Positions 1 to 55,811 of a stretch of DNA of 55,811 bases are shown piece by piece. A program made the translations under genes and the position numbers. This DNA is from Prorocentrum cordatum (taxonomy: Eukaryota): the NCBI GenBank assembly GCA_963575745.1, contig CAUYUJ010000130.1:62001-117811 (forward strand), given 5' to 3'. Below the pieces are notes generated by a model that saw only the letters and a list, made by a program, of their open reading frames with translations, was not told the origin of the DNA and did not search any database. Each line of letters begins with the position of its first letter. Within the stretch, counting starts at the first letter, position 1.

Positions 1-571
1 CTCCCTGTTCGCCGCCTGCGCTCTCGGCTCGCGGCCGCGACCACAAAGTATCCCCACCAGCGGCCCGTCGGCGTTCGGTAATTCGGCTCTTGCGCGGCCC
101 GCTCGGACCTGAGTCGCCGCTGGCGCTCTCGCTTGCGGTTGCGACAAAACTATCCCCACCAGCTGGCCGTGTCTGTCGTTGCCGCCGGTTTGGCGGGACG
201 CTGCCCAGTTGGTTTGTTCAGGAGTGGTTCAACCTTCTTGGCCTGCCATGTGTGTTCGTCCCAGTTGGCCTGCAGCCTAGCACGTTGGACTGTTTATGCA
301 GCCCCGCGCTTCGCCACGATTGTGGCGCGTCGAACTCGGGCGCCTGGTGCGACAAGGTCAAATTCTTCACGCTTCGCGTATCCCCACCAGCCCATCTCAA
401 AACAACAACTCTAGCGAAGCATGCCGACAGTCGTGTTTTTCATGCGTGTTTCCGCCTGCCCCCGCATATCTCCCCTGTTCCTCCTTCCTCCCGCCTCCTT
501 GTACATCCTCCTTGTGGTGGGAGCGGGAAAAGGACGAGGCGGAGGAGGAGGGAGAGAAAACGCTCCTCGCG

Positions 572-752
572 GTTTGAGTCGTTCGGGCTTCTCGTCCTGG
601 TGTGAGTCGTTCGGGCCCGTCTTCCTGGTGTGAGTCGTTCGGGCTCTTCGTGGTGTGAGTCGTTCGGGCTCTTCGTCCTGGTGTGAGTCGTTCGGGCTTC
701 TCGTGGTGTGAGTTGTTCGGGCCCTCGTCCTGGTGTGAGTCGGTCGGGCCCC
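572..752. repeat. Minisatellite, ~25-30 bp unit (TCGTCCTGGTGTGAGTCGTTCGGGCT-like), ~6 copies
   Basis: GTGTGAGTCGTTCGGG recurs in tandem. Confidence 0.85.
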
Positions 753-949
753 TCCTCCTGCCCGTCCAGAAACGACGCCCAGGCGAGTAGAGGGTCGTCC
801 TGATGGGCTTTTCGGCGTCTTGGGTGCCTCGGGGGGGCCTCTTTGGGCCGTTTGGGATCCTCTTGGGGGCCTCCCGGGGGCCTCTTGGGGCCGTCTTGGG
901 GCCTCTTGGTGCCTCCTGGGCGCTTCTTGGGGCCATCTTGGAGGAAATC

Positions 950-1137
950 GATCAAAGAAGAGAAGAGCTTTAATTAGCGCTGCCCCCTCAGAAGGCCAAA
1001 ATGGGGCCAAAACCTTACTAAAATCAATGATTTTGGCTTGAAAGAAGAGGGGAGCTTTAATTAGCGCTGCCCCCTCAGAAGGCCAAAATGGGGCCAAAAC
1101 CATAGTAAACTCAATGATTTTGGCTTCAAAGAAGAGG
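950..1137. repeat. Tandem duplication, 87-bp unit
   Basis: GAGCTTTAATTAGCGCTGCCCCCTCAGAAGGCCAAAATGGGGCCAAAACC at 965 and 1052. Confidence 0.85.
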
Positions 1138-2003
1138 TTTTTTTTTTTCTCCCCCCCCCGTCGGGGCCAGAATCCTCGTGAGGGGTGTCGTTTTTTAGCC
1201 CTCCCAGGGGTCGAAAAAGACCCCTCCAACCACCCGCGAAAGGACCTCTCCAGGTCCAGGGGGAGGGGGTAGGGGGAGGGGTAAACCCATCCCCGAAGGG
1301 GAAGAAGGGGGTTGAGAACAGAGCGGGCTCTCTAAACCACTCACGCCCAAAGGGCTGGTGGGATTCGTTGAATGTGTGTTTCTGGACGCCCTGCGCGCGG
1401 TCGGCCGCGCGCCTTGCACGCAGATCTAGATCATGTAAACGTTGCTGGATCTGCCCTCCCATCTTTTTCCTCCGCGGCCGCCCTCTTCTCGTCCATCCAG
1501 CCGTGGCTAGGTCGCTGCCCGCGTGGCCCGCCGGCTGTCCGAACGCGTTAGGCTCGCCAGCGCCGCGAAGAGAAGTTATCAGGGCGCCCCAGTTTCGAGA
1601 CCCAACGCGAGGCGGCCCCTGATTCTGTCCGTCGGCGCTATAGTTTTCGTAAGGCGCGCGCTCGCGCCCCGACCAGCGCTTCAAGCATTTGCAGGTTAGT
1701 GGGGCCGTATGTTCAGAGTACTGTTTCCCTAATTGTTGTGGTTCGTGTTCATGCGGTATTGTCTCCAATCACCATGAGCAACTTCCCAGGTGCAGCGAAA
1801 CAGTAAGCCTTACGTTCGTGCGCGCGACGTTCTCTTGCAACCGAAAACGAGGATGGGAAAATAAGGAGCGGGAAACGTTATGCCCACGCAGAGCTTCATG
1901 CAATTGAGCAGCATCGCATTCAGGATTCATCTGCCTGACATGACTTGGAGATGAGATATAGAGGAGCAGTTCATTGTGTGTTGGGTATTGGTTTGTTTGT
2001 CTG

Positions 2004-2415
2004 TTTTTACCTAACAGCGAAGACTGATAGGTTTCTAATGGTCTCAAAAAAAAGCATCATGACTCCCCAGGGGGGTCCGGGCAGGATCCAGGGAGAATCC
2101 GCGGAAGTCGTTTTTAGCAAACAGTTACACACTTCGTGATCTTCGAGGTCCCAGAACTCCATTCCCGGGCCACATTCTGAATGCCCGGAGCCAACTGTAG
2201 GCCACTTCGTGCTCTTCGAGTTCCCAGAACTCCATTCCCGGGCCACATTTTGAATGCCCGGAGCCAACTGTAGGCCACTTCGTGCTCTTCGAGTTCCCAG
2301 AACTCCATTCCCGGGCCACATTTTGAATGCCCAGAGCCAACTGTAGGCCACTTCGTGCTCTTCGAGTTCCCAGAACTCCACTCCCTGGCCACATTTTGAA
2401 TGCCCGTAGCCAACT
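2004..2415 (+). repeat. Dispersed repeat: ~130-bp head followed by a 73-bp satellite (~3.7 units)
   Basis: Unit CCAGAACTCCATTCCCGGGCCACATTTTGAATGCCCGGAGCCAACTGTAGGCCACTTCGTGCTCTTCGAGTTC at 2151, 2224 and onward. The same head and array recur at 55387-55811. Confidence 0.9.
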
Positions 2416-3320
2416 GAGGCTGAGGCAGGCTGCTGCTGAGGCAGGCTGAGGCTGAGGCTGAGGCAGGCTGAGGCTGAGGCAGGCTGAGGCTGAGGCCGAG
2501 GCTGAAGGCAGACTGAGGCTGAGGCTGAAGCAGGCTGAGGCTGAGGCTGGGGCAGGCTGAGGCTGAGGCTGAGGCAGGCTGATGCTGAGGCAGGCTGAGG
2601 CTGAGGCTGCGGCTGATGCAGGCTGAGGCTGAGGCAGGCTGAGGCTGAGGCCGAGGCTGAAGGCAGACTGAGGCTGAGGCTGAAGCAGGCTGAGGCTGAG
2701 GCTGAGGCAGGCTGAGGCTGAAGCTGAGGCAGGCTGATGCTGAGGCTGACTGAGGCTGAGGCAGAGGCTGAGGCAGGCAGAGGCTGAGGCAGGCTGAGGC
2801 CTGAAGGCAGACTGAGGCTGAGGGCTGACAGGCTGAGGCTGGAGTCTGCGTGCAGGCGGAGGTAGAGCTGAGGCAGCTGATGCCTGAGCAGGCGAGCTGA
2901 GGGCCTGAGCTGGATCAGGGCGAGGCTGCTGAGGCAGGCGGAGGCTGAGGCCGAGGCTGAGCAGGCTAGGCTGAAGGCGAGGCAGCTGAGGCTGGAGCTG
3001 AGGGCGCCGATGCTGAGGCTGAGGCAGGCTGAGGATGAGGCAGGCTGAAGCTGAGGCCGAGGCTGAAGGCAGACTGAGGCTGAGGCTGAAGCAGGCTGAG
3101 GCTGAGGCTGAGGCAGGCTGAGGCTGAGGCTGAGGCAGGCTGATGCTGAGGCAGGCTGAGGCTGAGGCTGAGGCAGGCTCAGGCTGCGGCAGGCTGAGGC
3201 TGAGGCCGAGGCTGCAGGCAGACTGAGGCTGAGGCTGAAGCAGGCTGAGGCTGAGGCTGAGGCAGGCTGAGGCTGAGGCAGGCTGAGTCTGAGGCTGAGG
3301 CAGGCTGAGGCTGAGGCTGC
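2416..3320. repeat. Compound microsatellite (GAGGCT)n/(GAGGCAGGCT)n
   Basis: Direct reading; this tract explains the spurious 448-aa ORF. Confidence 0.95.
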
Positions 3321-4699
3321 GACTGTGACTGCCGTTGCCACTGCGACTGTCATCGCGAATGCGACTACGACTGCGAGAACAGCAGAATTCTACAACTGGA
3401 TTCTCATCTGAATCTTAAGGGGAATGCTTCCAGATATGCTCCTACACATCGCTGTTAGGTTGCTTTGCCGGGATAATTATAATATATGTATAACATGATG
3501 CGTTGTAAACTCTGTTAGCATGTAAGTTTCGGTCCGGGGAGGGTTCCGATGGGAGGGTCCTGGGGGCGTTAGCGGCTAGATTTGAGGGGGGTCCGTGGGA
3601 CCCCCCGAAACATTTTGGGGATGCGCAAATCATTAAGGAAACGCCAGATAAGGGGGACCCCCCCCCCTCCCCCCCTTCCCCCGGGGGGGGTCCGGGGAGG
3701 GTTCCAAGGGGAGAGTCTTGGGGGTGGTCCTTGGGACCCCCCGAAACATGGGTGCGCAAATCATCCAGAAAACGCCAAATGGGGACCCCCCCCCCCCTCC
3801 TCCCCCCCTTCCCTCAGGGGGGGGGTCCGGGGAGGGTTCCGAGGGGAGAGTCCTGGGGGGCGTCCCTGGTACCCCCCGGAACATCTTGGGGATGCGCAAA
3901 CAAGAAAGCAAACGCCAGATGGAGGACCCCCGCCCTCTCAGCCCCTTCCCCGGCAGAGCCACCCCGGCGACCCCCCCAAGCAGATCTGAAGCTCTTGCTT
4001 GGGCTCAGAGCTGAAGCTCTTGCTGAGGCTCCTTGTAGTTCACACGCCGGATCGGCGGATATGGTTCGTTGTCTTCCTACCCCTGGCCCTTCACCAAGTG
4101 AGAGGCGCCCCCCACTCCTTCCTCCGCCCTGCCCAACCCGCTCCCGCTCTCCCAGGCCCCTCCCTTCCCTTCACCTCCTTACTCCGCCCCGCCACGTCCC
4201 GTCAATTCCCTGCGTGGCTGGGAAGCCACTGGCACCGAGGCTGAGTTGGGGCTCAGGTCAACCTTCCAGGGTCCACCTCGATCCTGTCGATTCCACTCGA
4301 TACCGATTCAGGCCGGCTCGACTCCGACGTGCCGACGATCCGGTGTGGCCCGATGCGTGTGTGGCGTTGTCGTGCACCCTGGCGCAGCCCATCCGATTCT
4401 ATGTCGTTTCCGTGCCGATGCAGCCCGATTCGACGAACATAGATTCGTTCCCATTTCCCGATGCGATGGTGACTGATCTTGGGCTGGCTTAGGATTGAGG
4501 TCGGCCGTCTCTTCATTCCCATCCCCTTCCCATCCCATCCCATCTCATTGCGCACCATCGTGCCAAGTCCCTGCGTGTCCCGCACTGATACAGGGTTGGG
4601 AGGTCGATCTTGTGGAGAAGGATCCCAAATCTCGTCAGGCAGCGCGCTTTGCCTTTGGTCTTCTAAGCGAGCATGGGGGGTTGTTGAACAGCAGGAAGA

Positions 4700-4853
4700 A
4701 AATGATGATGATGCTGCTGCTGATGATGCTGATGCTGATGCTGATGCTGATGCTGATGCTGATGCTGATGCTGATGATGCTGATGATGCTGATGATGCTC
4801 ATGATTTGTACAAGTCTGCTGATGCCACTGTCAATGAGGATGCAACTGTCGAC

Positions 4854-4899
<46 letters not shown>

Positions 4900-5682
4900 T
4901 TGCTGCTGCTGATATTGTTGATGATGCTGCTGCTGATGATGCTGCTGCTGATGATGATGATGGGGATGTTGATGGTGATGGTGATGGTGATGATGATGGT
5001 AATGGTGATGATGATGATGGTCATGGTGATGATGATCATGTGAGCGGTGATGGCAAGTATGGTGATGATGCTGATGATGAGGAGGAGGAGGAGAAGGGTG
5101 AGGATGACGATGATGATGCTGATGCTGATGATGAAGATGCAAGCTGTGATGATGGTGATGCTCATGTTGATGATGATCATGACGATACTGATGATGATGA
5201 TGATGGTGATGATAATGCTGATGATGACAACGACGATGATGCTGATGCTGATGCTGATGCTGATGCTGGTGCTAATGATGCTGCAGATGATGCTGATGAT
5301 GAATATGATGACGATGACGATGACGATGTTGATGATGCTGATGATGATGCTGATGATGATGATGCTGATGCTGATGCTGCTGCTGATGATGCTGCTGATT
5401 ATGACGTGATGATGGTGGTGGTTGTGGCGTCTGTGGTGGTGGTGATGATGCTTATGCTGCTGATGATGATGCTGATTATGCTGCTGATGATGATTATTAT
5501 GATGGTGATGATGGTGATGATGGTGATGATGATGATGCTGCTGATAATGATGATGCTGATGCTGATGCTGATGCTGATGATGCTGATGATGCTGATGATG
5601 CTGATGATGCTGATGATGCTGATCATGTGTACAAGTCTGCTGATGCCACTGTCAGTGAGGATGCAAGTGTCGACGATGATAC

Positions 5683-5728
<46 letters not shown>

Positions 5729-6331
5729 TTGCTGCTGTTGATATTGTTGATGATGGTGATGATGAGGATGATGATGATGGGGATGCTGATGGTGATGGTG
5801 ATGATGATGGGAATGGTGATGGTGATGGTCATGGTAATGATGATCATGTGAGCGGTGATGGCAAGTATGATGATGATGCTGATGATGAGGAGGAGGAGGA
5901 GGAGGAGGAGGGTGAGGATGACGATGATGATGCTGATGCTGATGATGAAGATGCAAGCTGTGATGATGGTGATGCTGATTTTGATGAAGAGCATGACGAT
6001 ACTGATGATGATGATGGTGATGATGATGCTGATGATGACAACGACGATGATGCTGATGCTGATGCTGATGCTGGTGCTAATGATGCTGCAGATGATGCTG
6101 ATGATGATTATGATGACGATGACGATGACGATGCTGATGATGATGCTGATGATGATGCTGATGATGATGCTGATGCTGATGCTGATGCTGCTGATGATGA
6201 TGCTGATTATGACGTGATGATGGTGGTGATTGTGGCGTCTGTGTTGGTGGTGGTGGTGGTGATAATGCTTATGCTGCTGATGATGATGCTGATAATGCTG
6301 CTGATAATGATTATTATTATGGTGATGACGG

Positions 6332-6369
<38 letters not shown>

Positions 6370-6523
6370 GTGATGATGGTTATGATGATGATGCTGATGA
6401 TGATGATTATGATGATGATGATCATGATCATAATGATGATGATGATGATGATGATGACGATGACGAACATGATGATGATGATGATGCTGATGATGATGAT
6501 GATGGTGATGGTGATGGTGATGG

Positions 6524-6613
<90 letters not shown>

Positions 6614-6689
6614 AGAGGGGAAGAAGGTTGATAAGGCGGAGCAGGAGGAGCAGGAGGGAGAGGGGAAGGAGGAGGAGGAGGAAGAGGAG

Positions 6690-6721
<32 letters not shown>

Positions 6722-6800
6722 GGAGGAGGAGGAGGAGGAGGGGGATCAGGGCGAGGAGGAGGATGAGGAGGAGGAGGAGGAGGAGGAGGAGGAGCAGCAG
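4700..6800. repeat. (GAT/GCT)n low-complexity block with an internal ~820-bp duplication, followed by (GAG)n
   Basis: The anchor TGTACAAGTCTGCTGATGCCACTGTC occurs at ~4808 and ~5628; CATGTGAGCGGTGATGGCAAGTAT is also duplicated. Confidence 0.9.
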
Positions 6801-7105
6801 CCGTATGAGTTCCTCGGTCCTTCGAACATATGTCTCCCGCTGCAGCGTTGTCTACATTTCGGGATCGGTGCTTTTCTCCCGTCGTTCAGAACGGCACTCT
6901 TGCCCCAGCCCGAGCTGTATTTCTGGAGCAGGTTCCCTTTTCGTCGCTTCCGCCCTCCTCCGTTTTCCTCCTCCGCCTTCTGCTGATTCTCGTCCCGTTC
7001 CTACTCCTGCTGCTCCTGCTCCTGATGCTGCTGATCCTCCTCGTTCTTCCCCGTCGTCTCTTCTACCTCGCATCTTCTTGCTCATATGCCGCCTCCTGCT
7101 CCTCT

Positions 7106-7136
<31 letters not shown>

Positions 7137-7522
7137 CCTCCTCCTCCTCGTCCGCCACCTCCCCCAATGTACAAGATCCTTATACCTTTTTGCATCGATT
7201 GTTGGGATCGATGTCCTCTACCCCCACACGGACACACAAGAATGCGCTACAGTGGAAGAGATGGGTGGGAGGGGTCGGATGAGGGATGTGGTGCGAGCGC
7301 ACCCAGCTTGCCCAACCGCTCCTTCTGTCTTCACCTCCCCCTTCACCCTGGCCATCACTTCAGCTTCCTGCCTCGGATTGCCTTCCTCTCTCTCTGTCGC
7401 CTCGCCTCCGGCCTCCCCCCCCGCCCCTCCGCGACCCCCCTCCCCCGCCCCCGCTCCACGAGGAGGAGGAGGAGGAGGGAGGAGGAGGAGGAGGAAGAGG
7501 AGGAGGAGGAGGAGGAGGAGGA

Positions 7523-7553
<31 letters not shown>

Positions 7554-8254
7554 GAGGAGGAGGAGGAGGAGGAGGAGGAAGGAGGAAGAGGAGGGAAGGG
7601 GAGGAGGAGGAGGAGAGGGAGGGAGGAGGGGAGGAGAGGAGGGGAGAGGCAGGAAGGAGCGTCGAAAAGAGACGAGTAGGGTATCGAATGAGAGAAGCGA
7701 GGCGGAAGGGGGAGCAAATGCGATCAGCCGAAGGGGAAAGGGAAAGAGAAAGTAGGAGGGGCACCTGCGCGGAAGGCTCGACGTCGGCCTCTGTCTCTCT
7801 GGGCCTGCCGCGTCCGGCGCCCCTCGCCGGCTCGTGCGCCGACCACTCGAGGCCTACACCTTGGGCGACGCTTAAGGAAAACCTAAGTTTTCCGTCCCCG
7901 TTTTCGTCCAATAAATGAAATGGTCTCGATGATTCTTAATTTTTCAATGTAGATCCGAAGATTTTGATAGAAGTTCTGGGTTTTTATTCAAGTTCTGAGA
8001 CTATGAATTTCTTAACCCATGATTTCTTAAGCATTTCGCAGGGTGTACAGTGGGGGCGCGTGCCAAAAGCCGGGTGGATTTTGCCAGGGTGCCCTGGGCT
8101 TCTTGGATCTCGATGGGCCTCCAATGAGATCTGGGCGGTTTCCCGATCGACAGATTTGGGTTCTCACGGAACAGATCGCGGATTCCAGGGTTGGGTTTCT
8201 TGCGGAGGTTTCTTGTGACCGAGCCCCCACTGTACCCAATCGCCTTTGCTTGCC

Positions 8255-8442
8255 TTAAGTCGGGCATGTCCCTCGACAGGAGGAATATTCGAAAATAACT
8301 CAAAAATAGCCCAGGGACGATTTTTCAATTCTGTTTGACAATGTTTGTGAGCCTTTTTGGGGGGGTGCCTTGTTTTTTGGGGGGGCTATTCTTTTCCCAC
8401 TTTCGCCCAGAATCCGCCTGTAGGAAGACGTACCCGACCTAT
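8255..8442. mobile_element. MITE family A (TTAAGTCGGGC...GCCCGACTTAA termini), diverged copy
   Basis: Left end TTAAGTCGGGCATGTCCCTCGACAGG; right end CCTGTAGGAAGACGTACCCGAC. Homologous to 14910-15071. Confidence 0.7.
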
Positions 8443-8465
8443 CCTTTGCCCCGTCTAGTGCCCAG

Positions 8466-8522
8466 GTCTACCACGAGGCTGCGGTGGAGTTCGCGCAGCA
8501 GCACGGCCTGCTCTTCAAGGAG
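8466..8522 (+). CDS. Rab-family small GTPase, internal exon (VYHEAAVEFAQQHGLLFKE)
   Basis: CAG acceptor, 57 nt in phase 0, GC donor. The peptide matches the Rab helix preceding the G5 box and splices in frame to ASAVTDYNV, giving the ExSA motif. Confidence 0.8.
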
Positions 8523-9155
8523 GCCAGCTCTCGCGCATCAGTGACCGGCACATTCTGCCTTGCTCTGACCCTGCTGCCACACATCGTAGTCGCATCCGCG
8601 GTTCTCTCCTGACCACTCCGCTCTGGATGTGTGCTCCTCCTGCTCCTCCTCCTCCTCCTCCTCCTCCTCCTCCTCCTCCTCCTCCTCCAAGGCCGCGGAC
8701 GGCTCAGGCCGACGCATTCATGCGGCCTCTGCCCCCCCCCCCCCCCCCCCTCACTGCCGCGATCCGCCCAGGATCGCGCACCCCCCCACCTGGTCAGCGG
8801 TGCGGCTCTCGCCGGGCCGCCGCGGTGCTCCCGCGCGGCAGGGGGGGCAGGACGGGAGGACTGGGAGGCAGAGGACGGGCGGAGGGGACGGACTACAGCA
8901 ACGCAGGTGACCCGATGGAGGACCGGGTGACAGGATCAGAGTCAGGAGGGAAAAAAACACACAGACACAATTAATCCTCGATTCCCAGGAAAATATAAGA
9001 AAATATGGGAATTGGGGGGGAAGACAAAAACCCAGAAAATATGAGAAAATATGGGGACTATTTTTATTTGTGTGTATTTATTTGTGTGTCTTAATTTCCT
9101 TTTACAGAGGCTAGCAACATATGTACACGTACGCGGTTAGCTTCCCCTGGACTGC

Positions 9156-12100
9156 GTGTCAACGCGGACGTACGTGCAGGCAAGACCGCGGAGGGCGTAC
9201 ATGTACATATGTCGTTGCTCGCCCACAGGAACAACGGTTCCTACCGAGACGCGGTCTGGCAGTCCACAGTCCCAGATTGGGGAGCTGAGTCGGGACGAGT
9301 GGGACACGGAGTACCAGGGTGTGATGACGGGTCGGGGCCTGAGGAGCATGAAGGAGGAGCACGAGAACACGGATCGGGCCGAGGGGATCATACATGACAT
9401 GCCATCACCGTCATCACCATCATCTGCGCCGAGCGTGAGGGCCACATTTGTTGGATACAACCCATTCGCGCTTATGCGTGCGGGCAGGGCGGAAGCTATT
9501 TCTACGGAGTTTGCCAAGACCACAGCTATCCTCCTGCCAGGCACGAAGATGCGCACCCGCCTGGGACACCCACTTCTATGAGAGCACCCCGTACCATCAT
9601 TGGGTCCACTGGGGCTGGGGGGGGGGGTGGTAGTACGAACTCGTCTGCGGGGGTGGCCATTGCTATTTCCAGCCGACAGTTCAAGAAGCAACATACCGTC
9701 CGCATCAACCGCCCACCCCAGCACCTACAGGGTAGAGCAGGCAGTTTGGACATCCAGCGCGGCCCGCTCCGACTACGGCTTATAGTAGGCTACTACCCTC
9801 CGCGATCACGTTCAGCACGTGATATCCGAGTATGGCGTACCACATGTAGACAACTTACGGCCTGGATCAAAGAGGAGATCGACACAGCCCCAGGGCGGAT
9901 CACTCCCATTGTCTTCGCCGATATGAACATGCGGATGGGAAGGAAGGGGCGAGAGATAATCGTGGACAGCACCTTTGGCCCTTTCCAGGCTGAACATGAG
10001 GATGAAGTAGCCACTGTTGTAAGAAAGGCCTTTTCGGACAGCCATATGAGTTTCCCCATGCGTACTATGGCCTCAAGGGGGCACGAAGTCGGATCGATTA
10101 CTTTTTAGGACCTCGAGCTCTACTAGACACGGGAATCCAAATGCATATGTTTTGGAGGTCCCAGAAACGTCTCCAGGCCCTCCCACACATGATCGACCAC
10201 GTCCCCATGTGCCTGTGCATGTCCTTGCCCGCCCCACCCCCCCAGCAGCAGCAGCAGAACATCCAGTGGGACTGGGGGGCTCTGGCGGCGGCGTTGCAGA
10301 TGGGATATCGGAGGGAGGAGCTCATGCAACGAATGGGGCAGGTCTGGGAGGAGAGGAGGATCTTGTGTCGTGTCCTCACGACGGACGGCGAGCCGACCCG
10401 ACATGCTGGCGCGGTGGCCCACACGATCAGAGAGGTCGCTCGCGAGTTCTTTTCGGCCGAGCACTCGACCCCAGACTGGCTCCAGGAGGCGAAAGCTGAA
10501 CGACGTAGGCTGTTAGCGGAGCGTGCTACCCTCAGGGACCTCGGGTTCACGATCACGAGCGAGCCCCTTCGACGACTCGACAGAGCGATCAAGTCGCACG
10601 CTCGATGGCAGAAATTGTGGAGGAGGGAGTCTCTGGAGCAGGAGATCAAGGAGGCGTGGGAGGTGCGGGGCCAGGCTAGAGTAGGTCAACTTGTACGCCT
10701 TCGAGCTGGTACCAGGATGGGGCCCCGTAAAAGGTGCTACCTCGCCCTCCCGGTGAGCCGCCCCAACTCCGCTGACATTCGAGAGGCCCTCCAGAAACCA
10801 GGGGTGGAAGGAGGGCTCACGGCCGTCAGCGCTATCCTAGGCAAGTACATGAACCCAGATAAGATACAAGATCTGATCAATACTCCTTGGGGTGAGATAC
10901 CACCCTACGGACCCAGAGGCCTCCCCCTACCCACGAGCGAGGATTTCGAGATGGCGGCTGAGGATCTAGAATACTTGCAGAAACGATTACGACATTGCCA
11001 TCGCCGCCGTTATGCCCCGCCGTGGTCGTGGCCCGTGGAGGTCGCGAAGTTGCTCCTCTTCCCCGCCCACCTCTTCTGCCCAGGCCTCCCTCGCGAGGGC
11101 TTAGGCTTCACGTGGCGAGCACGCGACCCCGACCTCCTGGACTTCGAGGCCCAGGCAGCCCGACCCCGACACCGCCAGCTGGTGGTCGATGATGTCGAGG
11201 CGCGCGTGGGATATGATATGCTACTACAACTCCTTGCACATATCCGAGCTAGGCAGCTACTCCCACAACAGGCACGCACCAGCCACGCCATAGCAATAAG
11301 CAAGCCAGGCAAGACACCTACGGGCAACACGGTCATGGACATCACACGGTGTCTTAGACTGTTGCGCTGCTTCTGTCACTGGTGGAGGCTATTATTGCGT
11401 GCGGGCCTAGTGGATTACGGTAGCCCATATGAGCCCCCCCTGGGCGTACGGCGGAATCATTCATCGGAGGAGGGAGGGGCTCATGATCATCATTCAACTT
11501 GTCATGTGGAAATTGCGCCGCTGCAGACACTATTATCTGGTCAAATCGTATGACATGATAAACGCGCTCGGCACAGGACATCATGCACGCCTACACGACG
11601 CCCACAGGTCTCGAGGAGTGGATGAGCACTACGATGAGCTACTCACGCACCACAGGGGCACGGGCATTCTCTACTACGAGGCTAGCGATGGCGACGTGGC
11701 GATGACACCGACGACAGGAGGGAGGACGGGCGATTCGAACGAACCCGAGCTGTTCATGGAATCCTTCTACCCGATCGTCAGTGCCTGGCAGCGTGAACTC
11801 GGACAGGTTGTGGGAGATCGCCTGGCATGCAGGAGCCCTCTGTTCGACCGCTGGGATGACCTGGCGTTCGGAGGCTTCATAGACGACCTGATCAGAATTG
11901 TCATTGCGCCGAGTGGGACTGCGCGCGAGGCCCTGAGCCTCGATTATCTGGACAGTAAGATACTAGACAAGTGCTGGACTGAGGGCGGGTACGCACAGCG
12001 CGTGGACAAGCAAGATACACTAGTGCACCTAGCCACTAACAGGGACACCGAGGAGGCGGAGGAGAGAGCATCGGGGGGAACGATGGTGAACATGATACAC

Positions 12101-13822
12101 TTGGGCGGGTACATTAATATTAACAGTAGCAACAGGCGCGAGGTCAAGGCACGGATAAGAGCTGGCTCCATAGGGTGGAGTAACCTTCGGAACTACTGGG
12201 CTGCGCCTGGCCCCTGGAGGAGCAAGCGCAGCATGTTCTTGGCTAGCGTTGCAGGCCGTGTCTGGTCAGGTATGGAGGCGCATGTGCTCACCCCCCTGGA
12301 GGTGCGGGCCCTCGACACCTCTCTCGCTAAGGAGCTCAGAGCGATGATGGCAGGCGCGGCACACACGGAACACGAGGATGGCAGACACACGTCGTTGACC
12401 ACCTGGGCCGTGTTCGAAGAGTGGGGGATCCCACCCACAGGGGTTTAATGTATGATAAGGAGGTTGGAATGGTGGCAGTCTATCATGGCAAACCCCGAAC
12501 ACCACCGCCACTTCCTCAGCGCCTTCTTCGGGGGGTGCAAGTTCGAGTCAAGAGCTCGCTTGGTGGGTGCAGCTGTAGCCGGTATTACTATACTTGGAAA
12601 CGGCGAGCTGGCCCGCCAGCTTCATGAGGACTTCCCAACGATTCTTGGGCATCCGCATTTCATGGAGCTGAGGGGCGTCTGGGAGCCCAGTACGTTAGGT
12701 ACCCTGTTCGGCATCGGCTCTGAGGCCTCCGAGGTTTTCCGCAAGTGCGACTTCAGAGCCCTGCGCACGACACTCAAGGGATGCGAGTGGCCCCCCCCCC
12801 AGAGCACTTCGAGAACCAGCTCCCCACTGACGAGGTGCTGGGGGGGGGGGGGGGGCGATAGTGAAGATGAGGAGCTCGCCCCCCTGTTGCGCGGGATCTA
12901 GGGATGCCGTGCCAGATTCTCGACGAAACGCGAGCTGGTCAAGCGCCAGATCAACGCGACAACGCTCGAGGGCCACGGCGCTCCTCCCGTCCTCTCGCAG
13001 GTATGTATAGACAATAAGTGCATCAACTGCGACACTGTCTTTGCTAGTATTGATCATGCACGACGCCGCTTGTTTCGAGCATGGATGTCGGGCAGATGCA
13101 TCGCGGAGCTGACGAGACGCACACATGCCTGGACCCCCTCCGAGGTAACCGAGTGCCCATTGGGAGAATACAGCGACCAGCCTGAATGCCGCATTCATTA
13201 TTCTGAGGCGCTGGAGCTGCGAAGACACATTCGCGCGCACATTCCCCCATGTCCGTCAGGATCTTGGCTCAAAACATCTCGGCCACGACCCGCCCACAGC
13301 GCTCGAGGCCCACTCGGGCGCGAGGTGCTGCGACCGCCGGCTTGGCGACTAGAGGACGCCCCCCAAGAGCACCGCGCGGTCCAGAGGCTCGAGGCGGTGA
13401 TGATCGAGTACCGCAAGAAGGCGGAGGCAGCCTGCCCGAGCGGCGCCGAGGCGCTGCGAGAGGTGGGCTCGCCAGTGGCGAGCCTCGTGGTCGGCCTTCT
13501 AGAGAGTCTGATGGAGTGCGACATAGGTGGAAAAGCGAAGGCCGACCTCGGCAAGTACGTGGAACAAATCATACCAGTCAATGGAGAGGAGCCGCCGATA
13601 ACGAGACCCCACCTGGAGCTGGACGTGGCGGCCATCCGCATCGAGAGATGCTTCGACGCGGAGAAAGTGAAGCTCCAGGTGGCAGCGCCAGCGTGGCCCA
13701 TGCGGGGCACGGTCACGAATGCCTTCATCTCGGAGGGAGTGGCCCAGCGCCACACTGGTGTAGCCCCGCCTGGATGGCTGGAAGACGAGATGGCGTCGTG
13801 GCTAGAGGTACTAACCCAGTAG
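9156..13822 (+). mobile_element. Degenerate non-LTR retrotransposon (LINE-A): APE endonuclease, RT, C2H2-like zinc fingers and an extra C-terminal domain; lies in a Rab intron
   Basis: APE motifs FVGYNP..ILLPGT, SAGVAI, IVGYYPP, FADMN and IDHVP. RT motifs SYDMINAL, GGRTGDSNEPELF, FIDD and HLGG. Zinc-finger remnants CINCDTVF..HAR and ECRIHY..LRRHIRAH. Several frameshifts, plus in-frame stops at 12446-12448 and 12899-12901. Element termini not resolved. Confidence 0.85.
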
Positions 13823-14909
13823 TGTTTGTACAGGGAGAGACTATCGGGGGCACGGTACCTACCCCTCCCCCGCCCCTGCCTCCCCCCGCCATTGACCCGA
13901 TCGGCTCCGAAGATGAGTATTGCCCATTCGAGTTTGATTGAGGCGTGGCTGACAGCATTGGCTGCCTGGCCAGCTGAATGCATTCCTGTCCATGTTCCCA
14001 GCCTCTCTAGTGCCGTGATTATGTGCAGATAGCTCTGTCCCTGAGGCGGGGGCCCAGTTCCTATCGAGACGCGGTTTCCGCCGCCAGAGGCGTGCGTGCC
14101 TCTCCCCTCGTTTGCAGCCTGCCTCCGCCGCGCCCGAGTTGCAGCATCGATCGAGCGTGCGCACCAGCCTGCATAGCTGACCAGGACAGGATCCGCGAGA
14201 GTGCGGTCCAGCGACGGGCTCCGCAAGCCTCACATGTACTCCCATCAGTCGGCACACAGCCCCACTCGTCGAGTAAAAAAATGCTGCTCCCCTCCTCCTC
14301 CTCCTCCCCCTCCCCCTCCTCCTCCTCCCCCTCCCCCTCCCCCTCCTCCTCCTCCTCCTCCTCCTCCTCCTCCTCCTCCTCGTCCTCCTCCTCCTCCTCT
14401 ACTGGCGGTTCTGCGGCAAGGATTGTCGGGCACCCCGTCGGCGACACTCCCTGGCCACCGACAGCCTGCCCCCTGCTCGCATCCAGCCGTGCGGAGGAGA
14501 AGCTGGAGCCCGCGCGCGCGAGCACCGGTCGGAGGACAGGGCCCAAGACACCAAGCTAAAACGACGCGCAGATCGGGACAAAATCGGATCGGGATAGCTC
14601 GAAATCTCTGAGAATCGGCGGGTTTGGAGGATGTATTGGGCGCCGCGGCCGCTCCAGAGCGTTCTGGAACGCTCTGAGAGCGCTCCGGGACGCTCTGGAG
14701 CGATGTATCCCGATTCTAGCCCTGTTTTACAAGCCCTGGTCTTCTTAGGTCGGGCCCGTCCCTCTACAAGGGGAGTATTCGGAGATAGCCAAACCATTTT
14801 CTGGGGACGATTTTTGAGCATCTTTCGACCATTTTGCGGAGGAGAAGTTGGAGCCCGCACGCGCGAGCACTGGTCGGAGGAAGGGGGCCCAAGACACCAG
14901 GCCCTGGTC

Positions 14910-15071
14910 TTAAGTCGGGCCTGTCCCTCTACAGGGGGAGTATTCAAAAATAGTACCAACAAATAGTCTGGGGACGATGTTTGAGCATCTTCTGACCATG
15001 TGGCAATATTTGTTTGATATGTTTGTATCTTCCGGCGAAAATCCCCCGGTAGGGGGACACGCCCGACTTAA
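14910..15071. mobile_element. MITE family A, best-preserved copy, 8-bp TSD CCCTGGTC (hAT-like)
   Basis: TIRs TTAAGTCGGGCCTGTCCCTCTACAGGGGGA / TCCCCCGGTAGGGGGACACGCCCGACTTAA. CCCTGGTC lies at 14902-14909 and 15072-15079. A partial copy starts at ~14745. Confidence 0.8.
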
Positions 15072-16785
15072 CCCTGGTCTGTAGCCTCCCATCCTGGCCC
15101 AGGCTCTCCACGTGGAGAGCGCGTCTGCCTTAGACGAGGCGTGGCCGAGTCGCGCGGGTCACAGTCTCCGCCATGGCCCGCAGCACGCGGGCGTCGCTCT
15201 GCATGGATCGTCGGGAGCGGGGTGCGCCGAGAACGTTTTTGTGGTTGAACTCTCATCTCTAAAGTGTCATTTCTGAAGAGCTCTCGTTGTTGTTTTTGAA
15301 TTCTCGTCTCTAGAGGATAATTTCTGTTGATCCCCACCCCCGATGCCCATGGAGTTTTTTTTGTTGTCAATTCCGGTGCTCCTCCCGGGGTTCGTTTTTT
15401 TGCTTGTTCGTAAAAGACGAAGCACAGGGGAAAGGCTTGAGGCTCATATTGGGTTGCTGGCACCCGAATTACGGCAACAACAGCAAGAGCTCCCGCCTGG
15501 TGCTACCTCACAAAGGGTATTCCACAATCGCGTTCTCGCGCGGGACCTCCTCACGATGTATGCAGGGATCGCGCTCTCGCGCGTCACATCCCCGCAGTTC
15601 ATACAGACGCCGCGCCCTCGACACTCAGGAATCACGCTCTCGCCCTGGCCTTTCTCCCGATTTATTTTGGAATCGCGCTAGAGATTTCTTCGCGATTCAT
15701 GCAGGGCTCACGCTTCAGCAACCCGCCTGGTCGATCTGGCCGCTTGGCCCGCCTTCCCGACCCGCCCGATAGAGTCTACCCGCCCGATCTGCCCGTCTCG
15801 TTCTGCCACGTGTTTTCTCCTCCTAGCCTTTCTCCTGCTAATCTCGCGCGTGCTGCATCCTTCTCCCTCCCCCTTGCATCCGTCCTCTCTTCCACTGTTT
15901 TAGGGGCTGCGCTAAATACACGTGGCGAATAAGGAAGGAACACCCCAAGGGGGTAAGTGGGTACGATCGAAGACGAAGAGAGTGGGTACCGAGCTTTTGG
16001 GATATTCGTGTCGAGTGGCACGCGAGCAGATAATAACGAGCAGTCTTACTTTGATCACCAGTATTATTCATAGTGGTGTCATTTGTGTTATTGTTGTTGT
16101 TTCTGCTGTTGCTGTAGGTGTTGTTGTAATTCTAGTAGCTGCTCTTGTTGTTGTTGTTGAACATTATTTATTCTAAAGAATAATTATTGTTGGGCCCCCT
16201 GGTGCGCGCCCCCCCTGCGCCGCCTAGGCCGCAGCTACATTTTCATCATTTTCGTGAGGAAGCCTCAGAAAAGAGGGTGTGTACAGGATCCGGTTGTTTT
16301 GTTGTAATCCGCTTTCCCTTGCAAAAAACAATAGAAAATGACATTTCTTGTTCTAATATAATCAAATTTCAAGAATCCCTTGCAAAAAATAAGGTAAAGT
16401 GGACATTCGCGCGCGCAAGACGAAATCCTTCCAAAACCTTAGTGTTCGCAGCGATTTTAACATAAAAACATCAAAAAAACCAATGGTTTTTCAACAAAAA
16501 ATTGTCAAAATCTCATCCCGCGCGCTCTTGCGGATTCGTAGGAAACCCAACACTTTTTAAACATTTCTGTCAAACGGGCTTTTGCGAGCAACTTTTTCGA
16601 ACTTCTGCGACAACGGTTGCGCACCTGCCAGGGCCATCAATCCCTGTCAAATAATACCATGCGGGACACATTCGTTTTTTCTTTGCGCCGTTCCCGCCCC
16701 TCCCCTCTCTTCTCTCCTTTCCTCCTTGTCCTGCTTCTCCTCCTCCTCCTCCTCCGGCGGGGGGCGTGAGGATCCGGCATCGCTC

Positions 16786-16996
16786 ACAACCATCGGGACA
16801 ACCATCGGGACAACCATCGGAACAACCATCGGGACAACCATCGGGACAATCATCGGGACAGTCATCGGGACAACGATCGGGACAAGCACAACCATCAGGA
16901 CAACCATCGGGACAATCATCGGGACAACGATCGGGACAACCACAACCATCAGGACAACCATCGGGACAACCATCGAGACAACCATCGGGACAACCA
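16786..16996. repeat. 12-bp minisatellite (ACAACCATCGGG)n
   Basis: About 16 tandem copies with variants. Confidence 0.9.
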
Positions 16997-17430
16997 TATC
17001 CTCTCTCTCTTGTGTATTCCCACATCCCTCAGGAATTTGCCCTAAAGATGTGATCAACTATCTTGTGAGTACGTATCATGTGTATCATGTGTATCATGTA
17101 CCATATGCATCATATGCAACAGATGTTCTGTGGAAGGCTTAACAACTTCTGTGGGTTAACAAGGCTTAACAACTTCTGTGGGTGTACGAACGTAGGCTTA
17201 ACAACTTCTGTGGGTGTGTACTCCACGCCAGTGTAGTAGCCACGGTCGTCCGCAGGCCACGAAGTGAAGTGTCCGAACGTCATAGGGCGGGAAGCTGGGT
17301 GTGGGTGGTGGCGAAGAGTCGTGTGGATATTTGGTAGAGCTTGCACTGCCCCCCCACAAAGTGGGGGTATTGGCTGGCGTCGCATGAAAACCCTGGCACT
17401 GGTGAGAACACTGAGCGTTCGGGTAAAGTG

Positions 17431-17469
<39 letters not shown>

Positions 17470-17479
17470 GGTGTTGTTG

Positions 17480-17511
<32 letters not shown>

Positions 17512-18340
17512 GGTGGTGGTGGTGCTCGTGCTGTTATTGTTGTTGTGGTTGTTGAAGAGGGACGGGCGCAGAGTCCCGGCCCCCCCCCCAAGCAACCAGC
17601 AGCCCAGCACCCCCCCAGGAGGGCCGAAGGCCCCCCCCCTGGGGGGCGAACTGTGCCCCGGATTGGTGATTCTAGAGGTCCCTTAGGAGTTCCTGAGGCC
17701 TCTTGGGAATTCTGGCCTCTTGGGAGTTCTGGAGGCCTCTTGGGGCTGACCTTCTCGCCGATTGAAACTTTTCTGGGTTTCTCCCGAGGGGGGCTATTGA
17801 TAGGGAACAGTCTTAAAGCGTTCCCCGACGGGGAAGAAGAGCGCTGGAAGTGGAAAATTCGCTGAACCACTCACGCCCAGAGGGCTGGCGGGATTTTTCC
17901 TTGCCAAGAGGCCAATGGGCAGACAGGCACGCGAGGCCCCCAGCAGTGGCCCAGCGTGGCCCATGATGTGCCCACGATGGGGCAAGATGGGCTCCAAGAT
18001 GGCACCCGAAGGCCCGAGATGGCTCGACATAGTTGCCGAGGTGCTTTCTCTGGAAGATCCGTGCATTTGGAATTGGTGGGAGGGGTAGGATGGCAGATGC
18101 GGCGCCACGCGTCCTTCCGGGTCGCGCGCTGTGTATCGGGGTCTCCAGAGAGGGTCCCCAGGCCGGCTGGGAGTGGGAGGCGGCGGATATGGCGACCCTG
18201 TTCCAAGCGAGGTCGTTCCCACCTCCACATCTATTGTCCTAGCTGCCTCTGCCTCGGTTCTCGCCTGGCCCCACCCCCTCCTGCTTCTCGTGCGCCCAGC
18301 GTCTCCCCCTCGTGCGTCCCTCGTGCTGGTTCTCGGCCCA

Positions 18341-18517
18341 CCCTGGCTCCTGATCCGCCGTACTTTGGATGATTTTCCGACCTAAAATTGTGTCGGAAAT
18401 CGACGCCGAAGGAGCCTCAAGGGCGGAAATCGACGCTCAAAGGGGCCTCAAAAGTAGGGCGGAAATTTCCGCCCTACTTTCGAAATCGCCCAAAGTAGGG
18501 CGGATCAGGAGTCAGGG
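18341..18517. mobile_element. MITE family B, 177 bp, CCC...GGG termini, ~29-bp TIRs
   Basis: TIRs CCCTGGCTCCTGATCCGCCGTACTTTGG / CCAAAGTAGGGCGGATCAGGAGTCAGGG. Flanked by the 14-bp direct repeat TGGTTCTCGGCCCA. Near-identical copy at 41352-41528. Confidence 0.9.
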
Positions 18518-18554
18518 TGGTTCTCGGCCCAGCTTTTTTTTGGCATGGTCCCAG

Positions 18555-18611
18555 GCCAGCGCGGTGACGGATTACAACGTGAAGCCTCTCTTCGAGCACC
18601 TGCTCCAGGAG
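18555..18611 (+). CDS. Rab-family small GTPase, internal exon (ASAVTDYNVKPLFEHLLQE; G5 box and helix 5)
   Basis: T-rich tract and CAG acceptor, 57 nt in phase 0, GC donor. The SA.T..NV..LF pattern is typical of Rab/Ras proteins. Confidence 0.8.
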
Positions 18612-18679
18612 GCCAGGACCGCAGACCCGAGCAGCTCGCGGTGCGATCGTGGAGCGGGGGGCTCCTCCTCCTCCTCCTC

Positions 18680-19092
18680 CACCTCCTCCCCCTCCCCCTC
18701 CTCCTACTCCTCCTCCTCCTCCTCCTCCTCCTCCTCTTCCTCCTCCCAGTCCTCCCCCTCCTCCCCCTCCTCCTCCCCCTCCTCTTAGGGGCTCCTGAGA
18801 GCGGGAGGCAGACGGTGGAAGCCGCCGGGCGTGGTGGGCAAAGCGGAGGCTGGCGGGCTCGGATCCAGGGCGGAGGAGGAGGAGGAGGATCCTCCCCCTC
18901 CCCCTCCTCCTACTCCTCCTCCTCCTCCTCCTCCTCCTCCTCTTCCTCCTCCCAGTCCTCCCCCTCCTCCCCCTCCTCCTCCCCCTCCTCTTAGGGGCTC
19001 CTGAGAGCGGGAGGCAGACGGTGGAAGCCGCCGGGCGTGGTGGGCAAAGCGGAGGCTGGCGGGCTCGGATCCAGGGCGGAGGAGGAGGAGGA
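18680..19092. repeat. Recent tandem duplication, ~206-bp unit
   Basis: CCTCTTAGGGGCTCCTGAGAGCGGGAGGCAGACGG...GGATCCAGGGCGG is identical at 18781 and 18987. Confidence 0.85.
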
Positions 19093-19543
19093 GGATCGAG
19101 GAGGAGGAGGAGGAGGAGGAGGAGGAGGATCAAGGAGGAGGAGGAGGAGGAGGAGGAGCAGGAGGAGTATAGGCTGAGGAGGAGGCCAAAGGAGCAGGAG
19201 GAGTAGGAGGATGAGGAGGAGGAGGAGGAGGAGGAGCAGGAGGATGAGGAGGAGGAGGAGCAGGAGGATGATGAGGAGGAGGAGGAGGAGGAGGAGGAGG
19301 AGGAGGAGGAGGAGCAGGAGGACCTATGGGCTGCAGGTGCTGGTCTGGGCCTCCCAGAGGGGGTCGGGGCAGATGGGGCCGGGTAATCGCGTCGCATCGC
19401 CGATGCATCGCCGACGCGGCTCGATGCGGAGCCCGATGTGCTTCACGTCGACGTCGCCGACGCATCGCCCACGTCGCCGATGCATCGCCGGTGCATCGCG
19501 GATGTATCGGCGATGCGGCGCGATCCTCCGACCCCGTCGACAC

Positions 19544-19702
19544 TGAAATCGGGCCTGTCCCTCTACATGGGGAATACTGAAACATAGTCAGAAATGATCT
19601 GGTGACTATTTGTTCAGTATGTTTGAGCATTTTTGGAGCATTTTTGGGGTATGTTCTATTTTTCGTCCAAAATCGGCCTGTAGGGGGACAGGCCCGACTT
19701 AA
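19544..19702. mobile_element. MITE family A copy
   Basis: Ends TGAAATCGGGCCTGTCCCTCTAC / GTAGGGGGACAGGCCCGACTTAA. Flanks GTCGACAC / GTCTACTC match 6/8, consistent with a decayed 8-bp TSD. Confidence 0.75.
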
Positions 19703-20391
19703 GTCTACTCCGACTTTATCCAGGACGCCTCTATGTTGGCATCACAGAAGAGGAGGGTGGCGGGGGATGCCAGAGGTGCGGTGGAGGCGTGGAGTGGGGC
19801 CAGGGGTGCGGAGAGCAGAGGGGGGAGGGTGAGGAGGAGGAGGAGGCGGAGGAGGAGCAGTGTAAGCCAGGTTCAAGGACACTGCAGCAGAGCCAGAGCA
19901 TCCGATTAAGAGATCTCCTCCGAAAAGCTCGGCCAGCATCTGTTGACCCACTTGCTGGCAATCTTGGGCACGCTCGCCCCTCCAGTGTTAACAACAGAGA
20001 TCGGCCCAGCCTTATTGTAAGAACCTTCGGGGAAGCTGGTCCTGATTTCTTAAGTGAGGATGTTTTTGATCACATGTTCGGCTGTACGGGCTGGAGACAG
20101 TGCAAAGCAGACACCTGGTGCGTGTGTGGAGCGGCGGTGAGCGAGGGGGGAAGTCAGAAGGAGAAGGCCTTCTCAGAAGGCGGCGGGACTTCTCGGAAGC
20201 CCTCGCGCCCTCTGTAAGGTTTTTCGGTGTCTTCGGGGAAGGCTTAGAAGACTTCTCAAAAGGCCGGGGGACTTCCGAGCCTTCTGAGAAGGCCCGCCCC
20301 TTCTCACTTCCCCCTCAGGCTCGCCGCCGAAAGGCGAGGCGGAGGGGCGCGGGAACGACCTCGAAGACGACGACGCCGACGACGAGGACGA

Positions 20392-20423
<32 letters not shown>

Positions 20424-20698
20424 ACGACGAGGACAACGTGGAGGAGGACGACGACGACGACGGCGACGACGACGGCGGCGACGACGACGACGACGAGGAC
20501 GGCGTTGAGGACGACAACGACAACGACGACGACGAGGACGACGTGGAGGACGACGACGAGGACGACGCCGCCGACGACGACGACGACGAGGACGACGTGG
20601 AGGAGGACGACGACGACGACGACGGCGACGGCGACGACGACGGCGACGGCGACGGCGACGACGACTGCGACGGCGAAGGCGACGGCGACGGCGACGGT

Positions 20699-20737
<39 letters not shown>

Positions 20738-21079
20738 AGCTACGGCGACGACGACGACGACGAGGACGCGGACGTGGAGGGGGAGTTCTGGGACGGGAAG
20801 ACGACGATTGGGCGCGACGGGAAGTGCTGGGACCTCTGAGGCCTCCCAGGGGCTGCGGGGGTCCCTATAAAGGGCTCCACGTGGCTCGACACGACCAGCA
20901 CGGATGCTCCAATCCTTGGTCCTCGAAGATCGAGGAGGAGGGGGAGGAGGAGGCGGCCGAAGAGGGGGAGGAGGAGGGGGAGGATTCAGGAAGAGGAGGA
21001 AGACCAGGGGGGATCAAGGAAGAGGAGGAGGAGGAGAAGGAGGAGGAGGGGGAGGAGGAGGGAGGGAGGAGGAGGATGA

Positions 21080-21110
<31 letters not shown>

Positions 21111-21205
21111 TGGAGGAGGGGGAGGAGGAGGAGGAGGAGGAAGCGCGGATGAGGAGGAGGAGAGGAGGAGAGGGAGGAGGGGGGGAGGAGGAGGATGGGG
21201 AGGAG

Positions 21206-21240
<35 letters not shown>

Positions 21241-21599
21241 GGGGGAGGAGGAGGGGGAGGAGGAGGAGGAGGAAGAGGAGGAGGAGGAGGAGGAGGAGGA
21301 GGAGGAGGAATGGGGAGGAAGAGCGAAGAGAAGGAGGAGGATCGAGGAGGAGGAGGAGGAGGACGGAGTTTTGGGGAGGAGCGAAGAGACGGAGGATGAT
21401 CGAGCAGGAGGAGGAGGCCGATGATCGAGGAGGTGGAGGAGGATCGAGGAGGCGGAGGAGGATCGACGAGGTGCAGGAAGATGGCCAGTGTAAACCTAAG
21501 GCGAACCAGCGATATTGCAATACACCCTCCCTCCAAATTCCCCCTTCATATGTCCTTGAAGGAATTTATGTTTCTTAGCGGGAAAGGACCCATTTGAAG

Positions 21600-22140
21600 A
21601 CAACCGTCGGAGAGGCCTCAATCGTGCCAAACACATTTTTTTGGACTTCAGCGCCGCGGATCAAGGTGACTGTTGCGTCTTGAAGGTCGACGCCGTCCCT
21701 GGGATTTCGAGACCACTAACCCACGTGGCTGTTAGGCCCTGGCAATCCCAAGTCGTGCCATAACACAATATTGGGACTTCGATTGGACGAATTCTTTGAA
21801 CGGCCGGAAACTGTTTAAAGCGAGTGTGCACGGGCACTATGACGGGAGCCACGCTTTGAACAGGATCCATTTTCGAATCTAGTGCAGACGATTAAGACGA
21901 ATGTGTGCTGCGCCAAGGCGAGAGTCACATGTTGAACACAACCCACCCTCCATGTGAAACTGTTGTCAACATTTAAGACACATGTGCGCGGCGTTAAGGC
22001 GAGATCCACGTTTGAAAGAACGCCCGCCCTCCATCTGTGGAGCTCTCGCAAAGCTCGAGCTTCAGGATCATACATGGCAGGAGAGTCTCAAGCGAAACGC
22101 CTGGTCCGCCCCACGGACACGTCTGGGGGTGCGACAGGAA
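21600..22140 (+). repeat. Unclassified dispersed repeat family C; ends in GCGACAGGAAG followed by (GGA)n
   Basis: 22060-22140 is homologous to 32135-32220 (inverted) and 43625-43700 (direct). Left boundary approximate. Confidence 0.65.
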
Positions 22141-22487
22141 GAGGATCGGGGAGGAGGATCGAGGAGGAGGGTCGGGGAGGAGGATGAGGAGGAGGAGGAG
22201 GAGGATGAGGAGTAAGGAGTGAGAGGAGGAGTAGAGGAGGAGGATGAAGAATGAGAGGCTCGAGGGAGGAGGAGGATGAGAGGAAGGAGGAGTATGAGGA
22301 GGATGAGGAGGATGAGAATAGGAGGAGGTAGGAGTGGTTTGGTTCGTGTCTTGGAGGCGGAGGAGTGGCATGAAAGGTAGGTGTAGTATGTGGAGGAGGA
22401 GGTAGGGGCAACCGAATAGAGGAAGGAGAGGAGGAGGAGGAGGAGGAAGAGGAGGAGGATGCGGCGGCGGCGTCGTCGGCGTCGCCT

Positions 22488-22534
<47 letters not shown>

Positions 22535-22943
22535 TGCGTCGTCGTCGTGGACGACGATTAGAAGCTGGCTGGAAGAGGCGGCGGGCGTCCGGGCTGGCGT
22601 GTGTGTGGGGGGGGGAGGGGTCGCGGGGCGCCAGCCTTGTCGCCACAGACACATCTGGCCACCTCTTCCGCCTCCTCGTCCTTCTTCCGCCTCCTCCTCC
22701 TCCGCCTCCTCTTCGTCCTCCGTCTCCTCCTCTTCCTCCTCCTCGACCTGCCCCTCCTCCTCCTCCTCCTCCTCCTCCTCCGCCGCCTCCTTGTCCCTCT
22801 TCGGCCTCCGCCTCCTCCTCCTCCTCCTCCGCCGCCTCCCCCGCATTCTCGGCCTCGTCCTCCTCTGTCTCCTCCGCCTCTTCCTTCTGGTGCCTGTGCC
22901 CGTGGCGGGCTTCGTCGACGATCTGGCGTCATCGTATCATCCT

Positions 22944-22979
<36 letters not shown>

Positions 22980-23332
22980 CTCCTCGTCGATTCTCCCCGA
23001 ACATCCTGGATCCTCGTCGATTCTCCTCTTCTCCTTCTCCTCCTCTTCCTCCTTCTCCCGCTCCTCCTCCCTAACCCCCCCCGAACCTCCTCGATTCTCC
23101 TCGATTATCGTCGTCCTCCTCCTCCTCCTCCTCATCCTCCTCCTCTTCCTTCTCGTTCCTCCTCTTCGTTCCTCCTCCTCCTCCTGCTCCTCCTCCTCGA
23201 TCCTCCTCGAACCTCCTCGATCCTTTTCGATTATTTCCTTCCTCCTCCTCCTCCTCCTCCTCCTCCTCCTCATCATCATCATCATCAGCAGCATTATCAT
23301 TATCCTCCTCCTCCTCCTCCTCATGATCATCG

Positions 23333-23397
<65 letters not shown>

Positions 23398-23432
23398 GTC
23401 ATCACCGTCATTATCGTTATTATTATCATCAC

Positions 23433-23523
<91 letters not shown>

Positions 23524-23930
23524 GTCATCATCATCATTATCATCATTCTCATCATTCTCATTATTATCCTCCTCTTGCTTTCCCGCTTCTCCTTCTTGAT
23601 CCTCCCCGAATTTCCTCGATGGTCCTCTATTATCCTCCTTCTTCGTCTCCTCCTCCTCCTCCTCCTTATCCTCCTCCTCCTCCTCCTCCTCCCCCTCCTT
23701 CTCCTTCTCCTCCTCCTTCTCTTCCTCCTCCTCCTCCTCCTCCTCCTCGTTCCTGCTCTTCGTTCCTCCTCCTCCTCCTCCTCCTCGATCCTCCTCCTCG
23801 ATCCTCCTCGATCCTCCTCGATCCTCCTCGACCCTCCTCGATCCTTGATCCTCCTCGATCCTCCCCCTCGATCTCCTTTCTCTCGATCCTCCTCCGGGCG
23901 AGAGACCGGCCGGCCGGCCCGCCCCCCGAG

Positions 23931-23945
23931 GTCTACAACCGGGAG
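23931..23945 (+). CDS. Probable Rab micro-exon (VYNRE)
   Basis: GAG|GTCTACAACCGGGAG|GTGCGG. Continues LLQE-VYNRE, like the Rab11-type helix 5 end (TEIY). The exon 3' end is uncertain. Confidence 0.5.
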
Positions 23946-24243
23946 GTGCGGGCCGTGAAGCCGGAGCGGCCCGCCAGCGGGCTGCTGATGCGGCCGGGGG
24001 GCGCGGGCGAGGACCTGTCGGGGCCTCCCCCGGGGAAGCGTCCCGTTGGCCTTGCTGCCTCTCCCCCTCCTCCTCCTCCTCCTCCTCCTCCTCCTCCTCC
24101 TCCTCCTCCTCCTCCATTCCTTGTCCTTATGAATGTAACTCCGCCCCGTCGCACCCCGATGCCAGCCGGAGGGGCGGAAATGGGCGTTCCGCCTGAGACC
24201 TCCTCACCGCTCATGGTCCTGAGGCTTAGGAGCTGGCAACAGC

Positions 24244-24428
24244 CCCAGACATGATGGCGTCGTAAAAAAATCAGGACGGGAGGTTTTTCGCTATTTTCGG
24301 CCCCGGGGGGCCCTCGCCGGGCCTCGGGACCGTCAGAAAACGACTCGGGACGAAAAACCGGCCCCGGGGAAAGGGTCGGGACTTCCAGGGACGCCGTCCT
24401 GACAAAATCAGGACGTCGCATGTCTGGG
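24244..24428. mobile_element. MITE-like element with CCCAG...CTGGG termini
   Basis: CCCAGACATGATGGCGTCG..AAATCAGGACGG versus CCGTCCTGACAAAATCAGGACGTCGCATGTCTGGG form imperfect TIRs. Confidence 0.6.
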
Positions 24429-24627
24429 CCCTGGTCCTTCGTCTCCCTCGCGCCCTCCCCTCAAGCACAGGCGGCTCGAGGGCGTCCGTTGTGGTTTTGG
24501 CTCCATCGCAAGTCCTCGGGCGCTCCTCGATGCCTCACCGTGGCGCTTGGGTGGCACTCGCGACGCCTGGGTCAGCGAGTCCAGGCTGGGCGGGTTGGCT
24601 AAATCGAGGAGAACAGGGTGAACCGGT

Positions 24628-25330
24628 ATGAGTCGGTGGCTGCTATGCTGGATTGTCCTCGTCGCGCTGGACGGCGAAGGTGACATTCTCGGCAACCACG
24701 CGATCGTCGTCACGGACTCGCGCTACTGCAGTTGCGGAGGCTGCCTCAGCGACGACTGGTGCATTGGGTGCATGGCGAGCGAAGCACTGTGCTGCATCGA
24801 GGTGGAGTTTTGCTGCAAGTCGCTCTGCTACGTCTGCTGCACAATCCGCAGTGGCTCGCCCACCGCGTACTTCGCGTCGCAGGCCCAGGTTTGCTGCAAT
24901 TTCGGCGTGGGCGCTATCTCGTGTGACGAGGCAATGTCCCACATCTTCGGTACGTGCGACATCTTCTGCTATCCTGGGGCCTTTTGGTTGTTGTTTTTGG
25001 GCTTCGACCCCATCTTCCACCGTGCTGGGTTCGGCGCGTGCGAGAAGGGCGACATGTTCTATACAACACGCGGTCCCATCGGAGCGTCGTCACTTACCAT
25101 GCTGGTATGGGCTAGCGTGCCAGGCATCGAGCCGCAGGCCCAGGCGGGCTGCAGGGTTGGCGCGTCCGCCATCCCGTGCGGAGTATTGCCATGCATGTTC
25201 GGCACGTGCGGCTTCATCTGCTATCCTAGAGCCTTATGGTTGCTGTCCTTGGGCCCTGACCTCATCTCCTATTGTGCTGGTATCGTCGCGTGCGAGAAGG
25301 GCGAGCAGTTCTTACAGCACGCGGTCCCAT
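24628..25330 (+). pseudogene. Retro-pseudogene of a small Cys-rich protein, chimeric with PPR fragments and partly duplicated
   Basis: Intronless CCIEVEFCCK..CYVCCTIR..QAQVCC..ISCDE..FGTC..CYP, repeated in part and fused to PDLISYCAGIVACEKGEQ. A relic SL lies upstream at 24485-24506. Confidence 0.55.
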
Positions 25331-27029
25331 CGGAGCATTTTCATTTATCATGCTGGAATGGGCTAGCGTACCCGTTTCCGAACTTGTTGAGGATTCAGCA
25401 GCATATTGGTTCAAACCGTTCCGCCAGTGCCCTCACTGGCGGCCCTCCTCATCTCGACTTGCTCGGGCGGGTGGTTATGGCTTGGATTCATCTGTTGGCG
25501 TGGGTTCAGTTGCAAGTTCGGTGTGCTTAAGTCAAAGGGTATATTTTCAGTTTTCCCCGCTCGTCGTGCAGAGTGTCTCGATGAGCATGCAGGTATGGGA
25601 CTTCAGCTGTCGGCGGTACTTCCTTTGGTCGACTGGGGCGAGGTGGTTTGTGGGCGAGGCGAGCTCATTGATCGGTTTGAGTTAGCCTAGTGATCAACAG
25701 TGCCGCCGTGTCGGCACAGCTAGGGCCCCATAGAGTCAAACTCATTTCTGCTTAGCCACTGGCTATGTCATTGTGGAGTCGTTTCGGCAAATTTTTTTTC
25801 AAACTTTTCTGGTATTGCTATTGGGCAGGCTTGGTAGTTTCTGTGGTATTGCTATTGAGGTCGTGTGCGGGTCGGCTTCTGCGACTGGCAGTATTATGCA
25901 ATATTCATCAGCTCCCTGCTTGCTCCTGCCCTTCGTCTTCTGGTTCGTCTACTTCAATTTCGAGCTCAGGGGGCGGCTTTTGTATCATTTAGGCTACGCC
26001 TTGGCAGAATCCCTAGAATCCCTCGCGCCTCCCTCCCTCCCTCCCTTCCTCCCTCCCAGCCGCCGTCCCCGGTCGAGGCTTTGGGTGCAGTGCCCGCGGT
26101 ACCAGGCACCGCCGCGCGCTGCGAGCCTCGCCCGCGGACAGCTGCCATGCGCGCGGGCCGCCTCGCCTTGCCCTTGGCGCCGATGCCAGGCGAGCCGCAG
26201 GCCAGCCGCGCGCCGCGAGACCTCTCCAGATGGCGTTGCAGCCGACCGAGGCCGACGCTTCGCGCAGCTGCGCGACGGCTCGGCTATACGGCCAGAGTCG
26301 GATGCCGGCCTCGTATGAGCGACGGGGCCGCCGTCGCGCGTCGTGGCCCTGCTCCTGGACCCGAGCGTGTCCGCGGAGATAAACATGTACTTCCTCCTGC
26401 TGGTGCTGCACCCCGGGAGTCACCCGGGCTCGAGGCGATCAGCGCCCCTGCGGCTGCGGCAGCCGCCCGTTCGCCCAGTGCTACGCCGACCCCCTCGCCG
26501 TGTGCTTCGTCGGTGCTGCTGCCGCCACGCGCGTTGCCTGCGCAACCCGCCCAAGATCGTGCCGACGCTGCCGCTGCAGCTTCTCCCGCTCTCGGCCAGG
26601 ATCATGTTCTACGTCTTCTTGCTCGTGCTGTACCCCCGGAGCTCCCGCCGTGCTCGATAGGCGCGGAGCGTGGCGCTCGGGCGGCGTATCTTGGTGCCTC
26701 CAGCTACCTGGCTGCTCGCCGCGTGCCGGCGCCGCCGCCTGGCGCTCCTCCCGATGTGGCGCCGGCTGTGGCCTTGCGCGCTCCGCCGCCGCCGCCGCTG
26801 TGCGATGTGAGCCGATACGTCGTCGGCACACCGTGCGGGCAACTTGGTGACGTTGACGCTGCTGCTGTTCCCGCGTCGGACGCGAAGCTGGAGGCCGGTG
26901 CCGTGGCGGAGGCCCCCGCCGCCATGCCCAGCAAGGCTGCCGTCAGAGCTGCTGCCCATCTTGCGGCTGCGTGTCTGCTGGCCGCGCGCCGCGCTGCGTG
27001 GCCCCAGCGACGCGCAGCGGCACTGGGAC

Positions 27030-27410
27030 AGCAGCAGCTACCCGAAGGGCGAGCAGTGGCAGCCGGCCCTATCGCTTCTCAGCGAGATGTGGGTGGTGAA
27101 GCTGGAGCCCGACATCATGAGCTACAGCCCCCAGAAGAGCGCGTGCGAGACATCGAGATGTCGGTGGTGAAGCTGACGCCTGCCATCATGAGCCACAGAA
27201 CCACGATCAGCGCGTGCGAGATGCGCTGGCGGTTGCAGCCGGCCCCATCCTTGCTCAGCGAGATGTGGGTCGTGACGCTGGAGCCCAACATCATGATCTC
27301 TGGTACCCTGACCTGTGCGCGCGAGCATGGCGAGCAGTGGTAGCCAGCCCTACCGCTGCTCAGCAAGATGTTGGTGGTGAAGCTGGAGCCCGCCATCATG
27401 AGCTACTGCA
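27030..27410 (+). pseudogene. Pentatricopeptide-repeat (PPR) fragments, frameshifted
   Basis: KGEQWQPALSLLSEMWVVKLEPDIMSYS and 3 degenerate repeats in shifting frames. Confidence 0.7.
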
Positions 27411-27745
27411 CGTGGCTGCCGGCCTTCTTGCTGCTCAGCGAGATGATGACGAGATGAATCGGAGGATCGGCGACGCGATCGCTGCTCAAGGAGGCATCGA
27501 AGCTGCCAGGGCCGCCATGGTTGCCGCATATGCGGCCATCGGCATCCATATGAAGTAGAAGATCGTGCCTCGCTCTGATGGTGATGGTGATCGTCGGGTT
27601 CTTCTTCCAGACAGCCCGGATGGCCCCGAGTGAGGCGACTGAGCATTGAGTATTGCAAGTTTCCGGCCACGTCGCAACTTGTCAACTTCAGGACGATGCT
27701 TGTGAAGTGGGATCATGAATGCACGTCTGTGTTCAGACACTTTGA

Positions 27746-28250
27746 TCACGAGAGCAGGAGAGTTTCGGTCTGTGTCCCAGCCTTCTCCCAAGCTCTCTTC
27801 CGTGTCATGAGAGCAGGAGAAATTCGGTCTGTGTCCCAGCCCTCTTTCTCCCTCTCGCATATCCTAACTATTGTTCCCCTCCCTCCGCCTCTCCTCCACA
27901 ATGCCCGTGTAGGGCACGGCACGCGAGCAGTGTATGTCTCGATCCGTCTGTCGCCACCTACTGCGGGGGATGGGGGTTTCTTGAGAGAAGATGTACGAGA
28001 TGTCACGACATCACGAGAGCATGAGAGTTTCAGTCTGTGTCCCAGCCTTCTCCCAAGCTTTATTCCGTGTCACGAGAGCAGGAGAATTTCGGTCTGTGTC
28101 CCAGCCCTCTTTCTCCCTCTCACACATTATTCCCTCCCCCCGCCTCTCCTCCACAATGCCCGCGTAGGGCGCATTAGGGCACGGCACGCGAGCAGAGTAT
28201 GTCTTGATCCGTCCGTCGCCACCTACTGTGGGGGATGGGGGTTTCATGAG
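27746..28250. repeat. Tandem duplicated block, ~250 bp
   Basis: GAGAGCAGGAGA..TTCGGTCTGTGTCCCAGCC and CCGCCTCTCCTCCACAATGCCCG are each repeated. Confidence 0.75.
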
Positions 28251-29641
28251 AGCGGGGAGGGAAGTACGGATTCCTTGCTTCGGTTCGACGCGTCCCGTCC
28301 ATTCTGATGCGGGGTCCATTCGTGCTGTGCTGACCTTGCCTCACTTGGTGCCCGTGCAGATCGCCGCTTTTTAGTTCAGCCAGCCTGCCTGACTGTTCTT
28401 TAAAGTTTCTGCGAGTTGCAGCGCCACTCCTTCGCGACAGCCGCCAGGTTCATCGCGTGCGCAATCCAAAAATCCCTCCCTCCCTCCCTCCCTCCCTTCC
28501 TCCTCCCCCCCTCCTCCTCCTCCTCCTCCTCCTCCTCCTCCTCCTCCTTCCTCCTCCTCCTCCTCCTCCTCTCTCCTGCTCCGGTTCCTCCGCCTGCCTC
28601 GTCCTGCTGCCTCCCCGTATCTACCCCTTCTCCCCCGTTCCTCCTCGTCCCCCTCGTGATCCACCCCTCCTCCTCCTTCCTCCTCCTCACTCTCCTCTTC
28701 CTCTTCTCCTCCTCTTCACTCCTCCTCCTCCTCCTCCTCCTCCTGCGTCCTCCTCCTCCTCCTTCCTCCTCCTCCTTCTTCCTCCTCCTCCTCCTCCTCC
28801 TCCTCCTCCTCACTCCTCCTTCTCTCCCTCCTCCCTCCTCCTCCCTCCTCTCTTCCTCCTCCTCCTCCTCCTCCTCCGCCTCCTCCTCCTCCTCTTCCTC
28901 CCCGTTGTGTTCACGCCACCCATGGAGGTCGAGGGTTCCAGGGGCCTGCGGTCGAGAGCTTTTGGATAGCGTTTCGGGCCCTTTGGACTTGAGGTGATCG
29001 GGCGTTGTCGTGGTCGAAGTTTCGATGCTTTGAGGGTTCGAGGGTCGAGGGGAGCCAGGAGGCTCGAGGTTCGAGGTCCGAGGTCTGCGGGCGTTTCCCT
29101 CGGTTCTCGGCGGTTTTCCGGCCTCGGGGGATGCCTTCCAGCAGCTGCGCCTCGTCGAGAGCGTCCCTGGGGTGCCCGGATCGCCCCGAACGGCCGCTGG
29201 AGAGCCGAGTTATGGTCCGAGGTCTGCGCATAGGTGTCGCGCCGCTGGCTCTGGCCCGCCGCGCTTCGGCGCGGCGAGCTGTCCGCTGCCCAGCCCGCAG
29301 GCGTCGACGTCCCGAGAGCCCTTCCCCGCCTCCCGCCCCGCGGAGCGGAGCGGCACGGCAGCAGCCTGCAGGGCACGGCGTGTCGCCTGGAGGAGGAGGA
29401 GGAGGAGGAGGAGGAGGAGGAGGAGGAGGAGGAGGAGGTAGGAGGAGGAGGAGGAGGAGGATGAGGAGGGAAGGAGGAGGGGGAGGAGGAGGAGGGGGAG
29501 GGGGAGGGGAGGAGAGGAGGAGGAGGGAGGAGGAGGATGGAGGAGGGGGAGGGGAGGAGGAGGAGGAGAGGAGGGAGGAGGAGGAGAGGAGGAGGAGGAG
29601 GAGGAGGAAGGGAGGAGGAGGAGGCGGATGAGGGAGGGCAG

Positions 29642-29677
<36 letters not shown>

Positions 29678-30336
29678 GAGGAGGAGGAGGAGGAGGAGGA
29701 GGATGGGGAGGAGGAGGAGGCCAACGCCGCGGCGCGCGGAGCAGAAGTTCCCGGCCGCATGCGCACCTCCCGTGGAGGTCGCCGGGGGCCCACCCGGTGG
29801 GAGAAGAGAGAGGCCGGCAGGAGCGCGCGAGCATGCACCTCCGGGGCCTCTCGGGCGAAGAGAACTATGCACATGCACCGATCCTGACAACGCCCATCCT
29901 TGACCCAGGATCGGTGCATGTACCTTCCTGGCCAAGGTAAGAGGGCGTATGCACCGATCCTGGGCTCAGGGTTGGGCCGGGCCAGAATCGGTGTATGTGC
30001 ATAGTTCTCTTTCCTCTAGCCTCGCTCGCAGTTCTGGAGCTGCGCTGGTTCCCCCTGGCGGCGCTTGCGGCGCCGCCCCTGGCTCGCTTTCCGCGCGCCA
30101 GGGAGGGGTGCCCGGCGCCGATCGCAGAAGCTGGTGCGGACCTGCGGAGCAGGGCTGGGCCCAAGCGGTGCTGTTGGCCATTTCGTGGGCCGCTTTCGTT
30201 TCGACGCCGTTTTGCGGCAAAGGCGGATTCGAGACAGAAGCGAGGGACAGCGAAAACACAACGAAAGCGAAACATACCGTTTAGGCTCAGCCCGGCTGCG
30301 AAGTGTATATCAATGCAGTTGCTCATTCCTCTACTA

Positions 30337-30496
30337 TTAAGTCGGGCCTGTCTCCTTACAGGGGGATTTTCGACGAAAGATGAAACATACCCACAAATAA
30401 TCAAAAAGTAGTCAAAGAATAGTCTGGGGATTATTTTGTTGACTATTTTATATGTTTCGTCGAAAATCCCCCTGTAGGGGGACACGCCCGACATAT
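30337..30496. mobile_element. MITE family A copy; another partial copy at ~30647-30750
   Basis: TTAAGTCGGGCCTGTCTCCTTACAGGGGGATTTT ... AAAATCCCCCTGTAGGGGGACACGCCCGAC. Confidence 0.75.
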
Positions 30497-32134
30497 ACTA
30501 GGAGTGAGCATCAAAAAATACGCCCGACCACCTCAAAAACACCTTCCCTAACCAAAACATCAGCCATGCAGGCTGAGGGCGCCAGGTTGGGAGCTGTTGT
30601 TTGCTGCCCGTGCTTGGCTGACCGCAGACAGGAGATCAGGGAAGAGTTAAATCGGGCACGTCTCTCTACATGAGGAATATTCAAAAATAGTCCAAGCATA
30701 GCCTGGGGACGATTTGCTGCATGTCTTTTTGACCATTTGGGAGTATATGTGTTGGCTGTGCTTTATCTCTCACATCCAGAGGCCGGCCTTAGAGCGCGCA
30801 GTAGGTGGACATGGCCCGCCGAAGGGTAGGAGATCAGGGGAGTAGGGAGGGGAGGGGAGAGGGAGGGAGGGAGGGGAGAGGGCAGGGGAGAGGGGAGGGG
30901 GGGGAGAGGTAAGGGGAAGCGTACGCAGAGGGAGGGGGTTTATAGGGGAGAGGCAGCGAAGAGAGGGCCCGCAGGACCGCCCCTGCGACAGCCAGGCGTG
31001 CTGAGCCCCGGGGTGCCAGCGGCCCCGCCCGCCCGCTGCGGCGGGCGCCGGGCGCACTCGTCGATGGCGCACCTGTCTCGCAGGCCAATGTGCTGGGGAC
31101 GTAGGCCTGACCTGACGGCTCCACGAGTGACGCGCGCGTCTGCATGCCGTCCTGCAGAATTTCGGGTGTCCGAGAAAAGGGCGGGCGCCCGTCGCCTCCC
31201 ACTGGCCCCTCGTGCGTTCCCGCACTCGTGGCCCTCTGGCCTCGCCCTTCCTCGAGCTCGGCGTGGCCCCGCTCAGGCTTCCAAGTCCCCGCGCGGGCTA
31301 TTTGTTCCTCTCCTCCTCCTCCTTCCTCCTCCCGCCTCCGCCTCCTCCTCCTCCCTCCTCCTCCTCCTCCTCCTCCTCCTCCTCCTCCTCATCCCCGCCC
31401 TCCTCCCTCCGCCCATCCTCCTCCTCCTCCTCCTCCGAGTCCTCCCCCTCCGAGCGGAAGACAGGGACGCTCGCCTCCTCTCCACCTCCTCCCCCTCCTC
31501 TCCCCCTCCTCCCCCTCCTCCCCCCCTCCTCCTCCTCCTCCTCCTGCTCCTCCTCCTCCTCCTCCTCCTCCTCCTCCTGTGCCCTTTCGACCGCCGGGGC
31601 CCCCTCAGCCTCTGGATTGTCACGTGAACGCACTTGGGAGCTGGACCTCGAGGCGGCGGGATGGGGTCGGGCCCCGCCCCTTCGGCCGGTGCTGTTCCTC
31701 CTGCCGGCGGCGCGCCACGGGGTGAAGCCAGGAGAGACATGCACGCCTTCTCGGAAGGTTCGGAAGGCCTCCGTCCTCGTCAGGAGTTTTTTCTTTACGC
31801 CCTTCACGAGGACGCAGTGCACTTCTCAGAAGGCGCGGAGGCTCCTGAGAAGCCCCGCCGCCTTCTGAGAATGCCTGCCCCCTCTTACTCCCCCCCCCCT
31901 GGGCGCGCCGCCTATTCTCGATCCTCGGTCCGCCGTCCTTCTTCCTCCCCCTTTTCCTCTTCTTCTTCCTCCTCCTCCTCCTCCTCCTCCTTCTCCTCCT
32001 CCCCCTCCTCCTCCTCGTCCTTGTCCTCCTCCTCCTCCTCCTCCTCCTCCTCCTCCTCCTCCTCCTCCTCCCCCTCCTCCTCCTCGTCCTCCTCCTCCTC
32101 CTCCTTCTCCTCCTCCTCCTCCTCCTCCTCCTCA

Positions 32135-32830
32135 TAACTCCTTCCTGTCGCACCCCAAGGCCAGTTGGAAGGGCGGGCCGGGCGTTTCGCTGAGAGTTCC
32201 CTACCATGTATGACCCTGAAGCCCTAGAGTTGGCAATAGTTTCACAGATGGAGGGCGTGTCGCTTCCAAGATGTGGCTCTCGCCTTCGCGCCGAACACAT
32301 TCGTTGTAAACAGTTGGAAGAGCTTCACGGATTGAGGGCGGGTCGTTTTCGAAATGTGGTTCTCGCATTAGTGCTGCCTACTCTCGTTCTAAAAAGTGGC
32401 AAGAGTTTCACGGGCATGGGACTGTTTTTTTTCCAAACGTGGCTCTCGCCTTAGCGCCGCGCGCAGTCGTTTAAACTAACGACAAGAGCTTCAACGATGA
32501 AGGGCAGTTCCTTTTCAACATGTGGCTCTGTCGCCGCGCACAGTCGATTAAGACATGCACACGTTTCACGGTCTCTCATGGTTCTCGTACCAGAAACGGT
32601 GTTTTGGAACGGCTCAGGATTGTTAGGGCGCAACAGTTACGCTGATTCGCGCTGCTGGAGTCCCAGGAAAGATATGATGCCACGATTCGGGATTGTCAGT
32701 GCGCAACAGTCATGCTGTTTCGTGGCGCTGAAGTCCCGAGAATGGTGCTTTGGCAAGCTTCAAGGTCTTCAGACGGGTGTCTCCCAACGGTCCCTCGGTG
32801 TAGATGAATCCTTTAGGGGCCTCTGAAGAG
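32135..32830 (-). repeat. Dispersed repeat family C, inverted copy
   Basis: The reverse complement of 32135-32220 aligns to 22060-22140. Internal degenerate units of the form ATGTGGCTCTCGCCTT.GCGCCG. Confidence 0.65.
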
Positions 32831-33632
32831 GGAGCCTGGAGGGAGTTTTTTTTCCAGCACCGTTGATGAGTCTTGGATTTACGCCTGCCCTGCTCCTCGT
32901 CGTCGTCGTCCTCCTCCTCCTCCTCCTCTTGCCTCCCTCCTCCTCCTCCTCCTCCTTTTCCGCCTCCTCCTCCTCCTCCTCGTCCTCCTCCTCCTCCTCC
33001 TCCTCGATGCTCCTCTCTCTTCTCCTCCTCGTCCTCTTCCTTGATGCTCCTCCTCGTCCTCCTCTTCCTCCGCCTCGATGCGCCTCTCTCTTCTCCTCCT
33101 CCTCCTCCTCCTCCTCCTCCTCCTCCTCCTCCTCCTCCTTCTCATCCTCCTCTGGGACCTTCCGCTCCGGTTCGCAGCACCTCTCGGCCGAGGACAGGCA
33201 GAGCGGCGAACAGGCGATCCCGCTCCACCAGAGGGCCTCGCCGCGCGTTGGCCGCTGCCCCCTCCCCCTCTTTATCCTCCTTATCCTCCCTCCTCCTTCA
33301 TCCTCCTCCTCCTCCTCCTCCTCCCCCTCCCCCTCCTCCTCCTCCTCCGCCTCCTCCGCCTCCTCCTCCTCCTCCTCCTCTTCCCCTACTCCTCCTCCCC
33401 TCCTCCTCCTACTCCGGCCTCCCTCCTCTCCTGCTCCTGCTCCTCCTCCTCTTCGTCCTCCTCCTCCTCCCTCCCTCCTCCTCCTCCTCCTCCTCCTCCT
33501 CCTCCTCCTCCTCCTCCTCCTCCTCGCTCCTCCTCCTCCTCCTCCTCATCCCTCCTCCTCCTCCTCCTCCTCCCCCTGCCTCGGGTTGGAAGTGCGGGCC
33601 GACGCCGACGCCGACGACGACGACGACGCCGT

Positions 33633-33664
<32 letters not shown>

Positions 33665-34130
33665 ACGACGCCGTCGCTGACGCCGACGCCGACGCCGACG
33701 CCAACGACGACGACGCCGACGCCGACGCCGATGCCGCCGCCGCCGCCGACGACGACCAAGACGACCGGCCAATACGACGACGATGACACGGCGGCGGCGG
33801 CCGCATTTCTGGCTCACGGGCAATCTGGGGGCCGTCGCCTCCATGGGCGTCTTCCCCGCCTTCCAGCATGCCTCCGCCGTCCCACACCTCCGTCGTCGTC
33901 CTAGTCATCATCCCTCCTTCCTCGTCGCTGTTCCCCTTTCCCCCTGCTCTTCTTCATCCAGAGTGGAGGAGGAAGAGAGGGAGGAGGAGGAGGAGGAGAA
34001 GGAGGAGGAGGAGGAGGACGAGGAGGAAGAGGATGAGAAGGAGGATAATCGAGGACCGTCGAGAAAATTCGGGGAGGATCAAGGAGGAGAAGCGGGAAAG
34101 GAAGAGGTGGATAATGATGATGATGCTGAT

Positions 34131-34161
<31 letters not shown>

Positions 34162-34209
34162 ATGATGCTGATAATGAATGCTGATGATGTTGATGGCGAT
34201 GGCGATGGC

Positions 34210-34282
<73 letters not shown>

Positions 34283-34298
34283 CTCACGATGGCGATGG

Positions 34299-34356
<58 letters not shown>

Positions 34357-34791
34357 CCCCGCGTCTGAAGGGGTCAGGAGCTCCTAGCTCGAACTGCCCC
34401 TCGGACCGAGGCGTTTCCCTATGGCCCTGCGGAGGCAACGCTCGGTCTCGTGCGCCTCAGCACACACACACACGCAGATCGCCCGAGTGCCGTGAGCGAT
34501 CAATTGCCTCAGCCGAGGCAAGCGGGTGACCGATCCAAGCAGTCGAAGCGACTCAGCACGCTCGGCAGCTGGCGAAGGCCAGGCTGGCGGTCTAGCAGGC
34601 TGGTGCACAGCTGGGCTGCACGCCGCACCCGAGAAACAACTGGGTCGACAGGAACAGGCCGCAGCTGACCGACGCTGCTCCCCAGGCCTGCGGAGATCGA
34701 ACCAGAGCGTGGGCGAACCTGCGCTCTCGGGTCGCCCTCCACGTCGAGCGACGGGCAGGGCACTGACGCGGTAGCGCCAGAAGCTACATTC

Positions 34792-34955
34792 ACCACCCAC
34801 CAGACCACCCCAACCCATCCCGAAGGCCTCAATTTGCCCTCCATTTCCAGTTGGGGGGGGTCGGGGAACATCGAAAAAACACGTATGGAACCCGTACCCC
34901 CCCCCAACCCGAAATTCGGGTCTTCGGGTTGGGTTGGGGTGGTCTGGTAGGTAGT
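34792..34955. mobile_element. Fold-back/MITE-like element with ~45-bp TIRs
   Basis: ACCAGACCACCCCAACCCATCCCGAAG versus CTTCGGGTTGGGTTGGGGTGGTCTGGT. Confidence 0.65.
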
Positions 34956-36077
34956 CAACGTTGCGCAGGAGGCGTGCACACTCGCCGAGCAAAGGGGCCT
35001 CCCTGTGAGGGCCTCGGACCCAGCGCCCCGACCCAGCCCCCAACGCGCACCTCCCGAGGCGCGCAGAGTGGCGTCGCGCAGGATGCGGCAGGGTCGGCGC
35101 CCCCCTGGGCCGGTGCAAGTGGCTGTCCGGCAGGCAGAAGCAGGGGTGGGGAGGGAAACGTCAGGTCGACACTCCAGCTTGTCAGGTCGCGCAATCAAGC
35201 GCTGCGATCGCATCGAGATATGTTCAGAGGAAACAGAACATCCTCAAAAAAAATCCACCGCTTCCCCCTCGAGGGGGTGCCGATGGTGAAACGTGGCAGC
35301 GGTCAAAACGGCCTGGCAAACCCAGGCCGCCTCCGTGCCGCTCCCTCCCCCCCAGTGGACAAGTGCACCAGTTCCCGACCGGCGGAGCCCCAAGGCCCCG
35401 AGTTCCAGGGCTGGCTGCGAGACACCAGCACCGCCAGAGGTCGGCAGCGGCAGTGCACGGAACACCCGTCTGGCGGAACCCCACGGCCCGAGTTCCAGGG
35501 CTGGCTGCGAAGCACCAGCACCGCTGAACAGGACGAAACTGAAAAGGGAAGGAGGCACGAGAAAAGGGCACGGGGCGTGCCGCAAAAGACAGGACAAGTG
35601 CAGCACCGCATGACCCATCAGCTGAGCAACGTGTCCCTTCGGCCCCAGGCCACACACTGGACTATTGCATTTCCGATGGGCGGAGCCCGATCCCGTGCGT
35701 GGGCGGACCTACGCACCTGGGTCAGCCTCCTCTGAAGCTTGCTGCACGGCAGCCGCAGCGGCTAAAAAGGGCAGCACCGAGCACAGAGCCATGCTGCAAA
35801 AGAGTCGGAGCCCGATCCCGTGTGTGAGCGAACCTACACACCTGGTTCAGCTTCCGTTGCTAAAGCGGCAGCTGCACGCGCGCGCACCGAGCGTAGGCCA
35901 TGCCCGCGGTGAGAGACCGCCGAATGCAGCGACTGGCGACCTGACCGTCAGCAACGCTACTGTCCTCCAGGCACCTGGCCCCGCAAGGGACTTGTTGCAT
36001 AGCCGACGGTATCGGGCCCGATCCCGTGCGTGAGCGCGCCTGCGCACATGGTTCAGGCCCGAATTGGGCAAGAGAGT

Positions 36078-39000
36078 CTAGCCGTCCACTCGCCTGCGAA
36101 GGCGTCGCAGGGGCTCAGGGTCGCCGATGCCGCCCTGCCCTGCTGGCTGCAGCCCTCGCTTGAGGCAGCCGAGCACCGCCTTCTGCCTGTCGTTCTTGGG
36201 CGCCCTCGGACACACCTTCGCCGAGCCCGACATCCTGACGCTCTGCGTCCAGTCGCCGCACTTGGCGCAGAAGAGGTGATTGCCTGCACGCCATAGCTCG
36301 TGGGTGACGTGCGGATCGAGCCCCTGCCACGGTGGAAGCGCGGGTGGGGGCGGTGGCAGCGGCTGCGCCACAGGTGCTGCCACCCGTTGCTCGTGAGCTG
36401 CAGCGGCCGCGCCGCCGCTGCCAGACGAAGCCCCATCACCTCCACTGTCACGCTGTTCCCCGTCATATGCTGCTGCTGCTCTCAGCGAGCCGCTGGCCTG
36501 GCTGGAGAGCAAAGCCGCGCTCGCTGCGAGGGGGGCCGCGGCCGCGGCGACCGCGCCCGAGGCCCCCCCTGAACCCGAAAGCCACGAGCCCGAGATCGCC
36601 TCGCCCCGAACAGCGCATTCCTGGCAGGCCCAGAGCGCGTCGCTGCCGACCTCGAGCCATGTCCCGTGTCTGCCGCATGTCCTCCGCGCGCAGTCGCGAA
36701 AGCAGCAGTGGCTCCTCCAGCGCAGCTGGCATCCATGCCAGTCGCGCCGCGCCGCCGCCATGCCTGGCCCTTCGTAGCCCCCCACGGCGGTCAGCTCCGC
36801 GTCGCCCTCCTGCATGGCGGCGCCCAACCAGCGGATTACCTTCCTGACGAGGCGGTCCTGGCGCAGGCTGCGCGCGCGAACCACGTCGTCCGTGGGATGC
36901 ATCTCAGCGCCCTGAATGGCGCGAGCGTCCGCACTGTGGTTGCCCCTGCGCTGCCAGGCGGTGATGCGCTCTGCCCGCGCGTCCGCCGGCGTCGCGTGGG
37001 CCTTCGCCTCGTGGATCGCGACGTTGTCGAGGCCGACGTCCTCGAACGCTCGCCGCAAGCGAACCCATAGTTCTCGATGGGGCCGCTGCCACTGGAGGCA
37101 CCATGCCTTGCCCGCTGCGAAGCCATCCACTAGCAGTTGGCAGTCGGTGAAGATCCTGACTGGCGGGGGGCAGTCCTGTAGCCCCTCGATCACAGCTGCC
37201 AGCTCCGCGGCCCCCGACTCTTGTGGGCGTGGCCAAGGGGGCGGGCCGAAGATGCTGAGGGCTTCCGCGTCGCTGCTCATGACTGCGGCAGCCCAGCCAC
37301 CCCTTGCGGAGACCAGGCCGGGGTCCAGGGCGCTGCCGTCGGGGGGGGTGTCCCCGACCAGTGGGTGGCGCACGAGATCGGCGCGCCCTTCCTTGCGCGC
37401 CGGGCGCTCCTCCGTGGGCAGAGGGATTTAACGCCTATGCTCGGGCGCCAGGGCCCTCGACCAAACCGGGTCCTCCGTCGCGCCGGCGCTGGCCATGTCG
37501 GCGAGGGTCCCGAAGTGAATGTCGTCGGGCGCCCTCCTGTCGTCTGCGTCGTCATTGGCCACCCACTCTGCGCGGCCGAGCGTGGTGGCAGGGCGCTGCC
37601 GCGCCAGGTGCCGCGCCGTGCCGCGTGCAATGCACCCGCGATGGCACTGGGGCGACGACGCCAGCGGCCGCTCCTCTGCGAAGCGGCGCGCCACTGGCCA
37701 TAGACAGCCGACCAGCGCGTTCTTGGCCGAGCTCATTTGCCTGGCCGTTTGCGGACTCATCCGCCTGCGGTGCAGGGTGCGCCTGATGCTGGACAGGGGC
37801 CCCCTGCGGCCAGGTGCTCCAAGCCAGGATGCCTGGCTGCATCCCTCCACAGCAGCCGCCCATGGCTGGCGCCGATGTGCTTGGAGAGGGTCGGTGCGCC
37901 TAAGGCCTTCGCGTCGACGGGCTGCTTCAGGTCGTTGAGGAAGAAGCCCGGTCGCAGAGCATGCCGCCCCGGGCGGTGGCATGCCAGCACGCATGCCGAT
38001 GCAGGGCTCCTGCCAGAGAGTGCCTCAGGCCCTTCAGCATCCTTCCCCGTCAATGCCCCTGCGAACGCGCTCCCGCGTGCACGCGAGTCCGCGCGGTCCG
38101 AGTTGAACTGTGCCGCTTTGGCCCACGCAACGATGGGCAGCGTCGCGTGGTCGACGAGCGGGTCGCTGGCCAGGCGCTTGCTTAGGAGGAAGCTGAGGCT
38201 GAGGCTCTTGCCAGGCCCTCTGCCGTGGTGAACGACATTGACCTGCCTCCGCCACTTGGTGAGCTGCGGCGACGGCCAGCCCACCGCGCTCAGGCCGTGT
38301 CTGGTGGCAGGCCTGAGCCCCGTGTTGGCCGCGCGCGCTGCCGCTGGTGTCTCCTGGGGGCGGATGGCGTGCAGCCTCTGCAGCTGCGCTGCCGCCTTGG
38401 TGTGGCGCGTCTCGAGCACCGCGAAGGCCTGGCCGTCCAGGCAGTAGTCCACTCCCAGGTGCTTGACCGAGTCGGCGATGGGAAAGGCGGTGCCCCCTAT
38501 CTGCTTGGCCACCAGTGAAACCAGCTAAGGCGAGCTCGCAAGCAACCCGCTCTTCGACTCCGACACCTTGCAGCCCAGCGCCACGAGCTGCGCCGCCACG
38601 GCCTTGGTCGCCTGGGCGACGCACGCCGCGACCTGCGCCATGGGGCCGTGGCACCTAACGCAGCAGTCGTCGAACATAATGGCTAGGGTGACCCGAGGCT
38701 CCAGCGCCCGCCATAGGCGCGCGGTCTCATCGGCCAGCACCAGCAGGCCGCACTTGAGGAGCCGCCCTGCGTGCGAGCAACCAGCGAGGAGGCCCGCGTC
38801 CAGCAGGTATGGGTCGGAGGCGCTGCCGTCTAGCATAAAGCGCCGCGCTCCCGCATACAATGTCAGCGCCATGCCCAGCAGCCCCCTCGGGTAGCCCGCC
38901 ATGATGCTGCGGTCCTGGATGATCGCCAGGTCTACCAGCTCGTAGGCGTTCCACAGGTCGATGGGTGATGCTGCAGCTCCCTCGCTTCGTGCTTGCGATG

Positions 39001-42000
39001 CCTCGGCCCGGAGCGCTTGACGCCAGACGGCCTCTTCGACCGCGCGCCCGCGGCCGCCCCAGAATGCGCCTGCTACGCCTGGGTCGATCTGGGAGTCCCA
39101 GTGCCGCGCGTCTGGCTGACGGACGCGACTCCAAAGGCGCGGCAGCCCGCCCAGCAGGCCTATGGGCCGAAAGCCCCATTGAGGCTTGGGCAGCACCACC
39201 ACGAGAGAGCCGGTGATGACGTCGGGCCAGCCGCCCGGCCCCCCGCACCGCATCCCGAAATCGATGGTGACCCCCGGGAGGGCGTCGCTGATGTCCGCTG
39301 CCTTTCTGGGGTTTAGGCGATCGCTGCCAACGCCAGTGCTGCGCCTGAACGCATTGGCGGCCTGACGCACCCGATCGGCCGAGTGCCTGGGCAGAGCCTC
39401 CGCCTCGGTGGGCGGTCGCCGCGGGTGAAAGCGATCGCTGCCCTGTCGGACCCGCCAGACCTCGGCGGTCCACTGTTGCGCCGCGACCTTCGCTCGGTCG
39501 GGGCCGTGCGCTGGGGCGCCGCGCAGCTCGTCGTCGGGTGCCCAGCCGCGCGGTCCACGCCTGCAGGCGTGGAGGCCCCCTGCGCCTGTTGCCCTGGATG
39601 TGCGGATCCACTCCTTGAGCCCCTGGCAGCGAATGGCGGCAAAAGCGGCGCCCTCCGCCTCAGCCGCGGCCCTGGCCTCGGCAGCCCATTCGGCCAGGGG
39701 CAGCAGGTCGGGGCAATCGGCCGCCAGGGCTACGCGTGCGGCCCGCTGTGCCCCCGGCGGGAGGCCCTCCATGGTCGGGGGCTTCGAGGCTGCCGCAACT
39801 GCGCGCGCACCTCTGCCGCCCGCGCTGCCGCCGCCGTTGCTGCCGTCGCAGCCGTCGTCGCTGGAATCCGACGGAAGGTCCCCGTGATACCGCATGAAAT
39901 CCTTGACGGACTGAATGTGGCTGTAGTGCTCGTCGTCCGCTACTGCCCACGCGTCAGGGCGGTTGGACTCTAGGGCGATCGCGCTGCGGTGGTGCTCGTC
40001 CCTCACAGGCTGCGCGACTGACCAGCTCTGCTCGCGCAGCTCCACGGCCCTGCTCCAGCGTGCGGCCGCTCGGTCCGTGAACGGCTGAGCCGTGCAGGTG
40101 CCTATCTCGCGCTCGCTGCCAGCGCTGCCGCTGCCTGTGGTTGCCGCTGTCGAAGCCGATGCTGCATGCCCCGCGCTGGGGGCTGCTGGGTGCCCTCCAC
40201 CTGCTGCCGCCAGTGCGGCGAAGGATCCTGGAGGGTGCTGGATCGGGATCGCGCTGGCCCCCTCCGCGGCAGCTGCCCCCAGCGCGGCCACTGATCCTCC
40301 GCCGCTGGGGCCCCCCGCGGTGTTCGCGTCGGCGGCGCCTTCGCCCTCGCACTGGCAGAGGCGTGCAAGTTTGTGGTGCGTGCACAGCTCCATCCACTCG
40401 GCCCTGTCGCGCTCCGGGCCGGGAGCCTGCAAGTGCGGGGGCCAGCCTCGCGCGATGCGCTGGAGGGTCCTCCGAACTCCTTGCGCGCCGAGCTCGATGG
40501 CGCTCCACTCGCCGAGAGCCGCCACTCCCTCTAGAGCGACGCAGGGGATAGGGGGCTGTGGCGTTGCCCGAGGGGCGCCATTCAACTTGGGCTGTGACGT
40601 CGCCCGCAGGCATCCACCCCCGGTGCGGTTCCCAATTCGTCGGGGGCCTCGTCGAAACATCGAAGGCGAAGGTGGCGCCGAGGGGCCTGCTGTAGTCGCC
40701 GCGCTCATCTAATCACCGCTTCGATTCCACGTAGCTGTCGACAGTTAGGTGGCACTCATCCTCACCATCCTCTGGATGTAGTTGGCCGAGCTGTCGGAGA
40801 ATACGAGCCAGCGCACGCCTGCCAGGGCCCCCGCGCCGCCACGCAGAAGAGCAGATCTCTCTCGCGGTGCACATGCGGTTGTCGAACTCCTACGCCAGGC
40901 CCGTGGCGACGTGCGTCGGCAAGCCCAGCATGCGGAAGACGTAGGGCGCGCACTTCTCCATGCGCTCGGCCTCGTCGTTGTAGTGGTTGGGGTTGCTAGG
41001 GTTTGAAACCCAGCTGCGCGCTCGGCGCCCCGCCGCGCGCTTGTAGCGCCTGGTGGCCCTGGCCTGCATGCGCTCGGCCTTGCGGTGTTCCGGGTCCAGC
41101 TCAAGGCGCCCTTCAACCCCGTCATCGGCCTCAGCGCCGCCTGTGAAAAGCGTCACCTGTGTGAAGTAGTCCGATAGAAGTCGGCGTCGTCAGGGTCGAT
41201 CTGGTGCGCCCAGGCGAGCTCCTCCTCTACGCCCTCGCAGAGCCCCTGGTGGGCTTCCCCCGTGCCCTCCAAAGTGCCGCTCATGTCAATCTGCTCCGAA
41301 CAGCGTTGTGCTCCCAGTGCATCCCCAGCATGGGCCCGAAAGGGCGGGCCTCCCTGGCTCCTGGTCCGCCGTACTTTGGATGATTTTCCGACCTAAAATT
41401 GTGTCGGAAATCGACGCCAAAGGAGCCTCAAGGGCGGAAATCGACGCTCAAAGGGGCCTCAAAAGTAGGGCGGAAATTTCCGCCCTATTTTCGAAATCGC
41501 CCAAAGTAGGGCGGATCAGGAGTCAGGGCTTGGGGAACGCCGTCGGCCCCTTGACCCTGAGCGACTGGCCCATGTCACCGTAGCAGGTGAGGCTGAGCTG
41601 CACTGCCATATGTGGGCGGCAAGGGTTGGCGTACTCCCGGGCGGTCATGTCCAGGCGCTTGCAGGCGAGGATTCGGTCGAACCTATCGGAGCTGACAATG
41701 AACCAGTCTAGCTCCGAGGGCTCCTTGGTCGGGGAGTGCTGGCAGGCCCCCACGCCCGTGTCAACGACGTGACCGCCGACTTTGCAGAGCCAATGCCCCG
41801 CGCGTTGAAGGAAACGCTCGGGCTCCACGTCCCAGTCGCCTGCGATGACCCACGGCTTCCCTGTGCGCCTGAGGAGGGGGCCGACCTGCTGCAGTACGGA
41901 CTGGCTGGTCTCGCCGACGTCGTCGTTGTCCAGGTAAACGGAGCCCAGCAAGAACCCGCCATATACCGCTCCATTGACATAGGCTACCGTGGCCCTTCCG

Positions 42001-42311
42001 TCAGAGACATGGCAGCTGGCCTTGCAGCCCTGATCGCGTGGGCCGCACATGCCGCGGGTGGAGCGCACTGCGACTCCAGTGCCACCGCTCACCGCGCGCT
42101 GCTGCGATGCCACCGCGGAACTCACGCCTGGGGTGAGCACCGCGCTCCAGCCGACCTGCCTGCTCACAACTCGGTAGCCGTTGAGGTGATGTTCCTGGAA
42201 GCAGATCGCGTCTCCCACGTGCGCGTCGACGACCACCTGCTGCTGAGGATCCAGCTGCTCGCCAAGGGTGGTCGCGAAGGGGCCCCAGCCGCTGCCGTTG
42301 AGGCTGACCAC
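36078..42311 (-). pseudogene. LINE-B ORF2 (APE, RT, RNase H, C-terminal Cys/His motif), disrupted
   Basis: APE: SLNGSGW, FQEHH, GSVYL, IAGDW, ELDWF, RPH. RT: GFRPIGL, IDLWNAYE, LLAGCSHA, MFDD, HLGVD. RNase H: DGSA, AELAA, IFTDC, KAH, GNHSADARA. C-terminal HELW..LFCAKCG. Confidence 0.9.
41352..41528. mobile_element. MITE family B inserted in LINE-B ORF2, 2-bp TSD (CT)
   Basis: Near-identical to 18341-18517. Removing the element and one CT restores the minus-strand frame AFPK-ARPFGPM. Confidence 0.9.
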
Positions 42312-42383
42312 CGTGAATATGGGCTTGCTACCCGCGCTTCCCCCTCCACCCGGGCCCCGCCCAGCGGAGGTTCTGGGGGAGCT

Positions 42384-43316
42384 TCAGCTCACGAGGCCCG
42401 CGCCTCTGGGCGGCCTGGGCTGCGGGGTCCCCTCGTCGAGCCCCGTCGTCGCCGCTGCCAGCGCTTGCTGCCGCGCTGCCCTCTTCTGTGGGGGCCTCGA
42501 CCTCTTCCTCCAGATGTCCAAGATGTTGCTGAAGTCGGCCTCCTCGAGCTCCTCGTCGCCGCTGTCGCGTGCTGCTGCTGCGCCCGTTGCTGCGACGCTG
42601 TGAGCCTGCCGACGAAGCTGGGAGACTTGCTTCTCCCAGTGCTGGGCGTAACCTGTGTCGAGCATGCCAGAGGCCTGGTCCAAAGCTTCCAAGAAAGCTG
42701 TAGCGCGTTCGCCCTCGCTGAGTGGGGCTGCTGGGGACCGAGGCGCTGCTGCTGTGGCGCCCGCCACCACCACTCCTTCTCCGAGTTGCTCTTCGCGCTC
42801 CTGTCTGTGCCTGGCCAAGAGGTCATCGATGAGCGCCTGGAGCTCCTTCTCCGCTGCCTTGCTCTGCTCGTGCTTGCCCTCGAACTCGAGCTTCTGCGCC
42901 TCGAGGCCCGTGATCTCCCTCGCGGTGTCCGCGATCTTCCTGTCGAGCGCCTCCGAGGTGCTCTGCTGGTTCGGCTGCTTGCGCTCGAGCTCGCTGAGCT
43001 GCACGGACGTGGGCCTCTCCACGGCGAGCTTGTGCTCCAGCTGCTGCGCCTCTTGCCGCTTGCGCGCCAGTATTTCAGCTGCGCCCTCCACTCCTTCGAG
43101 CTTCTTGATGTCGCTCCGCAACTTCCCGAGCCGCCGTGCCCTCTCGTCCTTCGGTGCGGCGTGGGTTGCTGCTGTTCGTGGGACTTCACCTCCGCGAATC
43201 AACCTGACGGATGTGCCCAGGTAGTCCCAGATCTTGCCGAAACAGCATTCCTGAGACGGCCACACCGCGAATAAACGTGACCGCTGCGTCCCGACACTCC
43301 GGAGTCGAGCCAGCAC
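42384..43316 (-). pseudogene. LINE-B ORF1: decayed N-terminal Cys motif and long coiled coil
   Basis: Lies directly upstream of the APE domain; heptad-rich E/K/Q/L sequence. Confidence 0.7.
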
Positions 43317-43356
43317 ACCGTGTCTGGGATTCTCATGGTATGAGTCCTTGAAGCGG

Positions 43357-43700
43357 TTACAGACGTTGAATTAAACCGAATATGCGCGGCGCTAAGGCTA
43401 GAACTACATTGCGCAAAAAAAAGGAACCGCCCTCCATTCTTGAAGCTGCTGCGAATTTATTGGACGAAGGCGCGCGGCGCTGAGGCGAGAGGGACATGTT
43501 GAGCACCATCCGCCCTCCATCACTGAGGCTGTTGTAGGCATTTGAGACGGATGTGCGCGGCGTCGAGGCAGGAGCCACATGCTGAAAACCAGCTGGCCTC
43601 CATCCGCGAAGCTGCTGCACGTACGTACATGGTGAGGGAGTCGCAGGCGAAAAACCTGGCCCGCCCCACTTTCTCTCCTAGCGATGCGACAGGGAGGAGC
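43357..43700 (+). repeat. Dispersed repeat family C, third copy
   Basis: TACATGGTGAGGGAGTCGCAGGCGAAAAACCTGGCCCGCCCCAC..GCGACAGGGAGG resembles 22071-22140. Confidence 0.6.
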
Positions 43701-43750
43701 TAGCCAGAAGAAAGACGGATGGACCAGGGTGAAGCTGCGGAGGAGAAGGG

Positions 43751-43809
<59 letters not shown>

Positions 43810-43811
43810 CT

Positions 43812-43855
<44 letters not shown>

Positions 43856-44423
43856 GATGATGATGATGTGATGAATGAATGATGATTATGAGAGAGGAGG
43901 AGGAGGAGGAGGGGAGAGGAGGAAGAGGATTATGATGAGGAGGAGGATGAAGGAGGAGGAGGAGCGGGCGGGATGAGAGGAAGAGGAGGGAGAAAAGAAA
44001 GAGGAGGAGGACAGGATGAGGATGAGGCTAAGGAGGAGGAGGAGGAGGAGGAGGAGAAGGAGGAGGTTGAGGAGGCGGAGGATGAGGAGGAGGAGTAGGG
44101 TGGGATGAGGTGGATGCAGTTGCTGAGCGCTTCAATCCGCCGAGCAGATGGGGAGGGGGGGTGCTGGCTCCGTCCCTTCCTTCAGGATGGAGAAGATCAT
44201 GAGGACGATGCTGATAGGGGATCATCCGTACAATTGTTATGTTCGAGTTATTACCACCATCATCTTTTCGGGTGGGGGCGTTGGTCAGGAGATGTGCCCA
44301 GGAGGCTTCAGACCTTGGGAGTGCCTTGTCTGATGAGGGCGGCGGTGATATCCATGGCCAGTCCACGATTGGAGTTCCACGGTCTTCTGGAGTCTGGATT
44401 CCTTATCCAGTGGTTCCTGATTC

Positions 44424-44436
44424 AATGCCCTCACCG
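44424..44436 (+). repeat. Target-site motif AATGCCCTCACCG, copy 1 (others at 45589-45601 and 52868-52880; 12-bp core at 53033-53044)
   Basis: Exact direct repeats at each unit junction. Confidence 0.9.
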
Positions 44437-44437
44437 T

Positions 44438-44459
44438 TCCGTAGCCATTTTGGCTCAAG
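44438..44459 (+). other. Complete dinoflagellate spliced-leader sequence (DinoSL), genomic retrocopy
   Basis: TCCGTAGCCATTTTGGCTCAAG, 22/22 to DCCGTAGCCATTTTGGCTCAAG. Followed by a possible partial relic CCGGTCTCAAG. Confidence 0.97.
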
Positions 44460-44530
44460 CCGGTCTCAAGCCCCTGGTTGCCATCTGCCTCCGCTCATGG
44501 CCGGTCCGGGCGCAGCAGCTGCTTGAGGAG

Positions 44531-45520
44531 ATGGTGACGGGAGGGGACCCCCGCAGGTCCCCACGCTCACGCGCGGAGCGCAGCGAGGCTGCGCGGCGGG
44601 CGCGCTCGGCGGCGGACGCCGCCGTGCGGCATGCCCGAGCGCGGGTGGAGGAGCTCGTGGAGCGGCTGGCCCTCGCCGAGAGGACGCTGGAGGCCTTCAC
44701 GGGCGATGCTGAGCTGGCCGACAGGCTCGCCGCGGTGGTGCCTGCACTGGGCGCGCTGGTCAACGGCGAGCAGCCCTCCTGGCTGGCGCGGCTCAGGAGG
44801 AACGTCGCGCTGCACGCCAAGGCGGGCGCCATCAAGGGGCGCATCGCAGGGGCGGCGGCGAACGAGCTCAGGAAGGCGCAGAAGCAGGAGCGCCTCGGGA
44901 AGCCCCCCTTCCTCAACCCCTCGGCGACGGAGGAGGTGCACGAGGACAAGGCGGGGGCCGCGCAGAAGCAGGGGCATGCGGCTGAGCAGGTGCAGAGGAT
45001 GCTGCACGAGAGAGAGCTGCCCCAGGCAGCGCCCGAGGACGTCCTGGGCGCGAACTGGCTGGCGCCAGGCTGCTGGCAGCCAGGCGACCCCGAGCTGGAG
45101 GCGCGGGCCTTCGGAGAGGGATTCGCATGTGGCTGGCGGCTGGCGGCGCGGCGCGCGGAGGCCTCGGAGGGTCCCCCTGCGGCTGAGGCCACGCAGGTGG
45201 TGACCATCTGGACTTGCTGTCTGGAGGCGGGGACGCGGCCCGAGATGCACGGCATCGGGATCGAGCTGCGGCGCCTCCCCAAGGACAACCAGGCCCCGCC
45301 CGAGCCCACGGCGGCGAGCGACCACTCGATAGAGTACGGCGTCCGCCTGGGCCCCACGCAGCGGCAGCAGGGCATCGACGGCGATGGCGAAATGCTGCCG
45401 CTAGCGGCCGAAGGCGGGAGCGGCGGGCCGCAGCTCGAGGGCCCCCAGGGCGCTGCGGCCGCCCGCGCCCGCGACCTCGCCGAGCTCTACGCCGCCTTCG
45501 TGGAGGAGATCGGGCGCTGA
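44531..45520 (+). CDS. Hypothetical 329-aa protein with a helical/coiled-coil N-terminal half (RLRRNVALH motif); cargo of the non-autonomous unit
   Basis: Intact ORF starting 72 nt after the SL, strong GC3 bias, stop ~65 nt before poly(A). No RT or endonuclease motifs. Confidence 0.7.
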   Translation: MVTGGDPRRSPRSRAERSEAARRARSAADAAVRHARARVEELVERLALAERTLEAFTGDAELADRLAAVVPALGALVNGEQPSWLARLRRNVALHAKAGAIKGRIAGAAANELRKAQKQERLGKPPFLNPSATEEVHEDKAGAAQKQGHAAEQVQRMLHERELPQAAPEDVLGANWLAPGCWQPGDPELEARAFGEGFACGWRLAARRAEASEGPPAAEATQVVTIWTCCLEAGTRPEMHGIGIELRRLPKDNQAPPEPTAASDHSIEYGVRLGPTQRQQGIDGDGEMLPLAAEGGSGGPQLEGPQGAAAARARDLAELYAAFVEEIGR

Positions 45521-45602
45521 GCGGTGGCGGGGCCCTAGAATGCCTGCATGAAACCGCCGTGCTCGCGCGGCGCCTACACAGATAAAAAAATGCCCTCACC
45601 GT

Positions 45603-45624
45603 TCCGTAGCCATTTTGGCTCAAG
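45603..45624 (+). other. Complete DinoSL at the 5' end of LINE-C
   Basis: TCCGTAGCCATTTTGGCTCAAG, exact match. Confidence 0.97.
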
Positions 45625-45845
45625 GCAATGAACCGTCCCGACGACCGCGAGTCTTTCGGGGCGAATTCTGAGCGCGAGGGAGGTTCCGCTTTGAGGCCAC
45701 CTTCCTTTCCAACTTGCGAGTGCTGCCACCGCAGCACCCTCCAGGACCTGCGGGTCACGCCTTCTTCCGAGTCGGTGGGCCCGCCCCCGTCGACTCCTGC
45801 CTGCCGCGCGCCCGCGGCTGAGCAGCGCGCCCGCCCGCTCCAGCG

Positions 45846-47033
45846 ATGGGGCCCAAGGCCGAGCCTGGCTTCGTCGTGTGCACGGGCTGCCGCTGCCGCT
45901 GGAACTTCCGCAAGAACGCGGAGTGCTGGCAGTGTGGGATTGGGCTGGAGCTGGCGCCCTCGAAGCCTTCGCCCCGCGTCGGGGTCTGGGCGGATGGCGG
46001 CGGCGGCGGCCCCCCGCCCGCGCGTCGTGGAGGCGGCGGCGGAGGCTCACCGAGGGATGGCGCCAAAGGCGGCAAGGGCGGCAAAGGCCGAGGTGCAGCC
46101 TCCCGTGGCGGCGGAGGCGGTGCAGCCTCCCGTGGCGTCGGCGTCGGAGGCGCGGGCGGCCGTGGTGGAGGCGCCTTCCCGAAGGCCCCTTGGTCGGCCC
46201 TGCCCGAGAGCGAGCTCGACGCGCTCCTCGCCTGCGGGGACCCCGCCATCGCGGCCAGGCTGCAGGAGGCGGTCCGCGACGCGCGGTGCTTCGTCGCGCC
46301 CGCGGCCGCCCCAGCGCCAAAGCCACTCGAGCAGCGGCTGCAGTCTGCCACGGCGAAGCGGATCAACCTCCAGCGCCAGCTCGACGAGGCGGCAGATGCG
46401 CTCGTGGCGGCGGAGGACCACCTCGCCCAGTGCCGCGGCTGGCGCGACGAGGCTGCGGTCAACCTCACGGAGGCCAAGGAGGAGGAGAACGCCCTCCTGC
46501 GCCAGCGGGCCCAGGCGGCTGGCGTTGTGGGCGCGCAGCCCGACGGAGCGAAGCAGCTCACCTTCAACTTCGACGCGGAGTCGTTCGACAACTTCGCGGA
46601 GCTGGAGGAGGAGGCGCAGGCCACCCTCAGGCGCCTCTGCGAGGAAGGGCTCCAGATCATGCAGGGCGCGCAGGCTACGTTCGAGCGCAACTGCCAGGAG
46701 CACCAGCAGCGCATCAAGCGCCAGATCGAGGAGGAGGTGGCCAAGAAGCGCAAGCGCTCCGAGGAGGGGCCTGCAGCAGCCGAGGCCGCTGGCACCCCCG
46801 AGCAGGGTGCTGCCGCCCCGCCTCAACCTTCAGGACAGGCGGCCGCCCCTGCTGCCGCCGCCGCCCCAGCCGCAGGCGCTGCGCCAGGAGCTGGACCCCC
46901 CCCAGCGGCCGCTGTGGAGAGCCGAGCGGCAGATGAGGCGGCCCGCCAGCGCGCAGCCGACCAGAAGGCCGCTGCGGCGGCCCCTCCACCTGCTGCCGGC
47001 GCTGCTGCTGGCAGTGGCCAGACCTGCGGGTAG
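45846..47033 (+). CDS. LINE-C ORF1, 395 aa: C4 zinc finger, RGG/Gly-rich tract, coiled coil, putative NLS
   Basis: CTGCRCRWNFRKNAECWQC (RanBP2-like spacing), RGGGG repeats, heptad region and KKRKR. Confidence 0.85.
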   Translation: MGPKAEPGFVVCTGCRCRWNFRKNAECWQCGIGLELAPSKPSPRVGVWADGGGGGPPPARRGGGGGGSPRDGAKGGKGGKGRGAASRGGGGGAASRGVGVGGAGGRGGGAFPKAPWSALPESELDALLACGDPAIAARLQEAVRDARCFVAPAAAPAPKPLEQRLQSATAKRINLQRQLDEAADALVAAEDHLAQCRGWRDEAAVNLTEAKEEENALLRQRAQAAGVVGAQPDGAKQLTFNFDAESFDNFAELEEEAQATLRRLCEEGLQIMQGAQATFERNCQEHQQRIKRQIEEEVAKKRKRSEEGPAAAEAAGTPEQGAAAPPQPSGQAAAPAAAAAPAAGAAPGAGPPPAAAVESRAADEAARQRAADQKAAAAAPPPAAGAAAGSGQTCG

Positions 47034-50000
47034 CGCCCTGCTGCCGGGAGGCGGCCCCGACGGCGCGGCGCCGCCCGCCCCAGTCGGGGCTGTGGAGGCA
47101 GAGGCGGCGAAGCCCAGCCGCCCCGAGGCGGCGGCGCCATCGAGAGGCGGCCTGCACGCCTACCTGGCGGCCAATGAGCAGGCCGATGCCTGGGAAGGGC
47201 TTCCCTTCAGAGTGCCGCTACTGCGCCAGGACCGGCGCTTTGATGACGCGCGCCACGACACCAAGTTCGAGGCACTCAGCAGCAGTCCAGAGCCAAGCGC
47301 TGCGGCGGACTTGGCTGGGCCCGACCGAAGGACTGGCAGTCCTCAGCCCAGCCAGGGGCCCATAAGGAATAGTGGGTACCCATTTCAAGTTGACCAGGCT
47401 ACGGGCGAGGGCGTGAGGCCCCCCGAGGTTCGGAGACCCAAGGCGGCGAGCAGCCGCCCGCCTGGCGGCCGCTCGGCCGCCGCGGCAGTCGTGAAGCCTG
47501 CGGCACAGCCTCAGCCTGGTCGACCGCAGGTCAAGCCCCTCCAGCTGGCCAAGCTGATCAGGCCAGTGGGAGCGAAGCGAGCCAGCTTCGTCACACTGAA
47601 CGGCTCGACCTGGACAGAGACGCAGGTGGAGCTGGAGCGGATCCAGGACGAAGGAGGAGGCGACGACGTCATCCTGGTGCAGGAGACACGCTTCACCTCC
47701 AGCCAGAAGGCGACTGACGCCTGCAGCTGGGCCAGGCGCAACTGTTTCAGCGCTGCCTTCGGCAGCGTCCACAGCACGGGGCAGGCGGCCCAGGCGGTCT
47801 CGGCGGGCGTCGGGGTGCTGACGTCAAAGTCTAGGGGCGTGGCGGCTATCGACCACGACTGGCACCGGCACAGTGCCCGCATCCTGGCCCGACGGGTGGC
47901 CTTCGGCGATCTCGCGGTTACGGTGGTCAGCGCCTACCTCGAGCACACGACCAGGATGGCAGGCTACAACCTGGAGCTGCTGTCGGACCTCCAGGAGTTC
48001 CTGTTCAGCCTCCACGAGCCGTTCATAGTGGGGGCCGACACTGGAATATGGACCCCAGCGTGCTCGCCGCCTCTTGGTGGCCACGGGCTGTGGGCGGGGT
48101 GGTAGTCGCGCCCACGACTTTCACCTGCGGCGACCAGATCAACGACTTCTTCGTGATCTCCACGGCGCTCGCCGGCCTCAGCCCGAAGGTGGAGGTCATC
48201 AAGCCCACAACACTGAACCCGCACGCACCAGTGCGGCTCACGTTCAGCGAGCTGGGCAGCAACGCCATGGTCTGGGTCCTCAAGACCCCCAGGGTCTTCG
48301 AGGTGGGCTCGGAGGTCTCGGCCGAGCAGCGTGAGATATCCCTGCAGGCGGCGACCCAGATCAGCTGGACAGCCCCCATCACCGACAGAGACGGCACGCC
48401 CGATGCGGCGATCAAGGAGTTCTTCGAGGCCGCGGAGCTCCACCTGATCGACCAGTTCGGCATCTACGTGGGAGAGAGGTACCAGGGCAGGGCCAAAGGT
48501 CCCCGCACCGTCAAGAAGAAGCTGGCGGACCTGCAGCGCACGGAGGCTGTCAGAAAGCTCAGCCCCATCACCAAGTGCTGGCTCTGCCTCGGGAGGATCG
48601 CCAGGCAGCTCAGGGCGGCTGCTGCGGTCTGCTCACCCCCTGTGGGGCACGTCGGCTACATCAAGCACCTGGTGCAGGTGGCAAAGAGCTTGGGGCCCAA
48701 GTTCGAGCAGGCGGGTTGCACCATGTTCGAAGGCTCGAAGCTTGACTCGCTGATAGACGTGATCCAGGAGCCCACCGAGCAAGGGCAGGCCTTCCTGCAG
48801 ATGATCGAGAGCACGACGGAGAGGCACCGCAAAGAAGACGCCAAGGCGGCCAGGCTGCGCTGGAAGGACTTCGTGGACGAGGCCTTGGCGAAGGGGGCAA
48901 AGGGCGCCCACGCAGTCATAAAGGACCGTGACCAGGTGCTGGACTCGGTGACCGCGCACTGCCCCGACAGCCTGCCGCTCCCAGTTGTTGGCCAGCAAGC
49001 CCTGGACCAGATCCTCATTGAGTGGAAGGCCCTTTGGAAAGGTGCCGACGGGGAGTGCAGGTCCAGACCAGCCGACTGGATCTGCTCCATGGAGCTGCCC
49101 CCTATCACGGCGGACGACATCCTCGAGGCGGCGAAATCGTTCCCGAAGCAGACCGCTCTGGGCTGGGATGCGTTCCACCCGCGGCTGGTCCTCTCCCTGG
49201 GCAGGCCCTTCGCCGAGAGGATGGCAGAGGTGCTCACGGCTTGGGAGCAGCAGCCACAGCCCACAGCCTTCTTCACCACGGTGATCGTCTTCCTGGGGAA
49301 GCCCGACGGAGGCCGCCGCCCGATCGGCATCATGAGCATGTGGGCGCGTATCTGGAGCAGGGTGCGCCGCCGCTACTGCGCCAAGTGGGAGGCGGACCAC
49401 CCGCTCCCCGAGGTCTGGGGCAAGGACGCGAACACCTGCTGTGACAGGGCGGCCTACCTCCACAACCTGGGGCTCGCGCTCGCCCGCCAGCTTGGCTTCG
49501 AGGCAGCCTCCGTCTACTTCGACATCAGCAAGTTCTACGAGCGGATCGACCATGACCTTCTGCGCCAGGCCGCGGAGGGCAACGGCTTCAGCGTCGGTCT
49601 GCTCAGGGCCCTCTGCGTACTCTACGCTGGGCCGCGCCGCGCCTCGGCGGACGCCGCCATCAGCGAGCCCATTGAGGTCAGCGGCACCATCATCGCGGGC
49701 TGCTCCTGCGCGACGACGCTGGCCAGGCTCATGCTGCACGGCCTCCTGCTCCAGGCCAGGGCGCTGCTGCCAGTCGGCAGGGTCGTCAACGTCATCGACG
49801 ACATAGCAGGCCACGGCATCGGGTCGGCAGCGACGCTCAGCCGAACGATCGCGAGCTTCGTCAGCGGCGTGGTCGAGATGCTGGCGGACAGGCGGCTGCC
49901 CATCAACTGGAAGAAGACGAAGGTCCTGGCCTCCTCGGCGGGCCTCCAGCGCCGCCTGCAGCGGGAACCCGACTGGCGGCTCGCGGCCGAGGCCTTTGTC

Positions 50001-52616
50001 TCGGGCCACCGTGACCTCGGCGTCGACGCCACGGCCGGCAGCCACAGGCGAGTCGCGACTCAGGTCGGTAGAGAGCTCGCGGCGCTGCGGCAGGCCAGCA
50101 GGCTCCACAAGATCTTCGGGCCTGGCCTTCGGCAGGCAAGGGTCTTGCGCGCGGGCCCCTCAGCCAAAGCCCTATGGGGTTCGGCCTGCAACGGCATCCC
50201 GCCTGGCCGCACGAGAGCCCTGAGGCTGGCAGCGGCCAAGGCGACGGGCAAACTGGCTCCTGGGGCTGCGCTGGGCTTCCTGCTGCAGTGCTCGCCGCGA
50301 GGCTGGCGCCGGGACCCGCTAGTGGTGGCCACGGGCTTGGCCGTCCTAGCGTACACCAATGTCCGCTGGGCAGGCCAGGCCTCCGCGGCGGCGATCCAGG
50401 CCTGCATAGCGGAGAGCGCCAGGATCGTGAGGCTCCAGCGCCCTTGGGCTGCCGTCAGGGACCCGATCTCGGCCTTGGTGCTCACGCTGCAGGTCATCGG
50501 CTGGGGCCTCAGCGACGACGGCGACTCCCTGCAGGACGAGTTCGGCTGCTGCTACTCCGTCCTTCGGTACTCCCCCGCCTTCCTTGCGGAGAAGGCCAAG
50601 GAGGCGGCCAGGAAGGCGGCAGCCTTCCAGGAGTACGACGCCAGGCCTTATACCCTGTGGCCGTGGCAGCTGCCGCCAAACTGGCGGGCCATCAACCAGC
50701 TCCTCGGCGCCGCGCCCACGGAGACGTGGTCCAGCCACCACTGTGGCTGCCTGCGCAGGCTGGCGTCTCTGTCACTATGGCCGCAGGCCAGGCTGGCCAA
50801 GCGTGGCACCGACATCGACGACCGCTGCCTGCTCTGCGGCGAGGAGAGCGGGACTCTGGCCCACCGCCACCACAGATGCCCTGCCTGGGAGGGCTGGCGG
50901 CGAGATCGCAGGCCCGCCGACTTGAAGCGAGCTGCCGAGCTGGTGAGCACAATGGGCCACCGCTACGAGGAGCTCTTCTGCCAGGGCCTCTTCGTTGACG
51001 CCCAGTACCTGGTGCAGAGGCCGCGCTGGGGCCCTCGCTGGGAGCGCCGCTCGCGTGGCTGGGACGAGGGCGCGCTCGTGGTGCCCGCGGGCTCCCTCGT
51101 CTTCACGGACGGCTCCTGCGTCAACAACGGCTTCCCGATGGTCAGGAGCGCGGGCTGGGCAGTGGTGGTTCTCGCGCCCGACGGCGAGTGGTTGGCGCAG
51201 GCGTGGGGGGCAGTGCCGCCTGCCCTTTTGCCCAGCCAGACGGCGAGGGCAGGCGAGGACTACGCGGCGGTGGTCGCCCTCACCGACATCGTCGGCCACT
51301 ACCACCTCATGATCGATTGCCTCGGCACGGTCGGGGCTTGCAAGGACGTGAAGAGGGCGGCGGCCCCGACGGCCCAGTTTGCCCACCTCTGGGCGAGGGC
51401 CGGCGACGCCGCCGAGGGGGTGCACGTGAAGCACATCCCCGCCCACCGTTCTCGGGCGGCAGTCGAGCAGGGCGTACTCTCGGAGGTGGAGCTCTACGGC
51501 AACCGCCTCGCGGACCAGCTCGCGAAGGCGGGCGCGGCGCTGCGCGCCATCGCCGACGAGGAGGCCCTCCTGCTCCAGGGCTGCCTGGCCCGCGCCCGTG
51601 ACGCGGCGCGGTACGCCGCCGAGTTCGAGGTCCAGGCTACGGAGTCGGGCTTGCGCGACTCCTGGCCCATCAGTTCGCTGGAGCTCGTCGACCTCACCCC
51701 CTACATGGCGGCGGAGCTCGACGGCGAGACCGACTTCCTGCACGCCGCCGCGGCGGAGCCCGCCCCTGGGACAGGTGGATTCAGCCCACCGACGTCGCAG
51801 TCCCAGGGGCGCGGCGAGCTCGAGGTGATGCACGACGCGGAGGTGCGCGGGGCTGCCGCTTCAGCGACTGGCTTCTCGAAGGAGCCCGACGCCGAGCCTG
51901 GCGATGACGTCGGCGTAGCGCAGCCCTCGGCGGCTGACGGCGGCCCCCGCCTCGCCACGGCGGCGGCCCTGGCAGCGGCGGCGGCAGCGGGCGCCTCCAG
52001 CTCGCGGCCTTCGCCCGCGAGGCGCCGCCCCGCCTCGGCCGAGTCGCCCGCGGAGGTGCTGCGCCGTGTAGCCCAGCGCAGGGCGCAGGAGCATCCGAGG
52101 CGCCGCGAGGCCTCGGCGCCCGCGCCCAGCCCGCGCCTGGCGGCGGCGGAGGCGACGAGCAGCGGCCCAGCCCCTGCGGAGGCGGCAGATGCGACCCGTC
52201 CAGCGGGATGGAGGGTCAACGGCCACCTCCTCATGGAGTCGCGCGTCGAGGGCGACGTTTCCGAGCCCTTCCTGGTCTGCGCGGCCTGCTGGATGTACTG
52301 CCGCCTCCCCAGGTACGCGCACCGCGGCCTGGGCAAGCCGTGCGGGGCCAGCGCGGCGGCGGGGCAGCCCAAAAGCAAGAAGGGATCCAGAGCCCAGGCG
52401 CGGTCGGACTTCGCACGTGGGATCCTGCCAGCGTCGAAGGAGCCGATCGCGCCGCTGGCCTCGCCAACGGCAAGCACGCGCCTGCGCTGGGCGGCGGCGC
52501 TCCAGGCCTGGCAGGGCCACGGCTCGGAGGTGCAGGCGACCGAGGCGGCGCCCGCGCCAGCGCTGCGGCAGCCTGCTGCAGCCCCGCCCCACGCCGCCTG
52601 CGGCTGGCGCTGGTAG
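46933..52616 (+). pseudogene. LINE-C ORF2 polyprotein (APE, RT, RNase H, Cys/His motifs) with one 2-bp frameshift at 48040-48041
   Basis: APE: FVTLNG, ILVQET, SAGVG, VSAYL, GAD[ac]WN, INDFF, NPH. RT: GRRPIG, FDISKFYE, IIAGCSCA, VIDD, DLGVD. Zinc: CLLC..HRHHRC. RNase H: FTDGS, GED, IDC, IPAH, GNRLADQLAK. The start codon is uncertain. Confidence 0.92.
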
Positions 52617-53095
52617 CCTGATGGCTGCGCCGCCGAGCGCCACGGCGCCGCGGCGCCTGGCAGCGGCGGCCCCGCGGGCGGAGGCAGCCGAGCCGCGGCG
52701 GATCCGCCCAGGGCTCGAGGGCGCCCTCCGAGCCCACGGCTTCGCGGACGCTGCGGCGGCCCGCGAACGCGGGCGAGCCGCGAGGGCGGCGGCCGTCCCG
52801 CCTGCTTGAATTTGTTTGCAAGAAACCGTGGACCTTTGTCCGCGCCCACAGAGTTAAAAAATAAAAAAATGCCCTCACCGCTGTCGCTCTGGATCAGGCC
52901 GTGCTGAGGTCAAGCACACGGGAATCTGCTTCTTCTCTTTCTTTATCATTAAGATGTTGATTCTTCCTCTTTTCGTTCGTTGTCGTCGTGTGTGCGCAAT
53001 GAAGTCTGCTTTCGCAGACCAGCGGCGATAACATGCCCTCACCGCATTGGGGCGGAGGAAAGGGAGGAGGAGGCCGGAGGAGAGGAGGAGGAGGA

Positions 53096-55010
53096 GGAGT
53101 GGAGTGGAGTGGAGTGGAGTGGACTCCGCTGCGCAGCAGGTTCGGGTCTTAGGAAGGCCTGGACAAACGAGCATTCGAACGCCGAGCTTGTTCAGCTCGG
53201 CTCAGAACTTTGGGATGCAACCCCCTAGCAATTCTGTCAAGGTACTCTTGCCCCGTGGCGGACTTCCTCTTACTACAAGGGCCTTTAAGAGATCGCAGAA
53301 CCTTATCCGCGGTGCCCCCACACTCGGTGCAGAACCAAACCTGAAGGGTCGGGTGAACATTCAGGGTATGCGTAGTGTGGGCCCAACCCCCCGCGATGTG
53401 GACTCGCGACCCCTTTAACGGCGAAAACAGGACCCCATCGACATTGTACAGCCTAGGACATTCAGATTCGACGAATTCCTGGGTGGTGGCGAGGGTCGCA
53501 GAACCAAAACAAGAGAGGCAACGTCGGCCGCAATCGGCCAGACGGTGCCTGGAAACGAGGGCAGCAACAGTGGCAGCAGCGGGATGCGGAGGAGGAGGAG
53601 GGGCGGGGGGAGGCGGGGCCTCAGAGGGGCTCCCAGGGCCTCGGGCGGCGTCCCTTTCCATTCTCTCAGTCTCCTGGCTGGCCGCAATGCTGTCCAGCGT
53701 GGCTCGGAGGAGCCTCATGCGGACGAGGTACGCCCTCCGCTCGGCCAGCAGGATGGGTTGGCGGACCTCGGCGGGCAGCCTGGCTCTGGCCGCTGCACAG
53801 CCCGCGAACTCGTCGGCGAGCAGGTTGCCTATGACGAGGTACCTGTTCACCTTCTGGGCAGCGACATCCTGGGCCGTGCTGTGGGACGGCGTCCAGAGCA
53901 CCGTCACCTCGGCGTGGCGGCGTGAGCTCATCAGGTCCCCGATGAGCTTCCATAGGTCGGCGTCCTCACCTGCTGGGTTCGTGTAGGCTTGGGAGTACCA
54001 GCCCGCCGCCACATATTCACAGTCCGTCACGTAGGTGAGAAACCTAGTGGTGCACCAGAGGGCGAGGTACAGGGAGTAGAGCTCTCCCCTCGCCACGACT
54101 TGGCGTGGGCCACCCAGCTGGCCGAATACTGCACCATGTAGGTTGATCTCGGGCAGTAGGCTGGCTACGCACACTATGGCGACTCCAATCCTCATGAAAT
54201 CGCTGATGCTCGCATCTGGCCCTCCACTGGCGTCCCCGAAGATCTCGACTGGAGACTCAGCACTCCCCGCCCCGAAGATCCCTTCGGACAACTCGTTGAT
54301 GCCCGTGAACTCAAGGACCGTGTCCTTCGGTGGGGGCGGGGTCTGGGTCCACTGGGTCGGTAGCAGTCCACGTAGCCAGAAGCACTCGGTGGCGTCCGTC
54401 TGAGCCATCGCAGCTGGAACCAACGACTCTGAGCGTTCATATGGCGCGGCCTGCACGTTCTTGCTACACTGCCAGAATCTGTGTTTGGCCGTCTCTGGTG
54501 CCTCTCGGCAGCGGTCACACAAGTTGCTGCCCTTATAGCCCTTCAATTCATCATATCGCCTCTGTCGCGTCCAGTATCCACCTGTGGCAATATTGATCAA
54601 CAGCTCAGTGAGACGCACACCGTGTGGGAGTTGCCCGACTTGTTTGATCAGCACCCGAAATGACCGATTGTCAACTCCCTGCTCGACTCCACCTCCGCAA
54701 TAGTGCTTGGCAGCCGCGGTCCATACCACCTGGGCCGCCGACTGACGTACATCCTTCAACAGCTCACGGTGTGTGTGTCGAGAAACTTATTGCCCGTGTA
54801 TATGGTGTCTGGAAATTGCCATTCCTCCGACCCCGTGGGTGTAGTGTACGACCACGTGTCCACATCCTCAGGGTTCCACTTGATGCGGAGGAGGGTGAGG
54901 ATTACTGCGGATACTGGGCCACGAACTGCACGCACCTGATGTTGGGGATCCAACTGGGATAGGTGGTCTCGGACATGATGCCATACTTGTCGTACTCGCT
55001 GGCGCAAACA
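53096..55010 (-). mobile_element. 5'-truncated LINE (LINE-D) with RNase H and an (ACTCC)n tail, inserted in a (TCC)n tract
   Basis: (GGAGT)5 at 53096-53120 and GGA repeats on both flanks. VRGPVSAVILTL is homologous to LINE-C VRDPISALVLTL. Confidence 0.88.
53149..55010 (-). pseudogene. LINE-D ORF2 C-terminal part (CCHC-like finger, RNase H, two Cys motifs), frameshift near 54760
   Basis: CDRC..ETAKHRFWQC, IFGDASG, RGEL, VTDC, DLW, WTPSH, GNLLADEFA and WFCTECG. Confidence 0.88.
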
Positions 55011-55386
55011 GGAGGAGGAGGAGGAGGAGGAGGAGGAGGAGGAGGAGGAGGAGGGGGAGGGGAGGAGGAGAAGGAGGAGGAGGAGGAGGAGGAGGAGGGA
55101 GAAGGAGGAGGAGGGGGAGGAGGACAAGCTAGGTGCGCTCGCGTCATATCTGACTTTTATCCCGTTCCCCCTCCCCTTACCATGGCGTAGACCTCCTCTC
55201 TATTCGCACAATCGGATGTCGTAGCATGGCGTAGCATTACATGGCATAGCATGGTGTTGAAGATCAACGCGTAGCATGACATAGCATGGCGTGGCGACGC
55301 CTCAAAGTGGGGGGGCTTCTGCGACCCCCAACATCAAGAATCGGCACCGAATGTGTAATCACTTCCGATGGTTTCTTCGGAGGCCA

Positions 55387-55811
55387 TTTTTACCTAACAG
55401 CGAAGACTGATAGGTTTCTAGTAGTGTCAAAAGAGAGCATCTTGACTCCCCAGGGGGGTCTGGACGGGTGCCGGGGAGAACCCGCGGAAGTCGTTTTTTG
55501 GCAAACAGTTACACACTTCGTGGTCTTCGAGGTCCCAGAACCCCATTCCCGGGCCACATTCTGAATGCCCGGAGCCAACTGTAGGCCAACTTCGTGGTCT
55601 TCGAGTCCCCAGAACTCCATTCCCGGGCCACATTTTGAATGCCCGGAGCCAACTGTAGGCCACTTCGTGGTCTTCGATTCCCCAGAACTCCATTCCCGGG
55701 CCACATTTTGAATGCCCGGAGCCAACTGTAGGCCACTTCGTGCTCTTCGAGTTCCCAGAACTCCATTCCCGGGCCACATTTTGAATGCCCGTAGACAACT
55801 GTAGGCAACTT
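55387..55811 (+). repeat. Second copy of the head plus 73-bp satellite repeat; runs off the window end
   Basis: TTTTACCTAACAGCGAAGACTGATAGGTTTCTA is identical to ~2005-2037 and is followed by the same satellite. Confidence 0.9.

Follow-up and report, generated by a model that had tools for sequence, protein, structure and literature searches.

Retroelement units bearing DNA-encoded spliced leaders, stacked head to tail at copies of a 12-bp motif in Prorocentrum cordatum

Described systems and the layout of the stack

Target-specific LINEs with an APE-type endonuclease include R1, which occupies 28S rDNA, TRAS/SART, found in telomeric repeats, and the Tx1 group, found in small RNA genes or other repeats; an RNase H is carried by the I, Tad1, LOA, R1 and Ingi groups and by some L1 elements. 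NeSL-1 of nematodes and SLACS, CZAR and CRE of trypanosomatids instead employ a restriction-like endonuclease and are inserted within spliced leader (SL) RNA genes, so that the SL fragment at their 5' end belongs to the target DNA. A further arrangement is that of a LINE and a SINE with a common 3' end ("stringent" recognition), as in UnaL2 and UnaSINE1 of eel. In dinoflagellates, DinoSL-tagged retrogenes have been described (Slamovits and Keeling 2008; Song et al. 2017, 2018, by the account of PMC6050394 and PMC12014239), and relic spliced leaders have been reported in more than one-fifth of the genes of dinoflagellates (PMC11453091 and PMC6050394). The type of retroelement behind DinoSL retroposition is called unknown in PMC6050394, with LTR elements favoured.

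The locus described here lies in a 55.8-kb stretch of Prorocentrum cordatum DNA, all of which was analysed and which we call the window. The 12-mer ATGCCCTCACCG has four exact matches in the window, at 44425, 45590, 52869 and 53033, and a single one-mismatch match at 9399. Five matches at ≤1 mismatch compare with 0.59 expected, and none of 100 shuffles reaches five. The 21-nt core of the DinoSL is found at 44439 and 45604 and nowhere else in the window, with 0 expected; each core is preceded by a T, which agrees with the D of the 22-nt SL, and a complete SL stands at the exact 5' end of both units. The features of the stack are as follows.

44290..44424, + strand: flank X, moderately repeated by run-contig depth, ending at motif copy 1
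44425..44436, + strand: motif copy 1, ATGCCCTCACCG preceded by A; 5' target-site duplication of unit 1
44437, + strand: extra T between motif copy 1 and the SL; varies between copies
44438..44459, + strand: DinoSL of unit 1, full 22 nt TCCGTAGCCATTTTGGCTCAAG, DNA-encoded (sequence, core scan)
44460..45589, + strand: unit 1 body, with short 5' leader, ORF, 3' UTR containing the 3' module (45546-45581) and tail ATAAAAAA(A)
44531-45520, + strand: ORF of unit 1, 329 aa, no Pfam family
45590..45601, + strand: motif copy 2; 3' duplication of unit 1 and 5' duplication of the LINE
45602..45624, + strand: extra T and full DinoSL of the LINE (sequence, core scan, repeat scan)
52869..52880, + strand: motif copy 3; 3' duplication of the LINE, followed by non-SL sequence
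52881..53032, + strand: 152-bp segment between motif copies 3 and 4, with no SL, A tail or module and with flank-like depth
53033..53044, + strand: motif copy 4, with no A tail before it and no SL after it

Read from left to right, the order is flank X, motif, T, SL, unit 1, A tail, motif, T, SL, LINE, A tail, motif, 152 bp and motif. This is the layout that a first-pass annotation had proposed, and the four exact motifs, the two DinoSLs and the identical junction repeats bear it out. The 36-nt repeat AATGCCCTCACCGTTCCGTAGCCATTTTGGCTCAAG, made up of the motif, the T and the full 22-nt DinoSL, is identical at 44424 and 45589, and the 20-nt repeat ATAAAAAAATGCCCTCACCG is identical at 45582 and 52861, which are the 3' junctions of unit 1 and the LINE. 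Both units close with the same ATAAAAAAA tail, followed by the motif, and both are bracketed by identical 12-13-bp direct repeats. The two units therefore do combine unrelated bodies with identical junctions, at the 5' side (36 nt) as at the 3' side (20 nt), as had been claimed. The region is best explained as a head-to-tail stack of retrotransposed RNAs, namely a nearly intact LINE, which we call LINE-C, and a non-autonomous unit.

Repeated junctions of this kind might also be made by an assembly artefact or a segmental duplication, since the region is repeat-rich and 36-bp repeats can mislead assemblers. We regard this as extremely improbable: the unit bodies are unrelated and measure 1.15 and 7.27 kb, the repeat periodicity is 1165 and 7279 bp, in each case the length of the unit with 12 added, and parts of both units, as well as the junction, occur in short Logan contigs of four public sequencing runs from at least three studies.

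LINE-C resembles NeSL-1, SLACS, CZAR and CRE in being a non-LTR element, probably site-specific, that is physically linked to SL sequence. Unlike those elements, it has an APE-type endonuclease, its SL is complete and would be part of the retro-copied RNA, and its putative target is a different 12-mer with no SL intron after it. Nevertheless, the motif and SL could together represent the 5' part of an SL RNA gene, with the elements sitting inside it as NeSL, SLACS and CZAR do, or a 35-nt extended leader. The identity of the 36-nt junction in both units would suit such a reading, as would SL gene transcripts of Fugacium kawagutii that are reported, in PMC6616646, to have sequence upstream of the canonical SL. 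We consider it highly improbable, however, because neither SL is followed by a GT-intron (the bodies begin CC... and GC...), motif copies 3 and 4 have no SL after them, the region matches neither SL RNA nor any other RNA family, the endonuclease is not restriction-like, and the spacing between motif and SL varies among copies, with T, no base or TAG between them in the window and the run contigs. In the Rfam search, the window gave no gathering-score match and the ends of the stack gave noise only (E ≥ 0.45). With an APE domain and no SL gene, the arrangement is indeed distinct from that of restriction-like endonuclease elements in SL RNA genes, as the annotation had proposed.

The LINE, unit 1 and their common 3' end

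Unit 2 is a full-length LINE (45602-52868, 7.27 kb) with an ORF1 and an ORF2 that encodes APE, RT, a zinc knuckle and RNase H.

45625..45845, + strand: LINE 5' UTR, 221 nt (sequence)
45846..47033, + strand: LINE ORF1, 395 aa, with an N-terminal CxxC...CxxC zinc-finger-like motif, a Gly/Arg-rich stretch and a predicted helical middle
47590..52616, + strand: LINE ORF2, with APE, RT, zf-RVT, RNase H and a Cys-rich C-terminal part
about 47590-48320, + strand: APE endonuclease in ORF2 (Exo_endo_phos, E 0.0019), with a frameshift near 48038
49299-49928, + strand: RT in ORF2 (RVT_1, E 0.0026)
50751-50885, + strand: zf-RVT zinc knuckle in ORF2 (Pfam, E 0.005)
51096-51536, + strand: RNase H in ORF2 (RNase_H, E 5.8e-06)
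52818..52868, + strand: LINE 3' module GCAAGAAAC, 7-bp hairpin, CCCACAGAG and tail TTAAAAAATAAAAAA(A) (alignment, module model)

The N-terminus of the Prorocentrum cordatum gene model P0006 matches ORF1 with 88% identity over 323 aa. In ORF2 of this frameshifted copy, Exo_endo_phos scores 18.4 bits, under the Pfam cut-off of 24.5, and RVT_1 scores 17.9 bits, under the cut-off of 29.6. The corresponding domains of homologues exceed these thresholds: the APE of P0005 scores 28.6 bits and that of P0012 36.2 bits, and the RTs of P0005, P0011 and P0012 score 32.6-35.9 bits. The LINE APE aligns to the APE of the intact homologue P0005 with 38% identity over 153 aa, and the search query aligns to P0005 with 40% identity, 95% of it being covered. 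The RNase_H domain, located C-terminal to RT, scores 27.0 bits and exceeds its cut-off of 25.8, and its acidic residues are invariant across 12 aligned homologues. Pfam reported no family of the restriction-like endonuclease type in the LINE; an APE is found at the N-terminus of ORF2 instead. These domains and alignments confirm the annotation's description of an APE-RT-RNase H LINE, and the element has the further attributes of one, with the APE N-terminal to RT, the tail TTAAAAAATAAAAAAA and direct repeats, and no LTRs in the repeat scan.

A single 2-bp frameshift, consisting of two extra bases near 48038, breaks ORF2, and the alignment to P0005 stops exactly there. Contigs of runs X2 and X3 do not contain these two bases at 48038, and intact copies of the LINE therefore exist. 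The protein family is large: 3169 cluster representatives match at E ≤ 1e-3, and 183 do so at ≤ 1e-30. A PDB sequence search with P0005 returned 0 matches, no homologues of the LINE proteins were found at IMG/VR loci carrying a DinoSL, and an ORF2-guided locus search yielded no relative among 74 pattern matches in metagenome contigs, 9 in viral contigs and 36 in genome contigs.

Like R1, TRAS/SART and the Tx1 group, LINE-C has an APE and an RT, is inserted precisely at a short site in one orientation, and has about 12-14 bp duplicated, whereby the site is regenerated; its target, too, is likely to be multicopy, flank X being repeated. It departs from these elements in that no RNA gene or microsatellite can be recognised in its target, its 5' end would be a trans-spliced leader, and a passenger with an unrelated body is present at the same site.

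That passenger, unit 1 (44437-45589, 1.15 kb), has a body unrelated to the LINE. The GC content of its ORF by codon position (0.785/0.555/0.90) is coding-like, and its 471-aa read-through ORF had no protein match among proteins of 259-825 aa. Contigs from all four runs cover the body with 95-99% identity, and variant 5' joins of the unit are present among them. The summed depth over the body is 24-40 in run X1 against 5-7 in the downstream flank, contig depth not being equivalent to copy number. In both units a DNA-encoded SL lies directly 5' of the body and an A-rich tail lies 3', which is the signature of DinoSL-tagged retrocopies. As in the DinoSL-tagged retrogenes of the published accounts, the SL is at the 5' end of a retro-copied RNA; unlike in those accounts, the RNA is that of the LINE itself and of a passenger. 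With the tail, the duplication and the 3' module common to both units all in view, this locus allows the machinery to be named. Unit 1 may be either a dedicated partner of the LINE or a retro-copied host mRNA.

The 3' module common to unit 1 and the LINE spans 36 nt, of which 24 positions are identical without gaps. Local alignment of the two 3' ends outscores 967 of 1000 shuffles (p 0.033), with the same offset in both. A hairpin of 7 bp with a 4-nt loop occupies the same position in both units, and all seven pairs are kept, three of them by compensatory changes; this pair conservation is equalled by 44 of 500 shuffles, in a comparison of two sequences that has low power. A covariance model of the module identifies only the unit 1 and LINE sites at E < 0.1 in the window. 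The stem-loops that the annotation had called did not hold up as such, since they fold no better than shuffles (z = -0.68 and -0.10), and the hairpin z-scores (+0.82, -0.68, -0.10 and -2.18) are not evidence by themselves. Unit 1 thus has 3' sequence and structure in common with an autonomous LINE, as a LINE partner does, and the reverse transcriptase of the LINE probably recognises the shared module. As with UnaL2 and UnaSINE1, the pair has a common 3' module with a conserved hairpin and a short repeat-like tail. The comparison ends there, as unit 1 is not derived from tRNA or 5S sequence, is SL-capped, and carries a coding-like ORF of 329 codons, and the module is supported by two sequences.

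Probable insertion at the motif

We think it rather probable that SL-trans-spliced RNAs were copied through target-primed reverse transcription (TPRT) into a preferred motif, with each insertion duplicating the motif. The LINE endonuclease would nick the bottom strand just left of (A)ATGCCCTCACCG, and the T-ended primer thus exposed would pair with the A-rich tail of the RNA. The RNA would be copied up to base 1 of the SL, with 0-3 extra bases sometimes added, and a second-strand cut 12-13 bp downstream would duplicate the motif. Because each insertion would leave an intact site on both sides, further insertions could pile up in one orientation. Both the TPRT steps and the sequence preference of the endonuclease are what we infer from the arrangement. 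No A tail precedes motif copies 1 and 4, and no SL follows copies 3 and 4; the motif is therefore tied to neither end of the elements, as is expected of a target. Copy 4, the sole unoccupied copy of the site seen, may be just that or may be the outer duplication of an older insertion.

The RNA of the elements would be trans-spliced with the SL, and the extra T is consistent with a non-templated base put on at the end of the cDNA. Two X1 contigs, with a depth of 13.6 of 121.7, are one T short at the 44437 junction. To retain a single SL over repeated cycles would require either that the last AG of the encoded SL serve as the acceptor or that transcription start at SL base 1. It counts against the proposal that a relic SL is absent in this stack, although splicing at the internal AG of the encoded SL should give an SL plus a relic. 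One X1 contig contains an SL, 27 nt, a second near-complete SL and then unit 1 sequence, which is a sign of recycling.

The 12-mer may instead be the fixed 3' terminus of the element RNAs, lying beyond an internal A-rich tract so that the RNA ends ...A7-TGCCCTCACCG. Arrays would then form by a jump of the RT from the SL to the 3' end of the next RNA, or by priming on a resident tag. All segments of the stack, including flank X and the 152-bp segment, end in the same 12-mer, flank X is repeated and ends at the motif, and template jumps, too, typically give extra bases such as those at the SL junction. The tails add to this. The A-rich tails of the first-pass annotation are present, but they do not look like free poly(A): both units have the same short tail (AT + A7), which has the look of a templated sequence or of a product of slippage, and this identity fits a templated 3' end better than free poly(A). 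Still, we judge a fixed terminus unlikely. Flank X and the 152-bp segment are unlike real units in having no module (p 0.49-1.0), and the module model leaves both unmatched at E ≤ 10, which speaks against a motif that is no more than the terminus of each adjacent unit. RNAs with an SL cap and an A tail are ordinary templates resembling mRNA, in which the tail is the 3' end, and the depth over the motif-SL junction exceeds that of flank X or unit 1, which is easier to accommodate if insertions carry the motif at their 5' side.

APE LINEs with L1-type endonucleases often insert into existing A tails, a T-rich bottom strand being favoured, and the stack might accordingly be the work of a LINE without sequence specificity. 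Unit 1 would have landed at a chance site, and the LINE would have nicked the A tail of unit 1, a coincident second cut re-duplicating the target-site duplication; the A's at the border of tail and motif are ambiguous in this respect. The need for that coincident cut makes this account quite improbable, and it leaves the fourth motif copy unexplained, the chance of the 12-mer recurring 152 bp away being ~1e-5. The run contigs also speak against it. In an X3 contig, at least 43 nt of flank X and the motif are joined straight to the SL and 5' UTR of the LINE, with one T fewer and no A tail upstream; contig paths across the 36-bp repeat could be chimeric, but the one-T-fewer junction has its own k-mers. 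This contig represents either an allele free of unit 1 or an independent insertion. In an X1 contig a LINE tail (A6) is followed by a related, non-identical motif, GGCCCTCGCTGTAG, and then by an SL, which we take from its sequence to be a second stack at a related motif. Finally, the summed depth over the motif-T-SL junction is high, at 121.7 in X1 against the values given above for the unit 1 body and the downstream flank, although such depths are not copy numbers.

Copying by TPRT into a preferred motif, if correct, has wider consequences. The A-rich tail, the 12-13-bp duplication and the full-length 5' end, all hallmarks of TPRT, are found in one place on an SL-bearing LINE and an adjacent passenger, so that the proposition that a LINE does it becomes directly testable. 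A site-preferring LINE is a likely engine of dinoflagellate gene retro-copying. The locus suggests a promoter-free way of life for a retroelement, in a genome that seems to have little transcriptional regulation, where trans-splicing sets and caps the 5' end, and a regenerated target means that same-strand arrays can form. An extended version of this idea, which is possible though doubtful, is that LINE-C is a promoter-less, site-preferring element residing in host transcription units, that its read-through RNA is SL-capped at the last AG of its own leader, and that it copies any SL-capped, suitably tailed RNA into a self-regenerating 12-bp site. In that case LINE-C would be the engine behind DinoSL retrogenes that has long been sought, and would directly build the gene arrays, head to tail and in one direction, that are typical of the genomes of dinoflagellates.

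No published description of an SL-led LINE or of a site-specific dinoflagellate LINE was found in open-access main text, and neither appears in the available portions of PMC8045281, PMC7245778, PMC12014239, PMC3229502, PMC10666404, PMC11453091, PMC5890265, PMC6050394 and PMC6616646. The suggestion that no system like this has been described agrees with this search.

Other copies and the flanking segments

The data on targeting come from one stack, the only complete one seen, in which one 12-mer has received 2-3 insertions, and from a few short contigs. A motif+SL pattern gave 0 matches in viral, metagenome and genome contig collections. Within the LINE, summed depth at 45636 in the 5' UTR is 467.8 (X1), 250.6 (X2) and 27.5 (X3), which exceeds that of the internal LINE, and the DNA runs cover the last 240 nt (52629-52868) at low depth (11.4, 0 and 1.0), so that other copies of the LINE may end differently. 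Other bodies are also seen in X3, where an SL leads into a third body in one contig and, in another, the last ~50 nt of unit 1 are joined to a different body.

Flank X has a summed contig depth of 40-74 in X1 at 44318-44411, compared with the 5-7 of the downstream flank. Contigs diverging upstream number 16 (X1), 5 (X2) and 3 (X3) at 44324, and 5 (X1) and 3 (X3) at 44394. Flank X has no Rfam match and no second copy within the window. Being repeated and ending exactly at the motif, it may be a host repeat that bears the target, possibly a multicopy one, or may own the motif. A search for a degenerate motif upstream of flank X gave nothing meaningful, with 60 matches at ≤3 mismatches in the window against 80.7 expected, and the translated flank X-motif-SL stretch had no protein match among proteins of 61-196 aa.

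The 152-bp segment showed no significant similarity to flank X or to the 3' ends of unit 1 and the LINE in local alignments. The possibility that flank X and the 152-bp segment are older units was considered and rejected, as their alignments score like shuffles (X-U3, p 0.49) and the module model is silent. By eye, a hairpin can be drawn ~14 nt ahead of the motif in both flank X and the 152-bp segment.

Layout of the stack and its junctions

On reading 44000–53600, we found base-for-base agreement with the layout proposed in the first-pass annotation, that is, motif 1, T, dinoflagellate spliced leader (DinoSL), unit 1, tail, motif 2, T, SL, LINE, tail, motif 3, 152 bp and motif 4. The elements are as follows.

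44437–45589, plus strand: unit 1, a short, putative non-autonomous passenger with no Pfam family
44531–45520, plus strand: unit 1 ORF, with coding-like codon-position G+C
45602–52868, plus strand: unit 2, a LINE (LINE-C)
221 nt: LINE 5' UTR
45846–47033: LINE ORF1

The motif, the 12-mer ATGCCCTCACCG, has four exact matches in the window (44425, 45590, 52869 and 53033), and one mismatch admits a single further match, at 9399; at this tolerance 0.59 matches are expected by chance, and five were reached in 0 of 100 shuffles. For the 21-nt DinoSL core, the 55.8-kb window yields just two exact matches, at 44439 and 45604. A repeat scan shows A-motif-T-SL as a 36-nt identical repeat at 44424 and 45589, and ATAAAAAAA-TGCCCTCACCG as a 20-nt identical repeat at 45582 and 52861. 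The copies of these repeats lie 1165 and 7279 bp apart, in each case 12 bp more than the length of the unit concerned, and self-BLAST of the two bodies revealed no similarity beyond these junction repeats. Motifs 3 and 4 are separated by the 152-bp segment. Microsatellite tracts of the (GAT)n and (GGA)n type border the stack on both sides (43700–44100 and 53050–53130); similar GGA-rich tracts are scattered throughout the window.

The LINE and its probable passenger

ORF2 of LINE-C has no ATG nearby, lies in frame +1 relative to ORF1, and matches Exo_endo_phos, RVT_1, zf-RVT and RNase_H in Pfam. RNase_H is the only domain over the cut-off in the window copy, while the APE and RT domains of two protein homologues, P0005 and P0012, exceed theirs. 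P0005 is intact (1604 aa; 40% identity across 95% of the query), and its alignment with the window APE ends exactly at the frame break, after ...PFIVGAD. Contigs of public runs X2 and X3 have two bases fewer at 48038; the 2-bp insertion is therefore private to the window copy, and intact copies exist. The family is large, with 3169 cluster representatives at E<=1e-3 and 183 at <=1e-30. Over 323 aa, ORF1 shares 88% identity with the N-terminal part of a gene model attributed to Prorocentrum cordatum by its source, which places the window in this species or a near relation and agrees with a window G+C of ~60%.

Some further variation was seen in LINE-C. One base is missing at 52587 in contigs of three runs (X1, X3 and X11), so that ORF2 would end later in those copies than in the window copy, and differences common to several runs cluster at 46801–46892, near the ORF1/ORF2 frame change. 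In two Prorocentrum cordatum gene models (P0006 and P0009), LINE-C ORF1 and ORF2 fragments are fused to host genes, for an At4g15545-like C-terminal domain protein and a DnaJ-domain protein; these are either mis-annotations or a sign that LINE-C copies are transcribed together with adjacent host genes and spliced to them.

No protein relatives of unit 1 were found within the length ranges searched. G+C by codon position in its ORF is 0.785/0.555/0.90, compared with 0.66/0.51/0.89 in ORF2 of LINE-C, the same pattern as in the real ORFs of that element. The sequence CCGGTCTCAAG directly after the SL of unit 1 (44460–44470) resembles the SL end, GGCTCAAG; it could be what is left of a worn and truncated SL from a previous round of retroposition.

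Ahead of their tails, the final 36 nt of the two units can be aligned ungapped, giving 24 of 36 identities; they consist of GCAWGAAAC, a 7-bp stem closed by a 4-nt loop, and CCYACASAG. All seven stem pairs are preserved in both units, three of them altered on both sides, though 44 of 500 shuffles did as well, a weak control with only two sequences. The local similarity, at the same offset in both units, is better than in 967 of 1000 shuffles, and a covariance model of the module recovers these two window sites and no other (next match, E 0.36); the hairpins on their own fold no better than shuffled sequence. As judged from these alignments, the shared module is what one expects where a passenger has borrowed the 3' recognition signal of a LINE. 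In a rival to target duplication, the RNAs would have the motif as their fixed 3' terminus and arrays would be produced by template jumps; in its favour, the AT+A7 tails are identical and the motif terminates every segment. We regard this as improbable, however, as neither flank X (about 44290–44424, upstream of motif 1; no Rfam or Pfam identity) nor the 152-bp segment was recognised as a unit in any test run, whether by shuffle-controlled similarity or by the module covariance model.

Copies in public runs and a model for the stack

Parts of the stretch are present in 15 public runs from 12 studies, and the Logan contigs of four runs were aligned to it at >=90% identity. These contigs are short, their paths across repeats may be wrong, and their depths are sums, not copy numbers; read so, summed depth in X1 is 121.7 at the motif-T-SL junction, 24–40 in the unit 1 body, 44–200 in the LINE (468 over its first ~150 nt, low over the last 240 nt), 40–74 in flank X, which is itself repeated, and 5–7 in the downstream flank. 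Contigs diverge upstream within flank X, 16 at 44324 and 5 at 44394. Because the pieces recur across several studies, an assembly artefact is very unlikely. Further genomic copies were not found in metagenome, prokaryote-genome or viral collections.

In one X3 contig, 43 nt or more, with flank X and the motif at their end, lead directly into SL and LINE 5' UTR with one T fewer, so that the LINE has no unit 1 ahead of it; two X1 contigs have one T fewer at 44437. In an X1 contig the LINE tail (A6) is followed by GGCCCTCGCTGTAG and then SL, another tail-to-SL junction with a related but different motif. Another X1 contig reads SL, 27 nt, a second near-complete SL and unit 1 sequence; it is a recycled copy, and the bases preceding its older SL are again motif-like. 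In one X3 contig the SL runs on into a third body, and in another a different body is joined to the last ~50 nt of unit 1. A non-specific LINE that re-used the A tail of unit 1 is quite unlikely, as it needs a coincident second cut and leaves motif 4, the flank X contig and the variant motif unaccounted for.

The simplest account, and probably the right one, is target duplication, with target-primed reverse transcription at a site that the element prefers. A nick in the bottom strand, left of (A)ATGCCC, would give a T-ended primer that could pair with the A-rich RNA tail, and the RNA would be copied as far as the first base of the SL. Where the 5' junction is seen, in the window and in run contigs, it has 0, 1 or 3 additional bases, as is typical of end-joining following cDNA synthesis; a top-strand cut 12–13 bp downstream would duplicate the motif. 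Each insertion would leave an intact site on both flanks, so that later ones could accumulate head to tail. That two unrelated RNAs both begin exactly with the SL suggests that they were trans-spliced like host mRNAs. To keep a single SL through repeated cycles, the acceptor would have to be the final AG within the encoded SL, or transcription would have to start at SL base 1, an idea raised for retrogenes in a review (PMC6050394). Splicing at the internal AG would leave an SL relic, and none of this kind was found in the stack.

Known systems and other elements

Target-specific APE LINEs include R1, TRAS/SART and the Tx1 group. LINE-C appears to resemble them in mode of working, at a target that is not recognisable as an RNA gene. 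Two features define NeSL, SLACS and CZAR, a restriction-like endonuclease and a position inside an SL RNA gene; we tested LINE-C for both and found neither, and it is therefore not a member of these SL-gene LINEs. An origin from an SL gene or extended leader is very unlikely, given that neither SL is followed by an intron, motifs 3 and 4 lack an SL, motif-to-SL spacing varies and the endonuclease is APE-type. The initial proposal of a site-specific, trans-spliced LINE mobilising a partner holds in part: the APE-type LINE, the unrelated unit with a common 3' module and the separation from SL-gene LINEs stand, and sequence-specific targeting and trans-splicing are inferred. Among DinoSL retrocopies, known since 2008, the stack is a special case, in that the LINE has had its own RNA copied. 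The review calls the element mediating DinoSL retroposition unknown (PMC6050394), and searches of open-access text brought up no description of an SL-led or site-specific LINE in dinoflagellates.

The exact 21-nt DinoSL core also occurs in 119 IMG/VR contig stretches (L001–L119), nearly all from AT-rich giant-virus MAG contigs (for example L012:2960-3021, L024 and L065). Each copy directly precedes a different gene start; upstream of it lies a conserved AT-rich block, roughly 45 nt long (TTGATAAATCAATTTTTT... or TTGAAA...), and some loci have tandem SL repeats. Either dinoflagellate giant viruses carry the host leader in front of their own genes, or AT-rich contigs of dinoflagellate type ended up in viral bins; a literature search brought up no paper on DinoSL on giant-virus contigs. 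The 12-mer and LINE-C relatives are absent from all 119 loci.

A second, unrelated LINE occupies 36000–43400 on the minus strand, without SL or A tail. Its APE lies at 41526–42383 (Pfam E 7.9e-06) and its RT, 27% identical to that of LINE-C, at 38363–39616. Its 3' end carries tandem repeats (35700–36060), diverged from one another and each about 120 nt long, and a short insert with repeated ...GATTTCCGCCCT... units sits between APE and RT, around 41350–41530.

Follow-up and report, generated by a model that had tools for sequence, protein, structure and literature searches.

A LINE-type 3' tail on a retrocopied, spliced leader-capped mRNA beside a LINE in Prorocentrum cordatum

Organization of the locus

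The window (the whole stretch of DNA that was analysed, 55,811 nucleotides of a Prorocentrum cordatum contig) contains two adjacent units, a short unit and a LINE, both encoded on the plus strand, as are the annotated features described below. Both units begin with a full spliced-leader (SL) relic and are closed by a short A-run. The relics are located at 44438-44459 in the short unit (full 22 nt, with a 21/21 match at 44439-44459) and at 45603-45624 in the LINE. They are the only two matches to the dinoflagellate SL in the window, where none is expected by chance (the reference DinoSL sequence is that quoted in the accessible text of PMC7245778). The regions that end with the relics, 44424-44459 and 45589-45624, are identical (36/36).

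The short unit

The short unit, 1.15 kb in length, was retrocopied from an SL-capped mRNA and encodes an ORF of 329 amino acids plus stop (44531-45520), which is supported by its frame, its relatives and its codon periodicity (GC1/2/3 of 0.79/0.55/0.90). The gene copy is immediately preceded by a DNA-encoded DinoSL, and the unit ends with an A7 run (45584-45590), the arrangement of an SL-relic retrogene. The unit is flanked on both sides by AATGCCCTCACCG. A named P. cordatum protein shares 98% identity with the ORF product (276/282 residues), and 114 related protein clusters were identified. Seven of the 114 open with a translated SL. Thus, we infer that members of this family circulate as SL-capped RNAs or as retrocopies.

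The predicted structure includes a helical N-terminal domain, the only part that is modelled confidently (pLDDT >90 for residues 11-120; mean pLDDT 63.9). No Pfam family was identified for the ORF or for 32 of the 114 relatives (the longer ones were chosen), and no PDB sequence was matched by a profile based on 36 of them. Foldseek comparison of the model with the PDB gave no match at E <= 0.001, the word-index protein search returned nothing for the ORF, and Rfam provided no tRNA, 5S or 7SL match for the unit. The possibility that the ORF is an ORF1-like LINE protein was rejected (BLASTP E of 22; profile comparison probability of 0.3%). A tblastn match between the ORF and the LINE (7.6e-5) is distrusted, as it involves alanine-rich sequence and was obtained with composition correction off.

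A LINE-family 3' tail comprising a flank, a hairpin and a spacer (45545-45583) starts 24 nt past the stop codon. Homology to the LINE may reach into the last ~100 nt of the ORF, although the score of 19 was equalled by 5/500 shuffles and is suggestive only.

The neighbouring LINE

The LINE has a candidate ORF1 (45822-47033), recognized by its codon periodicity, for which no Pfam family scored above cut-off. The N-terminal part of an APE-type endonuclease (47500-48102) is predicted from an Exo_endo_phos match spanning positions 31-150 of the 225-position profile, with E 6.6e-4 and a score of 19.9 bits that falls short of the cut-off (24.5 bits). This part and the remainder of ORF2 are read in different frames, implying a frameshift in this copy of the LINE. 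The ORF2 frame (47835-52616) is predicted to encode a reverse transcriptase, zf-RVT and RNase H, followed by a long C-terminal extension, as assigned by Pfam and Atlas clusters. RNase_H was matched at 26.8 bits (cut-off 25.8) and RVT_1 at 17.8 bits (E 0.0028), below its cut-off of 29.6 bits, and the nearest Atlas clusters carry RVT_1, RNase_H and Exo_endo_phos_2 (score 0.97). A search of the PDB by sequence gave no match. The element terminates, as a LINE would, in a 3' tail (52817-52855), an A6 run (52856-52861) and a flanking 20/20 direct repeat, and self-comparison revealed no long terminal repeats. This LINE is apparently young, and the locus suggests that LINEs of the family gain their 5' ends by trans-splicing.

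The shared 3' tail

In the short unit, the tail consists of TGCATGAAAC (45545-45554), a hairpin at 45555-45572 (CGCCGTG-CTCG-CGCGGCG, with stem strands at 45555-45561 and 45566-45572 and the loop CTCG) and the spacer CCTACACAGAT, which leads into the A7 run. The LINE has TGCAAGAAAC (52817-52826), a hairpin at 52827-52844 (CGTGGAC-CTTT-GTCCGCG, with stem strands at 52827-52833 and 52838-52844 and the loop CTTT) and the spacer CCCACAGAGTT, followed by the A6 run. The original prediction located both hairpins correctly, each with a 7-bp stem, a 4-nt loop and one G-U pair. The flanks, which it described as the same, are conserved (9/10 and 8/11) but not identical. Overall, the flanks are identical at 17/21 positions, versus 9/18 in the stem-loop, and the distance from hairpin to A-run is exactly 11 nt in both units.

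Public sequencing runs provide evidence for the source of the short-unit tail. One contig each in runs X1 and X2 carries the LINE 3' region (52501-52795, ~86% identical; the X2 contig has 40 differences from the LINE over this interval) and runs from there into the short-unit-type tail, so that position 52795 is joined to 45545. Given that LINE-like contigs in two runs end in the short-type tail, we conclude that this tail is a genuine variant of the LINE family. The LINE-like contigs align to the short-type tail as far as 45587, inside the A-run, and not into the adjoining TGCCCTCACCG motif. The 3' end of the short unit is homologous to the 3' end of the LINE, as it is in elements that share the tail of a partner LINE.

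The claim that the five inner pairs of the stem differ was overstated: pairs 1, 2 and 5 are invariant, and the seven pairs include one one-sided and three two-sided changes. That pairing is kept despite sequence change was borne out for the two sequences compared, as all 14 cells are paired and no pair is broken. In a slide control, pairing reached 100% at register 0 only. Seven random stem substitutions kept all pairs in 0.18% of simulated trials (0.6% if the inner pairs alone may change), and random inner sequence made five pairs in 0.9% of trials. With two sequences, 61/500 shuffles reached the observed covariation value. We consider the covariation, which involves two sequences and has a simulated p of about 0.002-0.01, to be suggestive. 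The isolated tails fold into the hairpin, with z-scores that do not stand out from shuffled sequence (-0.52 for the short unit and -1.90 for the LINE). The minimum-energy fold of the short tail in a 69-nt context omits it.

Hairpins of 7 bp with a 4-nt loop occur at 0.19% of window positions. Among the 28 A-runs of six or more in the window, seven are preceded within 45 nt by a hairpin of 7 bp or more; three of the seven are runs studied here, and the other A-runs contribute 4/25. A 7-bp hairpin is found in 12% of random 45-nt stretches. This background frequency, the unremarkable z-scores, a tail-to-tail similarity score of 12 that is equalled or exceeded elsewhere in the window, and the post hoc choice of the feature would all be compatible with a coincidence, in which two GC-rich 3' ends happen to have short flanks and a hairpin in common. 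Such a coincidence, already unlikely given the identical offset, stem length and loop length, is difficult to reconcile with the two separate runs in which LINE 3' sequence bears the short-type tail. With up to one mismatch allowed, the 12-nt flank motif TGCAWGAAACCG occurs nowhere in the 55.8 kb except at the two tails (0.21 occurrences expected; 2/100 shuffles reach two). We consider chance to be a very improbable explanation.

Additional copies of the tail were sought more widely. Rfam returned no match at gathering scores across the window, and when E values up to 1 were allowed near the two tails, all matches were far-sub-threshold. Pattern searches for the tail gave three matches in viral contigs (all phage chance matches), none in metagenome contigs and 13 bacterial chance matches in genome contigs, none of them related by blastn or tblastn. 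With the ORF2 C-terminus, 114 pattern stretches were matched in metagenome contigs and none was confirmed. A word-index protein search for translated tails, using the antisense ORF across the LINE tail, found nothing.

A LINE transcribed by Pol II must bring its own 3'-end signal. The tail and hairpin could be the cleavage and polyadenylation signal of the element, fixing the 3' end of its RNA and later kept or gained by the retrocopy, instead of a site recognized by the reverse transcriptase. The constant 11-nt distance to the A-run would suit such a role, as would a 1450-nt contig in X11, a run whose RNA nature is a guess, that stops at 52853, one base before the A-run. However, the motif is not found elsewhere in the window, so it is not a general mRNA signal, and this explanation does not account for a LINE-subfamily tail on the retrocopy of a cellular gene unless the two were joined by reverse transcription or recombination. 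We regard it as unlikely.

Repeats and motifs at the unit boundaries

The short unit is preceded by a high-copy flank repeat (44300-44437) that ends in AATGCCCTCACCGT. The repeat is recognized by read depth (596 in X1 and 196 in X2 for the bin 44300-44596) and by 25 X1 contigs that diverge just behind 44437 into unlike sequence (agreement 0.4). Part of it (44387-44437) aligns with 52999-53044. The motif TGCCCTCACCG was identified at 44426-44436, directly 5' of the short unit; within each copy of a 20-nt direct repeat, ATAAAAAAATGCCCTCACCG, at 45582-45601 and 52861-52880; and at 53034-53044, where the preceding ~50 nt are homologous to the flank repeat. The two copies of the 20-nt repeat match perfectly (20/20) and are a candidate target-site duplication of the LINE. 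The left copy starts inside the A-run of the short unit. The 5' junctions of both insertions fall at the same base, after CACCG, a coincidence of position that ordinary LINE insertion does not account for. GAG-type low-complexity repeats swamped the whole-window repeat finder and one blastn run.

The presence of TGCCCTCACCG at 4/4 unit boundaries raises the question of whether the functional 3' module is longer than the tail. It might comprise the hairpin, an A-rich spacer of ~15-25 nt and TGCCCTCACCG, with the motif acting either as the true 3' terminus or as a specific landing site that terminates a high-copy repeat, where units would pile head to tail. The shared 5' junction, the high-copy upstream flank with contigs diverging right behind TGCCCTCACCG, and the tandem units of named relatives (below) are in line with this arrangement, and a hairpin of at least 6 bp is found in the 45 nt upstream of 4/4 copies of the motif, versus 24% of random stretches. 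The four sites, however, represent two independent families only, and a plain target-site duplication fits a 20/20 repeat that includes the A-run of its neighbour. The X11 contig stops where the A-run starts, short of TGCCCTCACCG, and the LINE-like contigs likewise stop aligning before the motif. A module of this kind seems improbable to us.

Copy number and relatives of the short unit

Among the contigs listed, a single contig in each of X1, X2 and X11 represents the body of the short unit, versus 2-9 at LINE positions, although the number of contigs reflects copy number poorly. Thus, the short unit does not appear to be SINE-like in copy number. The bin containing the LINE tail has the lowest depth of the LINE bins in both X1 (15.4) and X2 (18.8), depth being a weak measure, so an excess of tails is not indicated.

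A second tie between the gene subfamily and the LINE involves a segment of the ORF2 C-terminus (51621-51854) that is also fused behind a short-type ORF in relatives that we refer to as form B (44/79 identical, E 2e-17). One X11 contig, with a depth of 541, joins 45508 to 51706. In the named P. cordatum proteins P0004 and P0117, the same ORF end is fused to an ORF2-like segment, and both proteins contain tandem units (two units in P0004; form A and then form B in P0117). LINE-like coding sequence is present in only 1/114 representative relatives, and a word-index protein search with a 151-aa part of P0004 matched only P0003.

These fusions, the depth of the X11 junction contig, the translated SLs of related clusters and the LINE-derived tail could together indicate that the short unit belongs to a dedicated non-autonomous family, which propagates and has retained the 3' hairpin of the LINE in order to be copied by it, as in a LINE/SINE partnership. 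This is close to the original prediction, which linked the two units through a LINE/SINE-type recognition signal and described the short unit as a dedicated parasite or partner and not a chance retrogene. The LINE derivation of the tail upholds part of this prediction. The short unit does not, however, resemble a SINE, which would be short, non-coding and high-copy and would have a Pol III-type head. It is a 1.15-kb, protein-coding unit of Pol II/SL type, with an SL relic, a 329-aa ORF and one contig per run, and among the 114 representative relatives LINE-like coding sequence is confined to the one noted above. Moreover, "dedicated" is not separable from a one-off template-switch chimera on these data. 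We consider a propagating partner family doubtful.

Proposed origin of the short unit

We slightly favour the interpretation that the short unit is a chimeric retrocopy, made and tailed by the LINE, and that both units were inserted by LINE target-primed reverse transcription. The hallmarks expected of LINE-type insertion in both units (the 5' SL relic, the 3' A-run and common direct repeats) support this reading at the level of sequence, and the shared tail points to this LINE family as the copier of the retrocopied gene.

In this proposal, the family is represented by the LINE of the locus, which is SL-capped, has a predicted APE-type endonuclease, reverse transcriptase and RNase H and a 3' A-run, and is bracketed by the perfect 20-nt repeat. 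The last 38 nt before the A-run of the short unit belong to this family as its 3' tail, in a sister-subfamily type, and are joined to an SL-capped mRNA copy from a Prorocentrum-type gene family. Most likely, the LINE reverse transcriptase began on the tail of a LINE RNA and then switched to the mRNA; alternatively, an RNA that already carried the tail may have been copied through it. The tail module, with conserved flanks and a 7-bp/4-nt hairpin 11 nt from the A-run, was probably read partly as structure at the start of reverse transcription. Target-primed reverse transcription by the LINE most likely inserted both units. The fusion of a LINE 3' end to the copy of another RNA within one pair of flanking repeats has the form of a template-switch chimera. 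The 3' end of the parent-type transcript is covered by none of the contigs listed. The hairpin has the same geometry in the two sequences compared (three two-sided and one one-sided changes, none broken), and it may contribute to this process.

Comparison with known systems

Chimeric retrocopies generated by template switching of reverse transcriptase include U6/L1 in mammals and MINE in Magnaporthe. Like these, the short unit combines a LINE 3' part with a 5' part from another cellular RNA, and has a single A-run and a single pair of flanking repeats. Unlike them, it has as its 5' partner a trans-spliced mRNA that was copied up to the spliced leader. The gene also has a sister form joined to a different LINE segment, a hint that the association recurred or was inherited. 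Template-switch chimeras are treated generally in the accessible text of the review PMC3747384.

In stringent LINE/SINE pairs (eel UnaL2/UnaSINE1 and zebrafish ZfL2), as described in the available parts of PMC1636434 and PMC4176376, a non-autonomous unit likewise carries the terminal tens of nucleotides of the LINE 3' end, with a short hairpin near that end, and the tail varies between LINE subfamilies. The non-autonomous partners in such pairs are short, Pol III-derived and high-copy, whereas at this locus that place is taken by a protein-coding retrocopy of an SL-capped mRNA, 1.15 kb long and low in contig count. Those elements end in short terminal repeats, whereas these end in an A-run, as judged from sequence. 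The locus also resembles L1-type processed pseudogenes, which depend on relaxed poly(A)-based recognition (PMC3472496, accessible text), in having a LINE with a predicted APE endonuclease and an A-tail, and copies with A-runs and flanking duplications. However, if recognition relied on poly(A) alone, a retrocopy would not carry a LINE-specific tail of 38 nt.

A full DinoSL relic 5' of an intron-free gene copy is a feature shared with the dinoflagellate SL-relic retrogenes described in PMC6050394, PMC12014239 and PMC7245778, which in their available portions do not settle how such copies are made. In the accessible text, LTR elements are preferred by PMC6050394, and PMC10235124 bases a case for LINEs on neighbourhood only. 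The retrocopy described here differs from those published examples in having a LINE tail at its own 3' end and an SL-capped LINE as its immediate neighbour. A search of the freely accessible literature found no report for dinoflagellates of a LINE 3' tail shared with retrogenes or of a LINE 3' stem-loop.

Implications for dinoflagellate gene retroposition

Spliced-leader relics mark about a fifth or more of dinoflagellate genes as retrocopies. A LINE-tailed retrocopy beside an SL-capped LINE, with common insertion hallmarks, makes the question of the machinery behind these retrogenes directly testable. We tentatively raise the possibility, which we hold to be less likely than not, that a young, SL-capped LINE family in a Prorocentrum-type dinoflagellate primes on a structured tail, gives copies of trans-spliced mRNAs a LINE tail, either by switching templates or by capturing the tail, and stacks these copies at a favoured landing motif. 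If true, the locus would offer the first direct molecular signature of what drives gene retroposition on a massive scale in dinoflagellates.

Anatomy of the short unit and the LINE

By its sequence the window is dinoflagellate DNA, and it contains two copies of the 21-nt DinoSL core (as given in an excerpt of PMC7245778) with 0 mismatches, at 44439-44459 and 45604-45624, where chance would supply none. The first leader opens the short unit, which extends to an A7 run (45584-45590), and the second opens the LINE, which extends to an A6 run (52856-52861). The long frame of the LINE has an RNase H match over the cut-off (26.8 bits), along with weak matches to RVT_1 and zf-RVT; part of an APE-type endonuclease is encoded in a different frame, under the cut-off (E 6.6e-4). 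The nearest ESM Atlas clusters contain RVT_1, RNase_H and Exo_endo_phos_2. Thus, the LINE label is reasonable for the element at 45603-52861. The position of the endonuclease fragment in another frame points to a frameshift within the endonuclease of this copy; the domain (47835-48105) is divided over two frames, by either a copy-specific frameshift or an assembly error.

The LINE looks young: its 20-nt flanking repeat is perfect and its leader is complete. LINEs of Symbiodiniaceae and Polarella are described as old remnants in parts of PMC8045281. Among 828 contigs of the public sequencing run X1 on the aligned region, 120 match at 99% or more and 178 at 95-99%. The first ~40 nt behind its leader (45625-45664) reach depths of ~1000 in X1 and ~390 in a second run, X2, several times that of the LINE body, so those genomes probably contain this leader-proximal sequence in some other setting as well. 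Another LINE, distantly related to the first (~35000-42400, minus strand), was recognized by domain and RT similarity (Exo_endo_phos at 41526-42383, 26.2 bits, over the cut-off; RT at 38768-39616, 27% identical to that of the first LINE, E 3e-17); it is without a spliced-leader relic, and no tail of the type studied here was found on it. Very long low-complexity tracts of GAG/GAT/CTC-type triplets occur on both strands (e.g., 4600-7700, 18600-23900 and 28400-34100) and overwhelm repeat finders across the whole window.

The 3' hairpins

Hairpins of 7 bp with a 4-nt loop and one G-U pair are present where the original prediction placed them, at 45555-45572 (short unit) and 52827-52844 (LINE), both 11 nt upstream of their A-run and between tail flanks that are 9/10 and 8/11 identical. 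The five inner pairs were said to differ with pairing kept; pairing is indeed kept, but only four of the five differ. Overall, three stem pairs are invariant, one has a one-sided change, three have two-sided changes and none is broken. In simulations, seven random stem substitutions leave every pair intact in 0.18% of trials (0.6% with changes limited to inner positions), and a random inner sequence is fully paired in 0.9%. The stem-loops are 9/18 identical beside flanks that are 17/21 identical, the pattern that would be expected of a constrained structure. However, several controls weaken the covariation case. A column shuffle, with two sequences only, attained the observed values in 61/500 shuffles, and the folding energies are ordinary for such GC-rich DNA (z -0.52 for the short unit, -1.90 for the LINE). 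The hairpin is absent from the best fold of the short-unit tail in 69-nt context, other places in the window score as high in plain similarity as the tails do, and some 7-bp hairpin lies upstream of 4/25 other A-runs. We regard the covariation as suggestive only, and the central structural claim of the prediction as plausible but under-tested.

LINE origin of the short-unit tail

There is good evidence for a LINE-family tail on an mRNA retrocopy. Contigs of four public runs were aligned to 44300-53200 at 80% likeness, and contig figures refer to the matches listed out of 874 variant rows, 628 loose ends and 1802 pieces. X1 and X2 each contain one contig that matches the LINE 3' region and then jumps back to 45545, where the short-unit tail begins (matched sides of 42 nt in X1 and 43 nt in X2); over 52501-52795 the contig from X2 shows 40 differences. 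These contigs indicate that the short-type tail is borne elsewhere by a homologue of the ORF2 end and LINE 3' UTR, and the carrier in those genomes could be a LINE subfamily or a LINE-derived element. Chance is thus dropped as the main explanation, and the two tails are best read as homologous versions of the 3' end of a single family. In run X11, tentatively taken to be RNA, a contig of 1450 nt has the LINE-type tail and ends a single base short of the A-run, at 52853.

The short-unit gene and a LINE-segment fusion in its relatives

The short-unit ORF (44531-45520, 329 aa) has GC1/2/3 of 0.79/0.55/0.90, versus 0.68/0.55/0.89 for LINE ORF2, and codon periodicity is alike. An exhaustive profile search recovered 114 related clusters (23 at E <= 1e-10) that share an N-terminal domain of ~120 aa, predicted by AlphaFold as confident helices; 7/114 begin with a translated spliced leader. 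Searches of Pfam, PDB and folds gave no match for the family. A relationship to LINE ORF1 was rejected after protein sequence and profile comparison. Relatives bearing names are Prorocentrum cordatum proteins, including P0117 (276/282 identical to the window's ORF), and X1, X2 and X11 contigs have P0117-type residues at the three listed sites where the amino acid changes (44751, 44984 and 45392). An X11 contig begins at 44448, inside the leader, as expected of a trans-spliced transcript. Among the matches listed, the short-unit body is represented by a single contig per run in X1, X2 and X11, versus 2-9 at LINE positions. The short unit thus appears to be low-copy, expressed and protein-coding, and not a SINE-like family, with the caveat that contigs gauge copy number poorly. 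No indication of a dedicated high-copy parasite was found for the short unit.

In P0117 and a second relative, P0004, the ORF end (...ARARDLAEL..AFVEE) continues in frame into ~80 residues homologous to the LINE ORF2 C-terminal extension (44/79 identical to window 51621-51854, E 2e-17); beyond this segment they are unrelated to the LINE. The stretch also lies behind a short-unit-type ORF in P0118, which, like P0004 and P0117, looks cellular. P0004 has two tandem units, and P0117 a window-type unit, then the fused type. The window's short unit departs at the same point, after FVEE, with a stop three codons on and 24 nt from stop codon to LINE-type tail. In an X11 contig of depth 541, position 45508 is connected to 51706 across 64 intervening nt. 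The fusion occurs in only 1/114 representatives and is, as we read it, a second link of this gene subfamily to the LINE.

Boundaries and proposed insertion order

The motif TGCCCTCACCG occurs four times, at every unit boundary (44426-44436, 45591-45601, 52870-52880 and 53034-53044). It may represent a target-site duplication, a landing site that insertions prefer, or a terminus that the units share. Identical sequence of 36 nt, AATGCCCTCACCGTT plus leader, precedes the short unit and the LINE, and a 20-nt stretch, ATAAAAAAATGCCCTCACCG, is found without any difference at both 45582-45601 and 52861-52880. In the simplest reading, the short unit would have inserted first with a 13-nt duplication; the LINE would then have entered the downstream copy and duplicated 20 nt, starting in the short unit's A-run. 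Such A-runs are among the few A-rich targets in a genome of 62% GC. Two-step insertion leaves four observations unexplained, and a landing-site or longer-terminus model is therefore kept as a rival. Both 5' junctions fall at one base, after CACCG. Copies elsewhere of the flank repeat (44300-44437, high-copy at X1 depth 596, with internal repeats) diverge directly after the ...CACCGT motif end in at least 25 X1 contigs. The fourth motif copy, 165 nt downstream, has ~50 nt of homologous sequence upstream, and a hairpin with 6 bp or more lies within 45 nt upstream of 4/4 motif copies, versus 24% of random stretches. The sequence at 52999-53044 is a diverged ~50-nt copy of the flank-repeat end; it and the copy at 44300-44437 each have a 6-bp hairpin, in slightly shifted register.

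Proposed mechanism and relation to known systems

The arrangement is like that of stringent LINE/SINE pairs as described in passages of PMC1636434 and PMC4176376, but the short unit, as a partner, differs from theirs in kind and in apparent copy number. The short unit matches dinoflagellate SL-relic retrogenes. Template-switch chimeras are a known class, and its make-up matches these too. The RNA of the LINE family probably ends in a conserved module, made up of a flank, the hairpin, a spacer of 11 nt and the A-tail, at which reverse transcription begins. The short unit would have taken the module of a sister subfamily, most likely by template switching from LINE RNA to mRNA during target-primed reverse transcription, which would place leader, mRNA body, LINE tail and A-run within one repeat pair, as seen. 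The tailed RNA may later have propagated as a partner, and the hairpin may serve either the reverse transcriptase or 3'-end processing.

In the passages covered, a literature search found no account of dinoflagellate retrogenes that carry a LINE tail, and passages of the P. cordatum genome paper (PMC10666404) do not discuss LINEs. Dinoflagellate retroposition machinery is described as unknown or assigned circumstantially in parts of PMC6050394, PMC12014239 and PMC10235124. We consider the feature in P. cordatum to be real and interesting.
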